Source of the DNA: Candidatus Woesearchaeota archaeon
GTDB lineage: Archaea; Nanobdellota; Nanobdellia; Woesearchaeales; ARS49
Assembly: GCA_038891615.1 (NCBI GenBank)
Contig: JAWADY010000001.1
Coordinates: forward strand, 192,001 to 256,000
Direction of reading: 5' to 3'
Length of the DNA stretch: 64,000 nucleotides
Made by a program: the position numbers and the translations under genes. The notes below the pieces were generated by a model. The model had not been told where the DNA came from and made no database searches. It saw nothing but the letters and a program-made list of their open reading frames with translations. This document shows, piece after piece, positions 1-64,000 of the stretch; positions within the stretch are counted from its first letter, which is position 1; each line of letters opens with the position of its first letter.

Positions 1-1563
1 TAAAGCACCTGAAAAAGAATATCTAAAAAATGGTAGTCTATAGGTGTTAAGTATGAAGCCCATCTCCCTTAGTACATCCTTGGGCTGCATTGGCCCTTTC
101 TTATAAAAGCTTATCATATCTCCTCCATCAAAAACCTCGAACAATTTTTCCTTTGTTTCCATTACCTGTTTTAACTCGTCATTGTAAAGGTCGCTCAAAC
201 CTCTTACAAAATAGCGCTTGTATGAAGGCTTTGTAAAGATGTCGCGTACAAAATCATCAAATGCGCATGAAAAAGCTACCCTAAATCTCGTAGGCATTCC
301 ACAACTTTTGTATATCGTATCCTCAGCAATGCAAAAATCATCAACTGCCTTTTTGCTTTCCTTGAGATAACTAAGCAAGAACTCTATGCTAAACTGAGAA
401 TTTTTCCAGCCGTAGTTCCAAAATCTCACATAATTTTTTCCAAACATAAAAAAATTTTTTGCATGGCTGGGGTCTAGTGCTATCAGGCTTCCAAAAAGCT
501 CATCTGAGCGTTGCCGCTGAAGGGAATTGGCAAGCAGCAGAGAATCCGCAATTTTTAGTACAAAACGCTTGAACTGCTCTATTGCTTTTTCCTGATTCTG
601 AAAGAACCTCTCTACATCGACCATTATTGTTGATTGACCACAAATGAGCCCAGGAATGTGTCCCTGCATTTCTTTCTCATAGAGTAACCATTCGTTTTCA
701 GAAAAGGTGTACGGTCCAGCCTTGCCAACAAAATATGGCGCCTGATAGCAGTTTTGGTTCTTTATGTAAAGGCTTTCATTGTGTCTGGAGTAAAGCTGCA
801 CAAGCTTTTCGAAAAAATCAGAATGCTCATAAAATTCCTTTAGTTGGGTGTCAAAAACAAAGGTTATGTTTCTATTTTTCTGTTGAAGAAGCAAAGAAAT
901 AAGTTTAAGTATTGGCTCGCCCTTTGTCACATTTGTCATGTCGATAATGTAGCATATCTTTTTACCATAGTCATCACATTTTGCATTGAGCTTTGTCACA
1001 AACGGTGCAAGCAATTGGGTCTCTGATTTTTGGACCATGACTTCAAAATCGTTTACTGCAATAACATCATTGACAACACCAAAACATCCATTGATGGCAT
1101 GCCATAGCCCTTTAGGGCTCTTGAATAGCGATGCCTCAAGCAGAACACTGTTTAGCCTATCAATCCACGTTGTTGCCTCTAATTTATATATAATTCCCTT
1201 TTGTTCATAGCCTTCTACTGGCATGGGAGGAGTTATTGGTCGGGTGACAGTAATGTTATCAAAGTGTGGCACCTCTACCCCAGCCACAATTGCAAAGCTT
1301 TTTTCTTTGTTTTTACCTTCCTTTGTTATCCTTATGTAGCCTTCAAGAACAAGTTTGTTAAGATAGTAAAGAATGCGCCTGTGCAATTGTGCCTTACGTC
1401 TTTTTGCTTGCTTTTGTCTTTCAACATCACTAGAAATAAGCAATCTTTCAATCTCGTCATATCCTGGGGTTAGCTTCTCTACAATCTCTGTTGTAGAGAA
1501 TTCCTTTTCAGGATTCTTTGCTAAAAGTTCTAATATTGATGTTTCAAAATCTCCTTTACGCAT
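1..1563 (-). CDS. Large hypothetical protein with N-terminal winged-helix domain (3'-truncated by window edge)
   Basis: Absent from the ORF track because there is no stop in the window. Manual translation from ATG 1563 is open for 521 codons (MRKGDFETSILELLAKNPEKEFSTTEIVEKL...LHRRILYYLNKLVLEGYIRITKEG); SD-like GGGGTGG upstream. Confidence 0.8.
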   Translation of the reverse strand, partial: MRKGDFETSILELLAKNPEKEFSTTEIVEKLTPGYDEIERLLISSDVERQKQAKRRKAQLHRRILYYLNKLVLEGYIRITKEGKNKEKSFAIVAGVEVPHFDNITVTRPITPPMPVEGYEQKGIIYKLEATTWIDRLNSVLLEASLFKSPKGLWHAINGCFGVVNDVIAVNDFEVMVQKSETQLLAPFVTKLNAKCDDYGKKICYIIDMTNVTKGEPILKLISLLLQQKNRNITFVFDTQLKEFYEHSDFFEKLVQLYSRHNESLYIKNQNCYQAPYFVGKAGPYTFSENEWLLYEKEMQGHIPGLICGQSTIMVDVERFFQNQEKAIEQFKRFVLKIADSLLLANSLQRQRSDELFGSLIALDPSHAKNFFMFGKNYVRFWNYGWKNSQFSIEFLLSYLKESKKAVDDFCIAEDTIYKSCGMPTRFRVAFSCAFDDFVRDIFTKPSYKRYFVRGLSDLYNDELKQVMETKEKLFEVFDGGDMISFYKKGPMQPKDVLREMGFILNTYRLPFFRYSFSGAL

Positions 1564-1628
1564 TAGCCACCCCTAAAAACTGTCTAAAACAGTCTATTAT
1601 ATAAAATTTATCATATTTCAGGAAATTT

Positions 1629-1647
1629 TATTGAAACGGTTTCAATA
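1629..1647. promoter_or_regulatory. Palindromic operator candidate TATTGAAAC-G-GTTTCAATA
   Basis: Perfect 9-bp inverted repeat in the divergent intergenic region between two HTH genes. Confidence 0.5.
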
Positions 1648-1825
1648 GTTTCAGAAGAATAATTTATATTTCAAAAAATAATTCTTATTTCAAATGCATA
1701 AAAAAAGGGATTCCTGAAACAAAAATTACACACAGGCCGAAAACCCGCCAATTTCGTTAAATCACAACAAGTAGAGCTCATTGGAGCTCCAGGAATCCCT
1801 GATTTAAGAAAGATTAGAAAATAAA

Positions 1826-2122
1826 ATGGCAGATTGTTTCATATGTGGCAAAAAATTGGTGAGAGTAAATCTTGATTTCATAATTAGTGGAATTGGGTAT
1901 AGATGTCTTAATTGTATGGGTATAAGTGTAAAAAGCCCTGCAAAGGCAGAAAAAATGGCTGCTCTTATAAGCTTGCTTGCAAGGGACTGCAGCACAAAAC
2001 TTCGCGAACTGAGTTCTACGCTAGGAGTGCCAAAGTCAACTCTGCATGATTATATTCGAGAGATAAAAAAAGGCTGCAAATTCACTTTTAGACTGAACAG
2101 GAGAAATTTAGATACTGTTTAG
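1826..2122 (+). CDS. Small Zn-ribbon + HTH protein
   Basis: CFIC...CLNC, then HTH-like LRELSSTLGVPKSTLHDY. Confidence 0.65.
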   Translation: MADCFICGKKLVRVNLDFIISGIGYRCLNCMGISVKSPAKAEKMAALISLLARDCSTKLRELSSTLGVPKSTLHDYIREIKKGCKFTFRLNRRNLDTV

Positions 2123-2244
2123 TTTATAGGATATGACTTTTTGTTGGTGGTTTGCCAATAACTTAAATCCTCTTTAAAAGAGGGATTTCCAAACCATTTT
2201 AGAAGCAAAACATTTTAAAATAGTTCTTTATTTATCCTACACAA

Positions 2245-2386
2245 GCCTCGGTAGTCTAATGGCTAGGATAGAGCCCTGTCGACGCCAAATCCAAATTGGC
2301 CAATGGCTTTTGATGGACTAGCCTGACGCGTGGTTACGCGTTGCGACAGACCGGCTCTGATGCGGGTTCGAATCCCGCCCGGGGCG
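2245..2386 (+). tRNA. tRNA-Asp(GTC) with 70-nt intron at 37/38 (2282-2351)
   Basis: Acceptor GCCTCGG/CCGGGGC, anticodon stem GAGCC/GGCTC, loop CTGTCG, T-arm GCGGG-TTCGAAT-CCCGC. Canonical BHB: CTGT/ACAG helix with two 3-nt bulges. TATA-like TTTTAAAA at 2213-2220. Confidence 0.92.
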
Positions 2387-2460
2387 TTCGAACTTCCAGA
2401 GTTAAGCCTGCTCGGGCAACGAAATGGAGTGAAAGTTTGCACAAAAGAGAGGTGAAAAAA

Positions 2461-2676
2461 ATGGAAAACTGCAACTATAACAAAACGAGGTTGCTTGCTG
2501 AAATTTTGTCAACCCTCTGGCGTCTAGAAAGAGGTGTTTACGCCGAGGATGCCAAAAAGGCGGGCCATCCTCTTTGTGGCAAGCTTTACGAGGATCTTGC
2601 CAAAGACCTGAGAAAATACAAAGAAAAGCTGATAGCTGCGATTGAAGGACTATCAAAAGAAGGAAAGTTCAAATAA
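2461..2676 (+). CDS. Small two-helix (half-ferritin-like) protein, 71 aa
   Basis: SD GAGGTGA before ATG 2461 (the track start at 2341 lies inside the tRNA); YN..LWR..Y.EDA..HPLC..LY.DL pattern. Confidence 0.6.
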   Translation: MENCNYNKTRLLAEILSTLWRLERGVYAEDAKKAGHPLCGKLYEDLAKDLRKYKEKLIAAIEGLSKEGKFK

Positions 2677-2764
2677 AACAGACTAAAATTCGGTAAGCAA
2701 ACCAATTGCTTATTAGAAAGGTTTAGATTGTCAATGTAATCAAAAGGCTATCGGCTGTTTATTT

Positions 2765-3196
2765 TCATGGCAGCTTACAGCCGCTTTTGGAAGCCAATTG
2801 AGCAAAGGTTTGCTCACCACTAACCCTGCTACCATCCCCAAACACCCAAGTTGGATAAGCCATTATTCCAGCTTTGGTACATTCTTTTGTCTGACCTCTT
2901 TCGTTAGGAATTGCGCACTCGACATAGTTAATATATTTCCAGCTCTCACCAAACATTGCTTTTTGGTTCTGGCAATGGGGGCACCAATAAGCGCCATACA
3001 TTTTTACACCAGAATCTGTCAAGCATTTTGCAAAGATGTCAAGCGGTGACATGCTTGTTTCGCCTACGACAGCTCCTCCAGTAGCAGTGCTTCTTGCACA
3101 ACCAACAAGGATAAACGCAGCTAAAAGAGTAATAAAAACAAACACAAATAGGGTTGGATAAACACGATAAGTTCTTTTTTGAAGAGTTGATTCCAT
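2765..3196 (-). CDS. Membrane-anchored thioredoxin-fold protein (VKOR-associated Trx-like), possible lipoprotein
   Basis: MYGAYWCPHC, YVEC, AYPTW; hydrophobic N-terminus ending in lipobox-like LVGC. Confidence 0.85.
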   Translation of the reverse strand: MESTLQKRTYRVYPTLFVFVFITLLAAFILVGCARSTATGGAVVGETSMSPLDIFAKCLTDSGVKMYGAYWCPHCQNQKAMFGESWKYINYVECAIPNERGQTKECTKAGIMAYPTWVFGDGSRVSGEQTFAQLASKSGCKLP

Positions 3197-3322
3197 ATCT
3201 TCACCTCTAATCAGACCTTTGTATATTGTTAGATTGTTGTTTATGTATTCCCCTTATTTTTAGCAGGTAATGTAACATTTAATAATTTTTCGCTTGCATG
3301 ATGTACAAATCAAATTTTAAAT

Positions 3323-3466
3323 TTAAACAAATTTTAAATTTAAATATATCAATATTGCCACAAAGATTATGATGACAAACAAAATTCGCAAAGTTGGGTT
3401 GCGACTTTGAAATTTATCTTTCATTTGCTTTTCACTAACGCCTTTATGACCTGCACAACAATCCAT
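3323..3466 (-). CDS. 47-aa membrane microprotein MDCCAGH...
   Basis: Manual translation MDCCAGHKGVSEKQMKDKFQSRNPTLRILFVIIIFVAILIYLNLKFV; strong SD GGAGAGGTG; one TM helix. Confidence 0.65.
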   Translation of the reverse strand: MDCCAGHKGVSEKQMKDKFQSRNPTLRILFVIIIFVAILIYLNLKFV

Positions 3467-3512
3467 CTTGGCACCTCTCCTTCATTTTATTTAAAATTGT
3501 TCTTTGCGGACC

Positions 3513-3605
3513 TTATTGCTCAAAACAACATTCCAAAACCTCTTTAAGGGTTTTCTTAACTTTTTTCTTCAAACCACCAAGCTTTTTTGCAAGCTCTTCA
3601 ATCAC
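3513..3605 (-). CDS. 30-aa Cys-Cys peptide, or frameshifted C-terminal tail of the upstream gene
   Basis: GTG start with GAGGT 6 nt upstream: MIEELAKKLGGLKKKVKKTLKEVLECCFEQ; lies in the -1 frame of 3608..4039. Confidence 0.45.
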   Translation of the reverse strand: MIEELAKKLGGLKKKVKKTLKEVLECCFEQ

Positions 3606-3607
3606 TT

Positions 3608-4039
3608 TTAGACCTCGCTTGAAACTTTTTCATCCAATGATTGAAGCAGCCAGAAAAGACCGTAAAGGTCAAAAGCTGCCCGCTCGAATTCATAAGCAGT
3701 GTCATTGGACTTTCCAATGTATTTTGTAGCAACTTCCATCAATCTCATTGTTGCTGCAAGCAGGTGCTTGCTAATGCACCATAGCTCACCCTCACGATTA
3801 TGAACCAATTCACCGAGCATCTTTATCCTAAGTTTGCGGACAGCAGCGAGAATTTCAAGGTAATGCTTTCTCTTTGTCTTCATTGCAGTAAAGGCAAGAT
3901 GTTCTTCGAGGCTTATCAAGTTCATCACAGCTATTGAAAGATCTTGACGATGAGTCAAGTCGGCCTTTTCGATATCGGCTTTCTTTTTCCTGCCTTGAGC
4001 CGAGGCTACTTTTGTCCTTTGTGTCATCCTTTGTATCAT
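3608..4039 (-). CDS. Hypothetical all-helical protein
   Basis: DLSIAVMNLISLEEH and WCISKH segments; ATGA overlap with upstream gene. Confidence 0.7.
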   Translation of the reverse strand: MIQRMTQRTKVASAQGRKKKADIEKADLTHRQDLSIAVMNLISLEEHLAFTAMKTKRKHYLEILAAVRKLRIKMLGELVHNREGELWCISKHLLAATMRLMEVATKYIGKSNDTAYEFERAAFDLYGLFWLLQSLDEKVSSEV

Positions 4040-4554
4040 GCTGCCACCCCGAATAGACGTAAAGCTAAGACAGTTACGAGCAGCGCCGTTAGCATAAAGG
4101 CAAGCCCTTGCAACGGCATAAAATTCTTACCCCTGTTAAGTCTGCGCACAACATGATGTAGCCAAAACGCACCACTGGTTGTTGCAGAACCAATGACAAC
4201 CCCTGCTAGCAGGTAAGGCATTCCAAAGAGGGTTCCTGAAGAGTTGAAGAGCTTTGCAAAATGCAAGGTTAGTGTTGTCAAAAGAATGCTTAAAAGTGTC
4301 AAAATAGCTGACTGAAAAGGAATGTTCCAACCACGCTTTTTCATTGCATTGCTTGTCCAGAGCCCAATAGATACTGCAAGAGCTCCGATAAAAACGCCAA
4401 AAATGCTGTCATGTATTCCATAAAATCTTGCAGTAGTTACAGCGCCAACTGCTGCCACAGCACATAAAGGGCAATGTGCAAAAGCCGAAGGGACGGTTGC
4501 CAGGACCATGGATGCACCAATTATGGCAATCCTGCTTATGTTCATTCTCAGCAT
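4036..4554 (-). CDS. Multi-TM membrane protein with AHCPLC motif
   Basis: Signal-like N-terminus, AHCPLC, about 5 hydrophobic helices. Confidence 0.75.
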   Translation of the reverse strand: MLRMNISRIAIIGASMVLATVPSAFAHCPLCAVAAVGAVTTARFYGIHDSIFGVFIGALAVSIGLWTSNAMKKRGWNIPFQSAILTLLSILLTTLTLHFAKLFNSSGTLFGMPYLLAGVVIGSATTSGAFWLHHVVRRLNRGKNFMPLQGLAFMLTALLVTVLALRLFGVAA

Positions 4555-5126
4555 CCTCCTGTTCCTGAATCAGCTCCGCCTGGATAGAATACCTCCTTCC
4601 ACTTGTTTATCTCAGCCTGTATTTGTTCACGAGTGTAGCCCTTTGTAACAAGCAACTTTGCAAGGCCGTAAAGTGCAACGTGATGACCACATTCACAGTT
4701 GTTGCTTGCCTGCAGTGTTGTAAAGCCGCAGCAAGGAAGTCTCACATCAAGCCCAACAATTTTCTTTGTCTGTTCAGAGTTCAACTTTATGCTTTTCGCA
4801 TAATCAATAAGCTTAGCGTATCCTGCTGAATCATAGCTTATTCCATATTCTGACATCTCACCAGAACCTTGTGGAGAAGCATCATGCGATGTTGGCTCAA
4901 TCCCACATCCACCAACACCCGTCGTAGCACCTGTTGAAACAGAAGCTGCGGAATTAGCCGATTTTCCATGATGGACTTCCATCATTTCTTCATATGAAGA
5001 ATAACCGTGGTAAAGCCCAGAAGCGCTGCTTCCAGATTTGGTTGATTTGCTAATCCAGACAACTGTTCCAAAAAGCGCTATTGCTAGGAGAAGGACTATC
5101 AACACTCCAATTGTTTTGTTAGACAT
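4548..5126 (-). CDS. Membrane-anchored Cys/His/Met-rich protein
   Basis: N-terminal TM; YEEMMEVHH, GGC, PCC, CECGHH, C-terminal GGC; SD GGAGGT. Confidence 0.75.
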   Translation of the reverse strand: MSNKTIGVLIVLLLAIALFGTVVWISKSTKSGSSASGLYHGYSSYEEMMEVHHGKSANSAASVSTGATTGVGGCGIEPTSHDASPQGSGEMSEYGISYDSAGYAKLIDYAKSIKLNSEQTKKIVGLDVRLPCCGFTTLQASNNCECGHHVALYGLAKLLVTKGYTREQIQAEINKWKEVFYPGGADSGTGGC

Positions 5127-5201
5127 TTTTATTTTACATTACACCTCCGAGCTAAATAATCTGAAAAGGCAAAGGATTGAAACACCATATATTAATTTCG
5201 G

Positions 5202-5215
5202 TGAAACTAGTTTCA
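5202..5215. promoter_or_regulatory. Palindrome TGAAACTAGTTTCA upstream of the Cys-rich operon promoter
   Basis: Perfect 14-bp palindrome just upstream (minus sense) of TATA-like TTAATATA (5188-5195); extra half-site TTGAAAC at 5177-5183. Confidence 0.55.
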
Positions 5216-5253
5216 AAGGAATTTTAAGTTTCTAAGCTTTATAACAGGCAAAT

Positions 5254-5766
5254 TTAGAAGCTTTGGACTTGATGTTTCAATATAACAACATTGGTCATCC
5301 CCCTACGCCTTCGCTCGACAAGCCCCTTTGCCTCAAGCTTATCAAGAAGCCTAGTAATCTTCACCTTTGACATCTGCAGCTTGTCAACAAGTTCGTTCTG
5401 GAAGAGCATTCCATTCGAATCTTTAAGAAGGTTGTAAAGTGCCAGCTCATCGCCACCAAGCTCCTTTGCAGCATTTCTTGCACTTGCCGCAACAATCTCT
5501 TCAGGTCTCTTTTTAAAGAAGAGATACATCCCTATGCTAAAAAAAACAACAAGTACGAATGAACCTAGGTATTTAGGCAGCGAGAGTCTATTTATTTGTT
5601 CATAAGGGCATATTGTGTTAGGCTCATGAATGCAATTGCCCTGCTCATCAAATCTTGCCTGCGAAAGAATAAAGGATTCTGTCTGCTTGACGTAGACCCC
5701 TCCAACTACCATAGTAATGAGTGAAAAAAGCATTATTACAAACCCCAACTGCTTATATCCTAGCAT
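5254..5766 (-). CDS. Membrane-anchored MarR-like wHTH regulator
   Basis: Two TM helices flanking a C-x-H-x5-C loop; C-terminal QNELVDKLQMSKVKITRLLDKLEAKGLVERRRRGMTN. Confidence 0.85.
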   Translation of the reverse strand: MLGYKQLGFVIMLFSLITMVVGGVYVKQTESFILSQARFDEQGNCIHEPNTICPYEQINRLSLPKYLGSFVLVVFFSIGMYLFFKKRPEEIVAASARNAAKELGGDELALYNLLKDSNGMLFQNELVDKLQMSKVKITRLLDKLEAKGLVERRRRGMTNVVILKHQVQSF

Positions 5767-5805
5767 GCATTTATATTACGAATGACGATTTTTAAAGGTT
5801 GCTGT

Positions 5806-5958
5806 TCATCCCTTTTTGCAAAAAGGGGTGATCCTGATAAAGAAATCTAGGTTGAATTTTGCCCAAACTTGATGAGAACCTTTACGATATGTATACGGAA
5901 CATCATAAAATCCTCTGTCAACAGACTTAATCCAAGCATCTATTTTTTGTGCATATTC
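5806..5958 (-). pseudogene. Remnant resembling a type III restriction (Res) C-terminal nuclease region
   Basis: Startless frame [42 protein letters not shown], similar by recall to the Res ...FY.I.Y...FNPDF segment. Confidence 0.55.
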
Positions 5959-8900
5959 ACACAGTAACTAAATTTCCAGCAACTAACTCTGCTTGTTTTA
6001 AAACGGTTTCTGTTGCTTTTTTTTCTTTATCAGGCGGATAGCCATATTTTCTCAGTATTTTCTTTACTTTGAGGCGCAACTCTGCTTGAACACTTTCTCT
6101 TTGTGTCCAGTCTATTGTAACACTTTTTCTTATCATTTGTGTTAGTTCGAGTGCTATTTTTCTTAAGGTTTCGTCACCAAGTATTTTAACTGCGCTATCA
6201 TTGGCTTCAAGTGCATCATAAAATGCAAGTTCATCTTCACTCATTCCAAGCTCTTTTCCCCTGTTTTTTTCTTCTCTAACTTTTCGTGCTAACTCTATTA
6301 ATTCTTCTACAGCTTGCGCAGCCTCTATAGTCCTATTTGTATATTTCTTTATTGTTTTATCCAGCATCTCCATGAAAGATTTGCCTCGAACAAGGTTTCT
6401 TTTTGAAATTATTTTAATCTCATCATTCAATAATTTTTTAAGAGCTTCAAACGCGAGGTTTTTCTGAGGCATATCTCTTACTTCAGCTAGAAAACGCTCT
6501 GATAAAATTGAAAGTTCTGGTTTTTTAATTCCAGCAGCCTCAAATATATCTATAATTCTATCAGAGATTACTGCCTTTGAAATAATCTGTTTGATTGCTG
6601 TTTCATATTCTTCTATTACATCTTTTTTGGTTTCGAGTTTTTTTGACATTGTTAATTTTAATGTCTGAAAAAAGCCAACTTCTTCCTTAATCTTCATGGC
6701 TTTTTCATGAGGAAATGACAAAGATAATGCTTTTACAAGAGCTGTTGCTTCTTTTCTAAATCTTTCTTTTTTCCCTGGCTCTTTTAGTATGTATTCCATT
6801 GCATTTAGCATGAAAGGAAATTTTTCTTTTGGCGAAAGCTCGAAAAATTTCTTGTAATTAAAACCATAAAACATATCTTTAACTATCTCATATTTTTCTA
6901 ACATTAATTTGACAGCCTCTTCTTGGTCCAATATTGGCTTTCCTTTACCGCCACTTAGTGTATAATCCATAAGTGCTTTTTTAAGTTCAGCTCCAACACC
7001 CATATAGTCGACAATCAGACCACCTTCCTTTCCAGGATAAACCCGATTCACTCTTGCTATTGCCTGCATTAGAGTATGACCTTTTATTGGCTTATCAAGA
7101 TACATTGTATGCAGAGATGGCGCATCGAACCCTGTCAAGAACATATCTCTTACGATAAGGAGTTTGATTTCATGTTTTGGGTCCCTAAAATTATCCCCTA
7201 TTCTCTTTCTTCTTTCTTTGTTTCTTATATGCTGCTGCCATTCTTTCGGGTCAGAAGCAGAGCCTGTTATTACGACTTTAATAAATCCTTTATCATCGTC
7301 ATCATTATGCCACTCTGGCCTTAGTTTTATTATCTCGTTATAAAGGTCAATGCATATTCTTCTCGACATACAAACAATCATTCCTTTTCCATCAAGGACA
7401 GAAAGCCTTTGCTCAAAATGATTTACAATGTCTTCTGCAATCCTTCTTATTCTTTTAGGAGCGCCCGCAACCTTTTCAAGACTTGCCCATTTACTTTTAA
7501 GTTTTTCTTTATGCTCTACCTCTTCGCCTTCTGTTACCTCCTCGAACTCTGGATCAATCTTTGGTCTTTCTTCTGGTTTTAACTCCAGCTTTGCTAATCT
7601 GCTTTCGTAAAATATTCCTACAGTAGCACCATCATTAATAGCTTGTTCAATATCATAAATATCAACATATTTTCCAAATACAGCAGGGGTTGATCTATCC
7701 TCTTTTTCTATTGGCGTTCCAGTAAAGCCAATGAATGACGCATTGGGCAAAGCATCTCTTAAGTACTTTGCATAACCATATGTTATAAGCACCTTATCTT
7801 CTTTTTTCAGTATTCTTGCAGGAAAACCATATTGGCTTCTATGAGCTTCATCCGCTATTACAATAATATTGTCTCGCTCTGATAGAGTAGGATACTTTTC
7901 TCTATCATCTTTTGTTTCTGGAAAGAATTTTTGTATAGTAGTAAAAATAATTCCGCCAGAAGCAACTTTAAGTAATTCCATCAGTTCTTTTCTTGTGCTT
8001 GCTTGAACTGGTTCTTGTCTTAATATGTCTTGACACTTGATAAAAGTTCCAAATAATTGGTCATCAAGGTCATTTCTGTCTGTAAGAACAACAATCGTAG
8101 GATTATCCAGTTGTCTAATAATTTTTCCAGCGTAAAAAATCATTGTCAAACTTTTTCCAGAACCCTGAGTGTGCCACACAATACCTGCCTTTTTATTTGT
8201 CCTTCTTGCCTGCAAGGTTGATTCTACTGCTTTATTTGCAGCCCAATACTGGTGATATGCTGCTAATTTCTTTTTTGTTTCTTTATCTTTTTCAAAAACA
8301 ATAAAGTTTCTTACGATATCTAAAAGCTTGTCTTTGTCAAGCATGCCTCTAAGCAAGATTTCTATTTCTGATAGCCCTTTCATCGGTTTTTCTCCTTCTA
8401 TTGTTTTCCACTGCATAAACCTCTCTGGCTCAGAAGTAATCGTGCCTGCTCTTGCATCCATGCCATCGCTAATAACTAAAATTTCGTTATATTTGAACAA
8501 AGAAGGTATCTGTTCTTTATATGTTTGAAATTGATTATATGCTGTCCAGATTGTTGCATCTTTATCTGCAGGGTTTTTTAACTCTATAACAACCAAAGGC
8601 AAGCCATTAACAAACAACACAATATCTGGCCTTCTTTCAGCATTGTTTTCTATTACTGTAAACTGGTTGACTGCAAGAAAATCATTATTTTTTATATCTT
8701 CAAAATCGAACAAATTAATCAAAACGTGCCTTTCTTCACCTGCTTTTGCTATAGGAATGCTGATACCATCTGTAAGCATCCTATGAAAGGTTTCATTGTC
8801 AACAAGCAACTTTTGGCTTCCTATTCTCAAGACTTCCTTTATAGCCTGCTCTCTCACCTCTTCTGAAACCTGCGGATTAATCCTTCTCAAAGCTTCTCTT

Positions 8901-9061
8901 AATCTATCAACAAGCACAACATCTTCATATCTCTGCCTTAGAGCATATTTTCCACCTGGTAAGTAATCCTCATTATTTCCCCTGATTACTTCATAGCCAA
9001 GGCTGCCCAAAACTGACAAAGCAAATTCTTCAACATCCGATTCATGGATTGCTTTTATCAT
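5957..9061 (-). CDS. hsdR: Type I restriction endonuclease subunit R
   Basis: [49 protein letters not shown]. Confidence 0.97.
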
Positions 9062-9462
9062 TTCATCATCTTCTTAAATTTCAAGATTAAATTTTTCAAT
9101 TGTTCCACAACAACCTCTGCTTCTTCCTTTTCAAGCTTTTTTCCATAATAATTTACAGCGTTTCTAGTTTTTCTTAAATTATCAAAAATGTCAGCTTCCC
9201 TAGATAAATTTAATATTTCTTTTAGAAAAGCTGTGTAGCATTCATGATTATAAATTTTGAATCCTTTTTTAATAGGCAATGCTTCTAAAATCTCCCTTAA
9301 TGAATCGTACAATAAAGAAATTTTGCTTATAAGAAATTCATCAGCCAAAGAATCAGTAGAGTTAAATTTTATTTCTGCTGTTTCTAATAAAGATATTATC
9401 ATATTTTTATCCTCTTTCGTCTCTTTTGCAATTCTTTGTTTTAAGCATTCTCTCCAGTCCAT
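9058..9462 (-). CDS. HEPN-domain protein (toxin partner)
   Basis: YNHEC and R-x4-Y type [12 protein letters not shown]; directly downstream of the MNT gene. Confidence 0.75.
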
Positions 9463-9463
9463 C

Positions 9464-9976
9464 TTACCAGTTCCCTTTTATTTTGAAACCATTTAATATA
9501 TTTTTAAGCAAATTTTCACTTTTTACATCTTCAATTCCTCTAAAAACAAAAATCTGTATTCTCCTTTTTAGCAATTTTTCAAATTTCTCAAGATTAATTT
9601 CTTTTTTCGTTGGTGTAAAAATTGCAAGATCAATATCAGAATCAATCTTTGCTTCTCCTTTTGACAAAGAGCCAAAAAGATAAACTATTGGAGTTAATAA
9701 ATTCTTTTCCAATTCTTTCAATAAGCCGGAATCTTCTAATATTTTTTTCCAATAAATTCTTGATAACTCTACGAAAAGCTCAGAATCCTTATTTACAAAA
9801 TAATAATTATAAATCTTCTCTTTTTCTTTTTTGAGCAAGCCTTCTTTATACAAGTTTTCAAGAATCTTTGAAGCTGTCGGCGGGCTTATTTTTTGAATTC
9901 TTGCATACTCGCGAACATTAATCCGACTATAGCAATCTTCAAAGAAAGGCTTCAAAGTGTTAAATATTTCTAACAT
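9464..9976 (-). CDS. wHTH + minimal nucleotidyltransferase (MNT antitoxin)
   Basis: HTH VREYARIQKISPPTASKIL; LFGSLSKG...SDIDLAI. Confidence 0.88.
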   Translation of the reverse strand: MLEIFNTLKPFFEDCYSRINVREYARIQKISPPTASKILENLYKEGLLKKEKEKIYNYYFVNKDSELFVELSRIYWKKILEDSGLLKELEKNLLTPIVYLFGSLSKGEAKIDSDIDLAIFTPTKKEINLEKFEKLLKRRIQIFVFRGIEDVKSENLLKNILNGFKIKGNW

Positions 9977-10073
9977 ATGTTAAAAATAATTAACATTTCT
10001 ATTTAAATCTTTTGAAAAATAAACCTCAAAATATATGTTAAAAATAATTAACAAGTGTTAAAAAATATTAACA
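9958..10073. promoter_or_regulatory. Four TGTTAA-N6-TTAACA operator palindromes
   Basis: Copies at 9958-9975 (1 mismatch), 9978-9995, 10036-10053 and 10056-10073, flanking a minus-strand TTTAAATA (10000-10007). Confidence 0.8.
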
Positions 10074-10081
10074 TTTTTGTA

Positions 10082-11461
10082 TTAAGCAGATTTTTTAATC
10101 TCCCTTTCCATCTCTTTTATCATCTCAGCAGGCACTCTAATTTTGCCAGACATAAGTTTAGGAAGGAGAGAATCGCGAAGTTGGGAGAAGGTGAGGGATT
10201 CTTTTAAGTTATTATAAATTCGATTATAGATAATAGTTAATATATTTTCAAAAATATCTAAAACTTTTTTTTCAGGTATTAAAATTTTTGTTGATTTAAT
10301 GTGATTTAAATTAATTATTGGCATAGTGCTTCCTGAAGATATTCTTTCCCAATATTTCTCTTCGGATAGTCTTTTAAGGAAGATAAATAAATAGAATCTT
10401 CCTATTTTGTTTTCGTCTATTGTTATTTTTGCTAAACGACTTACTATTACAGCCTTATCATAAATATCAGTCATAATCCCTAGTAATCCTAGAGTCCCCG
10501 TTTTTGATATAATTATATCTCCTTTTTTAACAGAACTCCTTTTAACTTCTTGAAATTTTTTTTCTGATATAAAATGCTTAAATGGCTTATATAAAGGATA
10601 ACCTTCCAAGTATTCCATTTCGATAATAGGAATTCCAGAATTTTGATATTCTGTTATTTTCATTTGTGTTCCGAATGGTCCATCGACTATTGAATTTTTC
10701 TCATCAGAGGATATATCTTCGATTTTCCCAACCCTCCACCCCTTAGGTATCTCTTTGCCGAGCTCTTCATTATAAACCATTTCTCCGCCAGAGCTTTTGT
10801 AAGGCTTACCCTCTTCATTCGGAAACTCAAAATCAACAAACCAGTGCTTGAAAATTGCCTGGCCAATTGCCTCAAGGGTTTTGTTCATTCGCTGGTTGAG
10901 TTCGATCTTATCATCAAATGCCGAAAGAACTTTAGCAATGGCGCGTTGCTCGGGGAGGGGCGGGATAGGAAGTTCTACATCCTTAAAAGTGTTTGTAGTT
11001 ATGGTTTCAAAAACAGTTCCATAAGATACAGATCTAATCTTATTTATCGAGTTTTTAATCGAATAATAGAGGTATATTACATCATATTCTTTTTTTGGTT
11101 GTAAACCATAACATGTCTGATTAAAAGTCATCGGCTCTGGTAATAATGCTATTGCACCGACAGTCCCTCTCGAAGTAATTACAATTGTATTTTTTGGATG
11201 GATTTTTGCATTGCTATTCTTTACTCCCTCTTCGGTTATTGTTCTTTCTGTAACTGTTACATATCGCGACTTAACATTTGCAATATCCCTTGCAGTTGCC
11301 CATTTAAATTTTCCATCCCAAAAATATTTAATTTCTGTTTTAGGGGTTCCCCCTAATGAAATATCGCATGTTTCACTAATAGATTTAACCTCCCAATCCT
11401 CAGGGATCATTCCGATTTCAGTTTGTTTGAATTTGGGTTTATTTTGGGTTTGAGGGTTCAT
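10082..11461 (-). CDS. hsdS: Type I R-M specificity subunit S
   Basis: Two TRDs, PPLPEQRAIA, LRDSLLPKLMSG; likely start ATG 11461 ([17 protein letters not shown]), not 11560. Confidence 0.95.
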   Translation of the reverse strand: MNPQTQNKPKFKQTEIGMIPEDWEVKSISETCDISLGGTPKTEIKYFWDGKFKWATARDIANVKSRYVTVTERTITEEGVKNSNAKIHPKNTIVITSRGTVGAIALLPEPMTFNQTCYGLQPKKEYDVIYLYYSIKNSINKIRSVSYGTVFETITTNTFKDVELPIPPLPEQRAIAKVLSAFDDKIELNQRMNKTLEAIGQAIFKHWFVDFEFPNEEGKPYKSSGGEMVYNEELGKEIPKGWRVGKIEDISSDEKNSIVDGPFGTQMKITEYQNSGIPIIEMEYLEGYPLYKPFKHFISEKKFQEVKRSSVKKGDIIISKTGTLGLLGIMTDIYDKAVIVSRLAKITIDENKIGRFYLFIFLKRLSEEKYWERISSGSTMPIINLNHIKSTKILIPEKKVLDIFENILTIIYNRIYNNLKESLTFSQLRDSLLPKLMSGKIRVPAEMIKEMEREIKKSA

Positions 11462-13046
11462 TTTTAACCACCATAAGTAATATACAGTTGTTATTGTTGT
11501 CTGGCACTTTGATAATCTCAATATTTGGCATTTTTGTCCTTTCTTGAAGTGATTTAACAATTGTTTTTATTCTATCATCATCAAACTTAGAAATAGGAAT
11601 AGGTTCAAATTGTTTTGTTTTTTCATTTGCACCAATGATATATACCTTTATATTAGACTCCTTCACCTTTTTACTAAGGTCGCTAGCAAAATAAGAAACT
11701 ATTTCATCGTTACTACCTGAAAAAACATCCGAAGATTTCAATTCTAGTATTTCGTTTTCAGTATTTACAAAACTAATGTCAAAAGTTGAATTTTCAAATA
11801 TCTTTTTAGATAGGCAATTTAAAAAATAACAAATAGGTTTATCTTCATTCTCTATGGCTAATAATTTTAAAATAGAGCCCAATAAAATACTATTAAATGA
11901 GTCTCTTATTTGCATTTTTTCATAATAATCTAAAAGTATTTTACTTAATTCTTTCTGTAGCTCGTTATAAATCTCCATGTTTTTTATTTTAATTGAGTTT
12001 GCGGATATTCTACAGCCTGCATGATAAACTCTGAAAGATTCGTTATTCAATAATTTAGTTTTAATTTCTTCTAAGAAACTTCCCCGAATTTCTATGCTAT
12101 TGTCTGAAAATAGTATTAGGAAGTTAGGATTTGTCTTTTTAATTATCACGTTGCCGTCTTGTTTTACAACATTATTCTTATCATCAAATATTTTTTCCTG
12201 ATATGGAATGATAGAATTTTTTAACTTTATGTATTCTTCATTATAATAACTCAGATTATATCGTTTTGCTAAAAAATCTTGTACAAAATCATCATAATTT
12301 GTATATGGCTTCCTACCAACTTTGACTAATGACAACGGTATTCTTTCTATCGGAGCAGGTAAAATTATTTGTTTGTCCTTGACCTTAAACGCTTTTTCTT
12401 CTATAAACTTTTTCTCGAAATCGTCATCACTTAATTCTAAAGAAAAAGGAACCCCGCTTACTTCACCACAAAATTTATTTTTACCGCCCAAATATTCAAA
12501 TGCCACTTTTTGAGGTATACCTAACCAGTTAGCAAAGAACACAGAAGGATTAGTTTCATAAAAAATAACATCAATACTATCTTTCTCATTTTTAAAGTAA
12601 ACAAATCTCAGGATATTATCTTTATCAAGCATTCTGTCTATAACCTCCCATTTGGGTGTAATGGTTTCCTCACCAAAGAGGCTATGACAAAGTATGACAA
12701 ATTCGGATGTGACTATACAAATCGCATATTTCTCTTCCATCCTCATTCTGGTGTTCATTTCGTCGCTAAAATCGTTAAGTAATTCTTTTGCGTCTCTGTC
12801 ATCTATTAAAGGATAAGAGGAAATCAAATTTTTAATCCAAATTTGACAATTCTCCTTTAATTGAATTTCATCAAATTTTTTTCTTTTACCTAAATTTAAT
12901 AACGAATTAACAACCTTCGTTATTTTATCTTTATCTACTTTTCTGGTTATTTTATCTTGGTTAATATCATTCTCAATTACTTTCTTTGAATATACGAATG
13001 TTGGCTCTCCCTTATTTTGATTTGTAATCATTATTACACACTCCAC
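11439..13046 (-). CDS. Hypothetical protein with C-terminal Schlafen/AlbA_2-like domain, inserted in the R-M operon
   Basis: AT-rich 535-aa ORF overlapping hsdM and hsdS; C-terminal [10 protein letters not shown]...VYIIGANE pattern. Confidence 0.6.
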
Positions 13047-14557
13047 CCCAGCATCTCCAAATTTCTTTTTATTTCTTCATCTAGCTTTTTGCTCTCTTCC
13101 ATTTGCTGTTTGAGTTCTGCTGTGAGTTTTTTCATTTTTTCTTCAAAAACTTCTTCTGGCTCTTCTTGTTCTTCAAAGCCGACATAACGGCCTGGTGTTA
13201 AAATGAAATTATTTTTTTCAACTTCTTGTAATGAAGCAGATTTGCAAAAACCAGGGATGTCTTTATATCCAAGTTTGTTTTCTCCTCTCCATGCATGGTA
13301 AGTATCGGCAATTTTCTTTATTTCATCATCAGTTAATTCTCTATGTCTTCTATCAATCATTACGCCCATTTTTCTGGCATCGATAAACAGAATCTTTCCT
13401 CGTCTATCTTTGAACTTGTTATCTTTTTTATCACGAGCAATAAACCATAAACAAGCTGGAATCATTGTGTTGTAGAACAGCTGCGATGGCAAAGCGACAA
13501 TACAATCTACGAGGTCTGCTTTGATAATATTTTTTCTTATTTCTCCTTCGTTAGAAGTCATTGAGCTTAAAGAGCCGTTAGCAAGAACAAAACCAGCAAT
13601 TCCTGTTGGTGATAAATGATGGATAAAATGCTGTACCCATGCAAAATTGGCATTTCCTTTTGGTGGAACACCAAACTTCCACCTAACATCTTCTTGTAAT
13701 AACTCGCCGCCCCAGTCTGAATCATTAAAAGGAGGATTTGCTAGGATAAAATCAGCCTTCAAATCCTTGAATTGGTCGTCATGAAAAGAATCACCCCACT
13801 TAATGTTTGCGTCAATTCTTCTTATCGCAAGGTTCATTTTGCACAGACGCCACGTTGTCTGGTTGCTTTCTTGACCATAAATTGAAATATCTCCAATCTT
13901 TCCACCATGAGCTTCAACAAATTTTTCTGATTGAACAAACATTCCTCCTGAACCACAACAAGGGTCAAATATTCTTCCTTTGTATGGTTCAAGCATTTCA
14001 ACAAGCAATTTTACAATGCATCTCGGTGTGTAGAACTGACCGCCTTTTTTGCCTTCTGCAGATGCAAATTGTCCAAGAAAATATTCGTAAACTCTTCCAA
14101 GAATGTCTTTGCTTTTGTTTTCTTTATCACCTAGCCCAATCGTGCCAATTAAATCTATTAGTTCTCCTAGGCGCTGCTTGCTTAATGCTGGCCTTGCATA
14201 AATCTTTGGGAGAACACCTTTTAATGAGGGATTATCCCTTTCGATATCCTCCATTGCATGGTCTATGAGTTCTCCAATTTCTGGCTTTTTTGCATTAGCC
14301 TGCAAATACTCCCATCGCGCTTCTTTTGGAACCCAGAAAACTCTTCTTGCAAGATATTCGTCAACATCTTCTGGATCAGCTTCTGGGTCTTTTTTTAATT
14401 CTTCATAAACTTCTTTAAAAGAGTCGGAAATGTATTTTAAGAATATTAAACCTAAAACAACATGCTTGTATTCTGCAGCATCCATATTGCTTCTCAACTT
14501 GTCTGCAGCCTGCCAGAGCTTCTCTTCGAAACCTAAATTCGCACTATTAGTTTTCAT
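13034..14557 (-). CDS. hsdM: Type I R-M methyltransferase subunit M
   Basis: [18 protein letters not shown]. Confidence 0.97.
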
Positions 14558-14640
14558 CTTATTTCACCTTTTTTCTTTCTCGGAGTATTCCAATAAGGGC
14601 TTTTGCACTTAGGACATACTTTTGGCTCTTTGGTTGTTGA
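14554..14640 (-). pseudogene. C-terminal half of a small Zn-ribbon protein
   Basis: KEPKVCPKCKSPYWNTPRKK with ATGA overlap into hsdM; first CxxC pair and a convincing start are missing. Confidence 0.45.
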
Positions 14641-14779
14641 ATCTGGGAGAGTTTCAGATAAAAATCTTTCTCTTGCTCGCAAGATTAGATGGGCTTTTAA
14701 AATGACCTTTAATATGAGCGTGGTAACAAAGTATAAATACAAAAGATTTATAAGGCTTAAAACAAAAAAGGTGAAAAAA

Positions 14780-14989
14780 ATGGCAAAAGAGACAAAGGAT
14801 AGGTTGTTGCGGGGCATTGTTGGAGCAGTTCTGCTTTTTTACTCGCTGCCAGGACTGTTCATTTCAGGCTTTTATGGCGGAATGATGATGGGCAGAATGT
14901 TTTTGGGAACAGGAGGCAGCTTTTTTGTTTCCATTCTGCTAGCACTAATTGGTGTTTGGCTGCTTTATGATGCTATAAAGCCACAGTAG
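14780..14989 (+). CDS. Small 2-TM membrane protein with Met/Gly-rich loop
   Basis: SD AGGTGA before ATG 14780; FYGGMMMGRM loop. Confidence 0.65.
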   Translation: MAKETKDRLLRGIVGAVLLFYSLPGLFISGFYGGMMMGRMFLGTGGSFFVSILLALIGVWLLYDAIKPQ

Positions 14990-15040
14990 AAGAGCAGTAA
15001 AAGAGAAAAATTTTTAATCGCCTTTCATAAATTTTTGTAA

Positions 15041-16333
15041 GTGGTAGGGGTACACTTTAAGACTTTTGGATGCACTGCAAACTTTTCAGATAGCGAGATA
15101 ATGAAGGGGCTCTTAAAAAGTGCTTCTTACGAGGTTGTCGACAATGCGGAAAATGCAAGCGTCATTGTGGTAAATGTTTGCACTGTAAAAGGAGACCAGC
15201 ATGCGCTTGCAGAAATTAAAAAGACTTCACTGGAAAATCCAGGAAAAAAATTGATTATTGCTGGTTGCGTGACTAAAAGCTTGCTAGAAAGGGTAAAGGC
15301 TGAAATTCCTGATGTCAGCTTTCTTAATACTCACAACATAAAAAAAATTGATTTTGTTGTAAACAGCACGCTTTCAGACAGGCCGGTTAGTCTTATATCA
15401 GGCTCTAATGAACCAAAAACAGGTCTTCCAAAGGTTAGAAAGAATCCTGTTGTTGGCATAATACAAATCGCAACTGGTTGTGATAGTTTCTGCTCTTTTT
15501 GCAGCACAAAGCTAATCAAAGGAAGGCTACAATCTTATTCGCCCTCATCAATCGTGCAAGAGGCTGCTGAATGTATTAAAGAAGGATGTAAAGAAATATG
15601 GCTGACTGCAACCGATACCAGCTGCTATGGCCTTGACATTGGTACAAACCTTCCAAAACTTGTAAAGGTATTGACAAGGCTTGATGGCGAATTCATGATT
15701 AGGATTGGCATGGCAAATCCAAAACACGTCCTGCGTTATCAGGATGAGCTAATAGAAGCTATATCTAATCCAAAAGTTTTCAAGTTTTTACATCTCCCTG
15801 TACAATCTGGCAATGACAGAGTGTTGAAAGCCATGAAAAGAGAATATACAGTGGAAGAGTATAAAAAATTGGTGTCCAGAATAAAAAAAGAAATTCCAGA
15901 GATTACAATTGCCACGGACATAATTGTAGGATTTCCTGGAGAAACCTTCGAAGAATTCATTGACTCTGTTAGATTGGTGGAAGAAACCAGGCCAGATGTG
16001 TTGAACATATCGCGATTTGTGCCAAGAGGTGGGACTCAAGCAATTAGGATGCCGAATCAGGTTCCAGAAATTGAGAAAAAGATGCGTAGCAGACTGCTTA
16101 CACGGGTTTATTGGAATGTTGCGCTTGAGCAAAACCTCCGATGGCTGGGCTGGAAAGGGTTGTGCATCATCGATGAGGTTGGAAAGCATGGCACATTGAT
16201 TGGGCGAAATTTTGCCTACAAACCAATCGTTTTACGGGGCACTCACAAGCTAGGAAGCATTGTTGAAGTAGAAATTTTAGCTGCTGAAAAATTCAACTTA
16301 AGAGATAAATCAGCAATAAAGGCTGAGGTTTAG
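15041..16333 (+). CDS. mtaB: tRNA t6A37 methylthiotransferase (archaeal MtaB/CDKAL1-like radical SAM)
   Basis: UPF0004 TFGC..N..DSE, CDSFCSFC, HLPVQSG, DIIVGFPGET, C-terminal TRAM-like region. Confidence 0.88.
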   Translation: MVGVHFKTFGCTANFSDSEIMKGLLKSASYEVVDNAENASVIVVNVCTVKGDQHALAEIKKTSLENPGKKLIIAGCVTKSLLERVKAEIPDVSFLNTHNIKKIDFVVNSTLSDRPVSLISGSNEPKTGLPKVRKNPVVGIIQIATGCDSFCSFCSTKLIKGRLQSYSPSSIVQEAAECIKEGCKEIWLTATDTSCYGLDIGTNLPKLVKVLTRLDGEFMIRIGMANPKHVLRYQDELIEAISNPKVFKFLHLPVQSGNDRVLKAMKREYTVEEYKKLVSRIKKEIPEITIATDIIVGFPGETFEEFIDSVRLVEETRPDVLNISRFVPRGGTQAIRMPNQVPEIEKKMRSRLLTRVYWNVALEQNLRWLGWKGLCIIDEVGKHGTLIGRNFAYKPIVLRGTHKLGSIVEVEILAAEKFNLRDKSAIKAEV

Positions 16334-16343
16334 CTTAAGCAAA

Positions 16344-17024
16344 ATGAAGATAGAATATGTTTGTCAAAGAAACATCGTCCGCAGCCCAACTTTTGAGGCA
16401 GTTAGTAAGTATTTTATTGCAAAAAAAAATCTGGAAGAACTGATTGAGATTTCTTCTTCAGGAATTGATGTTGATAGATTCAACAGAGGCCAGCTTAGGC
16501 CAGATGAGGTGTACAAGACTTTTGGATATTTAATTGAAGCCCAAAAGAAAAAAAAGCTGGCTGATGAGAATTTAATGCAAAAAGTTATTATAGAATACAC
16601 GAATAGAATAATAAATTCGGATACAATTCTCCTTGCAAAAAAAGCCTTGACTCTGTTTGAAGCGTATTGCGGCGAGATGCGAGATATTGCCCTTTTACAA
16701 AAGGGTATACCACTTCTGAAAGATTGGCGTTATCCCGAATCGCTAAAACAAACAAAGGAAGGTGATGCAAAGATAATAGTTGTATTGGCAAAGGAATATA
16801 TCGACTTTGTAAAAAAAATTTATTCTAACAGAAAGTCTAATGAGAAGCCAAAAATCCTTTCAATTACAGATTTTGGTGAAGAGCCAAAGGCTTATGGCTT
16901 TGAAGTAGCCGATTTTGGCGCAATTGTCGAGATTGCCTTGAAAAGCGTTCCAAATCTCATTGATTATTGCTGTACAAAAGGATATGTGCGTTTGGTAAAG
17001 CCAAATCAACTAATAGACTCTTGA
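16344..17024 (+). CDS. LMW-PTP/ArsC-like phosphatase-fold protein with helical insertion
   Basis: N-terminal C-X5-R loop YVCQRNIVRSP and ISSSG. Confidence 0.6.
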   Translation: MKIEYVCQRNIVRSPTFEAVSKYFIAKKNLEELIEISSSGIDVDRFNRGQLRPDEVYKTFGYLIEAQKKKKLADENLMQKVIIEYTNRIINSDTILLAKKALTLFEAYCGEMRDIALLQKGIPLLKDWRYPESLKQTKEGDAKIIVVLAKEYIDFVKKIYSNRKSNEKPKILSITDFGEEPKAYGFEVADFGAIVEIALKSVPNLIDYCCTKGYVRLVKPNQLIDS

Positions 17025-17215
17025 TTTCAACGAAAGCTTTATAAATGGATGCTTAACAATCTCAATTCTCAGAGCAGTCCCAAATGGTTCCAAATGCTTT
17101 CAAAAAATTCTCAACATAAAAAATGTTTCCACAAGCACATAGCCAACACAGTCAAAGTCATAAAATTAAATTAAAATTAAATAGAAGGATGAAAGTGAGT
17201 GAAGCGTCAAAAGCC

Positions 17216-17328
17216 GGGCCGGTAGCTCAACCCGGTAGAGCAGCGGACTTTTAGCGCAAATAGCATGTTACTTAAAGTGCAAAGTGTAAGCAATCCGTTG
17301 GTTGCGGGTTCAAATCCCGTCCGGCCCG
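17216..17328 (+). tRNA. tRNA-Lys(TTT) with 39-nt intron at 37/38 (17254-17292)
   Basis: GGGCCGG/CCGGCCC, D-arm GCTC/GAGC, anticodon stem GCGGA/TCCGT, loop CTTTTA, T-arm GCGGG-TTCAAAT-CCCGT; BHB with one U.U in the central helix. Confidence 0.9.
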
Positions 17329-17331
17329 TTT

Positions 17332-17464
17332 CACCGAACGCCAGCGAGGAGCGTCGCAGCAAGGGAACGAAGTGACCGTTGGCGAGACGCCCGCAGCAAG
17401 TGAGGTGAAACCACCGAACGCTAGGGAGCGTCGCAGCAAGGGAACGAAGTGACCCTAGTGCGAC
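17332..17464 (+). repeat. Duplicated GC-rich structured element
   Basis: Identical 30-mer GGAGCGTCGCAGCAAGGGAACGAAGTGACC at 17348-17377 and 17425-17454, each preceded by CACCGAACGC. Confidence 0.85.
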
Positions 17465-17492
17465 CTGAGAATCAAAAATATTAAAAGGAAAG

Positions 17493-17747
17493 ATGGTTAA
17501 AATGGCTACACCAAAGTTTGATGTAACAAAACACTTTCTTGTACCCAAGCACATTAAGGTGAGTGAAAAGGAGCTAAAAGAGTTAACTGAAAAGTTCGCA
17601 CTCGCTCCAGATTCCTTCCCGAAAATACTTGCAAGCGACCCTGCGATTGAGCACCTCAAAGCAAAAGAAGGTGATGTGATAAAAATCATTCGATGGTCCC
17701 CAACAGCTGGCGAGGCGGTGTATTACAGGCAGGTGATTAAGGGCTAA
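17493..17747 (+). CDS. rpoH: RNA polymerase subunit Rpo5 (H)
   Basis: HFLVPKH, PKILASDP, SPTAGEAVYYR. Confidence 0.96.
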   Translation: MVKMATPKFDVTKHFLVPKHIKVSEKELKELTEKFALAPDSFPKILASDPAIEHLKAKEGDVIKIIRWSPTAGEAVYYRQVIKG

Positions 17748-17748
17748 A

Positions 17749-19254
17749 ATGTCTGCTGAAACAAGGATACTCCTCAAAAAATATTTTGAAGAAAACTCAT
17801 TTGTACGCTCGGATATAGAATCCTTTAATGATTTCGTTGACCGAGAGCTGCATAATATTGTTGAAGAAAACAAAATAATAGAACCAACAATTATCCCTCC
17901 AAATGTTGAAAAATTCCAGATAAGGCTAGACGGGATATCTGTTGAGAAGCCAGAAATTATTGAAGCAGATGGCAGCAGGAGACCCATTTATCCGACTGAG
18001 GCAAGACTAAGAAAAATAACCTACGCAGCTCCTATTTACTTAGACATCAGTTCGCACATAAATGATGTTCAGCGCGAAAGCTTCACTCCACAAATAGGAA
18101 ACCTACCAATAATGCTGAAGTCAAAATACTGCCATCTTAATGGCCTTAGCGAAGAACAGCTTGTGGAAAAAGGCGAAGACCCATACGACCCAGGAGGTTA
18201 TTTCATCATAAATGGCACTGAGCGCATACTTGTTCATGTAGAAGACCTTGCTGCAAACAGGTTTATCGTTGAAAAAACAGGGGGTGTCAGCGAGTATACT
18301 GGAAGAATTTTCTCTGAATGGGGAAGTTACAAAATTCCGCACACTTTAGAAATGCTAAAAGACGGGCTTTTATACCTTAGCTTTAGCGGAAGAGCAAAGC
18401 GCATACCTCTCATAGTTGTCATAAAGGCTCTTGGCCTTATTAAGGATGAGGAAATTGTTAATTTTGTATCGCGTGAAAGGCAGTACGATGAAGTGCTTAT
18501 AAACCTTTTTGAATATTCCGGCATTAAAACATCAGAGGACGCAATGGAATGGATTGCAAAAGAGATTGGTATAACACAAGCAAAGGAAGTCAGACTTGAA
18601 AGGGTTTCTGAAATTTTGGACCGATTTCTTTTGCCACACATCGGTGTATCACAACATGCAAGAATAGCAAAGGCGTGGAACCTGTGCAAAATGATAAGAA
18701 AATATCTGGCAGTCGCCAATGGTGAAATAGAACCAGACGATAAAGATCACTATATGAACAAGCGCCTTAAGATGGCTGGCGACCTTCTAGCAGATCTCTT
18801 TAGGGTCAATCTTAAAATAATGATAAATGACCTTCTTTACAATTTCCAACGAAGTGTTAAGCGTGGCAAGTTTCCTTCAATAAAAACCCTTGTGAGGGAG
18901 AAGCTACTAACTTCAAGGATTTATAGCGCGATGGCAACTGGCAACTGGGTTGGTGGGCGAAAGGGAATATCTCAGAGGATTCAAAGATTAAACAACCTGA
19001 ATACTTTGAGTCATCTACAAAGGGTTGTTTCACCCTTATCCTCAACGCAAGAGAACTTCGAAGCAAGAGCGCTTCACCCAACACACTTAGGAAGACTTTG
19101 CCCAGTTGAAACCCCTGAAGGAATTCCGATTGGTTTGAGAAAAAATCTTTCACTACTTGCTTCGGTTTCACTCGAGTCGCCTGAAGAAGAAATACTTAAG
19201 GTCCTGAGGTCTGCAGGCCTCAAAGAGCTCCAGCTAGAGCGACCTGGAAAGTAA
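17749..19254 (+). CDS. rpoB2: RNA polymerase subunit Rpo2N (B'')
   Basis: EARLRKITY, DPGGYFIINGTE, CPVETPEG. Confidence 0.96.
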   Translation: MSAETRILLKKYFEENSFVRSDIESFNDFVDRELHNIVEENKIIEPTIIPPNVEKFQIRLDGISVEKPEIIEADGSRRPIYPTEARLRKITYAAPIYLDISSHINDVQRESFTPQIGNLPIMLKSKYCHLNGLSEEQLVEKGEDPYDPGGYFIINGTERILVHVEDLAANRFIVEKTGGVSEYTGRIFSEWGSYKIPHTLEMLKDGLLYLSFSGRAKRIPLIVVIKALGLIKDEEIVNFVSRERQYDEVLINLFEYSGIKTSEDAMEWIAKEIGITQAKEVRLERVSEILDRFLLPHIGVSQHARIAKAWNLCKMIRKYLAVANGEIEPDDKDHYMNKRLKMAGDLLADLFRVNLKIMINDLLYNFQRSVKRGKFPSIKTLVREKLLTSRIYSAMATGNWVGGRKGISQRIQRLNNLNTLSHLQRVVSPLSSTQENFEARALHPTHLGRLCPVETPEGIPIGLRKNLSLLASVSLESPEEEILKVLRSAGLKELQLERPGK

Positions 19255-19258
19255 CAAA

Positions 19259-21061
19259 ATGACAGAAGTTTATCTTAATGGCAAGTTTGTCGGCGATGTT
19301 GAAAGTCCTGAAGATTTCATTAGACACATAAAAAGTGAAAGAAGGAAAGGATTGATAACCCAGAATCTTAATGTCTATTATGACAAAAGGCTCGAGAGGA
19401 TTGAAGTTGAAGCAGGTCATGGAAGGGTTAGACGACCATTGATAGTTGTGCGCGATGGCCAACCTCTTCTAACAGAAAAGCACATCAAACAACTTGAAGC
19501 AGGAGAAATAAAGTGGAGCGATCTTATCAGACAGGGAGTGATAGAGTATCTTGACGCGTCTGAAGAAGAAGATGCGCTTGTTGCATTTTCTCCAAAAGAG
19601 CTAACGCCAGAACACACTCATCTCGAGATTACCCCACTTGCAATGCTTGGCCTTGTAACAAGCCTTGTACCATATGCAAACTTCATCATGCCAGTTAGAT
19701 TGATAATCGGTTCAAAAAATCTCCGACAATCAATAGGTTTTTACACAGCGAATTATCCGTTGCGGATGGATATGGACATAGGTCTGTTGCACTATCCACA
19801 AGTTCCAATTGTAAAAACAGCCATGCATGACATTTCACACTATGAACGCTATCCAGCGGGCCAAAACATTGTTATTGCTGTGATTGGGTATGAAGGCTAT
19901 AATATGGAAGATGCAATAGTCATTAACAAAGGTAGCATCCAACGCGGTTTTGGAAGGTCGACCTATTTCCGTCCTGTCATAAGCGAAGAGTTACGCTATT
20001 CAGGAGGTCTAATGGATAGGATCTGCATACCTGATAAAGATGTCAAGGGCTATAGATCTGAAAAAGATTACAGATTTCTTGAAGATGATGGAATTGTTTA
20101 TCCAGAAGCCAGGGTAAAAGAAGGAGACGTCGTCATTGGAAAAACCTCCCCACCAAGGTTCTTAAGCGCATTTGAGGAGTATGGGCTGGCTGCAAACATA
20201 AGAAGGGAAAGCTCAGAAGTGCTAAAGCATGGCGAGGGAGGGATTGTTGATTTTGTACTAATTACTGAAAACGAGGAAGGCAACAAATCAGTGCAGGTGA
20301 GAATAAGGGATCAAATGATACCTGAAATTGGGGATAAATTCATTTCAAGACATTCCCAAAAAGGTGTTGTTGGATTAATTGTTCCGGAGAGCGACATGCC
20401 CTTTACCGCTTCAGGAATCAGGCCTGACATACTTTTTAGTCCACATTCGATACCTTCAAGAATGACTATATCGCATCTCCTTGAGCTTATTGGAGCAAAG
20501 GTTGGCGCGCTTGCCGGAAGGGAAGTAGATGCAACAGCCTTTGAAGGCGAGCCGGAAGAAGCGCTGAGACAGGAACTTCTTAGATTAGGTTTCAACGAGA
20601 AAGGTATTGAGACGATGTATAATGGAATTACCGGCGAACAATACAAAGTAAAAATATTCGTTGGCCCTATGTACTACTTGAAACTTAAGCATCTTGTTGC
20701 CAACAAGATACAGTCCAGGGCACGTGGGCCAATCCAGTTGCTTACAAGGCAGCCAACTGAAGGGCGGGCAAAAGAGGGAGGGCTGAGACTTGGAGAGATG
20801 GAAAAGGACACCTTTGTGGCGCACGGGGCTGCACTCCTGCTAAAAGAGCGTTTTGATTCTGATAAGACGGTAGTTCCAGTGTGTGAAAATTGCGGGCTAA
20901 TTGCCATCCACGACAGCTATAAGAAAAAACGCTATTGCCTGGTTTGTGGTGAAAATGTTGAGATAAATGATATTGAAATTAGCTATGCTTTCAAACTTAT
21001 GCTTGACGAACTAAAAGCTATGGGAATTTATCCGAAAATGAGTCTTAAAACAAAATACTGA
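19259..21061 (+). CDS. rpoB1: RNA polymerase subunit Rpo2C (B')
   Basis: GYNMEDA, GDKFISRHSQKG, GGLRLGEME, C-terminal Zn Cys pairs. Confidence 0.97.
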   Translation: MTEVYLNGKFVGDVESPEDFIRHIKSERRKGLITQNLNVYYDKRLERIEVEAGHGRVRRPLIVVRDGQPLLTEKHIKQLEAGEIKWSDLIRQGVIEYLDASEEEDALVAFSPKELTPEHTHLEITPLAMLGLVTSLVPYANFIMPVRLIIGSKNLRQSIGFYTANYPLRMDMDIGLLHYPQVPIVKTAMHDISHYERYPAGQNIVIAVIGYEGYNMEDAIVINKGSIQRGFGRSTYFRPVISEELRYSGGLMDRICIPDKDVKGYRSEKDYRFLEDDGIVYPEARVKEGDVVIGKTSPPRFLSAFEEYGLAANIRRESSEVLKHGEGGIVDFVLITENEEGNKSVQVRIRDQMIPEIGDKFISRHSQKGVVGLIVPESDMPFTASGIRPDILFSPHSIPSRMTISHLLELIGAKVGALAGREVDATAFEGEPEEALRQELLRLGFNEKGIETMYNGITGEQYKVKIFVGPMYYLKLKHLVANKIQSRARGPIQLLTRQPTEGRAKEGGLRLGEMEKDTFVAHGAALLLKERFDSDKTVVPVCENCGLIAIHDSYKKKRYCLVCGENVEINDIEISYAFKLMLDELKAMGIYPKMSLKTKY

Positions 21062-21090
21062 AAAGGCACAAAAAATAAAATAACAGCAAA

Positions 21091-23874
21091 ATGCCAAAAG
21101 CAAATCAGGAAGAATCAAGAAGGATTATCAAAGAAGAGGTTGTCTCTGAAGCACCAAAAAATGTTGCTGCTGAAGGGGCGAGTGAAAAGGCTATGGAAAA
21201 GGTTACAGAAGAAGCAGTCCGACTAGAGGGACAAGCAGTTAAGCCCGATGAGGGAGCAGCAAAAGAAGCTGTTGCAGAGGCGGAGAAAAAGCCAACGGAG
21301 GAGTTCTACGAAGAACACATCTTCAAGAAAATAGATATGCTACAATTTGGGATGTTATCACCAAAGATGATAAAAAAGATGGCGGCTGCTAAAATAGTAA
21401 CACCCGAGCTTTACGACAAAGAGGGCTATCCTGTTGATGGAGGGCTAATGGATGTCCGATTAGGCGTTATTGATCCAGGCTTGCGCTGCAAGACTTGTGG
21501 CTCAAAGTTGAAGGACTGTGTTGGGCACTTCGGCTACATCGAACTTGCCAGACCAGTCATACATGTGAAATTTGTTCCAATCATTGATATTCTTCTTAAG
21601 TCCGTATGCAAGGAATGTAGTAGGGTTTTGATACCAGAGCCAAAGCTTGAAAGTGCACGCGGTTATCTCAACAATGTTGAAGAGCGCGAAGGTATTGAAG
21701 CCAGGATGATGGCGGCAAAAGAGCTTATCACAAGATTGAAAATAAAAGTTTGCCCTTATTGCAAGAAGAAGATAGGAAAGATAACCCTTGAAAAACCAAC
21801 CACATTTATTGAAGGAGAAAAAAGGCTTTCTCCGATTGAGATAAGGGCAATATTTGAAAACATGAAGGATGAGGATTTGGAACTTCTTGGCTTGGATCCT
21901 AAAAGTGCAAGGCCTGAGTGGATGATACTGACAGTTCTTCCTGTTCCTCCTGTGACAATGAGGCCAAGCATAACGCTTGAATCTGGAGAACGCTCAGAAG
22001 ACGACCTCACCCACAAGCTAGGAGATATTGTCAGGATAAATCAGAGACTTTTTGAGAACATAAACGCAGGAGCTCCAGAAGTTATCATCGAAGACCTATG
22101 GGATTTGTTGCAATACCACATCACGACATATTTTGACAATTCAATACCACAACTTCCACCAGCAAGGCATAGGTCCGGTCAGCCTCTCAAGACGCTTACT
22201 GAGAGGATAAAATCAAAAGAGGGAAGGATAAGGCATAATCTCGCTGGAAAGAGGACAAACTTTTGTGCAAGGACGGTCATAAGCCCCGATCCCTTGCTTG
22301 AAATTGACGAGGTTGGAGTGCCCATAACGGTTGCACTAAAGGTGACAGTTGCTGAAACCGTTCAACCGTGGAATATTGATTATCTGAAAAAGTTTGTAGA
22401 AAGAGGACCAAGAGAATATCCAGGCGCCAACTATGTCATAAGGCCTGATGGAAAGAGAAAAAAGATAACCGATGAAACAAAACAGGCCCTTCTTGAAGAA
22501 CTTGCACCTGGTTATGTTGTTGAAAGACACCTTATTGACGGAGACATTGGTGTCTTGAACAGACAGCCATCCTTGCACAAAATGTCAATGATGTGCCATA
22601 GGATAAAGGTATTGCCCTACAGAACATTTAGAATAAATCCATGTGTATGCGCGCCATATGCAGCAGACTTTGATGGTGATGAAATGAATCTCCATGTACC
22701 TCAAACAGAGGAAAGCCGCGCAGAGGCCGAGTTGCTGATGCAAGTACAAACACAAGTGATAAGCCCAAGGTATGGTCTATCAATCATCGGCTGCATACAG
22801 GACGCAATAACAGGAAATTATCTTCTTACAAGTTCAAAGGAACCATTTTCCATTGAAGAAGCGGCATCGCTTCTTATTTCTGTTGGTGTGACCGACTTCT
22901 CAAGGTTGCCTAATAAAAAATCTGTAACTGGCAAAGAGATTTTTAGCGTCCTTCTGCCAAAGGATCTTGATTTTGTGGGGAAGTCAAAAAAGGGTGAAAA
23001 CGTTGTAATAAAAAATGGATGGCTGGTAGAAGGAACTATCGATGTTGCAACTATTGGAGGAGAAGGAGAAGGGATTCTCCTTAGAACGCTACACCAAAAA
23101 TATGGTGCAAAAAACGCTATTGAGATTCTTCACAAGATATTCATGCTTGGAAATGAATACCTTATGCGTAGAGGTTTCACTACAGGAATTGCTGATACCG
23201 ACCTTACGGAAGTTGGCAAAGAAGCGATAATGACTCTGCTAAGCGAGGCTGAATTGGATGTGCAAAAGCTCATCCAAATCTATGCCGAAGGTAAGCTCGA
23301 AGCGTTCCCAGGCCGTACACTTGAAGAAACGCTAGAACTCAAGATACTTGAACTTTTGAACAGGGTGAGAAATAAGTGTGGGCTTGTCGTAAGTGAGATA
23401 ACTCCGTCGGATAACGCAACAAAGATAATGGCAGACTCAGGTGCGCGAGGAAGCTTGCTTAATCTTACAATGATGGCTGCTTGTGTTGGACAGCAGGCTC
23501 TGCGCGGAAAAAGAATAAGTTATGGTTATAAGGGCAGAACTCTATCGACTTTTAAGCGCGGAGACCTTGGACCTGACGCAAGAGGCTTCATAAGGTCGAG
23601 CTACAAATCAGGGTTAAATCCAAAAGAATTCTTTTTTGGAGCAATCACCGGCAGGGATAGCCTTATGGACACCGCGCTAAGAACCCCTAAGTCAGGATAC
23701 CTTTACAGACGCCTTGCAAACGCCCTTCAAGATATCAAGGTAGAATATGATGGTACTGTAAGGGATGCTACTGGCAGAATAATCCAATTTGAGTATGGTG
23801 AAGATGGTCTTGACGTCTCAAAAACAGAACAAGGAAAAATAAATGTGGATAGGATAATTGCGATACTTGGTTGA
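21091..23874 (+). CDS. rpoA1: RNA polymerase subunit Rpo1N (A')
   Basis: GHFGYIEL, NRQPSLH, ADFDGDEMN, SGYLYRRL; acidic N-terminal extension. Confidence 0.97.
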   Translation: MPKANQEESRRIIKEEVVSEAPKNVAAEGASEKAMEKVTEEAVRLEGQAVKPDEGAAKEAVAEAEKKPTEEFYEEHIFKKIDMLQFGMLSPKMIKKMAAAKIVTPELYDKEGYPVDGGLMDVRLGVIDPGLRCKTCGSKLKDCVGHFGYIELARPVIHVKFVPIIDILLKSVCKECSRVLIPEPKLESARGYLNNVEEREGIEARMMAAKELITRLKIKVCPYCKKKIGKITLEKPTTFIEGEKRLSPIEIRAIFENMKDEDLELLGLDPKSARPEWMILTVLPVPPVTMRPSITLESGERSEDDLTHKLGDIVRINQRLFENINAGAPEVIIEDLWDLLQYHITTYFDNSIPQLPPARHRSGQPLKTLTERIKSKEGRIRHNLAGKRTNFCARTVISPDPLLEIDEVGVPITVALKVTVAETVQPWNIDYLKKFVERGPREYPGANYVIRPDGKRKKITDETKQALLEELAPGYVVERHLIDGDIGVLNRQPSLHKMSMMCHRIKVLPYRTFRINPCVCAPYAADFDGDEMNLHVPQTEESRAEAELLMQVQTQVISPRYGLSIIGCIQDAITGNYLLTSSKEPFSIEEAASLLISVGVTDFSRLPNKKSVTGKEIFSVLLPKDLDFVGKSKKGENVVIKNGWLVEGTIDVATIGGEGEGILLRTLHQKYGAKNAIEILHKIFMLGNEYLMRRGFTTGIADTDLTEVGKEAIMTLLSEAELDVQKLIQIYAEGKLEAFPGRTLEETLELKILELLNRVRNKCGLVVSEITPSDNATKIMADSGARGSLLNLTMMAACVGQQALRGKRISYGYKGRTLSTFKRGDLGPDARGFIRSSYKSGLNPKEFFFGAITGRDSLMDTALRTPKSGYLYRRLANALQDIKVEYDGTVRDATGRIIQFEYGEDGLDVSKTEQGKINVDRIIAILG

Positions 23875-23881
23875 GGTGAAA

Positions 23882-25042
23882 ATGCATCCAGAACTAGAAA
23901 AATACAAGGGCCTGATGCCTCCTTCCATTCTTGCCGAAATCGAAGAGAAGTGTCCAGCAAGCAAAATAAAAAAGGTTGCGGAGAAGGTTTATGAAGAATA
24001 CAAAAGTGCAAGGATTGATGCAGGGGAAGCGATTGGCATTGTGACAGCAGAATCACTTGGAGAGCCAGGCACCCAGATGACTTTGAATGTTTTCCACTTC
24101 GCAGGAGTTTCTGAAATGAATGTTACAATGGGCTTGCCAAGACTTATAGAGATATTTGACGGTAGAAAAACACCAACCACACCAATGATGGAAATATATT
24201 TGAAAAGTCCTTACAATAGCGGCAAGAACATTCGTGAGCTTGCGCTTTCAATCAAAGAAACAAAACTTGGGGAACTTGTGCCGGAGTTTGTCATGAACAT
24301 AGTCGATATGACAATCGAGGTCTCTCCGAATCCTGAAAAGCTAAAAAGCAGAGGACTGACTCTTGCACAGGTTGCAAAAGCTATAGAGACAGGGGTGCGC
24401 GAGGCAAGCACAAAGCTAAAGGAGGGCGTGATTATCATAAAGCCAAAGAAGTCTGAAGAGCAGACGCTGAATGCTTTGTACAGACTCAGGGAAAAACTCA
24501 AGGAAGTTTACGTCCACGGCGTGAAAGGAATAAACCAGGTCCTTCCTGTGAAAAGAAAGGATGAGTATGTTATAATCACTTCAGGCTCAAATCTTAGGAA
24601 GATTCTTGAGCTCGACTTTGTGGACCAAACAAGAACAACCACCAACGACATCTTTGAGATAGCTGAAGTACTTGGAATTGAAGCGGCCCGCAGAGCAATC
24701 CTCGAAGAGGTAAACAAAGTCGTTGCAGCGCAAGGACTTAATGTTGATATCCGTCACATCATGCTTGTTGCAGATACGATGTGTGCGGGCGGAACAATAA
24801 AAGGTGTAACACGCTATGGGGTTGTAAGTGAGAAAGCAAGTGTTCTTGCGAGAGCTTCCTTCGAAACTCCAATAAAGCACATCATCGATGCGTCGCTCAT
24901 TGGTGAGGTGGATGAGCTGAATTCTATTGTTGAAAATGTTATGATTAACCAGCCAATGCCTGTTGGCACGGGCCTTCCAAGTCTTGTCACAAAAATAATA
25001 AAGGAAGCTATGGCAAAGCCTGAAGGAAAGGAGAAAGAGTGA
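23882..25042 (+). CDS. rpoA2: RNA polymerase subunit Rpo1C (A'')
   Basis: GEPGTQMTLNVFHFAGV, GLPRLIE, RASFET; SD GAGGTGA before ATG 23882. Confidence 0.97.
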   Translation: MHPELEKYKGLMPPSILAEIEEKCPASKIKKVAEKVYEEYKSARIDAGEAIGIVTAESLGEPGTQMTLNVFHFAGVSEMNVTMGLPRLIEIFDGRKTPTTPMMEIYLKSPYNSGKNIRELALSIKETKLGELVPEFVMNIVDMTIEVSPNPEKLKSRGLTLAQVAKAIETGVREASTKLKEGVIIIKPKKSEEQTLNALYRLREKLKEVYVHGVKGINQVLPVKRKDEYVIITSGSNLRKILELDFVDQTRTTTNDIFEIAEVLGIEAARRAILEEVNKVVAAQGLNVDIRHIMLVADTMCAGGTIKGVTRYGVVSEKASVLARASFETPIKHIIDASLIGEVDELNSIVENVMINQPMPVGTGLPSLVTKIIKEAMAKPEGKEKE

Positions 25043-25318
25043 ATGGCAGAGGATGTCATTTCTGAAATAAAAAAAGCTGTCGAAACAGGAAAAGCAATTA
25101 TCGGCAAAAAGGCAACTTTGAAAGCTCTCAGAGCTGGAAGGCTTTCTAAAGTTTTCATCACTTCGAACTGTCCAAAAGATTTAAAGGAAACTATCGAAAG
25201 ATATAGCTTAGTTGCAAAGACTGAGATTATTCGACTTCCTTTTCCAAACACGGAGCTTGGGACTGTTTGTAGAAAACCTTTTTCTGTTTCAGTGATTGGT
25301 TACAGGCGGGAGAAATGA
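25043..25318 (+). CDS. rpl30e: 50S ribosomal protein L30e
   Basis: ELGTVCRKPF; operon position. Confidence 0.93.
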   Translation: MAEDVISEIKKAVETGKAIIGKKATLKALRAGRLSKVFITSNCPKDLKETIERYSLVAKTEIIRLPFPNTELGTVCRKPFSVSVIGYRREK

Positions 25319-25353
25319 TAGTTTTAGGAGAGCTTGAAAAATAGCAAGAAAAA

Positions 25354-25767
25354 ATGAGAATAAAATACGGCGCAAAAGAAATAGGTTACATGTCAGTTTT
25401 TGAAGGAACAACTGGCGCAAAAGCGATTGATTGCATCGTAATCAAAGATATGGCATTTTTTGTTGTGAAAAGCGAAGAGGTTTCAAAAGCCATCGGGAAG
25501 GGTGGTGAGAACATACACCTTCTTGAGAGACTGCTTAGAAAACGTGTCAAGGTTGCACCACTCTATGACGATGTGGCAAGATTTATAAAGGGACTTGTTT
25601 CGCCATTAAAAATAGCCCAATTCAGGATGGAGGGTAACATTGCGGTCATCACCCCTCCTGATCTAAAAACAAGGGGCTTTTTGATAGGAAGAGCAGCAAC
25701 AAACCTTCGCATGCTGGAAGCTGTTGTCAAAAGGCACTTCAAGATAGAAGAAATAAAGGTTGAATAA
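25354..25767 (+). CDS. nusA: Archaeal NusA (KH domains)
   Basis: AIGKGGENI, LIGRAATN; operon position. Confidence 0.92.
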   Translation: MRIKYGAKEIGYMSVFEGTTGAKAIDCIVIKDMAFFVVKSEEVSKAIGKGGENIHLLERLLRKRVKVAPLYDDVARFIKGLVSPLKIAQFRMEGNIAVITPPDLKTRGFLIGRAATNLRMLEAVVKRHFKIEEIKVE

Positions 25768-25806
25768 AAAACGCATTGTCTCGCGTGAAAATTTCCAACA
25801 AAAACA

Positions 25807-26235
25807 ATGGGAAACGGACTTGGAGCAGGAAGGTATCTGAAGAAGAGGCGATATTTAGATAGGCTGCACTCTAAACGATTTATCAGAAGGCTTTTTGCAC
25901 TCAAAAAGAAATCAGACCCTCTTGAAGGCGCAAGCCAAGCAAAAGGAATTGTTATCGAAAAGGTTCAGCTCGAAGCAAAGCAGCCAAATTCAGCAATGAG
26001 AAAGTGTGTAAGGGTGCAACTCATAAAGAATGGCCGCCAGGTGACTGCGTTTCTACCAAAGGATGGTGCGCAAAAAATGGTTGATGAACATGATGAAGTA
26101 ATAATAGAATGCATCGGCGGAGCAATGGGAAAGTCAAAGGGGGATATTCCTGGTGTGCGATGGGCTGTCATCAAGGTAAATGGGCAGTCGCTTGATGCAT
26201 TGTTAAAAGGTAAAATAGAAAAGGCAAGGAAGTAA
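25807..26235 (+). CDS. rps12: 30S ribosomal protein S12 (uS12)
   Basis: [24 protein letters not shown]. Confidence 0.98.
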
Positions 26236-26243
26236 AGGTTAAA

Positions 26244-26840
26244 ATGGAAATAAAAGCACTTGGCAGATGGTCTGTTAGCGGCATAGTGGTTGAGGACCCT
26301 GGATTGAAGCGTTACATATCCCTCAATCCAACAATTTTTCCGAAAACCGGGGCAAGATATGCAGGCAAGCGTTTTTACAAATCAAAAACATTTATTGTTG
26401 AAAGACTGATAAATAGGATGATGGTGACTGGTCACAAGGCAAAGAAGCATTTTATAACCTCGGGAAGATTTGGTGGCAAAGCAGCCACAATCACAAAGAT
26501 TGTTACAAACGCGCTTGCGCTTGTTGAGCAGCGTCTTAAGGAGAATCCAGTCAAGGTGCTTGTTAAGGTCATAGAGAATGCTGCCCCGCGCGAAGAGATT
26601 GTTGCAATAGAATACGGAGGCGCACGTTATCCCAAAGCAGTTGATTGCGCTCCACAAAGACGGATTGATGTTGCTCTGAAAAATATTGTTCAAGGTGCGT
26701 ACTGGAAGGCATTCAACAATAAGAAAAGGATTGCAGAGGCGCTTGCTGATGAGCTAATTGCAGCGTATCGTCTTGATGCAAAGTCAAATGCCATTGCAAA
26801 AAAATACGAGCTAGAACGACAGGCAGACAGCGCTAGATAG
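26244..26840 (+). CDS. rps7: 30S ribosomal protein S7 (uS7)
   Basis: ENAAPREE, AVDCAPQRRID, ELERQADSAR. Confidence 0.97.
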   Translation: MEIKALGRWSVSGIVVEDPGLKRYISLNPTIFPKTGARYAGKRFYKSKTFIVERLINRMMVTGHKAKKHFITSGRFGGKAATITKIVTNALALVEQRLKENPVKVLVKVIENAAPREEIVAIEYGGARYPKAVDCAPQRRIDVALKNIVQGAYWKAFNNKKRIAEALADELIAAYRLDAKSNAIAKKYELERQADSAR

Positions 26841-26919
26841 TTAATTCTCAAGCTTTCAAAAATAAAAAGCATATTCTGGAGTATACAAATCTTTTTAAAG
26901 CAGTAGCTACTTCAGAGGC

Positions 26920-26956
26920 GTAACGAGAGGAAGCCTTATGGGCTTCCCTCTGTTGC
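26920..26956 (+). promoter_or_regulatory. 5'-leader stem-loop of the S-layer-like gene
   Basis: GTAAC-GAG-A-GGAAGCC ... GGCTTCC-CTC-T-GTTGC hairpin about 20 nt after TTTTTAAA (26892-26899). Confidence 0.5.
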
Positions 26957-26978
26957 AAATCTAAAATAAAGTGGGGGA

Positions 26979-28391
26979 TTGGAAATGTTCAAGATGTCAA
27001 AAGGGCTCATTTTTGTGCTACTTGCAATAATCTTTGCAACATCAGTCTATGCCACGGCTTCTCTTAACTTTCCTACTGTTGCACTTGGAGGGCCATCACA
27101 AGAACGCAATAAAAATGCTTCCACTTCTGTTACAATAACAAACACTGGAGATGTAACACTCAGCAATTTGACATTTTCAACAAATGCTGACGCAAAGTAT
27201 GGTGTGACATTTTCAGGAAGCTGTATAAATGCACAATTGGCATCAGGCGGAACATGCACACTGACAACATCTGCTAGCGTCCCAAAAGATTTTGATGCGG
27301 TTGATTCTTCAAGCCTTCAAGAAAAGGCATTTCTGATAGGTACAATAACCGCATCGGCTAATTATTCCTCTGGAAATGGCTCGGTAATAATAACGACAAC
27401 AACAAACCTGACACTGCAAGCAGAGAATCAACTTGAACTTCGCAAAGTCAAGGTAATTGTTAATGGCATTGAGGATTCTGTCAGCGACGGCGATACTGTT
27501 AGAAAAATAAAGCCGGGTGATGAAATAGATATCGAGATAACCGTAAAAAATAACTTTGACGATTCAAAAAACGATGTGACCATAGAGAATGTTGAGGTTA
27601 AGGCAAAAGTTGATGATAATGACCTTGATATAGATGAGTCTGAAGATATAGGCGATTTAGATGCTGACGACTCTGATACAATCAGCTTCAACAACCTTCT
27701 TGTTGACGAGGAGGCTGACGGAACTTATGACCTAGTCATAAGCGCAACAGGAAGGGATGAAAATGGCGCACTTCACGCTGACAAGATGACTGTAAAGCTA
27801 AAGGTTGAGCGCGAAACACATGAAATCAAAATAACAAAGGCATTACTTACAAACAGCAAGCTTGCATGTGTAGAAGGCAGCATTACGGACACAACCGCAA
27901 GGATAAGCTTTGTAAACATTGGCAAACGCGATGAAAAAGAAGTTGCCATTTCTGCATCAATCGACAAGCTTGGCATTACAGCAAGAAAAGATGGCATAGA
28001 GCTTGAAAAGGACGACAGCTCGAGTATAAGCCTTTTACTTGACATTCCGGATAGCGCAAAAGCTGGAACATATGATGTTACAGTGACAAGTTATTATAAC
28101 AATGATGTGCCATCAGACACAAAGACAATCCCACTGCAGATAGAAAAGTGTGAGCAGCCACAAAACGCTTCTACGACCACAACAGCAACACCAACCACCC
28201 CAACAGCACCAACTACAACAGCGACAACTCAAGCCATAACAACACCAACCATCAGGCTTACAGAAAAAGCACAAAAGAGCACTCCATTTACAGAGACCCC
28301 AGCATATCTCTGGCTGCTGGGTGGAATAAGCGCAGGGATTGTGATTGTTATATTCCAACTCATCAGCAAGCTGCTGCTGGTGAGGAAGTAG
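26979..28391 (+). CDS. Putative S-layer / cell-surface glycoprotein
   Basis: Signal peptide, Ig/CARDB-like acidic beta domains, Thr-rich linker, C-terminal TM; start may be 26985 or 26994. Confidence 0.75.
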   Translation: MEMFKMSKGLIFVLLAIIFATSVYATASLNFPTVALGGPSQERNKNASTSVTITNTGDVTLSNLTFSTNADAKYGVTFSGSCINAQLASGGTCTLTTSASVPKDFDAVDSSSLQEKAFLIGTITASANYSSGNGSVIITTTTNLTLQAENQLELRKVKVIVNGIEDSVSDGDTVRKIKPGDEIDIEITVKNNFDDSKNDVTIENVEVKAKVDDNDLDIDESEDIGDLDADDSDTISFNNLLVDEEADGTYDLVISATGRDENGALHADKMTVKLKVERETHEIKITKALLTNSKLACVEGSITDTTARISFVNIGKRDEKEVAISASIDKLGITARKDGIELEKDDSSSISLLLDIPDSAKAGTYDVTVTSYYNNDVPSDTKTIPLQIEKCEQPQNASTTTTATPTTPTAPTTTATTQAITTPTIRLTEKAQKSTPFTETPAYLWLLGGISAGIVIVIFQLISKLLLVRK

Positions 28392-28602
28392 AAGAGAGGA
28401 AATTGAGAGAAGCGCTGGTTTTAATTTTTTCTTAATTTATTTTCACTTTTTTCATTTTTGAACGATAAAAAGGTCAAAGCAAGGGTTTTTTACGGCTGAA
28501 AGCATCAACTTTTCACTGTTGGTGTAAAGGTTACGACTTTTTCTGAGAAATGCAAATTAAGACTGCTTTGATGCCCTCTTGAAAACAGGAGGGAAGCGCT
28601 AA

Positions 28603-29886
28603 ATGAAACCAACTGCCTTCTTTTTTGCATTATTTGCCATGATATTTCTCATTCAAATAGGCTCAGTTGGCTTCGCTAAAATAGAAATAAGGCAAGTGCT
28701 TTATGATCCTATTTCTTCTGAAAATGGTGGCGAGGCAGTTCAACTTCATAACCCAGAGGACGAAGATGTAGATATCAGCGGCTGGGCGCTCTCAACCGAA
28801 GCAAGCAAGTATGACGCAAGGTTGCCTGAAGGTTCTGTTATTCCAGCCGGAGGTTATTTTCTTATTGCAGATACTGGCTGGTCTAGCGCTAAAGATGACC
28901 CAAACTGGCCTGAGGCTGATTATGAAGAATCGATAAATTTGTACAACAGCAACTCCGGAGTTGCCCTTCTCAAGGCAGACGGCACGGTTGTAGATGCGGT
29001 TGGATGGGGCGAGCTAAGCCAGATAAAGGCAGGTCTTTGGACAGGACGACCTGCAAAAGAGGTTAGTGAAGGCAAGGTTCTGTTAAGGACAAAAAGCACA
29101 GAAGATAATGCTGTTGATTTTGTGGAAGCAGATGCGGACTTTGGAACAATTCCACAAAATATAACAAAGCTAGAGCTAAGTATGGATATTGAAGGAGGAA
29201 TTTTGATAGAAGAAATTGAAATTAGCCCAGATGAACTAGATAAACCAGGTGTTCAGATTTACCCTCTAGCAGGCGGAACCAAGAATCTGACAATAAAAGT
29301 TAAAGTTGCAGCCAGCCAAACAGAAATTGAAAGGCTGACCCTAACAGCGGCCCTTGCAAACAAGACTATAGCATTGCATATGATGGCCCAACAAAATGAA
29401 ACAATAGCTTTATACGAAGGCACAATTCCAATAGAATTCACAAAAAAGCCATCCAATTATAGCATCACAATAAATTCGTTTATAGACCTCATTCAAATTG
29501 GAGAAGCCACAACGAGTTTTGAATGGATGCCGCTTGCGTCTTTTAAAATAATCGGCGAAAACAAAAAGATTAAGATAAGCGCGGCGCCCGGTGAACTGAA
29601 GAACATGCCTAATGCACTTGAAATAATAAATAATGGAAATGTTCCTATAGACATAGCTGCTTCGAGTACAGGGTTTGTGATGCAAGGAACAAACCAAACA
29701 CAAAAAGTTGCCGCGACCAACATAAGAATAAACTCAAAAGGCCTTGCCAACACCCCAAGAACAATACCCCTTGCAATTGCACCTGGCGATGTCGCAAGGC
29801 TAAATCTCAGCATAAATATTCCGCAAAAGGCAAAAAAAGGGAGCTACATTGGAGAGATAAAGTTATGGACAATACCAACGAAATGA
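28603..29886 (+). CDS. Secreted lamin-tail-domain protein with Ig-like domains
   Basis: IRQVLYDP...EAVQLHNP...VDISGW...IPAGGYFLI...VDAVGWG. Confidence 0.8.
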   Translation: MKPTAFFFALFAMIFLIQIGSVGFAKIEIRQVLYDPISSENGGEAVQLHNPEDEDVDISGWALSTEASKYDARLPEGSVIPAGGYFLIADTGWSSAKDDPNWPEADYEESINLYNSNSGVALLKADGTVVDAVGWGELSQIKAGLWTGRPAKEVSEGKVLLRTKSTEDNAVDFVEADADFGTIPQNITKLELSMDIEGGILIEEIEISPDELDKPGVQIYPLAGGTKNLTIKVKVAASQTEIERLTLTAALANKTIALHMMAQQNETIALYEGTIPIEFTKKPSNYSITINSFIDLIQIGEATTSFEWMPLASFKIIGENKKIKISAAPGELKNMPNALEIINNGNVPIDIAASSTGFVMQGTNQTQKVAATNIRINSKGLANTPRTIPLAIAPGDVARLNLSINIPQKAKKGSYIGEIKLWTIPTK

Positions 29887-29898
29887 GTCGTGAGAAGC

Positions 29899-30027
29899 CT
29901 ATTTTCCTTTGTTTCTAAATTTCATGTAGCAGCTGTTCTTTATCCAGCAATTCTTACACTCTTCAAGCTGCTCATGCTTCTTCCCAAAACAAGCATCATC
30001 AGAATATTTTAGGAACTTTACAGCCAT
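29899..30027 (-). CDS. 42-aa four-Cys microprotein
   Basis: Manual translation MAVKFLKYSDDACFGKKHEQLEECKNCWIKNSCYMKFRNKGK; minus-strand TTTAAATA about 25 nt upstream. Confidence 0.55.
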   Translation of the reverse strand: MAVKFLKYSDDACFGKKHEQLEECKNCWIKNSCYMKFRNKGK

Positions 30028-30160
30028 TTGATGCAAGATGTTAGGGCAGTATTTAAAGATTGCTGCGCTAAAAGGCAACGAGTCACAAAAACTGATAACC
30101 AGAACCTTAATGCGACCTTGTGAAAACCAAACATTTATAAAGCCAAAAAAATAGGTTAGA

Positions 30161-30197
30161 ATGCGTGAAAGCTCTACTTCTAGTAGAACTTACGCAT
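30161..30197 (+). promoter_or_regulatory. 5'-leader stem-loop
   Basis: ATGCGT..AGCTCTACT-TCT-AGTAGAACT.ACGCAT, 20 nt after TTTATAAA (30134-30141). Confidence 0.5.
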
Positions 30198-30229
30198 AAC
30201 TAAAACTAACAAAGGTGTAAAACAAGAAA

Positions 30230-30382
30230 ATGGCATATGGATTCGGGGGAAGTTTTGGCCCTAGACAAATGCACAAGGCTACTTGCTCCGAGTGTGGTAA
30301 GGACTGTGAAGTTCCTTTTAAGCCACGCGAGGATAGACCGGTCTATTGTAGGGACTGCTTCCAGAAGCACAGGAAGTTCTGA
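30230..30382 (+). CDS. CxxC-x17-CxxC domain protein (50 aa)
   Basis: Manual translation MAYGFGGSFGPRQMHKATCSECGKDCEVPFKPREDRPVYCRDCFQKHRKF. Confidence 0.92.
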   Translation: MAYGFGGSFGPRQMHKATCSECGKDCEVPFKPREDRPVYCRDCFQKHRKF

Positions 30383-30496
30383 AAAGAGCAAAGGTTCAAA
30401 ACGCAGAAATTTTCACAATAAAGATTTTAGGCTGTTTTTAGCCATGCTTGGTGACGCATCTGATTTAGTCATAGAACTTTTTAGCAAGCGAATTGT

Positions 30497-31315
30497 TTAG
30501 CGATAGGATGGGCGGATTTTTTCAACAATTCCACGCATAGTTGCAATAAAATCTTCTGCGTCTTTTAGATAGCGTGCGTAGTCATTGCCACTTATTTCTT
30601 TTAACTCACGATGGGTTATCTGCTTCTGGAGCTTATAGAAATTTGCCATAATTTCTGCGTAACGCTTTGAAACAATCCCCTTCTTTACAAGCTTCTCATA
30701 AATCATCTCAGCAACATGCGCAGGGCTTGGTGGAATCTCTCCAAGATGCATGAGTGCCGCATGCGCAGAGTCAATAACAGCCCAATAAAGGTCTAGGGTC
30801 GCTTGAAGGATATGCCATTTTGAATTGCTTATGGTATAGGGTGCGCGCACAAGGTAATTCCAAACAGATTCCTTTGAAGGCCTTATTCTTCCCTGCCTTA
30901 AAAGCAACTGGAGTGGGTCAAAAAAGCCAGAGTCTATCAACGCCACGCCATCGCGAAGTATGTTTATGATGACAGGGTCGCCTGCCCGAACATATTCCCA
31001 AAATGTTGTAAGTTTTAGAGACATCACATGAAGCTTAGGACTTGTCTCTCCAATTGCCTTTTCAACGATTATCCTGTAGGTTTGCACAAGCTCAGGAGAA
31101 AGCACAATTGAAACATCGTCAACAACAATGAGAATGTCTATGTCGTGTTCCTTGCCTGTTCTACGTGCCGCCTCTCCAAAAAGGATAATAGCCTTTATGA
31201 AATTTCCGAACTCTGCATATACCTTTTTGGCAAACTTTCGTGCAAGCTCAAGGTTTTCGGTTGGATATGTTCCAACGGTCGGAGGAAGTCTGTGTGTTAT
31301 CTCAAATCTTGCCAT
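30497..31315 (-). CDS. Fused nucleotidyltransferase + HEPN protein
   Basis: IILFGEAARR..DIDILIVVDD; C-terminal helical HEPN-like domain (LYWAVIDSAHAAL, KQITH). Confidence 0.8.
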   Translation of the reverse strand: MARFEITHRLPPTVGTYPTENLELARKFAKKVYAEFGNFIKAIILFGEAARRTGKEHDIDILIVVDDVSIVLSPELVQTYRIIVEKAIGETSPKLHVMSLKLTTFWEYVRAGDPVIINILRDGVALIDSGFFDPLQLLLRQGRIRPSKESVWNYLVRAPYTISNSKWHILQATLDLYWAVIDSAHAALMHLGEIPPSPAHVAEMIYEKLVKKGIVSKRYAEIMANFYKLQKQITHRELKEISGNDYARYLKDAEDFIATMRGIVEKIRPSYR

Positions 31316-31375
31316 CTTCCCTCTTTTTAAAAGTTAGCTCTTTGATGAGATTTAAAAATTTATTGCTTTTTCTGA

Positions 31376-33175
31376 CTATTCAAACGGAATTCCAAAGTAT
31401 GACATTTGCCATTCCCTCTGCACTGGAAGAAACTCACCCGTAGCAAAATATGGTGGTTGTGTTCTGCCAAAATAGCTGTGCTCTATGTCTGCCCAATTAC
31501 CAATGCCATAGACCTGGCCACCAAAGCTCCGTAGCGCAGCATGCCAAGCCCTTATGTCGTGATGAGCAGGCTCAACAATTGGCTTTATCTCAACCTTTGC
31601 CTTTTTCATTTCCTCGAGAAATTCTTTTATTGGAGCCTTGCCGCTGCCAGGAGGCAAATGCTCATCATAATAGCCAAAGTTATCACTCATCTGGACATGA
31701 CCTATTATTCCTTTTTTGAAAAGCTCTCTGACAGAGTCTATTAACCATTTGTTGAAGCGTTTATCGGCTTGTTCAAATGTTTCTCCTGGTTTTGGTTCGA
31801 AAAACTTTCTCCAAGTATATGCATGACCAATGTCAAAGGTTGCTCCTATATGCTTCTCAGCTATTTTCAGCGCTTCGCTTTTTGAAATACCTCTCTCTTT
31901 TGCAAGTAACTGGGCCATCTTTTCTCTTGACTTCTGAATCAGCTCGGCGAGCTCGCTTGGATGGCTGCCATAATATTCTGGGAGCCATGGTTCAGGTGAG
32001 ACTAAAATGGGCCTTTTGAGTCCTTTGACTTGTGTTTGGTCATATGCATAAAGTCCTGCTCTTGCTATTGTATCAGTTGTTCTCTCTAAACCAACATCTT
32101 TTAGGGGTCTGAGCATCTTTTCTTTCATCCTCAAATTCTCCAGATGCTCTTGTGAACTTAATGCAGATTTCTGCATCCATTCTATATCTACCTCAAGTCT
32201 TCTTTTTTGTTCCTCAAGATGTTCAATAATGTTGACACCAGGCGGGGGAGCCATCTCAGCAGCCCTTAGGAACTCCTCGATGAGTTTTTCACCACCAGGT
32301 TTTTTTGCCTGGACCAATAATTCATTTATAGATTCAAGTTTTTTCCTACGCTCTTCTGCTTCTGCTGTCCAACGAGTAGCCTCTGCCTCATAGATTAACT
32401 TTTGCGATTCAAAAAAATGCTTTAACCAAACCTGTTCCGGCTTTAATATTCCTTCATCTAAAGCTCTTGCAATCTCTGGGTCTCTCTTCCGTTCTTCATT
32501 TACGACATCTTCAAACCTTTTCGGCACAACGACTATTTTACCTTGCTCGTCATAAGCATAGACAGGAACCTTTTTCCCTTCTTTCACTTTCCAGTCAACT
32601 ATTTTTGGTTCGAAGATAGGGTGGACTTTTGGAATTGCTTCGATATTTCCTGTCTCAGCGTCCGCAACCCAAACATACTCTTCTTTCTCAGCCTCTTCTG
32701 GATATGTTGCAAACTTGTTGTCAACTTCTGCAATAGGTCTTTTCCACTCCCCGATATGAAAAACAACTGCGCCTCCTTCTGCTGTATCAGCTGCAAAATC
32801 TATTGTTCGCTCTATCTCGTGCAGCACTTCTTCTGCAACTTCTCGGCTGAAACCATGTCTTGTCAAACCAGCAAAACCCATCACTCCCGTTGTACCATGA
32901 ACAGAAAGCTCGACCTTGTTCACCTTAGCAAGCTCACGTATAGCCTCCCTTTCTTCCTTGCCGTACATCTCAGGCGTTGTTGCCTTGCCAGCCATTGAAC
33001 CTTTTGCAGTGCCTGTAAAGCCTAGCTCAACGACTGTTGCACCTTCTCGAATCCTTGCCTTCAAGGCTTGTAGTTGGGCTTCAAAAGGAGGGGTGCTAAC
33101 CCCAAACTGAGCAGGCTCCCCTCTAAAGTATTCCCTATCCATCGAATGATAGTAGTTTGGAAAGTAAGTTCCCAT
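31376..33175 (-). CDS. Xylose-isomerase/AP-endonuclease-2-like TIM barrel with large coiled-coil insertion
   Basis: LSVHG, VVFHIG, SPE, TFDIGHA, HVQMSDNFGYYDEHLPPGSG, IVE. Confidence 0.75.
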   Translation of the reverse strand: MGTYFPNYYHSMDREYFRGEPAQFGVSTPPFEAQLQALKARIREGATVVELGFTGTAKGSMAGKATTPEMYGKEEREAIRELAKVNKVELSVHGTTGVMGFAGLTRHGFSREVAEEVLHEIERTIDFAADTAEGGAVVFHIGEWKRPIAEVDNKFATYPEEAEKEEYVWVADAETGNIEAIPKVHPIFEPKIVDWKVKEGKKVPVYAYDEQGKIVVVPKRFEDVVNEERKRDPEIARALDEGILKPEQVWLKHFFESQKLIYEAEATRWTAEAEERRKKLESINELLVQAKKPGGEKLIEEFLRAAEMAPPPGVNIIEHLEEQKRRLEVDIEWMQKSALSSQEHLENLRMKEKMLRPLKDVGLERTTDTIARAGLYAYDQTQVKGLKRPILVSPEPWLPEYYGSHPSELAELIQKSREKMAQLLAKERGISKSEALKIAEKHIGATFDIGHAYTWRKFFEPKPGETFEQADKRFNKWLIDSVRELFKKGIIGHVQMSDNFGYYDEHLPPGSGKAPIKEFLEEMKKAKVEIKPIVEPAHHDIRAWHAALRSFGGQVYGIGNWADIEHSYFGRTQPPYFATGEFLPVQREWQMSYFGIPFE

Positions 33176-33184
33176 TTTTAATAA

Positions 33185-33892
33185 TCAGTGTCTATGTTTT
33201 GCTACTTTTTGATTGGAAAGCTCGCCGCCTGGGTGCCCAAGGTATTGTGCGACAACTTTAAGCTCTTCTTTTTCGCTTAAAAATCTTTCCTTAGAATTTC
33301 GTGAAACATAGCTTGTCATTGGTGCAAAACTTTCAAATGCATGAAAATAGCGCTCAAAAGCAACCTGCTCTTCAAAGCCAAGGCTCTCTCCACGCAATAC
33401 CATTTCCTTTATTTTTTCTATCTTTTCAGCTGTTGCAGGCTCTATGAGCTTGTAAAAATCACTTTTGAGTTCCTCAAATGTTTTTGAATAGATTATTGCC
33501 TTTGCCTTTTCTTCACTCTTTTTTTCAACTCCAGCGCCAGCAACTTCCTCCAAAGATTCCTTTGAAGAAGTTTCAGGAGTTTCCTTTTCAGCCATCTGCT
33601 CTCCTATCGACTCGACGGGCTCTTCTGACTTCTCAGGTGTCCTTGTAAAAAGCTCTTCAATTGAAACAGCCTTTGCTTGCGGGATTAACCTTCTTAACTC
33701 TTCAATTTCACTAAGTGCTTTTGTCCCAATTGCCACAGCTTCAGCTATCTGGGCCTTTCTTTCTTCTTCAAGCCTAGCAAGCTCAGCCTCAAGCTCCTTA
33801 ACAGCCTTGATCTTTTCCTCAGGCGGTAAGCGTTTTATCTCCGCAAGCTTGCTACGAATTAGGTCTTCGATAGTCGTGGTAGTTTTTGGCAT
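33185..33892 (-). CDS. Acidic coiled-coil hypothetical protein
   Basis: Likely start MPKTTT at 33892, after a TATA-like TTTTAA. Confidence 0.7.
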   Translation of the reverse strand: MPKTTTTIEDLIRSKLAEIKRLPPEEKIKAVKELEAELARLEEERKAQIAEAVAIGTKALSEIEELRRLIPQAKAVSIEELFTRTPEKSEEPVESIGEQMAEKETPETSSKESLEEVAGAGVEKKSEEKAKAIIYSKTFEELKSDFYKLIEPATAEKIEKIKEMVLRGESLGFEEQVAFERYFHAFESFAPMTSYVSRNSKERFLSEKEELKVVAQYLGHPGGELSNQKVAKHRH

Positions 33893-33948
33893 AATAACTA
33901 AGCTGTTAAAAGGCTTTTTAAACATTCCTTTTAAAGAACCATCAAACT

Positions 33949-35445
33949 CTAATCCCAACTAATCATTCCATGAGCTTTTTTGAAAAGCTTGTAGTTAAGC
34001 CAGAGTCTTTTGCGGGCATCATTTTCTGCTTCTTTTTGTTCTTTCTTCAGTTCTTCGCTGGTTATCTCTTCCTTTTTGCCCGGCTTGGCTTTTGGAAAAA
34101 AAGATGCAAAGCCCTGTGCAAGAGCAACAAATGGTTCAAGAATCCCAGGACTAGCAGGTCTGACTTCTTTTTTTGCCTCTTCTTTCTTTTTTAATCCCCA
34201 TGCCTCTTCAAGGTACTTCTGCAAATCTTCTCCTATAGACCGTATTGCTTCCATGAGCGAGGCGTCAGCATTTGCAAGTAGGTCCAGTTCTTCTGATGCG
34301 CGCATTTTCTTATACTCATCAATTTGTTCCGGTGTCCAGGCGTAGCTCCTCCAAGTTATTACAACCTCACCAACATGAATAGGACCTTTGTGATAAGGTT
34401 CGACATAAAAGCTCATTGAAGGCCTTGTTCGGTAGTCAAGATGTATTAAACAGCAGCTGTTGACTTTTCTGTTTCCGGCAGGCAATCTTCTTGCAAGTAT
34501 TTCTATTTCAACAAGCGAGCCTTCAAAGGCTGCAATTAACTCAGGCTCGCTCATCTTTGAGACATCAAGGGAGAGTCTCTGTATTGTCCTTAAATAAGGC
34601 TTTATCCAATGCATGTACAGCATTATTGTGTCGTACTGCTGCCTAAGGTAATGCAAAGTGAAGTTTCTCCTTGTCTTTAATTCACCATAGGTCGCCTTTT
34701 TCCAACGGTAATAACTTTCAAGCTTGCGTTTTAGCATAGACTTGAGAGTTTCAGAATATGGCAGCTGTGCAATTCTCTTAAAGAAAGTCTCATCCTTTTC
34801 TCCGGGTTCGATTCGTAGCTTGAAAAAAAGGTCTGGTAGCGTAGTAAACTGGGCTTCAAGTGCAAGACCTAAAACAGATGTTGGAGATTTCGCGCCTCCC
34901 TCAACTAAGTCAACATATTGCCCTTTTAAGGCAATCTCAGCCGCTTCTGCCTCATCACCCTTCTCAAAACTTTTTTCATAATAACCAAGCTTTTCATCGA
35001 TAATTCTTATGTCCCTAACCAAGAGAATGACTCCTTTGAATATGTCATGAATTATTTTAAGAAATTGGGCAACCTTGTCCTGTTGTAGACCAAGCTTTTG
35101 CGCAGCTGCGCCAAAAAAGGCAGAGTGTTCGCTTGCAGCAAAGACGTCTGTTATCTTTTCGATAACTGGAAATGCAAGATCGTTCCTAAGGTTGTCTAGC
35201 AGCCAAAAATACATGTTCTCAATTGATTGATGCTGGCTTTCGTAAACAAGGCGATATTTGGATAACGGCTTTGGCCAGTCAACGACAATGAGCTGGTCTT
35301 TTGCAATCTCTAGCTCGTCACGTTTATATTTTTCTTTCGAAAAATATTCCTCTTTGTAGTTTATTGATGGTGGAAGCCATCCCAAAAAGCCAGCAGCACC
35401 ATAACTTCCAGTTTTCTCCGCTCGTTGTTCAGCCATCGCTACCAT
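33949..35445 (-). CDS. Hypothetical protein (498 aa)
   Basis: Long ORF with host-like composition; mixed helical/beta pattern. Confidence 0.8.
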   Translation of the reverse strand: MVAMAEQRAEKTGSYGAAGFLGWLPPSINYKEEYFSKEKYKRDELEIAKDQLIVVDWPKPLSKYRLVYESQHQSIENMYFWLLDNLRNDLAFPVIEKITDVFAASEHSAFFGAAAQKLGLQQDKVAQFLKIIHDIFKGVILLVRDIRIIDEKLGYYEKSFEKGDEAEAAEIALKGQYVDLVEGGAKSPTSVLGLALEAQFTTLPDLFFKLRIEPGEKDETFFKRIAQLPYSETLKSMLKRKLESYYRWKKATYGELKTRRNFTLHYLRQQYDTIMLYMHWIKPYLRTIQRLSLDVSKMSEPELIAAFEGSLVEIEILARRLPAGNRKVNSCCLIHLDYRTRPSMSFYVEPYHKGPIHVGEVVITWRSYAWTPEQIDEYKKMRASEELDLLANADASLMEAIRSIGEDLQKYLEEAWGLKKKEEAKKEVRPASPGILEPFVALAQGFASFFPKAKPGKKEEITSEELKKEQKEAENDARKRLWLNYKLFKKAHGMISWD

Positions 35446-35467
35446 CTTTTATTCCAAGTCACAGCCT

Positions 35468-35983
35468 TTATTGGCAAGCTTCTAATGGTTCTATGATGAT
35501 TGCTTTGTCACCACAGTAAATTGTATCAGCAATCCCTTTTCCTGTTCTTATCTTTGGAATGAGTTTGAGTTGTAATGGCGTGCCAATTTCGCCAAAGTCA
35601 AAGGAAGTTTTTATGGCACCAAATGGTTTCAATGGTTGCTCAAGTATTTCCTTTTGAACTATTCCCTCCCTTCCAACAACTCGCGCCAAAATATTATCCA
35701 AACCAAGCGAAGGACCATTTTCCACAAAAATCACAATGCTGTCAGCAGTATAGCAAGCTTGAGGCACTCCTTTTATGGTTATTACACCAAGAGCGGCTAC
35801 AGCGCAACCAGCTCCAAGCTCTTGCGCGCCTATTACAAATTCTGCCTTTTGTTCAACAAATTCTTCGCCCCAACTCATGACAACTGCACCAAGAGCTATC
35901 GCAAATGTGACAAGAAGGACTGTTGCAATAAGAGGGCTAAGCCCTAGCTTTCCAATCGTCCGTCTCGAACGCAATAAAGCCAA
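35468..35983 (-). CDS. Archaeal type IV pilin-like protein
   Basis: Class III signal peptide KLG|LSPLIATVLLVTFAIALG; paired Cys. Confidence 0.8.
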   Translation of the reverse strand: MALLRSRRTIGKLGLSPLIATVLLVTFAIALGAVVMSWGEEFVEQKAEFVIGAQELGAGCAVAALGVITIKGVPQACYTADSIVIFVENGPSLGLDNILARVVGREGIVQKEILEQPLKPFGAIKTSFDFGEIGTPLQLKLIPKIRTGKGIADTIYCGDKAIIIEPLEACQ

Positions 35984-36095
35984 CTCATCACCGTCTTTTT
36001 ATTAAGTCAATTATTTTTGGTCATTTATAATCCTTTCGCAACAAATCGTTTAAAATCACGCAACTTTTTTATATATACCAGTAAAAGGTTTAGCG

Positions 36096-36674
36096 ATGGA
36101 AACAGAGGAACTTATAGCAAGGCAGAAGCAAGAATGCATTTTCTGTCACATAGTTGCTGGAAAGGTTGGTTCAAGAAAGATATATGAAGATGAAAGGCTT
36201 ATTGTAATTCTTGACATAAATCCAGCAAATCCTGGACATATGCTTGTCATGCCAAAGGAGCACTACAGCGTGTTACCTCAGCTTCCTGAAGACGATGTTG
36301 CTAGAATTGGTTTTGTTGTTAAGGCACTGTCGCAGGCTTGTCTCAAAGCACTTGGTGCAAGAGGAACAACAATCTTTGCAGCAAATGGTATTGCAGCTGG
36401 ACAAAGGGCATCCCATTTCATGATTCACATCATTCCAAGGCACCCAAATGACAATGTCAAGATTATGCTTCCTGAAGAAGAGCTTGCAAAGGAAGAACTT
36501 GAAAACTGCACTCAAAAGCTGAAAGCAATTTTTTCACAAATTTCTGGAATGCCAACATTACAGCAAGAGACAAACTCAAGCAATAACCCTAAGGGCGAAA
36601 CAAAAAACACAGCAGTGCTTAACGAAGTTACCAAATTCTTGCTCAAAAAAGGAAATAAAAATGGTAGCATGTGA
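36096..36674 (+). CDS. HIT-family protein (degenerate triad)
   Basis: CIFCHI, LDINPANPGHMLVMPKEH, HFMIHIIPR. Confidence 0.88.
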   Translation: METEELIARQKQECIFCHIVAGKVGSRKIYEDERLIVILDINPANPGHMLVMPKEHYSVLPQLPEDDVARIGFVVKALSQACLKALGARGTTIFAANGIAAGQRASHFMIHIIPRHPNDNVKIMLPEEELAKEELENCTQKLKAIFSQISGMPTLQQETNSSNNPKGETKNTAVLNEVTKFLLKKGNKNGSM

Positions 36675-37176
36675 GATTTGTGAGGCGATAAAAAAACCAG
36701 AATCAAAGCTTTACGAAGAAAAAAATTTTGCAGTTATTCTTCCTAGCAGGCCGGCTGTACCTGGCCATATCCAACTTGTGCCAAAAGAACATAAGGTAAT
36801 TCTTGAAGAGCTTACAAACGAAACCGTAGCTTTTCTTTTTGCAAAAGCTAGACTTTTTCTCATGGCGCTTTTTGAAGGGCTTAATTGCCATGGGACAAAC
36901 CTTTTGATAATGAATGGCACTGCTGCAGGTCAATCTGTCGCGCACATAGCCGTGAACTTAATTCCAAGGTTTGAAGATGATGGTCTTGAACTAGGTTGGC
37001 AGCCAAAAAGGCTTTCTGAAGAAGAGATGTCAACCGTAGAGCTAAGGTTGAAAGAAGAAGCTACAAAAATAACAATTGTCGAAGAGGAAAAAAAAGAAGA
37101 AAAACAAATTACAATAGAAGCTCCAAAAAAATTTGATGAGGAATGGCTTAAACAGCAGCTTAGAAGGATTCCTTAG
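36661..37176 (+). CDS. HIT-family protein (degenerate triad)
   Basis: CEIC, PGHIQLVPKEH, AAGQSVAHIAVNLIPR. Confidence 0.85.
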   Translation: MVACEICEAIKKPESKLYEEKNFAVILPSRPAVPGHIQLVPKEHKVILEELTNETVAFLFAKARLFLMALFEGLNCHGTNLLIMNGTAAGQSVAHIAVNLIPRFEDDGLELGWQPKRLSEEEMSTVELRLKEEATKITIVEEEKKEEKQITIEAPKKFDEEWLKQQLRRIP

Positions 37177-37227
37177 TCTTTCAAAGATACGAGCTTTTGT
37201 TTGTAAAGCAGAATAATGTGAATTAGG

Positions 37228-38112
37228 TTAAACCTTTTCCATCCTGTGCCGCATTCCTTGGACAACGGAAAGCACGCCTATAAAAATGAGCAGTGAACCA
37301 AACCATTGACTTCTGGTAAATATGTGGCCAAACAAAAGATAAGAGTAAAAACCTGTAAAAATTGGCGAAAGCGCTCTAATGGTGTTCACTTTTGAGAGCT
37401 CAAGCTCTTTAAGAGCGATATAAAAGAGCTCCCAGCCAAGGAATCCTGAAAGAAGGCCAGAAGCTATTGCTATTGAAAGGCTTTTTGTAGTAACTGCAAC
37501 CCCCTCTCCGCTGAAAATGACAAAAGCAGCTCCTGTGAGTGTCATTGCAAAAAGCCTGCCCAAGTTGAGCGTTTCTGGTCTAATGTAGCGCACATATCTC
37601 TTTGCGAGAAAGTCTCCTGTTGCTATTAAGGCTGCAGAAACGACCACAATCAGCGAGTTCAGGCTAAATTCAAGATTTTGGCGCCATTGCATGACGAAAG
37701 CCCCAAGTATGACAACAGCGATTCCAAATTCTTCTAGTGAACTAAGGCGCTCTTTTAAAAAAATGTGTGAGTAGGCAACCACAAAAACAAGCACGAACTG
37801 CATTAAAAAGACAACAATATTTGGTTTCAGCACACGCATGCTATGCAAAAGCAACAATGCCCCAATCCCGTGACACGCTCCAGCGAACAATAGCGGCCAT
37901 TTGTTCTTACGAATGCTTTCTATGTGAAATGCTAGGTTTTTTGAATGAAAAGCAAAAGCAGCGCCAGTCGCAAGAAGATAGCTGTAGAAAAGGATTTTGC
38001 CAGCAGACCAATTAGGTAGAAGGAGATAGAAAAAGATATAAGAAGAACCTAGAAGGGCCGCTGAAAGGAATGCCAGGAAATACGCTTTTTTGAGGCTTGG
38101 CATCCAAACCAT
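37228..38112 (-). CDS. DMT/EamA family transporter
   Basis: About 10 TM helices, FLKERLS, two-repeat layout. Confidence 0.88.
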   Translation of the reverse strand: MVWMPSLKKAYFLAFLSAALLGSSYIFFYLLLPNWSAGKILFYSYLLATGAAFAFHSKNLAFHIESIRKNKWPLLFAGACHGIGALLLLHSMRVLKPNIVVFLMQFVLVFVVAYSHIFLKERLSSLEEFGIAVVILGAFVMQWRQNLEFSLNSLIVVVSAALIATGDFLAKRYVRYIRPETLNLGRLFAMTLTGAAFVIFSGEGVAVTTKSLSIAIASGLLSGFLGWELFYIALKELELSKVNTIRALSPIFTGFYSYLLFGHIFTRSQWFGSLLIFIGVLSVVQGMRHRMEKV

Positions 38113-38237
38113 GAAAATAGGCTCTTATTTAAATCTTGCAGTTTGCTGAAAAGCTTGCTTAGGAAATTTTGTTAATGCAGCCATGCGTTCACCAGAAAAA
38201 ATAAAAACCTATTCAAAGGCGCTGGCTTTGCTGCGCT

Positions 38238-39107
38238 TCAAAATAGTAGGAAGATGAAATTTCCAAACAGCAAGGCAGCTATATAAGCTATTAAAAAGCT
38301 TGGGACAAAAGGAATTCCTTCTTTTACAAGAACTCTAAAGTTTTTACCAAGCAAACCCTTTTGCTTAAGCTTTATTAGTAACATTATTTTTCTCCTGCTT
38401 ATACCAAGCTCTGCAGGACCGGCTATCTTTTTTCCCCTAAAAATGACATCTTTCACAATCCAATCGCCTTCTGTAAGCTTTTCAGGCGGAAGCCATTTTA
38501 GAAGGCAACTTGTTTCAACAGCTCCAACAACCAGCGAAAGATAAAACAAAGACAAAACGAGTAAGGCAGCTGCGGCTGCTATGAGCCATAATGCACTTTC
38601 TGCAAGCACGATTGCAATCAAAAGCAGCATCACAGAAAAGGCAATAGTCACAAAGCGGAAGTTCTTGTAAACACCTTTTTTCATCATCCTTGCTGCTTGA
38701 TTCTTAACCTTCCCCCAATTCTTGACAGCAAGAATAAAAACCCAAAGCAAGCCATAGGCAGCTCCAACAAAGATAAGATTGATAAAGAATGCAACGGCTT
38801 TGCTTTCCAGGCTTGGCGCAAAACCAATCAGGCTTCCAAGGCCTATCAACAGCTTTACATCCCCGCCACCCCATTGCCCAAAGCGGTACATTAATAAAGA
38901 AAGTATGGCAAAAACAATCACCCCTGTAAAGCCCTGAACAATTGGCCTTAAGTTAAAAGTCGCCACGCTACTAATCAATCTTATTCCAAGCCCTGAAAAT
39001 AAAGCAGCATAGCTGAGCCAGTCAGGAACCTCTCTTGTTCTCAGGTCTGAAAAGGCAGATGCTGCAAGGATGAAAAGCCCTGTTCCTTCAAGCAACTGCT
39101 CAATCAT
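38238..39107 (-). CDS. A24 prepilin/prearchaellin peptidase (PibD/FlaK-like)
   Basis: SDLRTREVP, GGGDVKL, LTEGDWI, GIPFVP; likely start 39107. Confidence 0.9.
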   Translation of the reverse strand: MIEQLLEGTGLFILAASAFSDLRTREVPDWLSYAALFSGLGIRLISSVATFNLRPIVQGFTGVIVFAILSLLMYRFGQWGGGDVKLLIGLGSLIGFAPSLESKAVAFFINLIFVGAAYGLLWVFILAVKNWGKVKNQAARMMKKGVYKNFRFVTIAFSVMLLLIAIVLAESALWLIAAAAALLVLSLFYLSLVVGAVETSCLLKWLPPEKLTEGDWIVKDVIFRGKKIAGPAELGISRRKIMLLIKLKQKGLLGKNFRVLVKEGIPFVPSFLIAYIAALLFGNFIFLLF

Positions 39108-39229
39108 TTTGGCGCCCCTTTTTACAAAACTCTTGCTATGACTCTGCAAATGTTTATAAACCTTTGTGACATAAAAATGACAAAAGCACTCTTGGTGAAA
39201 GTAACAATGACTGATGTTGAGGTGGCAAT

Positions 39230-39967
39230 TTGGTCATAAAAAGGCTAATCAAAAACATATTTGAAACAACAAGAGATATTAATGAAGGCGTTTCTGAAAG
39301 TGTGACTGGTTTGAAAGAAAAGATTAAGCTTGCATTCAATAGCATTCCAAAACATGTTGCATTTGACATTGAAGATGGTCTGGGAGAAGCAAAAGCTCTC
39401 AAAGAACTCATATTTTCTGCTTCAAAGCTTAGGATACCTGTCATGACTTTTAATCTTCTCAAAAGCAATCACACAAGCCAACAGATTGACACATTGGTGG
39501 AAGTCCTAAGTGAGTTGTTACAGTGGCAGTACCTGCAAGAAAATCAATTCAAAGTTTCTGTGCTAGGGAGATGGTACAACCTTCCCGCAAGACTTGTTGA
39601 AAAGATAAAAGAACTGGTTGCAGCCACAAAAGACTATGATAAGTTTTTCCTGAACCTTTGTATAAACTATGATGGCCAAGAAGAAATTGTTGAGGCATGC
39701 AAGTTGATTGCAAAACAGGTTGAGCTTGGCAGAATATCGCCAGAAGGCATAACAAATGGAACGATAAAGGAACACCTCTGGACATCTTATTTCATCCCTC
39801 CTGAACTCATAATAAAGGTGGGCAAAGCTCAAAGTCTGGATGGCTTTCTGCTTTGGGATTCTGCAGGTGCGAGAATTTTCTTTGCAAATAAGCCATTTGG
39901 CGAATTCACAAAAGAAGACTTCCTTAAAGCAATAGAATGGACTCAGAAACAGAACAAGGTAAGATGA
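39230..39967 (+). CDS. cis-prenyltransferase (UppS)-fold protein, probably non-catalytic
   Basis: IPKHVAF, LNLCINYDGQEEI, PELII, LDGFLLW; lacks DGNRR. Confidence 0.75.
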   Translation: MVIKRLIKNIFETTRDINEGVSESVTGLKEKIKLAFNSIPKHVAFDIEDGLGEAKALKELIFSASKLRIPVMTFNLLKSNHTSQQIDTLVEVLSELLQWQYLQENQFKVSVLGRWYNLPARLVEKIKELVAATKDYDKFFLNLCINYDGQEEIVEACKLIAKQVELGRISPEGITNGTIKEHLWTSYFIPPELIIKVGKAQSLDGFLLWDSAGARIFFANKPFGEFTKEDFLKAIEWTQKQNKVR

Positions 39968-40278
39968 AGGAAAGGCGTGGCAAGTCTCAAACGCTTGAAG
40001 AGCTGATAAAAAAAGGAGCCGCTGTTCTTGGAGGAGGGCTTGCTATTTTTGTTGCATACAAACTCGGCATAGCAGACATGGCAATCGATCTTTTTGAAAC
40101 AAAATGGATTGTAAAAGATGGATACAAAATACCAGTTAGGCCAGATTTTGCTACAGTATTTGGCTACCATGTTGGAACCTATATCTCAAGCTGGCTTGGT
40201 GGAGGTCTTTTTGGTTACTTTTTAGCAGATGGGATTTACAAATTTTTAGAGCTGAGAAAGGTGAACAAAGAGCTTTGA
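39964..40278 (+). CDS. Small 2-TM membrane protein
   Basis: ATGA overlap with the upstream stop; two hydrophobic segments. Confidence 0.6.
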   Translation: MKERRGKSQTLEELIKKGAAVLGGGLAIFVAYKLGIADMAIDLFETKWIVKDGYKIPVRPDFATVFGYHVGTYISSWLGGGLFGYFLADGIYKFLELRKVNKEL

Positions 40279-40288
40279 TTAATCCCAC

Positions 40289-41083
40289 CTAATTTTTTCT
40301 CAACAATAGCCAAAGTCCTACAATAAAAAGAGGGATGTTCAAAAGCTGGCCCATAGTGAATGGTCCAATGAATATTTCTGGAACCCTAAAAAGTTCTGTT
40401 ATGAACCTAAAAACAGAGTACATCACTAAAAAAAGTGCAAATGCCGCTCCTTTTTTGAGGCTAATGACACCTTTATTCTTTTGCAAAACAAAAAGGGTTG
40501 CAAAGATGACAATACTGTAGAGTGATTCGTAGAGCTGGCTTGGGTGCCTAAAAACAGGGTTACCAGCAGCATCAACTTCGTTGTTGAAATTCACCCCCCA
40601 AGGTAGGTTTGTTTGCCAACCATAAAGCTCACTATTGAAGAAGTTTCCAATCCTGCCAATAGCAAGGGCAAGGGCGGCAGGTGTAACAAAAATGTCTGCT
40701 AACTCAAGAAAGCTGATGCTTTTTTTTCTTGTCAAAAGCGCACCTATAACAATCGCTCCAATAAGCCCACCATGAAAGCTTAGCCCGCCATGCCAAACAG
40801 CAACTATCTCAACAGGGCTAGTTATTAATCCTTGGGGCAAGCCATAAACCAACACCCAAAAAAGCCTTGCTGCTATCACCATTGCAATCACAATCCAGCT
40901 CATAAGCGCGTCAAAGTCTTCGACAGAAAGATTTTGCACCCTTCCTTTTTTCACACAAGCTCTTGCATAAAGATAAACAAAAAGAACTCCTAAAGCATAA
41001 AAAAAGCCATACCATCTTATTTTTATTGGGCCCAGGCTAAAGAAGACGGGATTCAACTTGTTATAAAAGACCATTCTTGCCAA
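40289..41083 (-). CDS. lgt: Prolipoprotein diacylglyceryl transferase
   Basis: IRWYG, GGLSFHGG, GRIGNFFNSELYG, HPSQLYES, RFITELFR. Confidence 0.93.
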   Translation of the reverse strand: MARMVFYNKLNPVFFSLGPIKIRWYGFFYALGVLFVYLYARACVKKGRVQNLSVEDFDALMSWIVIAMVIAARLFWVLVYGLPQGLITSPVEIVAVWHGGLSFHGGLIGAIVIGALLTRKKSISFLELADIFVTPAALALAIGRIGNFFNSELYGWQTNLPWGVNFNNEVDAAGNPVFRHPSQLYESLYSIVIFATLFVLQKNKGVISLKKGAAFALFLVMYSVFRFITELFRVPEIFIGPFTMGQLLNIPLFIVGLWLLLRKN

Positions 41084-41145
41084 AGCAAAGGCTATGAATA
41101 AATACTTTTCGGAAGAATGGTATAAAGTAAAAAGTGTTAATTAAT

Positions 41146-43599
41146 TCAAATCTTTGCCTTATAAAGCCTCATGAGCAACGAATTTGTAACAACGCTCACG
41201 GAGCTCAAAGCCATTGCTGCTGCTGCAAGAACAGGACTAAGAAGAAAGCCGGTGAATGGATAAAGTACACCAGCCGCAACCGGAACGCCCAAAGTGTTAT
41301 AGAGGAATGCCCAGAAAAGGTTTTGTTTAATTTTCTTTATTGTGTACTTACTCAAGTCTATTGCCGTGACAACATCTCGCAAGTCGTTCTTTATTAGTAC
41401 GATGTTTCCTGCTTCAAGAGCAACATCTGTGCCAGCGCCTATTGCTATACCAACATCTGCTTGCGCAAGCGCAGGAGCATCGTTTATGCCATCTCCAACC
41501 ATTGCAACCTTTCTACCTTGTGCTTGTAGCTTTTTTATAACCTCAACCTTTTGTCCAGGAAGAACCTCTGCCATAACCTCTTCAATGCCGAGTTGGCTGG
41601 CTATTGCCTTTGCGGTTCTGCTGTTATCCCCTGTCACCATAACAACCTTTTTTCTAAGGGCTTTCAAAGTATCAACGGCTTCTTTTGAATACTCTTTAAG
41701 TGTGTCTGCAGCTGCAACAATCCCAACAAGCTTCCTACCAACAGCAACAAGCATTGCTGTTTTTCCCTGCTCTTGAAGCTTTTCTAGTGCTCTTTCAGCC
41801 CCTTCAGAAAGCTCAATCCTTTCAGCCTTCATGAGTTGTGTTGTGCCAATAACAATGAGTTTTCCGCCATAGCTTGCAATGACGCCTTGGCCTGGCACTG
41901 CCTTGAACTCTTTTGCATCAGGAATTTTTATTCCCATTTTAAGCGCTCCATTTACTATTGCCTCGCCAAGTGGGTGTTCTGAGCCTTTTTCTGCAATTGC
42001 AGCAAAGGTTAGAAGCTCGCGCTCAGAAAGCTTATCCAAAGGTAGAATGTCAGAGAGTTCAGGGCTTCCCTTTGTCAGCGTTCCGGTTTTGTCAAGCACA
42101 ATGGTGTCAATTTTGCAGGCAAGCTCAAGAGCCTCGCCAGATTTTATGAGTATGCCGTGCTCTGCAGCCTTTCCTGTTCCCACCATTATTGCAGTGGGGG
42201 TAGCAAGGCCAAGAGCGCATGGGCAGGCAATTATCAAAACCGCAATGAATGTGCTTAATGCAAAAACAAATTCCTTTCCAATAATGCCATACCAAATGAC
42301 AAATGAAAGAATGGCTATCAGTATCACAACAGGAACAAAATAGGCTGAAACAAGGTCAGCAAGCCGTTGTATCGGTGCTCTGCTTGCCTGCGCATCCTCC
42401 ACGAGTTTTATTATTTGTGCAAGAAGGGTTTCCTTTCCGACTTTTGTTGCCCTAAACTTTAACATTCCATGCTTGTTTATTGTTGCCCCAATTACGTGGT
42501 CTCCGGGTTTTTTCTCGACAGGAATGCTTTCTCCGGTCACCATAGATTCGTCGACTGAAGAGTGTCCTGATATGACAATTCCATCTACAGGAATCTTCTC
42601 CCCAGGCCTTACAAAGATTATATCATCTACTTGAACCTGATCAACTGGTAACTCGAGCTCCTTTCCTCCACGAATAACTGTGGCAGTCTTTGGCTTAAGA
42701 CCTATTAGCCGCTTTATCGCCTCACTTGCTTTTCCTTTTGTTATTGCCTCAAGCCATTTGCCTAGAATTATGAATGTGATGATTATTGCAGAGGTATCAA
42801 AGTAGTAATGGCCACGAAATGCTGTTGGCCAAATTACTGCAAGCAGGCTATAGAGAAAAGCCGCGCTCGTGCCTATCGCGATAAGGCTGTCCATGTTTGC
42901 CCTTTTTGCCTTGAGTGCAATCCATGCTCCACGATAAAACCTTGCACCTACAAAGAATTGGATAGGGATTGTAAGCAAAAGCAAGAGCAGTCCGCGGTAT
43001 TTGAAATCAATCCAAAACCATTGCGGATAAGAGAGAACGAAAATTGGGATACTCAGCATCGCTCCTAGGAAAAACAACCTTCTGAGGCTATTGATTTCTC
43101 TTTGTCGCGCTAGCTTTTCCCTATCTTCAAGCTCAGGAGTTGTCGCTTCTTCGAGAGGCTCATAACCAGCTGCTTTTATTGCCTTTTTTATTTCATCAAT
43201 GGTAATTTTGGAAGGCTGGTATTTTATTATTGCAAGTTGGTTTACAAACAATTTCTTTTCAAGAATTCCAGGCAAGGTCGCAAGAGCATTATCAACCTCT
43301 GCAACGCAATGTGGATTATCCATTCCAACGACTTTTAGACGAGTCTCTGAAACGGCAGGCAGTGCCGGAACTTCCTTCTCTTCTGAAACCAAAACCTTGT
43401 AACCTGTTCCTTCAATGACTTTTTGCAACTGCTGTTTTGTTGTAAGTGTCGAATCAAATTCAACTGTTGCGCGTTCTGTAACAAAATTGACAACAGCATC
43501 TTTAACTCCAGCAGACTTTTTTAGCGCACGTTCTATCGTTGCTGCGCAACTCGCACAATGCATTCCTCCAATCGGAATTGTAATTTTTTCAAGCGGCAA
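41146..43599 (-). CDS. copA: Cu(I)-type P1B ATPase
   Basis: [38 protein letters not shown] and MALSS. Confidence 0.95.
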
Positions 43600-43633
43600 C
43601 TTTTTTCCTCCTTTGACTTTTTATCATTTCAGT

Positions 43634-43828
43634 TCAAGAATTGCAAAAAGCGGTAGTAAGGCATCCCAAAATGAAAAAGTCAGCCCTAAATGGCGAAAGA
43701 AAGTAATCTGGGTAGACTCTGCGGTCAATCCCAAGAAAAGCACCTCCGTAGCTAGTCCAAAGAGAAAGAAAGGTGGGGAGCCGCATCAATCCAAGAATTA
43801 ATCCAAGATTTTTTGCATTAACTGCCAT
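43634..43828 (-). CDS. Small hydrophobic protein, possibly degenerate
   Basis: MAVNAKNLGLILG...YGGAFLG..VYPDY.LSP; directly upstream of copA. Confidence 0.35.
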   Translation of the reverse strand: MAVNAKNLGLILGLMRLPTFLSLWTSYGGAFLGIDRRVYPDYFLSPFRADFFILGCLTTAFCNS

Positions 43829-43979
43829 TCTTTGTCTAATATTTGGTTTGTGCATTTCTCTGGGGCATGCTCAAACTTTGCAATAAGGTTTGGCAGCGAA
43901 AGAAATATTAGGGTTCTTTATATTTCTTGCGCACAAAAATGGCAAAAAATTTATATATTTTAAAAGATGACTTAGAGGC

Positions 43980-44159
43980 ATGGTTGGCAAAACAAAATTC
44001 TTTTGCACCGCCTGCAAATGGAAGTTTACTGCCAACTATGCACCGAACCTTTGTCCTTACTGCGGTAAACAGAATTCAATTCAAGAGGATGTCTCTGTTG
44101 CTGCAGACCAGCTCCTAAAGGAAATAGAGGAGATGGAAGGGCAATTTGCGGAGAAATAG
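43980..44159 (+). CDS. 59-aa Zn-ribbon protein with acidic C-terminal helix
   Basis: Manual translation MVGKTKFFCTACKWKFTANYAPNLCPYCGKQNSIQEDVSVAADQLLKEIEEMEGQFAEK; TTTATATA upstream. Confidence 0.8.
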   Translation: MVGKTKFFCTACKWKFTANYAPNLCPYCGKQNSIQEDVSVAADQLLKEIEEMEGQFAEK

Positions 44160-44241
44160 TTGTTGCAGCAAAAAGGAGTAAAAGGACCTGGAACAACTTC
44201 TGCAAAAACCTTTTAAATCATAAAAAGCAAGCTTTGAAACA

Positions 44242-45972
44242 GTGATGAAACCATCTACTGCAAAGATAAAAGAGGCTATAAGAAAATGGGCACTACAGAA
44301 TGCAATTACCTATAAATACCAGGCTAATGTTGGAGCGGTTCTTGGCAAGATTCTTGCGGAGTTGCCCGAACTGAAAGAAGAGGCTGCTTCACTCCGCAAG
44401 CTAGTGTCAGAGATTGTTGCTGAGATAAACGCAATGCCTCCTGATAAGCAGCTTGATGAACTAAAGCGCATTGCTCCTGAACTTTTAGAAAAAAAGCCAA
44501 AGACGAAGGAAAAAGAACTTGAGGCACTACCAAACGCAACAAAAGGAAAGGTAGTTATGAGATTTGCTCCGAGTCCTTCTGGCCCACTGCACATCGGGCA
44601 CGCCCTTGTGCTGAGCCTGAATTCAGAGTACTGTAGACTTTATGATGGGAAACTGATACTTCGGATTGAGGATACAAATCCTGAAAACATTTATGAGCCG
44701 GCTTATCGAATGATTCCTGAAGAAGCAAACTGGTTGACAAAGGGAAACATTGCAAAGGTTGTCTTCCAATCCGACAGGTTGCACACCTATTACGACTATG
44801 CAGAAAAAATAATTGCTGCAGGCAAAGGGTATGTCTGTACATGCAACCCTGACAGCTTTAGAGAGCTGATTGCAAAAAAGAAAGCCTGCCCCTGCAGAGA
44901 GCTTCCGATAAAGGAACAACTGCTGCGCTGGGACAGGATGTTTTCTGGATACGAACCTGGTGAAGCAGTTGTAAGGATAAAAACAGACCTTAATGACCCA
45001 AATCCTGCAATGCGCGACTGGCCAGCATTAAGAATCAACCATACCGTGCACCCAAGAACAGGCACGAGCGAAAGGGTCTGGCCCCTAATGAACTTTGCAG
45101 TTGCAATCGATGACCATGAGCTTGGAATAACTCATACTATAAGGGGAAAGGACCATATGGACAATGCAAAACGTCAAAGTCATATCTTTGACATATTTGG
45201 CTGGGAAAAACCAACACATCTTTACTTTGGAAGGATAAACTTTACTGGTCTTGAACTGAGCAGCTCTGCCACTAAGGCGTTGATTGCACAAGGCAAGTAT
45301 TCCGGCTGGGATGACATAAGACTGCCATTCATTGCAGCACTTCGCAGACGCGGTTATCAGCCAGATGCTTTTATAAGGTACGCAATTGACATTGGCATAA
45401 GTCTTGCTGACAAGAGCATTTCTGCAGGAGATTTTTTCAAAGCGCTAGATGCTCACAACAGAGAGATTGTTGACAAAATCGCAAACAGGTATTTTTTTGT
45501 TGAAAATCCTATTAAGATTGAAATAGCAAATGTTCCAGAACTCAGTCCAAGGGTTGAACTTCATCCAGATTTTCTTGAGCGAGGATTTAGAGAGTTTATT
45601 ATAGAAAAAAGCTTTTACATATCAAGTGAAGACTTTGCAACAATAAAGCCTGACACAATCTATAGGCTGATAGGATGTTTGAACTTCATAAAAAAAGGAA
45701 AAAGGTTTGTATTTGATAGCGCGAGCTATGATGCATTTTGGAAGCAGCATGGCAAAGGAAATCTACACTGGCTTCCAGCAGATGGTCCAATGGCAAGTGA
45801 GCTTGTAAAGGTTGAGGTGATAATGGCGGATGGGAGTAGGCTCTCTGGACTTGGAGAACCAATGTTAAAGAATCTTAAGCTTGGTGAGATTGTGCAGTTT
45901 GAAAGAAGGTTTTTTGCAAGGCTTGATGAGAAGAAAAAAGATATGCTCATATTTTGGTATCTTCATAAATGA
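44242..45972 (+). CDS. gltX: Glutamate--tRNA ligase
   Basis: RFAPSPSGPLHIGH, RIEDTNP, THTIRGKDH. Confidence 0.97.
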   Translation: MMKPSTAKIKEAIRKWALQNAITYKYQANVGAVLGKILAELPELKEEAASLRKLVSEIVAEINAMPPDKQLDELKRIAPELLEKKPKTKEKELEALPNATKGKVVMRFAPSPSGPLHIGHALVLSLNSEYCRLYDGKLILRIEDTNPENIYEPAYRMIPEEANWLTKGNIAKVVFQSDRLHTYYDYAEKIIAAGKGYVCTCNPDSFRELIAKKKACPCRELPIKEQLLRWDRMFSGYEPGEAVVRIKTDLNDPNPAMRDWPALRINHTVHPRTGTSERVWPLMNFAVAIDDHELGITHTIRGKDHMDNAKRQSHIFDIFGWEKPTHLYFGRINFTGLELSSSATKALIAQGKYSGWDDIRLPFIAALRRRGYQPDAFIRYAIDIGISLADKSISAGDFFKALDAHNREIVDKIANRYFFVENPIKIEIANVPELSPRVELHPDFLERGFREFIIEKSFYISSEDFATIKPDTIYRLIGCLNFIKKGKRFVFDSASYDAFWKQHGKGNLHWLPADGPMASELVKVEVIMADGSRLSGLGEPMLKNLKLGEIVQFERRFFARLDEKKKDMLIFWYLHK

Positions 45973-46029
45973 TAAAAGAGAAAGAATTAAAAATAAAAAG
46001 AAAAGGAAAATCAATAAGGAGGTGAGAGT

Positions 46030-46194
46030 GTGTCATTGATAGTACGTTCGAGGATTAAGGATGTTGCAGGAGACTTCAATGTTGCTGGCGACTTTGCAGA
46101 TGCCCTTGAGAAAAAAGTTGAACAACTCATCAGGGATGCAATTGAACGTGCAAAGGCAAATAACAGACGCACAGTGATGAGTAAAGACCTCTAA
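46030..46194 (+). CDS. Small histone-fold protein (short alpha3 / face-to-face type), 54 aa
   Basis: Manual translation MSLIVRSRIKDVAGDFNVAGDFADALEKKVEQLIRDAIERAKANNRRTVMSKDL; SD AGGAGGTGA; R-T-V-x3-D histone motif. Confidence 0.9.
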   Translation: MSLIVRSRIKDVAGDFNVAGDFADALEKKVEQLIRDAIERAKANNRRTVMSKDL

Positions 46195-46225
46195 TTAGTG
46201 GTAAGCAAAACAAAAAGAAAGCTAG

Positions 46226-46723
46226 CTAAGAGGGGACTCTTGACTTAGACACAGACATTCCTAACTGTGCTTTAATATAATCAATCTTTTCTTTCAATGC
46301 AGCAAGCCTTTTTTTTGAGGCTTTTTTACCTTCGAGGCTTTTGTAAGTGCTTTCAAGCACTGCAAGCTTTTTTGCTAGTTCTTCTTTCTTTTTATTCAAT
46401 TCCACGACTTTCAAAAGCTTGTTAAGGTTTTGTTCAATTGCGGCTATTCTTTCCCTCAGACTTTTGTGAATTAAGCTTTCCTGCTGCTGTCGTATGATTA
46501 TTCTAGACTCTTTTTCAAGCGCTTCCTTTATAGCAGCCTCAAGTCGTTCAAGCTCGCCTTGTATGCTCTTTGTGCTAATCTTTTTTAGCTGGGATAGGTG
46601 CTCTTCAAGCCTTTTTCTAGCAAGCTCACGCTCATGAATTTTTTTTGAAGCCCTTGCCAGAAACTTCAGCAAGGTTGATGTTTTGCTATAGTCTAAGTTC
46701 TCCAAATCGTGAAGCGTTGGCAT
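46226..46723 (-). CDS. Basic coiled-coil hypothetical protein
   Basis: K/E/L heptad composition. Confidence 0.7.
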   Translation of the reverse strand: MPTLHDLENLDYSKTSTLLKFLARASKKIHERELARKRLEEHLSQLKKISTKSIQGELERLEAAIKEALEKESRIIIRQQQESLIHKSLRERIAAIEQNLNKLLKVVELNKKKEELAKKLAVLESTYKSLEGKKASKKRLAALKEKIDYIKAQLGMSVSKSRVPS

Positions 46724-46749
46724 TTGTACAAAGGCGTTCGGTGTTTATA

Positions 46750-47271
46750 CTAGCGCCTTTTTGGAGGAATAGGTGGCGGAGGAAGTCCTGGGGGAGCTGG
46801 CGCTGTGCTCGTAGGAGCTTGTGGCGTGGTAATTGGCCCTACTGGCGCAGGCATTGGCCTTGGCGATGGTGGAATGGCGTAAGGTGGCGCAGTTAGAGAT
46901 GGAATCCTTTCCACTTTCTGCTTAAGTTCATTGATGAGGTCTGCAAGAGCAACAATTCCTGAAGCTATTTCTGCATTTTGGTCAAGAATCTTTGACATCC
47001 TATCCATTAAAGGCTTCATTTTTTCTTGGAAGCTGAGACCACCTTCTTCAACTCTGAGTTCATGCATTGCCTCCTCAAAAATTGCAATTAGTTTATCCAG
47101 CTTTGCTGCCAGCTGATCCATTGAAATCTGCATGCGCCTTGCAGGGCCTGATGGAAACTCCTTTATTTTGGCCAATTCTTCTTGCATCTCTTTTATCTCT
47201 TTGTAGGGAACGAGCTCATACTCATTTGAAGGCTCTGTAGAGGGTGTTTCATCAACCATAACTATCACCAC
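46750..47271 (-). CDS. Coiled-coil protein with Pro-rich C-terminal tail
   Basis: Heptads, then PPSPRPMPAP...PPGLPPPPIPPKRR. Confidence 0.75.
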   Translation of the reverse strand: MVIVMVDETPSTEPSNEYELVPYKEIKEMQEELAKIKEFPSGPARRMQISMDQLAAKLDKLIAIFEEAMHELRVEEGGLSFQEKMKPLMDRMSKILDQNAEIASGIVALADLINELKQKVERIPSLTAPPYAIPPSPRPMPAPVGPITTPQAPTSTAPAPPGLPPPPIPPKRR

Positions 47272-47488
47272 TTTTTTGTTATTCTAAGCAATCAGCCAGT
47301 GGTTTATATAAAGATTTCGTTAAGAGCAGTTCTAGAATTACAAAAAATTTAAGCCTATAAAAGATTTATGGAGCAGATTATTGGCTATATTTGTTTTCTC
47401 TTTGTTTGCCAATGCTGGAAGGCATAGATAGAGCACTAGTCGCTTCTTGAGCTTGAAAGTGCTTTTTGTTTTCTTAACTAAAATTGAG

Positions 47489-49126
47489 CTAATACTCAGG
47501 CACTTCTCCAGACGGCATTCCGCCTGCACCAGGACCGCCACTTGGAGCAGGCTTTCCGCCCGCAATAACATCATCAATGCGCAAAATCATTTGCGCAACT
47601 TCTGATGCAGAAGTTATTGCCTGGGTTTTTATTTTCAATGGTTCAATGACTCCTTGCTTCCAACTGTCGACAACCTTCCCGGCAAAAACATCCACGCCTG
47701 CCCATTTCTGCTTCTTGTCGTGGGCTGCTTTTAGTTCGACAAGTATGTCTATTGGGTCAATTCCAGCATTTTCAGCAAGTGTTCTAGGAATTGCTTCCAT
47801 TGCCTCTGCAAATGCCTGCACTGCAAGTTGCTCCCTACCAGAAAGCGTTTCCGAGAATTTTCTTAAACCTCTTGCAACCTCGATTTCTGTTGCTCCTGCA
47901 CCAGCAACAACTTTTCCAGATTTCAGCGCAGCAGCAACATCTCCAATAGCATCGGACATTGCCCTTTTTGCCTCCTCTGCGACATGCTCTGTGCCGCCAC
48001 GGATAAGTATTGTGACAGACTTAGGATTCTTGCAGCCTGTGACATAAGTTAGCTCTTCTTCACCAATCTTGCGTTCTTCAACAACTCCGGCAAAACCAAG
48101 GTCGTTTGGGGTTAGGTCATCAAGATTTGTAACTATTGTAGCTCCTGTCGCCCTTGCAAGAGCTTCAAGGTCTGACTTTTTCACGCGCCTTGCAGCATAT
48201 ATGCCCTTTTTTGCAAGATAATGCTGGGCAATATCATCAATACCCTTCTGGCAGAAAATAACAGTTGCTCCTGAAGCCGCGATTTTGTCAACCATGCCCT
48301 TGAGCATTTTTTCTTCTTGGTCAAGGAATGCCTGCATCTGGGCAGGATCTGTTATTTGTATTTTCGCATCAATCTCGGTGTCTTTTATCTCTATGGCAGA
48401 GTCGATGAGGGCAATCTTTGCATTTTTTATTAGCTTTGGCATTGCCGGATGAACTGCTTCTTTTTCAAGAACAACGCCTTCGATTAGTTCGGTGTCTTCA
48501 ACAGAACCACCAACCTTTTTCTCAAGCTTTATGTTTTCCTTGTCAAAAAAGAACTTCCCATCGACATGCTCAATAACGCGTTTGACTGCTCTCACGGCAA
48601 TTTCTGAAAGTTTTTCTTTTGCTGTTTCTGCACCCTTACCTGTTATTGCTGTTGCAGCAATCCTACGCAGAAGGACTTCATCCTTTTCGGAAATCGGCTC
48701 AGCAATCTTGGCAAGAATATCACAGGCAGTTTCTGCAGCAATCCTGTAGCCCTTTGCAATGACAGTTGGATGAACTTCTTGTTCGATAAGCTCTTCTGCT
48801 TTTTTTAACAACTCTCCTGCAATCACAACAGCCGTTGTTGTGCCATCTCCTATTTCTGCTTCTTGCGTCTTTGCAACCTCAACAATCATTTTTGCAGCAG
48901 GATGCTCAACTTGCATCTGCTCAAGAATTGTCACGCCATCATTTGTCACAGTTATATCTCCCATAGAATCAATAATCATCTTGTCCATTCCTTTTGGGCC
49001 AAGTGTTGTGCGCACAGTCTCTGCAACAAGCTTTGCTGCCATTATATTGTTCTTTTGGGCAGTCCTGCCTGTTGTTCTCTGGGTGCCTTCAGGAAGTATG
49101 AAGATTGGTTGAATTTGATTTGCCAT
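47489..49126 (-). CDS. thsA: Thermosome subunit (group II chaperonin)
   Basis: [29 protein letters not shown]. Confidence 0.97.
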
Positions 49127-49602
49127 CTTTAAATCACCCCCTTCTGAATAATAAATTAAATAAAATTCAAGTTGTGCTTAGTTTTTTAAGAGGTGATATT
49201 TAAATTTTATGCATAAGCAAAACAAATCTTGCATTATTGACTGAAAGAGTTGCAATATCTGTGTAAAAGTGGGTAAATTTTGCGGGTTTTAGTAAAAGAA
49301 CTGGTTGCACGCTATCTTATTTTGTTTTTGATAAAAAGTCTTAACAATAGAAGCAACTTATGTTAGCTGTCTGCATATTATATATATTACTACATGTAAT
49401 AACTTGTACAAATAAATACATATAAAAATACAAATAAAACTTATAAAAAAATAAAAACTTAAAATAATGAATATAAAAGGTAAAAAAGCACATAACTACT
49501 GAATCATTAATGTGAAAATGCAGATAGTAACATAGAAAAGTATATATACTAGTATTAATAAAAAAATATTAAAACTTGCAAGCAAAATAAAAGAGGGAAT
49601 TA

Positions 49603-49791
49603 ATGACATCCAACACCTCTGTTCTGCAATTTCCAAATAAAAAACAGTTCATAATCACTGTTCCAAAAGGTCTTGTTCTTGCAAAAGGGTGGAAACAAGG
49701 CGATATCATAGAATTCACATTTGATGAACGAGGAAACCTCATTATGAAAAAAATTGGTGAGAAAAAGAATGCAAGCAATAAGGTGGAATAA
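49603..49791 (+). CDS. AbrB/SpoVT-like DNA-binding protein
   Basis: QFIITVPK...GWKQGDIIEF. Confidence 0.8.
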   Translation: MTSNTSVLQFPNKKQFIITVPKGLVLAKGWKQGDIIEFTFDERGNLIMKKIGEKKNASNKVE

Positions 49792-49795
49792 AATA

Positions 49796-52700
49796 ATGAG
49801 CCCAAAAGTTGCACTTCAAGGGATTTGGCTGCTTGCAGTTATTTTGGTAGCTCTAAATACTCTCTTTCCATACACTGCTTTTGCTTTTTCACAAAATACC
49901 AATATTCCAAGCGCGAGAAGTGAAGAAAATATGCAAAGTACAACGAACATAGCCCAAAACATAACTGATACGAACACAGCAGCATTGAACGGTTCGATTG
50001 TTGACACAACGATATTTAATGAAACGAACCGCGAAGCCTCAGGCTTTGAAACTAATTTTTTGATACCAACAGATTCTCAAAACAACACACAACAAAGCTC
50101 AATTTATTCAGAAGTGAAATCTAATGCAACTGAAACAGTCATAGTCCCCTCAAAAAACAATGAAAGCGGTCTTAGCGAAAATAGTATTCAGGAAAGTGGA
50201 CTAGTTGAAATAAAAAATCATTCCGATATTAAAATTATTTGCAATACAAATTCATCAAAACCATCAAGAGATGTTATAAATTCTTCATATAACATAACAA
50301 CTTGCAATGAGACTTTAGAAAATAAGACCTCTGTTCTACCCAATGAAATAAATGAAACAATAAAAGAACTGTTAGGTAATGAAAGCTATTTCTTTTGGGA
50401 TAGGAAGATTGTCAATAAACATAATGGAAAAAAAGAGATTGTTAATCTGAAGTTAAAAGTTCCTGAAACTTTGAGAAGCATCACAAAAGAAATTGATGCG
50501 TTAGAAAAAAACGCTTTGATAAAAATAAGAGAATTTGATTATAACAATGAAGGAATAAAAGGAGACATTCCTGAAGATAAAATAAAACTTGCTGTTCTTG
50601 AAGAAAAAATAAAAGAGGCAATTAATAACAGGTACGAAATTGTAGAGTTTTATCCAAATTTGAATTCAGTTAAAAAAATAGAGTTTTACGATTTAATAAT
50701 CGAAGGTGGCCAGATTTCTCTTGGGATAGAGGATTTGAACAAAGAGGGCTATGTTCAAAGCTACGCCATTGATCCGACAGGCTTGAACTTTACAAAAGCA
50801 AACGTTATAGTTGTGGCAAAAGGTACAGAACTTTGGAAATGTAAAGAGTGGAATTTCTCTGAGCAGGTGTGCCATGGTGATTGGGTCAAAATAATGGATT
50901 TATCGCCTGGGCAAGAGTACACATTAACCTTAACACCAGAAGATCCTAGCTTTGCTGAAACAAATTATTTTCCAAATGGAACGCACAGAGCTTGGTTTTT
51001 CGAAGATAACAGCATACCTTCATCTCAAGTGCCTCCATTCGGCACTGAATATACATCAGCCGAGTATACTGCTGTGCAGGCATCAGACAATTCATACGCA
51101 ACCTTTTCTGCTGTAACAGAAGGCTTTCATGAAGTAACACAATATGAATTTATACCTTCGCAAAGTTTTACATCAATTAATAACTTCACAATTACTTGGG
51201 AAGGCTTCAGCACTTTAATCAGCAGCGGCAAAGGAGTTAACTTATATCTGCGGAATTTCACTGGCAATTCATGGTTTTTAGCAACTTCAACAACAAACAC
51301 CAGTGAACAAACACTTAGTTATACGACAAGCAATAAGGCAAATTTTGTCAATCCCTCAAACAACAAAATCTGGGTAATGGTAGAAAGTAGAGGCGTAGTG
51401 CCATTATCCCATCCAATCTCCTGTCCATATCTTTACATCCGTACGGACAATGATTATGCAAAAGAAAATGATATATTTCCTTACGCCATCGGAAATGAAA
51501 ATAAAAAAACCAATTATCTTGTTTTAAATAATAGGCCAACTGAAAATGATGGCGAATATTATCTGAAAATCAGTGAGGAAAAAGAAGAGACTTCTTACAT
51601 AGATAGCGTGAAACTATATGCGGTAGAACATCCTAAAGATGTTAAAATTGCAATAGATTCTGAAGGAAATATATATACTTATAAGAACTTTAAAATTTAT
51701 TTATCTAACAGAACATATCAAGACGAGCAGCTTCAGATAACCTTTGATGACGTGAAATCTTCTACTGCAAGGTTATTGATTAGCAGCGCGGTAATCCCAG
51801 TGAAGAAAGATGTAATTGAATATCCTGCTATATCGATTGGTGAAAAGTACACATATGTGCCACAAGAAACATCTGACATAAAAGCATTTGATATCTCTGA
51901 GTACATTAAAGATGGTAAAATTAATTTGACAATACAATTAGTTGGGAAACATAGAATAGATTTACTTGCTTTAGATACTTCGGAACAAGCAAAGATTAAA
52001 GTCAGAAAATTACGACCGGTTGCTACATATCTATCAAAAGAAAAAGCGCTGATTTTTGAAGATGGCAAGTACGCCGTAATAAATAAGGGAGAAAGTGTCG
52101 AGCTCGCTTATGAGAAATCAAATGAAATAGAAGAGCGTAGTTTTGTTGTCGCAGTAAAAGGGTATTATGTTCCAAAGAAAGACGTTGTAGAAAAGATTCT
52201 GCATGAATTAAATAAAAGTTCTTATATTCACAAAAACAGGACAATGTATGTTGATTTTGTAAGATTAACTGTGCAATATACTAACTTTGAACCAACAATC
52301 ACATTGTTTAGCCCACTGAACAACACGCAGTTTAACAACACGCAAACAGTAAAATTTAACTTTAGTGCTATTGACGACCTGAACAAAACGCTATCATGCG
52401 GAATATACCTTGATAACATCTTAAACCAGACAAATAGCACAACGCAAAACAACACAGTAACAGAATTCACAATTGGAGGAATAAGCTTTGGTAGTCACAC
52501 ATGGTTTATCAACTGCACAGACGGAAGCGCCAGCAACATATCTGAAATAAGAAAATTCATCATAGCAGACGCCCAAGCACCAGGCTGGTCAAACAACAAG
52601 AACTTCCCATCAAGCCCGGCAACCTATTCACAAACACAAACATACCAATTCAACATTACCTGGACAGACAACACAGGCCTAAGCACAGTCCTCTTCGAGC

Positions 52701-55700
52701 ACAACTTTACAGGTGTTGCTGCAAACTTCAGCCCCACAGGCTTCACTGGTAACACCACAAACAGGGAGTACTTCTACAACTACGGCCCACTAGCAGCTGG
52801 AAATTATTACTGGAAAAGCCATGCAAATGACACAAGCGGCAACACCAACAGCACAGCAACATTCCTCTACACAGTAAACAAAGCCACGCCCACACTCAAC
52901 ATAACCCTACAGCCAAGCTCAAGCGTTACTTATGGCACAACAACTAATGCTAGCTGCACAGCCAGCACACCACAAATAACCCCACAACTATTCAGGAACG
53001 AAACCTTAGTAAGCAATCCTGACGTTGGCATCCTTGCTGCTGGGAGCTATAACTACACCTGCACAGCAACAGAAACACAAAACTACACAGCACCCACACC
53101 ACAACAAGCAATACTGACAATTAACAAAGCAGCAACGCTTACAGAACTAAGGCTGAATGGTAACAGAGCCAACCTAACAGTTACCTATCCAACTCCTGTA
53201 AATGCAACAGCTAATACCAGCGCATTAATCGTAAACCTATACAGGAACGGCATACTAATAGCTTCTGGAAACCCAGCAACAAATACCTCAGTACTAGCAG
53301 CAGGAAGCTATAACTACACAGCCGTCAATCCAGGAAACCAAAACTACAGCTCGAGCTTTGAAACATGGTTCGCAACCATCAACCAAAACACAACAACGTG
53401 CAACCTCGCATTCAACCCACCATCACCACAAACATACCCCACAGCAATCAATGCAAGCTGTAGCTGCACAAACCCAGAAACAAAACCAAGCCTATTCAGA
53501 AACAACACAAACGTCACAGCAACTGAAAACAACGCCTTTGTAACACTGCCAGCAGGTGTTTGGAACTACAACTGCACCTCCCCGCAAACACAGAACTATA
53601 CTTATGCAGAAAACACCAGCACATACACAGTAAACAAAGCCACACCAACACTCAACATAACCTTACAACCAAGCAGCACAACAACTTATGGCACAACAAC
53701 TAATGCTAGCTGCACAGCCAGCACACCACAAGTAATCCCACAACTATTCAGAAACGGAACCTTAGTAACCAACCCAGACATCAGCCTACTGGCTGCTGGT
53801 AGCTATAACTACACCTGCACAGCAACAGAAACACAAAACTACACAGCACCCACACCACAACAAGCAATACTGACCATCAACAAAGCCACGAGCGAAGTAA
53901 ACCTATTACTTAATGGGAATGATGCGAACATAACAGCCACGCAATTCAGCATAGTCAACATAACAGCAAAACTCATCACCCCCACAAGTGGACTAATAGA
54001 CATATTTGAAAACGGAACACTGCTAAGCAGCGGCAGCTCACCACTCGAAGTACTGAAGAACTACACAACCATAGGCACCTACAACATAACAGCAGTATTC
54101 AACAGCACAGAAAACTACACCTCGAGCTTTGAAACGCACTTCTTAAGAATAATACCTTTCCAAGACACAACGCCTCCTACGATAACAAGCACGAGCATAA
54201 AACCAAAAGCTGCGATAGTAAACAGAAGCGTTACAATAAATGCAATTGCAAGCGATGATTTTGGAGTTGATACACTGTTTGCCATTGTGACAAAGCCTGA
54301 TTCAACCAACACAACAATAACACTACCAGCCATATTCGTTCCAGATACGATTGGAAGGTACAATGTCACCTTTAAGGCAAATGATAGTTCAGGCAACAAT
54401 GCAACTGCTATTGAGGAATTTTTCACAGCATCAGAACCGCTCAACTTCACAATAAACGTGAAAGATGGCAACCAAACCGCAGTTAATACAACTTTGACAT
54501 TCCTATTTCAGGGCACGAATGAAGAAGTCAACACAACAAACTTTGTTGGAAATGAGACCATTGAACAAGCTAACACATTTTTTGATATGCTCTTTGTTGC
54601 CTTCAACAACGCCCTCCAAGTAAGGCTAAATTCTGTGAACATCAGTGCAAACAACAACAAAACACTTGGACTTGACAAGCTACCAACACCAGTAAGCGGC
54701 TATCTTGTCAGCTATGCTCTAAACAACGGAAGCATCAACTTCGCAAGCGCTGAATTAAGATTCAGCTATGCAAATACCAGCTTTTCAAACGAAGATAACC
54801 TAAAGCTAGATGTCTGTGAAGAATGGAACCTCACAGGAAGAAGCTGCATTGGAAGCTTCACAAATGCTCCAAACGCTACTCAGAACAAAACAGGTGATTA
54901 TTTCACAGTTAATGTCACGAGCTTTTCTGGATTCTCAATAAAAGAAGAAGCAGCACCTAGCGGTGGAAGAGGTAGACGTGAAGAAGAAGCGCAGCCAGAA
55001 ATAACTCCACCTCCACCCGAAGTACCTCCCCCAGCCCCTCCTGAAATACCGCCTACCCCTCCTGAAATACCGCCTGCACCAACTTTTGAAGCTCCTGCAC
55101 CAATCACGCAAATATTTGCAGGTGCTGAATTTTCACCAAACGTGCCCTCTGCAAGTTGCATGCAAGTTAGAAAAAAAGTAAGCGAAAAAATAGAGATAAT
55201 ACCTATCGATGTCACAAAGTTCATAGCAATTCCAGAAGGCTACGAAGTGATAGACCAGTTCAGAATCGAATGCCTAAATGACGACCTTGAAGTAACATTG
55301 AATCTTCCAGACTACTACACAGATCTGAAAGCCCTAAGCTGCAGAGCTAACCAGTGCAAAGAACTTGCTCGTGTTGTTTCGGAGAGAGAAGAGCTAATTT
55401 GTGGAGAAAAAACGATAAGCACACTAAAGGAAGAGCAGCTTGTCGCTGTGAAACAAATACTTTTGCCAGAAGAGTATCCGCTTATACCAGCTGAAGAAAA
55501 AACAATAACAGCAGCAAGCAGAATGATTTCAAGCGACAGGAACTTAATAGAATTTATTGGAGACATTCCAACTCCATTTAAAGCCAGGATTAGTTCGCCC
55601 AATGTTAGCTTGCCAGAGCCTGAAAACCCAAGCATAGCAATAGTTGGAAGCCCATTGCTGCTCAGCCTTGACAAAAAGCCTCCAATTGCCATAAAGTTGA

Positions 55701-57217
55701 TAATGCCTGCTCCACACATAGAAGGCTTTGACGAAGAGAGTTTTACAGTATACGCCTTACTTGGAAAACGCTGGGAAAGGCTTGAGACCAAAGCAGATGT
55801 TTCATCAAAAAGCTTATCTGCTTTTGTTCCAAATATTGGTGAATTATTAGATTCAGAAAACAATGTGATATTCGCAGTGATCGGAATAAAATGCACTGCT
55901 TGCATTACACCTATTTTTGATAAAGTCTACGAGCTTCCTGGAGCCAGGAGGGCTCTTGTACTAGTACCAGGCCTTTTTGCTGAGGAAAATCCATTTGGGG
56001 CTTTAGTAGACGAATTTAGCTACACCAGACAACCTTGGCAGGTGTGGCGTTTCATGTATCCTGTGAAGATTAGGGAAAAGGTTTTGGCAAAAGAGCTCGC
56101 GGCAAGTCTTGAACAGCACAACCTTGAATATGATTCGATATACCTCGCAGGACACTCATTTGGAGGAATACTCATACAAGACGCACTAAACATAGCAAAG
56201 GCTGAAAAGCATGCTTGGCTTGGAAAAGTCAAAAAAGTAATCCTTGTTGGAACACCCAACGAAGGAAGTCCAACACTACAAGTCTACAAATCACTATTTG
56301 ACGCCCTTGTCAACTTGAGAACAGGAATACGCCTCTTCGATGTCGATGCTGAAAATGTTAAGCTACTTGCCGAGCAAAAACCGATTGAGCGAGTTCCAGG
56401 AATAAACTATCAAGTAATTGCAGGAACAAAGCCGTTCGATTTCACAAAGCACTTATTCGCAGAGCAAGAGAAAAATGATGGGATAATAACCACACGCAGT
56501 GCTCAAAGAATAGGCGATGTTTACATGAATGATAGCTGCCGCAATTATTACGAAATAAACTTAACTCATATTGCACTTAATGACAATCCGCTTGCTTTGA
56601 GAGTTTTGTCAAGAATCATAAACAAAGAAATTGCAAGTGAAGAAAAAGCAAGAGCATTTGTTGGTTACAATCAATACTTCAAAATATCGATTGACAGATG
56701 TTCGCCAGAAGACAATTACATAATAATAGGTAAGCGTTTACGTGATGAAAAATTACCAGACCCTATTAACTGCGCTTGCGGAAACGGCTGGTGTGGGCTT
56801 GGCGAAGACGCAGAAAACTGTCCTAGCGACTGTGCAGTCTTATTCACTACAGAAAAAACTTGTGAAATAATGCCAATCATTGTGGAACTATTACTAATTG
56901 TTCTTGTTAGCGCTATACTAGCGAGTGCATGGATTGGCTTCATTGATTTGAGACCGGTGCCTGGTTTGAAAATCTCTGCGCAAATCGCAGCCATCGGCGT
57001 AATTGTTGCATCAGTTGCACAGTTCTCCATATGCAGAGACTTTAGCATTGTGAGCCTTGTTGTAAAAGTTATCAAAATGGTCATACAAAATCTCAGACTT
57101 TTGATAATCATAACATTGATTACAATAGCCATATCATCATGGCTCATTAGCAAAAAAAAGTTGTTAAAAAACAAACATGAGCTACATGCGACTTCAAAAG
57201 CGGTGAAGTTAAGATAA
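49796..57217 (+). CDS. Giant multi-domain surface glycoprotein with alpha/beta-hydrolase domain and C-terminal TM helices
   Basis: Signal peptide (likely start MSPKV 49796), many N-x-S/T sequons, Ig-like repeats, Pro-rich linker, GHSFGG, GTPNEGS, NDG, CGNGWC..CPSDC. Confidence 0.85.
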   Translation: MSPKVALQGIWLLAVILVALNTLFPYTAFAFSQNTNIPSARSEENMQSTTNIAQNITDTNTAALNGSIVDTTIFNETNREASGFETNFLIPTDSQNNTQQSSIYSEVKSNATETVIVPSKNNESGLSENSIQESGLVEIKNHSDIKIICNTNSSKPSRDVINSSYNITTCNETLENKTSVLPNEINETIKELLGNESYFFWDRKIVNKHNGKKEIVNLKLKVPETLRSITKEIDALEKNALIKIREFDYNNEGIKGDIPEDKIKLAVLEEKIKEAINNRYEIVEFYPNLNSVKKIEFYDLIIEGGQISLGIEDLNKEGYVQSYAIDPTGLNFTKANVIVVAKGTELWKCKEWNFSEQVCHGDWVKIMDLSPGQEYTLTLTPEDPSFAETNYFPNGTHRAWFFEDNSIPSSQVPPFGTEYTSAEYTAVQASDNSYATFSAVTEGFHEVTQYEFIPSQSFTSINNFTITWEGFSTLISSGKGVNLYLRNFTGNSWFLATSTTNTSEQTLSYTTSNKANFVNPSNNKIWVMVESRGVVPLSHPISCPYLYIRTDNDYAKENDIFPYAIGNENKKTNYLVLNNRPTENDGEYYLKISEEKEETSYIDSVKLYAVEHPKDVKIAIDSEGNIYTYKNFKIYLSNRTYQDEQLQITFDDVKSSTARLLISSAVIPVKKDVIEYPAISIGEKYTYVPQETSDIKAFDISEYIKDGKINLTIQLVGKHRIDLLALDTSEQAKIKVRKLRPVATYLSKEKALIFEDGKYAVINKGESVELAYEKSNEIEERSFVVAVKGYYVPKKDVVEKILHELNKSSYIHKNRTMYVDFVRLTVQYTNFEPTITLFSPLNNTQFNNTQTVKFNFSAIDDLNKTLSCGIYLDNILNQTNSTTQNNTVTEFTIGGISFGSHTWFINCTDGSASNISEIRKFIIADAQAPGWSNNKNFPSSPATYSQTQTYQFNITWTDNTGLSTVLFEHNFTGVAANFSPTGFTGNTTNREYFYNYGPLAAGNYYWKSHANDTSGNTNSTATFLYTVNKATPTLNITLQPSSSVTYGTTTNASCTASTPQITPQLFRNETLVSNPDVGILAAGSYNYTCTATETQNYTAPTPQQAILTINKAATLTELRLNGNRANLTVTYPTPVNATANTSALIVNLYRNGILIASGNPATNTSVLAAGSYNYTAVNPGNQNYSSSFETWFATINQNTTTCNLAFNPPSPQTYPTAINASCSCTNPETKPSLFRNNTNVTATENNAFVTLPAGVWNYNCTSPQTQNYTYAENTSTYTVNKATPTLNITLQPSSTTTYGTTTNASCTASTPQVIPQLFRNGTLVTNPDISLLAAGSYNYTCTATETQNYTAPTPQQAILTINKATSEVNLLLNGNDANITATQFSIVNITAKLITPTSGLIDIFENGTLLSSGSSPLEVLKNYTTIGTYNITAVFNSTENYTSSFETHFLRIIPFQDTTPPTITSTSIKPKAAIVNRSVTINAIASDDFGVDTLFAIVTKPDSTNTTITLPAIFVPDTIGRYNVTFKANDSSGNNATAIEEFFTASEPLNFTINVKDGNQTAVNTTLTFLFQGTNEEVNTTNFVGNETIEQANTFFDMLFVAFNNALQVRLNSVNISANNNKTLGLDKLPTPVSGYLVSYALNNGSINFASAELRFSYANTSFSNEDNLKLDVCEEWNLTGRSCIGSFTNAPNATQNKTGDYFTVNVTSFSGFSIKEEAAPSGGRGRREEEAQPEITPPPPEVPPPAPPEIPPTPPEIPPAPTFEAPAPITQIFAGAEFSPNVPSASCMQVRKKVSEKIEIIPIDVTKFIAIPEGYEVIDQFRIECLNDDLEVTLNLPDYYTDLKALSCRANQCKELARVVSEREELICGEKTISTLKEEQLVAVKQILLPEEYPLIPAEEKTITAASRMISSDRNLIEFIGDIPTPFKARISSPNVSLPEPENPSIAIVGSPLLLSLDKKPPIAIKLIMPAPHIEGFDEESFTVYALLGKRWERLETKADVSSKSLSAFVPNIGELLDSENNVIFAVIGIKCTACITPIFDKVYELPGARRALVLVPGLFAEENPFGALVDEFSYTRQPWQVWRFMYPVKIREKVLAKELAASLEQHNLEYDSIYLAGHSFGGILIQDALNIAKAEKHAWLGKVKKVILVGTPNEGSPTLQVYKSLFDALVNLRTGIRLFDVDAENVKLLAEQKPIERVPGINYQVIAGTKPFDFTKHLFAEQEKNDGIITTRSAQRIGDVYMNDSCRNYYEINLTHIALNDNPLALRVLSRIINKEIASEEKARAFVGYNQYFKISIDRCSPEDNYIIIGKRLRDEKLPDPINCACGNGWCGLGEDAENCPSDCAVLFTTEKTCEIMPIIVELLLIVLVSAILASAWIGFIDLRPVPGLKISAQIAAIGVIVASVAQFSICRDFSIVSLVVKVIKMVIQNLRLLIIITLITIAISSWLISKKKLLKNKHELHATSKAVKLR
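52868..53886 (+). repeat. Intragenic direct repeat of about 263 bp (52868-53130 and 53624-53886)
   Basis: YTVNKATPTLNITLQPSS...QQAILTINKA occurs twice, 756 bp apart. Confidence 0.9.
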
Positions 57218-57351
57218 AAAAGTGTCTGTTTTCACAAAAGGTTTTAGTAGGTGCGTACCGGTTGCTTTCATCTTAACTGCTCGATTACTGCTGCAGAATA
57301 AGCAAATGATGTTAAAAAATATGATTCTTAATCAAAAGAACTTAACTTTTA

Positions 57352-57744
57352 TTAAGGAATCATCTCTATCTTTTTCTTGACAAGCTCAAGAAAATCATCG
57401 AAATTTCTTGCTGTCTTTCTGCAATAAGGAAGTTTACTTAAAAGATTTTCTGCACAAAAAGAAAAATAAGCGTCGAGCTCGTCTGAATTTGCATGGAAAT
57501 CATAAAACCCGCCACTTGAATAAACCTCTTCGCTTGAAGTTTGGGCATACCCTTTTGCCTTTTCTATCAACAGATTTAGTGGAAGGTAAAGCTCCTTCTC
57601 CGAAATCTTAGAAAGGATGTGTTCAACATCGCTGAAGGTTAATTCTTTTTTAGCGATGGCAGAAAGGATATCTTCAAGCTTTAGAGCACCAGCACAAGCA
57701 TCCTCAACTATACATGCTTTTATATTTGAAGGATTTTGTAACAA
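57352..57744 (-). CDS. Hypothetical protein, 5' end uncertain or possibly frameshifted
   Basis: Frame is open upstream to a TGA near 57812; the promoter-proximal ATG 57829 is out of frame. Confidence 0.45.
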   Translation of the reverse strand: MLQNPSNIKACIVEDACAGALKLEDILSAIAKKELTFSDVEHILSKISEKELYLPLNLLIEKAKGYAQTSSEEVYSSGGFYDFHANSDELDAYFSFCAENLLSKLPYCRKTARNFDDFLELVKKKIEMIP

Positions 57745-57865
57745 TTTGACACCCCAATTTGATGGAAAGGCAGTCCGCCTTGCGATAGCAAAGACAAAGT
57801 GCGAACGTCCTCACCCACCGATGGAACATTAGCTGTGTTTAAAGCAATATTTAAAGCTTTTTATC

Positions 57866-58702
57866 CTATACTTCAAAGCGCTTGCACATGATTATGGAAT
57901 TCAACCGATAGAGGCATTCGCCTGATGAAGCGTTATATGCAACCGATTTGAAAACAAAGATATTTTTCCTTGAATTTACAATTTCTGATGTTATTTTTAT
58001 TTTTTCTTCAGGCACCAAAATATAAAGGTATGGAAAAACATCTATCTCATGTTTTGCATAAACAGGAAAATGAAATGTGGTTAGCCCTTTATCTTTTTTT
58101 ATAGTCCTTCTCGCAATTTCTGCAATTGAGTTTGAAGAAAGTGAAATGACATAAGCCACAAATGTTAGCTCTTCGTCTGCCTTGCAAATGTTGTTACTAA
58201 TGCACTCTTTAATGCCTTCAATGCTTTTCTTTTTTAAAATGTAATATTTTGATACAGCGCTTTGCAAAGGAATTCCGTCAAGCCTTGCCTCCTTTTGGTC
58301 TAATCTAGGCCATCTCGCATAAACAATCTCAGACTCTAAACAATCTCTTTCATTCTGGCACAAATAAACTTTTATACGCTTCTCAATGCACTCTGAGGAA
58401 TCATTATCATGTTTAGGAGAAATATCAATGCACCGTGCAGCGAAAGGCTTTTCAGGCAGCAGTTGATGGTTGAATTTTGTAGTTTGTGAGGAGTATTTAG
58501 GATAAGGAGGAAATGTAATACTTTTGGTTGCAAACTTATAACCCAAAAGTGCTGCAAGGAATTCTGTCTGGAATCCAGGAAGGATGGCATTTGGTCCCGT
58601 ATGAACCTCTTTGTTAGGGTCTTCTGTGAGCTCAATAAACCTCTTAGCGCTATCTAATGTTATCAACAGGTCTGAATAGGTTTCTGAAAAGGACATCGGC
58701 AC
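57866..58702 (-). CDS. Hypothetical protein
   Basis: 278-aa ORF, no recognised motif. Confidence 0.6.
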   Translation of the reverse strand: MPMSFSETYSDLLITLDSAKRFIELTEDPNKEVHTGPNAILPGFQTEFLAALLGYKFATKSITFPPYPKYSSQTTKFNHQLLPEKPFAARCIDISPKHDNDSSECIEKRIKVYLCQNERDCLESEIVYARWPRLDQKEARLDGIPLQSAVSKYYILKKKSIEGIKECISNNICKADEELTFVAYVISLSSNSIAEIARRTIKKDKGLTTFHFPVYAKHEIDVFPYLYILVPEEKIKITSEIVNSRKNIFVFKSVAYNASSGECLYRLNSIIMCKRFEV

Positions 58703-58738
58703 GCATTTTATGCCGACAGGTATTTAAACCTTTGGAAC

Positions 58739-59302
58739 GTGCAAGAAAAAATGAAACAGCTAAGAATAGTCATCTCAGGTACGCCAGGCTCCGGTAAGTC
58801 TACATTGGCAAAGGCGCTAGCAAAAAGGCTTGGTTTGAAGCGATTTTCAGCAGGGGACTTTGCACGACAGCTTGCTGCTGAAAGGGGCCTTACAATTCTT
58901 AAACTTAACAAACTTGCAGAAGAAGACCCACAGATCGATATGGAGATAGACAAAAGAACAATCGAGCTGGGCAAAAAAGAACGGTCGTTTGTTATGGACA
59001 GCAGAATTGCATGGAATTTTATCCCCCAAAGTGTGAAAATATTTCTCAAAGCAGACCCAAATATCGCTGCTAAGAGAATTTTTAAAGATTTAAGGCCTGT
59101 TGAGCAGGAAAACACCTCTATCGAAAAGGTGCAGAAAAACATCAAAAAGAGGACTGCTTCTGAAAGGGCAAGATATAAGAAACTCTATAGCATTGATTTT
59201 ACAGACGAATCAAACTATGACCTTGTGATTGACACAAGCCATCTTAGCCCTGCCCAGGTGCTTAAGAGAGTCATGCGCTTTCTAAAAACCAAAGGCTTTT
59301 AA
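58739..59302 (+). CDS. cmk: Cytidylate kinase (archaeal type)
   Basis: ISGTPGSGKST, SAGDFAR, YDLVIDT. Confidence 0.92.
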   Translation: MQEKMKQLRIVISGTPGSGKSTLAKALAKRLGLKRFSAGDFARQLAAERGLTILKLNKLAEEDPQIDMEIDKRTIELGKKERSFVMDSRIAWNFIPQSVKIFLKADPNIAAKRIFKDLRPVEQENTSIEKVQKNIKKRTASERARYKKLYSIDFTDESNYDLVIDTSHLSPAQVLKRVMRFLKTKGF

Positions 59303-59325
59303 AGCAAACGAAAAGTTAAAGGTCC

Positions 59326-60045
59326 ATGCCAATAAGAAAAAAAGATTTCATCGAGATTGAGTTTACTGGAAAGCTGAAGGAGGACGGTTCTGTTTTTGAC
59401 ACAACAAATGAAGCAATTGCGCATTCTTCAGGCATTTATTCGCCAAATGCAAGCTATGGTCCACTCATCATTTGCATTGGACAAAAGCAAATATTGCCGG
59501 GACTTGAAGCTAGGATTGAGGGCAAAGAACCTGGGAGCTACACAATTGAGCTCAAGCCTGAGGAGGCATTTGGCACAAAAGACCCAAAACTTCTACAACT
59601 TATACCGTTAAAAAAATTTCTTCAGCAGGGTATCAGGCCCATCGCAGGCTTACAAATCAATATTGATGGCGCAGTTGGAACTGTTCGCGCAGTTTCAGGA
59701 GGGAGATGTGTTGTTGATTTTAATCACCCCCTCGCTGGCAAGGGAGTCGTTTACGAAGTAAAAATAAATCGGATTGTTTCTGACAAAAAGGAGCAGCTTT
59801 CAAGCCTTCTTAAAATGTTTGGCGAAAAAGAGGCTGAAGTCGTGATTGAAGGCGAAAAGGCAATAATTAAGTTGAAAAAAGAGCTTCCAGAGCTCTTCAG
59901 AGAAAAACTTAAAGAAATGTCAAAGGAACTTGTTGGACTTTCGATAGAATTCGTTACTCAATCACTAGAGAAAGTCAATGGCTCTACCGCACCACAGGAA
60001 AAAGAGAAAATTGTGACAGAGAAAAAAGAAAGCCAAGCTTCATAA
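59326..60045 (+). CDS. slyD: Long-type FKBP peptidyl-prolyl isomerase (SlyD-like)
   Basis: VFDTT, PEEAFG, VDFNHPLAGK. Confidence 0.9.
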   Translation: MPIRKKDFIEIEFTGKLKEDGSVFDTTNEAIAHSSGIYSPNASYGPLIICIGQKQILPGLEARIEGKEPGSYTIELKPEEAFGTKDPKLLQLIPLKKFLQQGIRPIAGLQINIDGAVGTVRAVSGGRCVVDFNHPLAGKGVVYEVKINRIVSDKKEQLSSLLKMFGEKEAEVVIEGEKAIIKLKKELPELFREKLKEMSKELVGLSIEFVTQSLEKVNGSTAPQEKEKIVTEKKESQAS

Positions 60046-60199
60046 ACAGATAAGCACTAATAAAGAAAAGGCAATAAGTAGAACTGCATGTGTAAGTGTA
60101 AAAATAATCACTCTCTGCTGGCTAAGAGTTGCTACTTTATCACAATAAAATTTAAATAGTCAGGCACAAGAGCTCAGAGCATTCCTGAGGTGGGAAGTA

Positions 60200-61318
60200 A
60201 TGGATTCAACAAGGCCTGCTGTACAGGCTAACGATGTCTTGAGCAACCCAAAAATTATTCAGGTCCGCCAAAACGAGGTTGATAAAGAGCTTGAGGAGCT
60301 GCTTGCAAAGCAAAAGGCTTCTATAAAAGTTGTTGGATGCGGCGGGGCTGGAAACAATACCATAAACAGAATAACAGAAGTTGGAATTACTGGGGCAGAG
60401 ACAATTGCAATTAATACAGATGCGCAAGACCTTCTTTATACTACTGCTGATAAGAAAATATTGATTGGTCGAGAAATAACCAAAGGCTTAGGTGCTGGCT
60501 CTGACCCAAAGCTTGGTGAAGAAGCTGCTAGGGAATCAGAACATGAAATAAAAAATGCCATTGTAGGAGCAGATATGGTTTTTATAACATGCGGATTAGG
60601 GGGAGGAACAGGGACAGGTTCTGCACCTGTCGTCGCAGAGCTCGCACAAAAGGCAGGAGCGTTAACTGTCGCAATAGTAACAATGCCTTTTACAATGGAA
60701 GGGAACAGACGGTATGAAAATGCTGTGACTGGTCTTGAAAAACTAGAAAATGTAACAGATACACTCATAGTCATCCCAAACGACAAACTTTTGGAGCTTT
60801 GCCCAGACCTTCCATTGCAGACGGCATTCAAGGTTGCTGATGAGATACTGACAAATGCTGTTAAAGGGATTGCAGAGCTTGTTACAAGGGCAGGACTTGT
60901 CAACCTTGACTTTGCAGACATAAGGGCTGTAATGAAAAATGGTGGCGTTGCACTCATTGGTGTTGGGGAATCGGACTCAAACAACAGGGCAATTGAGGCA
61001 GTGGAGAAGGCAATTAACAACCCCCTCCTTGATGTAGACATTACAGGAGCCACTGGCGCACTCATTAACATTGCAGGAAGCAAGGACCTGACACTTGCTG
61101 AGGCAAAAAAGGTTGTTGAAGCGGTTAGCTCAAAACTTGCTGAGGATGCAAAAATAATCTGGGGTGCGCAGATATATGAAGACCTAGGCAACACGCTCAG
61201 GGCAATGCTCATTGTTACAGGTGTACGTTCTCCACAGATTTTTGGTGTCGAGCACAAAATAACGGCTGAACAAAAAAAGGAGATAGAACAGGAACTCGGG
61301 ATTGAGTTTGTGGATTAA
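60200..61318 (+). CDS. ftsZ: Cell division protein FtsZ
   Basis: [23 protein letters not shown]. Confidence 0.98.
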
Positions 61319-61384
61319 AATCCCTTCTTTCTGTTATTTGAATTTCACAAAACTTTAAAAAGCGCTTCTCCAAAGCTCAAAAAA

Positions 61385-61717
61385 ATGGTGGAAGAATACA
61401 ACCCTATCGAAACCGGACAAGAAGGTCAGCAAGGCAAGCCAACATTTCCAGAAGGAATAAATCGAAAATCAGAAGGGCCTGAAAGAGAACCTGCCAAACA
61501 GCAAACACAGATTATTAGCCCTACTGAACCTGGCGTGCTTTCAAAGCTAACCACAAAACTAAAGGAATTTTCAAAGGAATGCGGCAGAGTTCTTCGTGTG
61601 ACAAAAAAACCAGACAGTGATGAGTACAAACTAGTTGTGAAGATTGCAGGAATAGGCATTCTTATTATTGGGTTTGTTGGCTTCCTGATACATTTTTTAA
61701 AAGAGCTCCTGCTATAA
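61385..61717 (+). CDS. secE: Protein translocase SecE/Sec61-gamma with N-terminal extension
   Basis: RVLRVTKKPDSDEY plus TM; located between ftsZ and spt5. Confidence 0.92.
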   Translation: MVEEYNPIETGQEGQQGKPTFPEGINRKSEGPEREPAKQQTQIISPTEPGVLSKLTTKLKEFSKECGRVLRVTKKPDSDEYKLVVKIAGIGILIIGFVGFLIHFLKELLL

Positions 61718-61845
61718 AGCAAGCACATACATTTAAAATCCTTTATAAGCATGAAGCCATCGCAAAGCGCTTGGTTTTTGACTTTAAGTAGCAATCGCAA
61801 GGACCAGAAAAATTTTTAAAGCATGTAAAAAGGAGCCGAAATGAG

Positions 61846-62334
61846 ATGGTTGATGAAAAGAAAACAGCTATATTTGCGGTTAGAACGACTGCAAACCGTG
61901 AAGACCAGGTAATGGACTTTATAGCCTCAAACGTAAAGAAAAAAAAGATAGAGGTTTATTCTATAATAAGGCCTCATGGAATGCGTGGATACATTTTTGT
62001 TGAGGCACTTAACAGACAGGCTGCAGAACTTTCTGCACAAGGAGTGCCATACGCAAAAGGCCTTCTGCCGAAAGAAATAGAATACAAAGAAATAGAACAC
62101 ATGCTTGAACAAGTCAAATACGAAATGAACATACAGAAAAATGACATCGTTGAGATAATTTCAGGACCATTTAAGCGCTCACAAGCAAAAGTAACGAGAA
62201 TAGATAAACAAAAAGAAGAAGTTGTTGTGGAGCTTCTTGAAGCAGCTGTTCCGATACCTATAAGCTTAAGGATGGACGCGGTTAAAGTCATAAGACGCGA
62301 AGGAGCTCCTGAAAAAGAAGAAGGAGAGGAATAA
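61846..62334 (+). CDS. spt5: Transcription elongation factor Spt5
   Basis: GYIFVEA, KOW VEIISGPFK. Confidence 0.96.
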   Translation: MVDEKKTAIFAVRTTANREDQVMDFIASNVKKKKIEVYSIIRPHGMRGYIFVEALNRQAAELSAQGVPYAKGLLPKEIEYKEIEHMLEQVKYEMNIQKNDIVEIISGPFKRSQAKVTRIDKQKEEVVVELLEAAVPIPISLRMDAVKVIRREGAPEKEEGEE

Positions 62335-63095
62335 TGGCAAAGCAGGTTGTTGAGGCACTGATTGAAGGTGGAAAGGCAACAGCCGCACCACCACTGGGAC
62401 CAGCGCTTGGCCCTCTTGGAGTAAACATTGGTCAGGTTATTTCTGAAATAAACAAAAAAACTTCTGAGTTTAAAGGCGTTCAGGTTCCTGTCAAAATAAT
62501 TGTGGAAACAACCGATAAGTCTTTCACAATAAGCGTTGGAACTCCTCCAACCTCTGCGCTTGTGAAAAAGGAGGCTGGAATAGAGAAAGGCTCTGGCGAT
62601 CCGCTTCGCGACAAGGTTGCCAACATAAGGATAGAGCAAGTAATAAAAATTGCAAAGATGAAATCAGATAGCTTGCTTGGTAAGGGAACTTTTGCAAGAG
62701 TAAAGGAAGTGCTGGGAACATGCAATAGCATGGGGGTAATGGTTGAGGGCAGACCTGCAAAGGAAATCATTGAAGCTATTAACAAAGGAGAATTCAAGGA
62801 AGAAATTGCTGCTGAAAAGACAGAGCTCAGCGCAGAGGAACTAAAGCAGATTGAAGAAGAGAAAAAGAAGCTTCAGGCGGAGCTTGAGAAGAAGAGAGCT
62901 GAATACACAGCGATTGCAAAGCAAATAATTGAGAGCATGGCTGGCAAGCCTCGCGGAACAATAAGAGCAAAACTAGTTGAAGCAAAAATTCCAGCTGCTC
63001 TAATAGAAGAACTTCTCGCAGCTGCCGCAGCGCCAACCGGAGCTCCACCAGAAGCCTCCAAGACAGCAACTGTTGCTCAGCCCAAAAAGGAATGA
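62334..63095 (+). CDS. rpl11: 50S ribosomal protein L11 with ~90-aa C-terminal extension
   Basis: GGKATAAPPLGPALGPLG, GTCNSMGV. Confidence 0.96.
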   Translation: MAKQVVEALIEGGKATAAPPLGPALGPLGVNIGQVISEINKKTSEFKGVQVPVKIIVETTDKSFTISVGTPPTSALVKKEAGIEKGSGDPLRDKVANIRIEQVIKIAKMKSDSLLGKGTFARVKEVLGTCNSMGVMVEGRPAKEIIEAINKGEFKEEIAAEKTELSAEELKQIEEEKKKLQAELEKKRAEYTAIAKQIIESMAGKPRGTIRAKLVEAKIPAALIEELLAAAAAPTGAPPEASKTATVAQPKKE

Positions 63096-63174
63096 GCAGC
63101 ATTAGGAAGGCGTGATATTTTAGCACTAAAACAACAACACAAGGCTTAAAAATACATTATGCCTTCTTTTAAAG

Positions 63175-63744
63175 ATGCTAAAGAGGCTGAAGGTTTTACT
63201 AGCCCTTGCAGTTCTCGTAATACTTGTGTTAGTGCTTTTCAGCTCAGCAAGCGAAAATCCATTTTCAGGGTTCATCTCAGGCGAAATAAAAAGCCAGCAA
63301 ACAAATCTAATTTTTTTAGAAAACCAATCAATAAAACTTAAGCCTGCTGGCATCTTACCGCGGCTGAGTCAATTCTGGATAAGTGGTAAAGCAAACGGAG
63401 AGTTCATTGCAGTGACTCTAAGTGATGGTAAAAGAGAGCTACTTGTTTATGAAAAGAGAGAAAGAACATTGACACCTGCCTTTGGGCTCATCACAGCCTC
63501 TTCGGTTTTTGGGACTGGAGAAGGCAAAGCATTCGAGCTTGTGAAGGATGAAAGAACAGCTTTCAGCCCACAACAACCTGAGCACACAACCCGCCAAGAG
63601 AAAAACTTTTTTTATAGCTGCATCCAAACCTGCACAATACCGCAGGATTTCTACAACAGCAATGGCTATGAGCTTAGAGTCTATCTTTCGCCTGACGCAA
63701 CGCTTGAGATATACGAATTCAGTTATTCCTTTGCATCAGATTGA
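63175..63744 (+). CDS. Membrane-anchored/secreted hypothetical protein
   Basis: N-terminal TM; CIQTC motif. Confidence 0.65.
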
Positions 63745-63745
63745 C

Positions 63746-64000
63746 ATGCCACAAGCAGCACTAAAAGCCATTCCAGGAGCAGATAAGATTTTATTCAAGG
63801 AAAAATTTATACAAAGGTACTCACGACTGACAAACTGGGAGCTTTTTAAGAAATATTCTCTTTCTTTTCTGAGAAAATCTATCAGAGTGAATACTATAAA
63901 GAGTTCTGTTGAGGAGCTCAAGCAGCGCTTGTCAAAAGAATGGCTGCTCGAACCAATTCCGTGGTGCAAGGAAGGCTTTTGGATTGAACACTCTGGGGGA
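63746..64000 (+). CDS. RsmB/NOP2-family RNA m5C methyltransferase, N-terminus (truncated by window)
   Basis: Manual translation [10 protein letters not shown]...[10 protein letters not shown]...[13 protein letters not shown], open to the window end. Confidence 0.75.

Follow-up and report, generated by a model that had tools for sequence, protein, structure and literature searches.

What is an AT-rich gene doing between hsdM and hsdS, in the midst of a type I restriction-modification (R-M) operon of a Woesearchaeota archaeon? The question arises from a stretch of 64,000 nucleotides (hereafter, the window), for which a sequence-only reading had proposed a new anti-viral effector. Our analysis of this gene (hereafter, X) points to a protein that probably joins a likely infection sensor to a Schlafen-type RNA-cutting domain, as predicted from its modeled structure, and that probably provides a second line of defense against viruses.

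The gene and its operon

The operon runs along the minus strand in the order hsdM-X-hsdS-MNT-HEPN-hsdR. Pfam and PADLOC matches to the neighbors confirmed the original placement of X between hsdM and hsdS, in an operon shared with an MNT-HEPN pair. Its genes are as follows:

13034..14557, minus strand: hsdM, type I methyltransferase subunit (PF02384, E 4.5e-115; PF12161, E 5.1e-27)
11439..13031, minus strand: gene X, 530 codons and a stop from ATG 13031; the open frame extends to GTG 13046 (535 aa)
10082..11461, minus strand: hsdS, specificity subunit (PF01420, E 2.1e-43, in two stretches); the open frame extends to TTG 11560
9464..9976, minus strand: wHTH-MNT nucleotidyltransferase, antitoxin-like (PF01909, E 1.7e-9; PADLOC PDC-M05A, E 1.4e-14)
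9058..9462, minus strand: HEPN-like partner of the MNT protein (PADLOC PDC-M05B, E 1.5e-7; no Pfam match reaching the threshold)
5957..9061, minus strand: hsdR, restriction/translocase subunit (PF04313, E 1.1e-51; PF18766, E 8.3e-83; PF11867, E 1.8e-125)

The host genome is reduced, at 0.66 Mb, yet gives about 8.6 kb to this operon.

In the list of open reading frames, the frame of X at 11439..13046 comprises 535 codons with no interruption, and the motifs that had been quoted for it are all found in its translation (ENEILELK at 11736-11759, VYIIGANE and an N-terminal string of 17 letters). The accompanying claim that it overlaps both hsdM and hsdS probably holds for one of the two genes. The 13-nt overlap with hsdM needs a start at GTG 13046; since ATG 13031 sits 2 nt past the hsdM stop codon behind GGTGGAG, the protein is more likely of 530 than of 535 aa, probably with no overlap. 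A fragment of the protein in the sequence collection (P0011) begins with MITNQ, i.e., at ATG 13031, and in alignment A1 the starts of 17 of the 19 relatives precede the V1 column by 3 to 17 columns, and those of the other two by 27 columns. At the other end, the overlap stands: the stop codon of X (11439-11441) falls 23 nt inside hsdS, given the likely hsdS start at ATG 11461, which has GGTGG in front of it. The AT-richness noted earlier is also evident, with a GC fraction of 0.256-0.296 over 11500-12999, as compared with 0.356-0.382 in hsdM and 0.40-0.46 in the genes at 16000-21500.

Direct searches with the X protein against Pfam (none at E<=0.1), PADLOC, NCBIfam and the PDB returned no match. 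We recovered 19 full-length relatives with 33-73% identity to X, and 166 representative relatives at E<=1e-3, of which 78 were found at E<=1e-30; hence, by sequence comparison, X is a real gene rather than a chance open frame. Those relatives that carry an organism name are mainly archaeal. Within the same order, 2 of 301 genomes carry X, and relatives reside on three archaeal plasmids; along with the low GC content, this suggests that X is an accessory gene. No match to X was found by tblastn in phage records. Some relatives are located next to integrases.

A divergent Schlafen domain at the C-terminus

We recognized the following parts in the X protein:

12510..13016, minus strand: residues 11-179, domain resembling the N-domain of YejK/NdpA (model pLDDT 92.4), ending in the FFANWLG motif
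11946..12509, minus strand: residues 180-367, middle alpha/beta region, confidently modeled
11766..11945, minus strand: residues 368-427, three-helix linker (from DSSP; the VIA-align ranges start at 369-390)
11442..11765, minus strand: residues 428-535, Schlafen/AlbA_2 nuclease core, predicted from a profile against the PDB, Foldseek and VIA-align, all pointing to 5yd0
11736..11759, minus strand: ENEILELK, the predicted catalytic motif E430-x4-E435-x-K437 (from the translation; motif as defined in PMC13056530)
11620-11622, minus strand: E475, the third acidic residue, from conservation among 78 relatives

The last ~105 residues had been described as AlbA_2/Schlafen-like, and the fold comparison recovers a Schlafen lobe with a conserved catalytic motif. 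In VIA-align, residues ~369-532 of the model match SLFN13 (5yd0_A) with a Z of 10.9 (rmsd 2.7, 125 residues aligned); 16 Schlafen entries score between 8.7 and 10.9, the AlbA_2 domains of SAMD9 7.8 and 7.5, and bacterial AlbA_2 domains 7.5 and 6.2, with the first unrelated fold appearing at Z 6.0. The same SLFN13 chain is the sole Foldseek match of the C-terminal model at E<=1e-3 (E 8.1e-4), and 5yd0 is also the top match of the family profile against the PDB (E 0.036). The three-helix linker superposes in VIA-align on the helices preceding the C-lobe of the Schlafens, yet it goes with the sensor module in the PRTase-CE-bearing relative described below.

Rat SLFN13 is a tRNA/rRNA endoribonuclease, in which E205, E210 and D248 are essential (PMC5862951), and the profile alignment pairs these residues with E430, E435 and E475 of X, at a deduced index offset of 13. 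The E-x4-(E/D)-x-K signature is the named catalytic motif of the prokaryotic Schlafens (pSlfns), and the E15A/D20A mutation kills their defense (PMC13056530). Among the 78 aligned relatives of X, E430, E435 and K437 are conserved in 74, 75 and 78, respectively, and position 475 is acidic (E or D) in 73. The strict spacing of the motif is seen in 77 of the 93 relatives of at least 480 aa, and 14 of the remaining 16 display E-x(3-6)-E/Q-[FY]-K variants.

At E<=10, the Pfam model for AlbA_2 (PF04326) matches nothing anywhere in the genome, and five of the 78 relatives show AlbA_2 matches, which are weak (best E 0.0027); the protein atlas gave lead-level AlbA_2 clusters with scores of 0.83-0.86. 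As no curated model recognizes X, the assignment draws on the predicted structure, one marginal profile match and a short motif. Judged by its model, the C-terminal domain is a divergent member of the Schlafen/AlbA_2 assemblage, at the level of the superfamily. AlbA_2 domains are present also in nucleic-acid binders with no known cleavage, and catalysis by X is hence a prediction: the core would be a metal-dependent endoribonuclease, with tRNA as a plausible target.

A YejK-like domain in an exchangeable putative sensor module

The N-terminal part had been said to recall, loosely, NdpA- and KwaB-like domains; the likeness to NdpA is borne out, and that to KwaB is weak. An exhaustive VIA-align search of 48,161 chains aligned the N-terminal domain with residues 1-190 of YejK (9be2_A; Z 10.1, rmsd 4.0, 160 residues aligned), the only chain with Z>=8, the next best reaching 5.6; a further search agreed, and the order of strands and helices in the model agrees with the published YejK topology. 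Three KwaB entries attained Z 3.6-3.9 over 129-134 residues, with a Foldseek probability of 0.51. Foldseek with the N-terminal model returned nothing at E<=1e-3, the YejK match coming from the exhaustive search only. The NA37 model (PF04245) likewise had no match anywhere in the genome at E<=10, and hhalign of the X family against a narrow YejK alignment (sequences 80-91% identical) gave a probability of 1.2%, with FFANWLG paired with FFMDFLG in a register identical to that of the structural alignment.

YejK is a DNA clamp that binds DNA through the basic residues R173, R176 and K177 (PMC11229321). By the inferred alignment register, their positions correspond to FYETN in X; the basic patch is not conserved, and DNA clamping by the same residues is not supported. 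All YejK structural alignments end at chain residue 190, and the middle region of X, searched as part of a larger model, showed no structural match above Z 4.5 in VIA-align. In this region, H342 and N361 are near-invariant, and position 288 (D288) is acidic (D or E) throughout the 78 sequences. A P-loop or other NTPase domain in X was also considered and discarded, as there is no family match and no GxxxxGK[ST] on reading the sequence.

The modularity of X is apparent from a relative of 738 aa, P0064, which matches residues 14-426 of X in BLASTP (33% identity, E 1e-72) and has a PRTase-CE domain (PF24390, E 1.5e-46) where X has the Schlafen core. PRTase-CE is listed as the domain that goes with type III-A retrons (PMC13712802). 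Thus, this relative keeps residues 14-426 but swaps the Schlafen domain for PRTase-CE, and X is composed of a putative sensor module and a swappable effector.

Gene neighborhoods of the relatives

The linkage to R-M loci and defense islands expected of homologs was seen in a census of 24 distinct lineages (raw counts, which do not factor in the background rate of random genes near R-M; the metagenome locus search for relatives used a 20-sequence alignment). In 11 of the 24 clearly, and in one more probably, the immediate neighbors of X are type I hsd genes on its own strand, with the full hsdM-X-hsdS order visible in seven of these lineages; in two further lineages type I R-M is found within about 5 kb. 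In six of the 24, X is beside other defense or methylase systems, namely Hma; a IIG methylase with PDC-S54; an Avs1b-like system; a PtuA-like system with an HNH protein; a plasmid with a methylase, a helicase and AbiEii; and an AlbA_2/DUF262 island. Altogether, an adjacent hsd gene is lacking in 12 of the 24 lineages, including those of the relatives from Methanosarcina spelaei (53% identity) and archaeon HR04 (64%).

The hsdM-X-hsdS slot spans two HsdM groups that are 31-35% identical to each other. The gene junctions are gaps or overlaps of 1-4 nt in the window and in loci L023 and L034, and the genes between X and hsdS or hsdR vary from locus to locus. Between the window and L034, X shows 24% identity and HsdM 70%, whereas between the window and L001 the corresponding values are 64% and 23-25%. 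These identities indicate that the evolution or exchange of X is not tied to that of hsdM. A physical partnership with the methylase would, however, be another way to account for the close coupling of X with hsdM and hsdS and for a slot that stays constant across R-M families only 31-35% identical.

Comparison with known systems

The arrangement found in X appears to be new; calling it a new anti-viral effector, as was done at the outset, overstates the case, for pSlfn tRNases (PMC13056530) and Schlafens of BREX loci (PMC12839542) have already been published. X is best regarded as a new form of the Schlafen systems of prokaryotes described in 2025-26. The pSlfns (Perez Taboada et al., Nat Microbiol 2026) are phage-defense tRNases with many unannotated sensor fusions, 17.2% carrying fused domains unmatched in Pfam or ECOD (PMC13056530). 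X resembles them and the CRISPR-associated Schlafen Cash (PMC13462974) in having one AlbA_2/Schlafen domain with E-x4-(E/D)-x-K fused to a larger non-catalytic module and in its defense neighborhoods. What sets X apart is that its Schlafen domain stands at the C-terminus and has diverged beyond the reach of PF04326, that its relatives with named organisms are mainly archaeal, and that it occupies a recurrent fixed slot in type I R-M operons. Its YejK-fold module is absent from the pSlfn architectures named in the main text of that study (HisKinase, HTH, DUF5929, Ig-like, DUF262 and TBP-like), the supplement of which lists 55 architectures and 558 clusters and may already include this family (PMC13056530).

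With PrrC and RloC, X shares the encoding of a (predicted) RNase in a type I restriction operon, in which it is embedded in the window and in 10 to 11 further lineages, likely as a back-up layer. In RloC, a sensor of the DNA-damage type is linked to a tRNase (PMC3874168). X differs from both in lacking an ABC-ATPase/Rad50-like domain and a HEPN-type nuclease and in its hsdM-hsdS location: searches of Pfam, PADLOC and NCBIfam gave no match to the PrrC/RloC domain set (N-terminal ABC-ATPase, C-terminal HEPN-type anticodon nuclease) in X, whose folds are YejK-like and Schlafen. Closer in effector type are the Schlafen RNases within BREX and BREX-related loci, read by their authors as backup suicidal effectors (NAR 2026, PMC12839542); as predicted for X, a Schlafen-family RNase is encoded inside a methylation-based defense operon, but the hosts there are BREX or BR systems rather than type I R-M, and the sensor module differs.

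On the sensor side, X and YejK/NdpA share the N-domain fold, the order of strands and helices, and an FFxxWLG/FFxDFLG motif in the same place, whereas VIA-align picked up nothing in X like the YejK C-domain with the dimerization arm of the DNA clamp, the basic patch does not appear conserved by the alignment register, and NA37 has no match. In PANGU, YejK-like proteins sense infection and activate toxic effectors that are separate from them (bioRxiv 10.64898/2026.04.06.716658); X has sensor and effector in one chain, and no Schlafen effector is among the ten PANGU-like clusters described. The likeness to KwaB (DUF4868) of Kiwa is far weaker than that to YejK, with no DUF4868 match in sequence, and no KwaA-like membrane partner was noticed in the operon from the gene list and Pfam.

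Proposed function and alternatives

We think it fairly probable that X is an autonomous single-chain sensor-effector immunity protein, a Schlafen-type (t)RNase embedded in R-M loci. Its first ~425 residues, i.e., the YejK/NdpA-fold domain, the alpha/beta region and the helical linker, would form a regulatory or sensing module, and the last ~105 the metal-dependent endoribonuclease core. The nuclease would be kept inactive at rest; upon reading an infection cue, for which a nucleic-acid state and a viral protein are the likeliest candidates, the N-terminal module would bring the Schlafen domains to pair, such that this oligomerization activates the cutting of tRNA or another RNA, halting translation and aborting the infection. 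X would act alone, with no need for contact with the Hsd proteins, as argued by the 12 of 24 lineages with no adjacent hsd gene and the discordant identities of X and HsdM, and the hsdM-hsdS junction would be a slot for co-transcribing and co-transferring a second defense layer with the restriction enzyme. A more specific version is tentative and may well be wrong: the YejK-fold sensor might read the state of cellular DNA, or be the target of DNA-mimicking anti-restriction proteins, and be wired directly to the Schlafen tRNase, uniting two recently described ideas in one chain, with the hsdM-hsdS placement serving to shut off translation when viruses evade or inactivate type I restriction.

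The physical partnership allowed by the slot could instead make X a guard akin to PrrC, a precedent for a latent RNase inside a type I locus (10.1101/2024.01.29.577857): X would be held latent by HsdM, HsdS or HsdR and freed when a viral anti-restriction protein disables the enzyme. The recurrence of the slot in seven lineages and two divergent HsdM groups and its junctions of a few nucleotides speak for such a role, which we nevertheless regard as unlikely. As an obligate mechanism it is at odds with the half of the lineages that have no adjacent hsd gene, the discordance of X and HsdM identities argues against a co-evolving interface, and the searches of Pfam, PADLOC and NCBIfam detected no ABC-ATPase or other NTPase domain of the PrrC/RloC type. 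With little probability, the protein might not cleave at all, its YejK-like and AlbA_2 domains binding nucleic acid (DNA or RNA) and thereby modulating restriction, methylation or the expression of the operon. YejK clamps DNA (PMC11229321), KwaB binds DNA but does not cleave it (PMC11785009), the AlbA_2 domain of SAMD9 has been crystallized with DNA (7ksp), and the hsdM-hsdS position suits a subunit-like role; however, a pure binder would not need the near-invariant three acidic residues and lysine of the Schlafen site, the replacement of this domain by PRTase-CE, an enzyme-type effector, in P0064 fits an effector role and not a binding one, the basic patch of YejK does not appear conserved by the alignment register, and many relatives have no R-M neighbor.

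The DNA-binding capacity of both YejK and KwaB, the relatives of the N-terminal fold, and the linkage of X to systems that act on DNA (type I R-M, Hma and IIG methylases) would also accommodate a DNA-cutting Schlafen, i.e., an extra restriction-type nuclease acting on invading or damaged DNA recognized by the YejK-like domain. We give this equally little credence: the characterized prokaryotic Schlafens cut tRNA, with RorSlfn5 showing no DNA damage response (PMC13056530), Cash also cuts tRNA (PMC13462974), and rat SLFN13 targets tRNA and rRNA. Least probable of all, to the point of being hardly credible, is that X is a toxin-like element of selfish addiction that stabilizes a mobile R-M cassette alongside MNT-HEPN, with no antiviral role. 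The patchy distribution (2 of 301 genomes), the occurrence on plasmids and beside integrases, and the operon shared with a toxin-antitoxin-like pair are in keeping with it, but no cognate antitoxin gene accompanies X across lineages, and a large conserved N-terminal module is easier to reconcile with a sensor than with a simple toxin.

Significance

Antiviral nucleases of the Schlafen type are a theme familiar from humans, bacteria and archaeal genome surveys. With X, this theme reaches a divergent family, mostly of archaea, that curated sequence models overlook, with a putative sensor module of ~425 residues that features a YejK-type domain and is exchanged between effectors; what this module senses is directly testable. 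If the tentative reading of the YejK-type sensor were true, X would be the first link of such sensing to Schlafen effectors, and would represent a portable archaeal sensor family for "anti-anti-restriction" that is also able to drive other effectors, e.g., PRTase-CE. Virus defense in archaea is little studied by experiment. The hsdM-hsdS junction is a recurrent docking site for genes of second-line defense, and as such it can guide searches for more embedded systems in archaea.

Operon organization and the start of X

X, the gene between hsdM and hsdS, lies on the minus strand of the window in a run of tightly packed genes, in the order hsdM, X, hsdS, MNT, HEPN-like and hsdR:

13034-14557, minus strand: hsdM (Pfam PF02384, E 4.5e-115)
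11439-13046, minus strand: X, an open frame of 535 codons counted from GTG 13046
10082-11560, minus strand: hsdS as an ORF (Pfam PF01420, E 2.1e-43)
9464-9976, minus strand: wHTH-MNT nucleotidyltransferase (Pfam PF01909, 1.7e-9; PADLOC PDC-M05A, 1.4e-14)
9058-9462, minus strand: small HEPN-like protein (PADLOC PDC-M05B, 1.5e-7)
5957-9061, minus strand: hsdR (Pfam PF04313, PF18766 and PF11867)

X has a GC content of 0.256-0.296 (11500-12999), lower than that of hsdM (0.356-0.382) and of the sequence further along (0.40-0.46). ORF, GC, Pfam and PADLOC analyses thus confirm the AT-rich 535-codon frame beside hsdM and hsdS, with an MNT-HEPN pair in the same operon, that the sequence-only reading had described. 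This pair, the PADLOC candidate system PDC-M05A/B, is separated from hsdS by a 105-nt gap and itself sits between hsdS and hsdR; hence, the operon holds two embedded modules, not one.

The overlap of X with both neighbors, claimed in the same reading, probably holds on one side. Since most relatives start a few columns upstream of V1 (the residue encoded by GTG 13046, from which X is numbered here), the family alignment alone leaves the start unfixed. ATG 13031 is more likely the true start: it lies 2 nt past the hsdM stop with GGTGGAG ahead of it, and a fragment of the X protein in a sequence collection begins with the matching MITNQ. Therefore, the overlap with hsdM is probably an artifact of ORF extension. 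The stop of X does lie 23 nt inside hsdS, given an hsdS start inferred at ATG 11461 (preceded by GGTGG).

At the other end of hsdM, an 87-aa ORF (14554-14817, minus strand) overlaps its start by 4 nt; it has a hydrophobic N-terminal half and a zinc-ribbon-like C-terminus (CPKCKSPYWNTPRKKKG), shows no significant match in a Pfam scan, and, as a small protein of the operon, might be of the controller type or sit in the membrane. ARAGORN reported no tRNA genes in the window (1-64000).

A conserved family lacking a name

X has no match in Pfam (E<=0.1), PADLOC and NCBIfam (E<=1) or PDB sequences (E<=10). Its full-length relatives number 19 (identity 33-73%); the named sources, archaeon HR04, Candidatus Methanoperedens and Methanosarcina spelaei, all list it as a "hypothetical protein". 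In a library clustered at 50%, 78 representatives match at E<=1e-30, a number that grows to 131 at E<=1e-10 and to 166 at E<=1e-3; most of these proteins are 510-600 aa long and align end to end. By these comparisons, the family is real, conserved and unnamed. It is also patchy: among 301 genomes of the window's order (223 of them at least 90% complete), only 2 have a match at E<=1e-10. The genome containing the window is 97.9% complete (661 kb, 5 contigs). The phage records searched gave no match to X. One relative, P0127 (622 aa), retains at its C-terminal end only the middle region and linker of X (259-419), preceded by ~450 residues without a Pfam match, and may be another rearranged or truncated form of the sensor module.

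The predicted C-terminal Schlafen domain

A profile of the 78-sequence family alignment (A2), when compared with the PDB, gave as its top match the N-domain of rat SLFN13 (5yd0; E 0.036, profile positions 426-512). When the 78 members were scanned one by one, 5 gave weak matches to PF04326 (SLFN_AlbA_2; best E 0.0027), and this Pfam model finds nothing in the window's genome even at E<=10; the domain is too divergent for the curated AlbA_2 model. An AlphaFold2 model of the whole protein (mean pLDDT 84.9) retrieved 5yd0_A first in a Foldseek search of the PDB (E 8.1e-4, the sole match at E<=1e-3), followed by SLFN14, SLFN5, SLFN11, SLFN12 and SAMD9. VIA-align matched residues ~369-532 to the Schlafen C-lobe, with Z 10.9 for 5yd0_A (chain 179-318; rmsd 2.7, 125 residues) and Z 8.7-10.9 for sixteen Schlafen entries; SAMD9 scored 7.8 and 7.5, two bacterial AlbA_2 structures 7.5 and 6.2, and the first unrelated fold 6.0.

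The segment ENEILELK (11736-11759) is an exact E-x4-E-x-K, the catalytic motif of bacterial Schlafens that is needed for defense (PMC13056530). In the profile alignment, E430, E435 and E475 of X pair with E205, E210 and D248 of rat SLFN13, a mapping that uses a 13-residue index offset inferred from construct length. Mutating these SLFN13 residues is reported to reduce or abolish cleavage, with E205A and E210A fully inactive (PMC5862951). Across A2, E430 is kept in 74 of 78 sequences, E435 in 75, and K437 and G472 in all 78, while position 475 is E or D in 73. The strict motif occurs within the last 160 residues of 77 of the 93 family proteins of at least 480 aa; the other 16 comprise 14 variants (altered spacing or Q), one protein with a different C-terminal domain and one without the C-terminus. 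Thus, the fold matches, the motif, the residue pairing and the conservation agree in supporting the earlier assignment of the last ~105 residues to the AlbA_2/Schlafen fold, and we infer that X is an RNase.

A swappable effector domain and a probable YejK-like sensor module

The relative P0064 (738 aa) aligns nearly gap-free with X residues 14-426 (33% identity, E 1e-72), a similarity that stops four residues ahead of the Schlafen motif; its C-terminus is instead a PRTase-CE domain (PF24390, E 1.5e-46), which a retron survey gives as the partner domain of type III-A retrons (PMC13712802). P0064 is thus direct evidence for residues 1-~427 being a unit able to drive different effector domains, as would be expected of a sensor-effector immunity protein.

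Folded alone from an 86-row alignment, residues 6-367 reach a pLDDT of 92.4. Foldseek returned nothing for this model at E<=1e-3, its top probabilities being for KwaB (0.51) and Escherichia coli YejK (0.47). In an exhaustive VIA-align comparison with 48,161 chains, YejK 9be2_A was the only chain at Z>=8 (YejK 1-190 with X 11-179; Z 10.1, rmsd 4.0, 160 aligned), the next best having Z 5.6. A repeat gave the same YejK result; below it came CENP-L (Z 5.0 and 4.8) and three entries for KwaB (3.6-3.9). Strands and helices follow one another in the model as they do in the published topology of the YejK N-domain; its authors noted that YejK weakly resembles RdgC and CENP-N (PMC11229321). Of the NdpA/KwaB-like character proposed for this region, the YejK/NdpA part is thus supported by the modeled structure, and the KwaB part weakly so.

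The sequence evidence for a relationship to YejK is weak: the NA37 Pfam model found nothing, and hhalign of the X family against a narrow YejK alignment gave a probability of 1.2%. The single segment that hhalign did align places FFANWLG from X opposite FFMDFLG from YejK, a register shared with the structural match. By this register, the DNA-binding residues R173, R176 and K177 of YejK (PMC11229321) would correspond to FYETN in X. We accordingly describe X as carrying a predicted YejK-fold domain, a statement about its modeled fold that does not extend to YejK-style DNA clamping. Residues 180-367, which are modeled confidently within 6-367, had no match above Z 4.5. Among the polar residues of the module, conservation in A2 is highest at H121, N144, R138, D141, E164, D288, H342 and N361, which points to a predicted specific binding or catalytic site.

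Gene neighborhoods of X

Loci with X relatives were pooled from GTDB genomes, metagenomes, same-order genomes, one further stretch (G097) and plasmids, and copies whose X DNA is at least 94% identical were merged, giving 24 lineages, the window included. To identify the genes around X, the window's Hsd proteins served as tblastn queries, and the loci were scanned with Pfam and PADLOC.

Associations of X in 24 lineages (L numbers denote loci)
Type I hsd genes directly adjoining, same strand, 11 clear: window, L005, L007, L008, L018, L019, L023, L024, L026, L028, L034
The same, 1 probable: L029 (on a short contig, with part of an N6_Mtase upstream)
Type I system on the opposite strand, no more than ~5 kb away, 2: L001, L004
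Other defense or methylase systems adjoining, 6: L014-L022 group (HmaB/HmaC); L012/L013 (type IIG methylase and PDC-S54); L006/L027 (Avs1b-like giant ATPase and PIN protein); L009 (PtuA-like ATPase, HNH, integrases); L036 (Thermococcus plasmid: a helicase and a methylase followed 7 nt later by X, with AbiEii further on); L035 (haloarchaeal megaplasmid: "AAA-4" (AlbA_2) protein and DUF262)
Nothing recognizable nearby, 4: L002, L003 group, L025, L037

The complete order hsdM-X-hsdS is seen in seven lineages (window, L005, L007, L018, L019, L023, L034); contig ends interrupt the remaining hsd-adjacent ones. The anticipated linkage to restriction-modification and defense genes is therefore strong, as raw counts over the 24 lineages rather than relative to a random-gene control set.

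Several loci carry further genes. At L005 (5116-9551; an uncultured archaeon), hsdM is in two ORFs and three genes are embedded ahead of hsdS, coding for a 131-aa AlbA_2-HTH protein (PF04326, E 7.6e-13), a RiboL-PSP HEPN protein and the X relative, such that the operon has two Schlafen-type domains. L034 (G097, 11510-17726), in a genome of the window's order, has hsdM, an X relative (24% identical), hsdS and two unknown ORFs (281 and 163 aa), followed by a Fic/DOC protein, hsdR and a DpnI-like gene; type I operons of this kind are hubs for embedded genes. L028 (3063-4020) has two small ORFs of 163 and 170 aa between hsdS and hsdR, the position of the window's MNT-HEPN pair; the second of these ORFs weakly matches PIN_4 (E 6e-4). 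In a Woesearchaeota lineage (L003, 134-1300; L011, 439-1605), a 388-aa ORF lacking Pfam or PADLOC matches immediately precedes the X relative in the same orientation and may be its partner gene.

Probable autonomy and relation to known immune systems

Genes embedded in type I restriction-modification, BREX and Hma systems are a recognized source of defense genes, PrrC being the classic example (10.1101/2024.01.29.577857); the words "Schlafen" and "AlbA" are absent from the text of that preprint. The sequence-only reading had X guarding the restriction system. Counting against an obligate PrrC-style partnership of X with the type I enzyme are the 12 of 24 lineages with no hsd gene adjoining X and the discordance between X and HsdM. 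The HsdM proteins fall in two groups by pairwise identity: in window/L018/L034 they are 68-73% identical, while the X proteins share 50%, 24% and 24%; in L019/L023 the values are 67% and 36%. Conversely, X of the window and of archaeon HR04, where it is not embedded, are 64% identical, with HsdM of HR04 only 23-25% identical. Hence, either X changes far more quickly than the restriction genes do, or it moves between loci separately from them, the slot remaining constant.

Work from 2025-26 describes prokaryotic Schlafens as phage-defense tRNases joined to many sensor types, with unannotated fusions in 17.2% of them (PMC13056530); X may belong to one of the 558 unannotated clusters of that study. 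A CRISPR-linked Schlafen is reported to cleave tRNA (PMC13462974), and BREX loci contain Schlafen RNases described as backup effectors, which differ from X in architecture (PMC12839542). YejK-like proteins have been proposed as infection sensors activating separate effectors in PANGU systems; unlike X, none of the ten clusters described there has a Schlafen, a word absent from its text (10.64898/2026.04.06.716658). Our literature search found no combination of Schlafen with YejK or NdpA among the matches listed. The description that fits X best is that of a sensor-effector of the Schlafen kind, divergent and mostly archaeal, whose sensor domain has a YejK fold and which is found recurrently between hsdM and hsdS; the evidence favors a module that works autonomously, with the hsdM-hsdS junction serving as its docking site.

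Follow-up and report, generated by a model that had tools for sequence, protein, structure and literature searches.

The window analysed is a stretch of 64,000 nucleotides from the 661 kb, 97.87% complete genome of an ultra-small hot-spring archaeon of the DPANN (Woesearchaeota-type). It carries RNA polymerase (RNAP) genes in the order rpoH-rpo2-rpo1N-rpo1C, followed by the L30e, NusA, S12 and S7 genes, which is the usual archaeal RNAP/ribosomal operon context. The coordinates of the genes and of the active site residues considered are presented in Table 1.

Table 1. Genes and active site features of the RNAP operon, in window coordinates.
Feature	Position	Strand	Remark
rpoH (Rpb5 C-terminal domain)	17493-17747	+	first operon gene
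rpo2N	17749-19254	+	split B subunit, N part
rpo2C	19259-21061	+	split B subunit, C part
rpo1N (rpoA'), 927 aa	21091-23874	+	single copy
L489-N490-R491 of LNRQPSLH (Rpo1N)	22555-22563	+	L489 in place of Phe; R491, ribose 2'-OH-sensing Arg
Ala524 of Rpo1N, codon GCA	22660-22662	+	replaces Asn of NADFDGD; equivalent to E. coli beta' N458 / yeast Rpb1 N479
ADFDGD metal-binding aspartate triad (Rpo1N)	22663-22680	+	D526, D528, D530, intact
rpo1C (rpoA''), 394 aa	23858-25042	+	trigger loop GTQMTLNVFHFAG
Trigger-loop Gln73 of Rpo1C	24074-24076	+	kept
Trigger-loop His80 of Rpo1C	24095-24097	+	kept
L30e-family, NusA-type KH, S12 and S7 genes	25043-26840	+	downstream of rpo1C

Rpo1N presents the Pfam Rpb1 domains 1-5 in order (PF04997, PF00623, PF04983, PF05000 and PF04998), with E-values from 1e-91 to 6e-22. 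Domain 5 is split between the two proteins: Rpo1N covers profile positions 1-67 of PF04998, and Rpo1C continues the profile over positions 67-265. Canonical archaeal Rpo1N proteins (8cro_A, 4qiw_A, 2pmz_A and others) are matched over the full length, with E-values from 1e-265 to 1e-288, and are alike in domains, Rpo1N/Rpo1C split and operon, yet the present protein has Ala524 where they have the Asn of NADFDGD, and Leu489 where they have Phe. Hence, it has the domains, the metal-A triad (invariant across all 70 aligned sequences), the ribose-sensing Arg and the operon of an Rpo1N, and lacks the Asn before ADFDGD. As judged from sequence, this lack is compatible with Rpo1N membership, given that 16 other species and a CPR beta' clade are also without the Asn. 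Rpo1N is the only match in the genome, which agrees with the assignment of the variant, in a preliminary description of this DNA, to a housekeeping RNAP; its single copy and strong conservation indicate that the enzyme is presumably catalytically active.

The alanine codon at position 524

In the frame of the ORF 21091-23874 (+), the letters at 22651-22689 (+ strand), GCG CCA TAT GCA GCA GAC TTT GAT GGT GAT GAA ATG AAT, encode A P Y A A D F D G D E M N. The PYAADFDGD motif with a GCA codon, from which the preliminary description started, is therefore borne out by the window letters and the reading frame, as well as by the contigs of four sequencing runs. Its count of three base differences between AAY and GCA was also correct; however, the third base is synonymous within Ala, and hence two amino-acid-changing steps are enough.

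The read check proposed for 22660-22662 was made on Logan contigs. All four runs (X1, X2, X3 and X5, from two studies), any of which may be the source sample of the genome, give GCA and no other letter, with a word depth over the codon of 9.4-35.5. Across 3952 bases of these contigs, the sole difference is 22888 G>A. Run X2 contains a further contig of lower depth, from another organism, in which ...CAPYN immediately precedes the shared motif DNA; therefore, the assembler held the Asn and Ala forms apart. Given this concordance across the four runs and two studies, at depth 9-36, the codon is not a miscall: it is genuine, and is the consensus in several samples. Among the runs listed as containing the rpo1N locus, none is an RNA run.

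These results bear on the explanation that Ala524 stems from miscalling or chimeric assembly, or belongs to an inactive copy of the polymerase. No support was found for it; its caveats are that rare variants are invisible in contig-level read data, so that a minority Asn allele is possible, and that the source sample may be among the runs. Besides the agreement of the runs, it is opposed by the intact frame in a canonical operon, by the sole copy in a nearly complete genome, by the scarcity of departures at conserved columns (2 of 507) and by the same state in 16 other species genomes. We consider this explanation extremely improbable.

Distribution of Ala and Gly at the position

The nearest kin of Rpo1N have Asn at the equivalent of position 524 in 29 of 29 cases. 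For the phylum, a census was made of 401 species genomes, all at least 90% complete, with DNA patterns in which the position had to follow Tyr and precede Ala. The Asn-type pattern was matched in 352 genomes and an Ala or Gly pattern in 17, this genome counted, with no pattern matched in 32. The 150 Asn-type rows listed all have AAT or AAC, while the 202 further Asn-pattern rows, as well as the 32 unmatched genomes, could hide other residues, Lys included. None of the 401 genomes matched with a codon that has A in first place and a different base in second (Ile, Met, Thr, Ser and Arg).

The position switched from Asn to Ala/Gly independently about ten times in the phylum: Fitch parsimony counts 10 changes on a tree of 70 Rpo1N sequences, where this genome and an Asn-type species are sisters (support 0.99). 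Both states are found within each of the genera g228, g216 and g214. The Ala/Gly state persists while species diverge and synonymous codons change: g257 and g228 each contain GGA as well as GGT, and the Ala lines include both GCA and GCT.

Outside the phylum, the CPR beta' search returned Gly in 69 of the best 120 clusters, the named ones being Candidatus Woykebacteria. Many virus-like RPB1 genes, which encode giant-virus-like polymerases, have Ala or Gly at the position. ORFs of the form GADFDGDQM...KALRT gave weak matches (at most 29% identity) in tblastn against phage records, the top match being a Mollyvirus RPB1, and the 849-aa hot-spring Gly-type ORFs (L224) gave mixed Atlas search leads, virus and archaea. 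In the phylum of a Methanolinea MAG, the non-Asn pattern occurs in none of 301 genomes, with the canonical state confirmed for the centre genome only. A GTDB-wide search for AADFDGD as a DNA pattern was rejected as an RNAP census, since the matches listed were all FG-GAP-like repeats of the AADFDGDG type, none with E/Q-M next.

The description of the Asn as near-invariant was thus overstated, given Ala or Gly is found in 16 of 400 other species of the phylum, in a CPR clade (Gly) and in many virus-like RPB1 genes. Of the two things that together would have told against its reading, a widespread variant and demonstrated neutrality, the first is borne out here.

This distribution raises the possibility that Ala and Gly are positively selected in ultra-small symbionts and viruses through a changed substrate choice or changed kinetics. 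Such polymerases might, for example, cope with nucleotide pools that are scavenged or unusual, accept deoxy or modified nucleotides, or evade an inhibitor imitating the ribose contact. The recurrence of the switch argues for such selection, as do the restriction to two residues, with the single-step intermediates Ser, Thr and Asp unseen in 401 genomes, the enrichment in DPANN relative to the methanogen phylum, and the parallel cases in Woykebacteria and virus-like RPB1 genes. However, congeneric sister species differ in state without other obvious change, and no genomic correlate was found. A link to dNTP supply, as judged from the ribonucleotide reductase large subunit PF02867, was rejected: 15 of 17 Ala/Gly genomes have this gene and so do 14 of 19 Asn-type kin, with no correlation. 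Furthermore, Ser mutants shift selectivity only few-fold (PMC7862312), and the loss of a 3'-OH contact should weaken, not strengthen, the exclusion of 3'-deoxy chain terminators. On balance, we regard positive selection of this kind as unlikely.

Conservation of the remaining active site

The rest of the enzyme was compared in alignments of Rpo1N (70 sequences), Rpo1C (70), Rpo2N (41) and Rpo2C (69). At columns conserved in at least 93% of sequences, the four large-subunit proteins depart in 2 of 507, F489L being one of the two, and rpo2N and rpo2C (17749-21061) have zero departures. This count is among the lowest, and is smaller than that of most Asn-type kin. General decay of the enzyme was rejected as an explanation, since such counts do not split Ala/Gly from Asn sequences.

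The NRxPxLH motif is presumably the site of the ribose-sensing Arg. R491 is matched to R425 and R446 also by alignment offset and by spacing, as it sits 33 residues before position 524, the same distance as from R425 to N458 and from R446 to N479. It is kept in 70 of 70 aligned sequences. The trigger loop of Rpo1C retains Gln73, Leu76, Asn77 and His80. Among the Ala/Gly species, 5 of 16, from three lineages, lack the trigger-loop His, as do 2 of 102 Asn-type species; strict coupling of its loss with Ala/Gly was rejected on these numbers.

A compensating substitution shared by the Ala/Gly lineages was also rejected: the only column changed in all ten of them is position 524, and the next-best columns, in variable regions, are changed in 5-6 lineages. 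Of compensating changes such as the preliminary description anticipated, none is hence shared across lineages, and there is one candidate, unique to this genome, which is F489L, two residues before Arg491. L489 is unique among 188 relatives: all 69 other aligned DPANN sequences and all 119 Asn-type database proteins have Phe. F489L might reposition Arg491 or the water network, such that the contact of the Asn is made good and selectivity is unchanged. The uniqueness of L489 and its rank as one of only two departures point in this direction, as does the placement of Arg446, Pro448 and Ser454, from this segment, on a water chain reaching the 2'-OH (PMC7619134). Yet the change is known from a single lineage, so a covariation test is impossible, and the other 16 Ala/Gly species retain Phe. 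Moreover, bacteria normally pair Leu with Asn at these positions (50 of 51 Asn-type CPR/Buchnera sequences), and Phe to Leu is a conservative change. We therefore consider such local compensation rather unlikely.

Role of the asparagine and interpretation

The identification of the residue as the ribose-contacting Asn is supported by PMC7862312 and PMC7619134, according to which N458 of beta' and N479 of Rpb1 contact the 3'-OH directly and the 2'-OH via water. As described in the latter, Gln1078 and Asn479 each contact the 3'-OH without an intervening water, whereas the 2'-OH is bound by Arg446 directly and by Asn479 and Gln1078 through water W2. PMC7862312 names R425 as the main selectivity determinant, and reports for N458S a selectivity lowered about 4-fold at the binding step.

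The closest experimental parallels are E. coli beta' N458S and yeast Rpb1 N479S, in which the same residue is changed and the enzyme is active, with lower rNTP affinity (as stated for N479S in PMC5737373) and a 2'-dNTP discrimination less than 5-fold weaker in both species (PMC7862312). These mutants carry Ser, found in 0 of 401 genomes in the census, whereas here Ala is fixed in a wild organism; since Ser was unseen among the natural sequences sampled, extrapolation from them is uncertain. No kinetic or other biochemical data for Ala or Gly at the site, in any enzyme, were found in the literature. The altered nucleotide selectivity suggested in the preliminary description is plausible, yet the Ser mutants predict a small effect (below 5-fold), and the main determinant, R491, is intact.

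Plant Pol IV and V (NRPD1/NRPE1) are natural multisubunit RNAPs substituted at the N479 equivalent which still make RNA and take up more dNTPs than Pol II (PMC5737373). They are, however, specialised extra polymerases, in which about 140 ultra-conserved positions and three of four trigger-loop contact residues have diverged, while the present enzyme is the sole housekeeping one. A relaxed site of the Pol IV/V kind is thus represented here by the substitution at the N479 equivalent; the trigger-loop substitutions and the wide loss of conserved positions are absent.

The best explanation, to which we assign a probability of roughly three in four, is that Asn has genuinely been replaced by Ala, and the change fixed, in the sole, otherwise highly conserved and presumably fully working RNAP of a genome-reduced DPANN archaeon. 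The direct binding of the incoming NTP's 3'-OH by the Asn amide, and that of the 2'-OH via an ordered water, would be lost in the Ala524 enzyme. The trigger-loop Gln and Arg491 may take over these contacts, probably together with an additional water in the freed space. The small side chain, which we propose frees space for the water, could then explain the restriction to Ala and Gly and the absence of Ser, Thr and Asp. By analogy with the mutants, a modest drop in rNTP affinity would be expected, with discrimination against 2'- and 3'-deoxy substrates few-fold weaker, and slow-growing episymbionts could tolerate such a loss. Ala/Gly would then not be a defect of an Asn wild type, both states being viable, and the F489L of this lineage may be a local adjustment next to Arg491.

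A bolder proposal is that loss of the Asn has been selected repeatedly as another way to build the RNAP active site, both in ultra-small episymbionts (DPANN and CPR Woykebacteria) and in large viruses. A small residue with an ordered water would replace the Asn amide and retune NTP affinity and sugar/3'-OH checking to host-derived nucleotide pools; in some lineages, this would also permit more extensive changes, among them the disappearance of the 'catalytic' trigger-loop His. We hold this proposal to be improbable.

The residue is termed universally conserved in PMC7862312, and is known to have been probed only with Ser mutants. What is new is that sole housekeeping polymerases with Ala or Gly occur in nature and are long-lived, with about ten independent origins in one archaeal phylum and a single one across a whole CPR clade; full-text literature searches found no paper describing this natural replacement. 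Sister species differing at the one site form a comparative series for the role of the Asn in sugar selection, 3'-OH recognition, speed and fidelity, and the same series bears on why Ala and Gly alone replace it. As for annotation, motif checks demanding NADFDGD would wrongly mark these polymerases as defective.

Codon and read support for Ala524

In the frame of the Rpo1N gene, the catalytic motif reads AADFDGD instead of NADFDGD, and the contigs of four sequencing runs agree with this reading, which confirms the substitution claimed in the preliminary description.

Coordinates of the features discussed (window positions unless a contig of the genome, G000, is named)
Feature	Position	Strand	Observation
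Rpo1N open reading frame	21091-23874	+	927-aa product
Start of Rpo1N	21091-21320		Glu-, Ala- and Lys-rich segment of about 75 residues, ahead of Pfam domain 1
Motif	22651-22689		GCG CCA TAT GCA GCA GAC TTT GAT GGT GAT GAA ATG AAT, A-P-Y-A-A-D-F-D-G-D-E-M-N
Ala524 codon	22660-22662		GCA
Contig breaks	22669-22698		In runs X2 and X3
Substitution in runs	22888		G>A, Rpo1N Val600Met
Genes directly past S7	26979-29886		470-aa protein, then 427-aa lamin-tail-domain protein
RNR large-subunit family	G000:C1:18982-20397		Match above curated cut-off
RNR large-subunit family	G000:C2:136151-137767		Match above curated cut-off

The product contains Pfam Rpb1 domains 1-5, matches solved archaeal Rpo1N chains with E-values of 1e-265 to 1e-288, and has as nearest database proteins RpoA' entries labelled Woesearchaeota, Nanoarchaeota or Nanobdellota. 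It is the single Rpo1N match across the genome (661,270 bases in 5 contigs, 97.87% complete, 0.19% contaminated), and its operon order is canonical (rpoH, rpo2N, rpo2C, rpo1N, rpo1C, L30e, NusA-KH, S12, S7). Pfam domain 1 begins at residue 79; given that alignments to kin start anywhere from query positions 1 to 76, the length of the N-terminal extension varies among them.

Of the words sampled from the stretch, a fraction of 0.98 was present in six hot-spring metagenome runs from two studies, any of which may be the source sample. At the Ala524 codon, no other letter occurs in the Logan contigs of runs X1, X2, X3 and X5 (word depths of 12, 16.5, 35.5 and 9.4, respectively), an agreement at consensus level that leaves room for a minority allele, since Logan contigs drop rare variants. 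The sole difference in 3952 bases is the Val600Met substitution, for which all four runs carry A. The contig breaks correspond to motif DNA common to co-occurring organisms; one neighbour contig (depth 4.5) has ...CAPYN ahead of this DNA and is separate, hence the Asn and Ala forms are resolved as distinct sequences. The exact protein clusters with a single other member, a variant differing by one residue; the two are found on 4 and 1 contigs. The GCA codon is not a miscall.

Distribution and recurrence of Ala and Gly

NADFDGD is present in all 29 loci of the closest species (27 from the same family and 2 from the same order, with 64-70% identity) and in 119 of the best 120 of 6371 database matches to residues 500-560, among which AADFDGD is found in the window's own cluster only. 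Three DNA patterns for Y-x-ADFDGDEM were then applied to the same 401 genomes of the phylum, all at least 90% complete. The motif codon is AAN in 352 genomes, starts with a base other than A in 17 (this genome included), and in none (0/401) starts with A followed by a base other than A (Ile, Met, Thr, Ser or Arg); the remaining 32 match no pattern, which may reflect flank variation or an unassembled gene. All 17 non-A codons are GCN (Ala, 6) or GGN (Gly, 11). Each of the 150 listed AAN codons is AAT or AAC, so that Lys is formally possible in the other 202. The non-A pattern occurs in 0 of 301 genomes from the phylum of a Methanolinea MAG, a set of unstated completeness in which only the centre genome was checked as canonical.

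Three genera are mixed: g228 (Gly in G128 and G352, Asn in G347 and G401), g216 (Ala in G084 and G338, Asn in G131, G143 and G244) and g214 (Gly in G252, Asn in four species). Both GGA and GGT occur within g257 and within g228, and both GCA and GCT in the Ala lines; the state has thus survived synonymous change.

The rpo2-rpo1N-rpo1C stretch was taken from the 16 other Ala/Gly species and 24 Asn-type kin, and a FastTree phylogeny of 70 Rpo1N sequences was built, including the 29 family loci. Fitch parsimony on this tree requires 10 changes between Asn and Ala/Gly, and the window's Rpo1N is sister of an Asn-type species (L021) with support 0.99. An odd trigger loop is common to loci L181 (Ala) and L182 and L183 (Gly), whose two lineages may represent one origin; given the supports of 0.76-0.84 around them, 9-10 switches is a fair figure. 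Three of the Asn-type controls derive from genomes flagged as unpublished (G009, G034 and G024), and leaving them out changes nothing.

The motif Y-[Gly/Ala]-ADFDGD-[E/Q]-M was found at no fewer than 118 metagenome loci (at least 67 Gly-E, 29 Ala-E, 20 Gly-Q and 2 Ala-Q), which were classified by best BLASTP match. At least 48 (39 Gly, 9 Ala) have at least 50% identity to the DPANN set, and at least 12, all Gly, reach that identity to CPR β'. At least 58 fall below 50% to both sets, most of them being RPB1-like frames of 1400-2000 aa (L218, L220, L226, L230, L256, L277, L283 and others, with Gly or Ala), several of which differ in the sequence after the motif (NIF..., NIHLAQS...); one groups with Nucleocytoviricota-type virus clusters in Atlas, which is a lead only. 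GADFDGDQM is found in β' of Candidatus Woykebacteria and related CPR (clusters P0123-P0186 and others; loci L247, L248, L288 and similar). Among the best 120 clusters for one bacterial-type query, 69 have Gly and 51 Asn: the named Gly clusters are Candidatus Woykebacteria or 'Patescibacteria group', and the Asn clusters are other CPR groups, where neighbours carry NADFDGDQM, and Buchnera.

Ribose contacts and accompanying changes

PMC7862312 terms β' Arg425, Asn458 and Gln929 universally conserved, with Arg425 as the main selectivity determinant; it reports that N458S lowers selectivity against 2'-dGTP 4-fold at the binding step, and that in both E. coli and yeast a Ser replacement costs less than 5-fold. 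According to PMC7619134, Gln1078 and Asn479 recognize the ATP 3'-OH directly, and the 2'-OH is contacted by Arg446 directly and by the Asn479 and Gln1078 amides via water W2. In PMC5737373, plant Pol IV and Pol V are each described as carrying a replacement at the position of N479 and as taking up more dNTPs, and a lower affinity for rNTPs is given for N479S Pol II.

Across the four large-subunit alignments, no column except 524 is changed in every one of the ten Ala/Gly lineages. Arg491 is invariant (70/70 aligned sequences). It lies 33 residues before 524, the spacing of both R425-N458 and R446-N479, and its placement is consistent with the offset seen in the match to yeast Rpb1. These pairs are taken to fall on the present motifs on the basis of that spacing. 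All 17 Ala/Gly sequences retain the Gln of the trigger-loop 'TQM', as do the six Asn-type kin shown with them. At 507 columns with at least 93% conservation, the window's enzyme departs twice, with Rpo1N F489L and Rpo1C V357I. Leu489, in 'LNRQPSLH', stands two residues ahead of Arg491, in a column with Phe in 69/69 other aligned sequences and 119/119 Asn-type database proteins. On these alignments, F489L is a unique conservative change beside the main sugar-sensing residue and a candidate local adjustment in one lineage. No compensating change, a possibility raised in the preliminary description, is common to the ten lineages, and F489L stands as a candidate in this genome only. Separately, 'PQTEEA' after the motif becomes 'PQTPEA' (Glu540Pro) in Gly-type L174, L175 and L176 of genus g257, in a column with Glu in 53/53 Asn-type sequences.

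The trigger-loop histidine is kept in this genome (Rpo1C His80, in 'FHFAG'), seven residues past the Gln, as in Q1078/H1085 and Q929/H936. It is replaced by Leu ('NTKLLAG') in L181 (G061), L182 (G049) and L183 (G263), and by Arg in L177 (G084) and L178 (G338), both 'NVFRMAG', and in metagenome Ala/Gly loci L241 and L287; Arg-type contexts in Ala/Gly DPANN polymerases are 'NVFRMAG' and 'NVFRSAG'. Asn-type sequences have His in 53/53 of a first set. From 60 further stretches, a pattern picked out 49 trigger loops, 47 of them with His, the exceptions being Trp in L328 (G303, 'RTKWLAG') and Leu in L331 (G305, 'RTKLTSG'). Loss in 5/16 Ala/Gly species (3 lineages) versus 2/102 Asn-type, with kin not independent, is suggestive only of a commoner loss with Ala/Gly. 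Confinement to Ala/Gly lineages is ruled out by the two Asn-type species, which also indicate that the 'catalytic' His is dispensable in some archaeal housekeeping RNAPs.

Expected consequences of the substitution

Given its single copy and strong conservation, the window's RNAP is very probably active, and it is without one of the three ribose contacts. By analogy with the Ser mutants, a modest fall in rNTP affinity and in deoxy discrimination would be expected; the preliminary inference of altered selectivity or compensating changes is, as a whole, partly supported. Natural replacements are only the two smallest residues, and no single-step intermediate (Ser, Thr or Asp) was seen in the 401 genomes. 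Given this restriction to Ala and Gly, we infer that position 524 may tolerate the Asn amide or a water replacing it, and may not tolerate short side chains that are polar or charged.

The recurrence of the switch in DPANN and its occurrence in CPR and apparently in large viruses, with 0/301 in the methanogen phylum, point either to relaxed selection in populations that are small, slow and host-dependent, or to adaptive retuning. Retuning has no genomic correlate in the presence of the RNR large subunit, found in 15/17 Ala/Gly genomes versus 14/19 Asn-type kin.

No paper on AADFDGD or GADFDGD, on NADFDGD together with DPANN, or on an Asn / Ala-Gly dimorphism was found in searches of the main text of freely available papers. 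Taken alone, this genome shows a familiar enzyme with a single substitution; the broader picture is a natural dimorphism at a residue described as universally conserved, and is directly testable.

Archaeal S7 is often followed by an elongation factor gene. The gene content directly past S7 may be unusual here, where the 470-aa protein has weak Ig-like/NPCBM-associated matches only.
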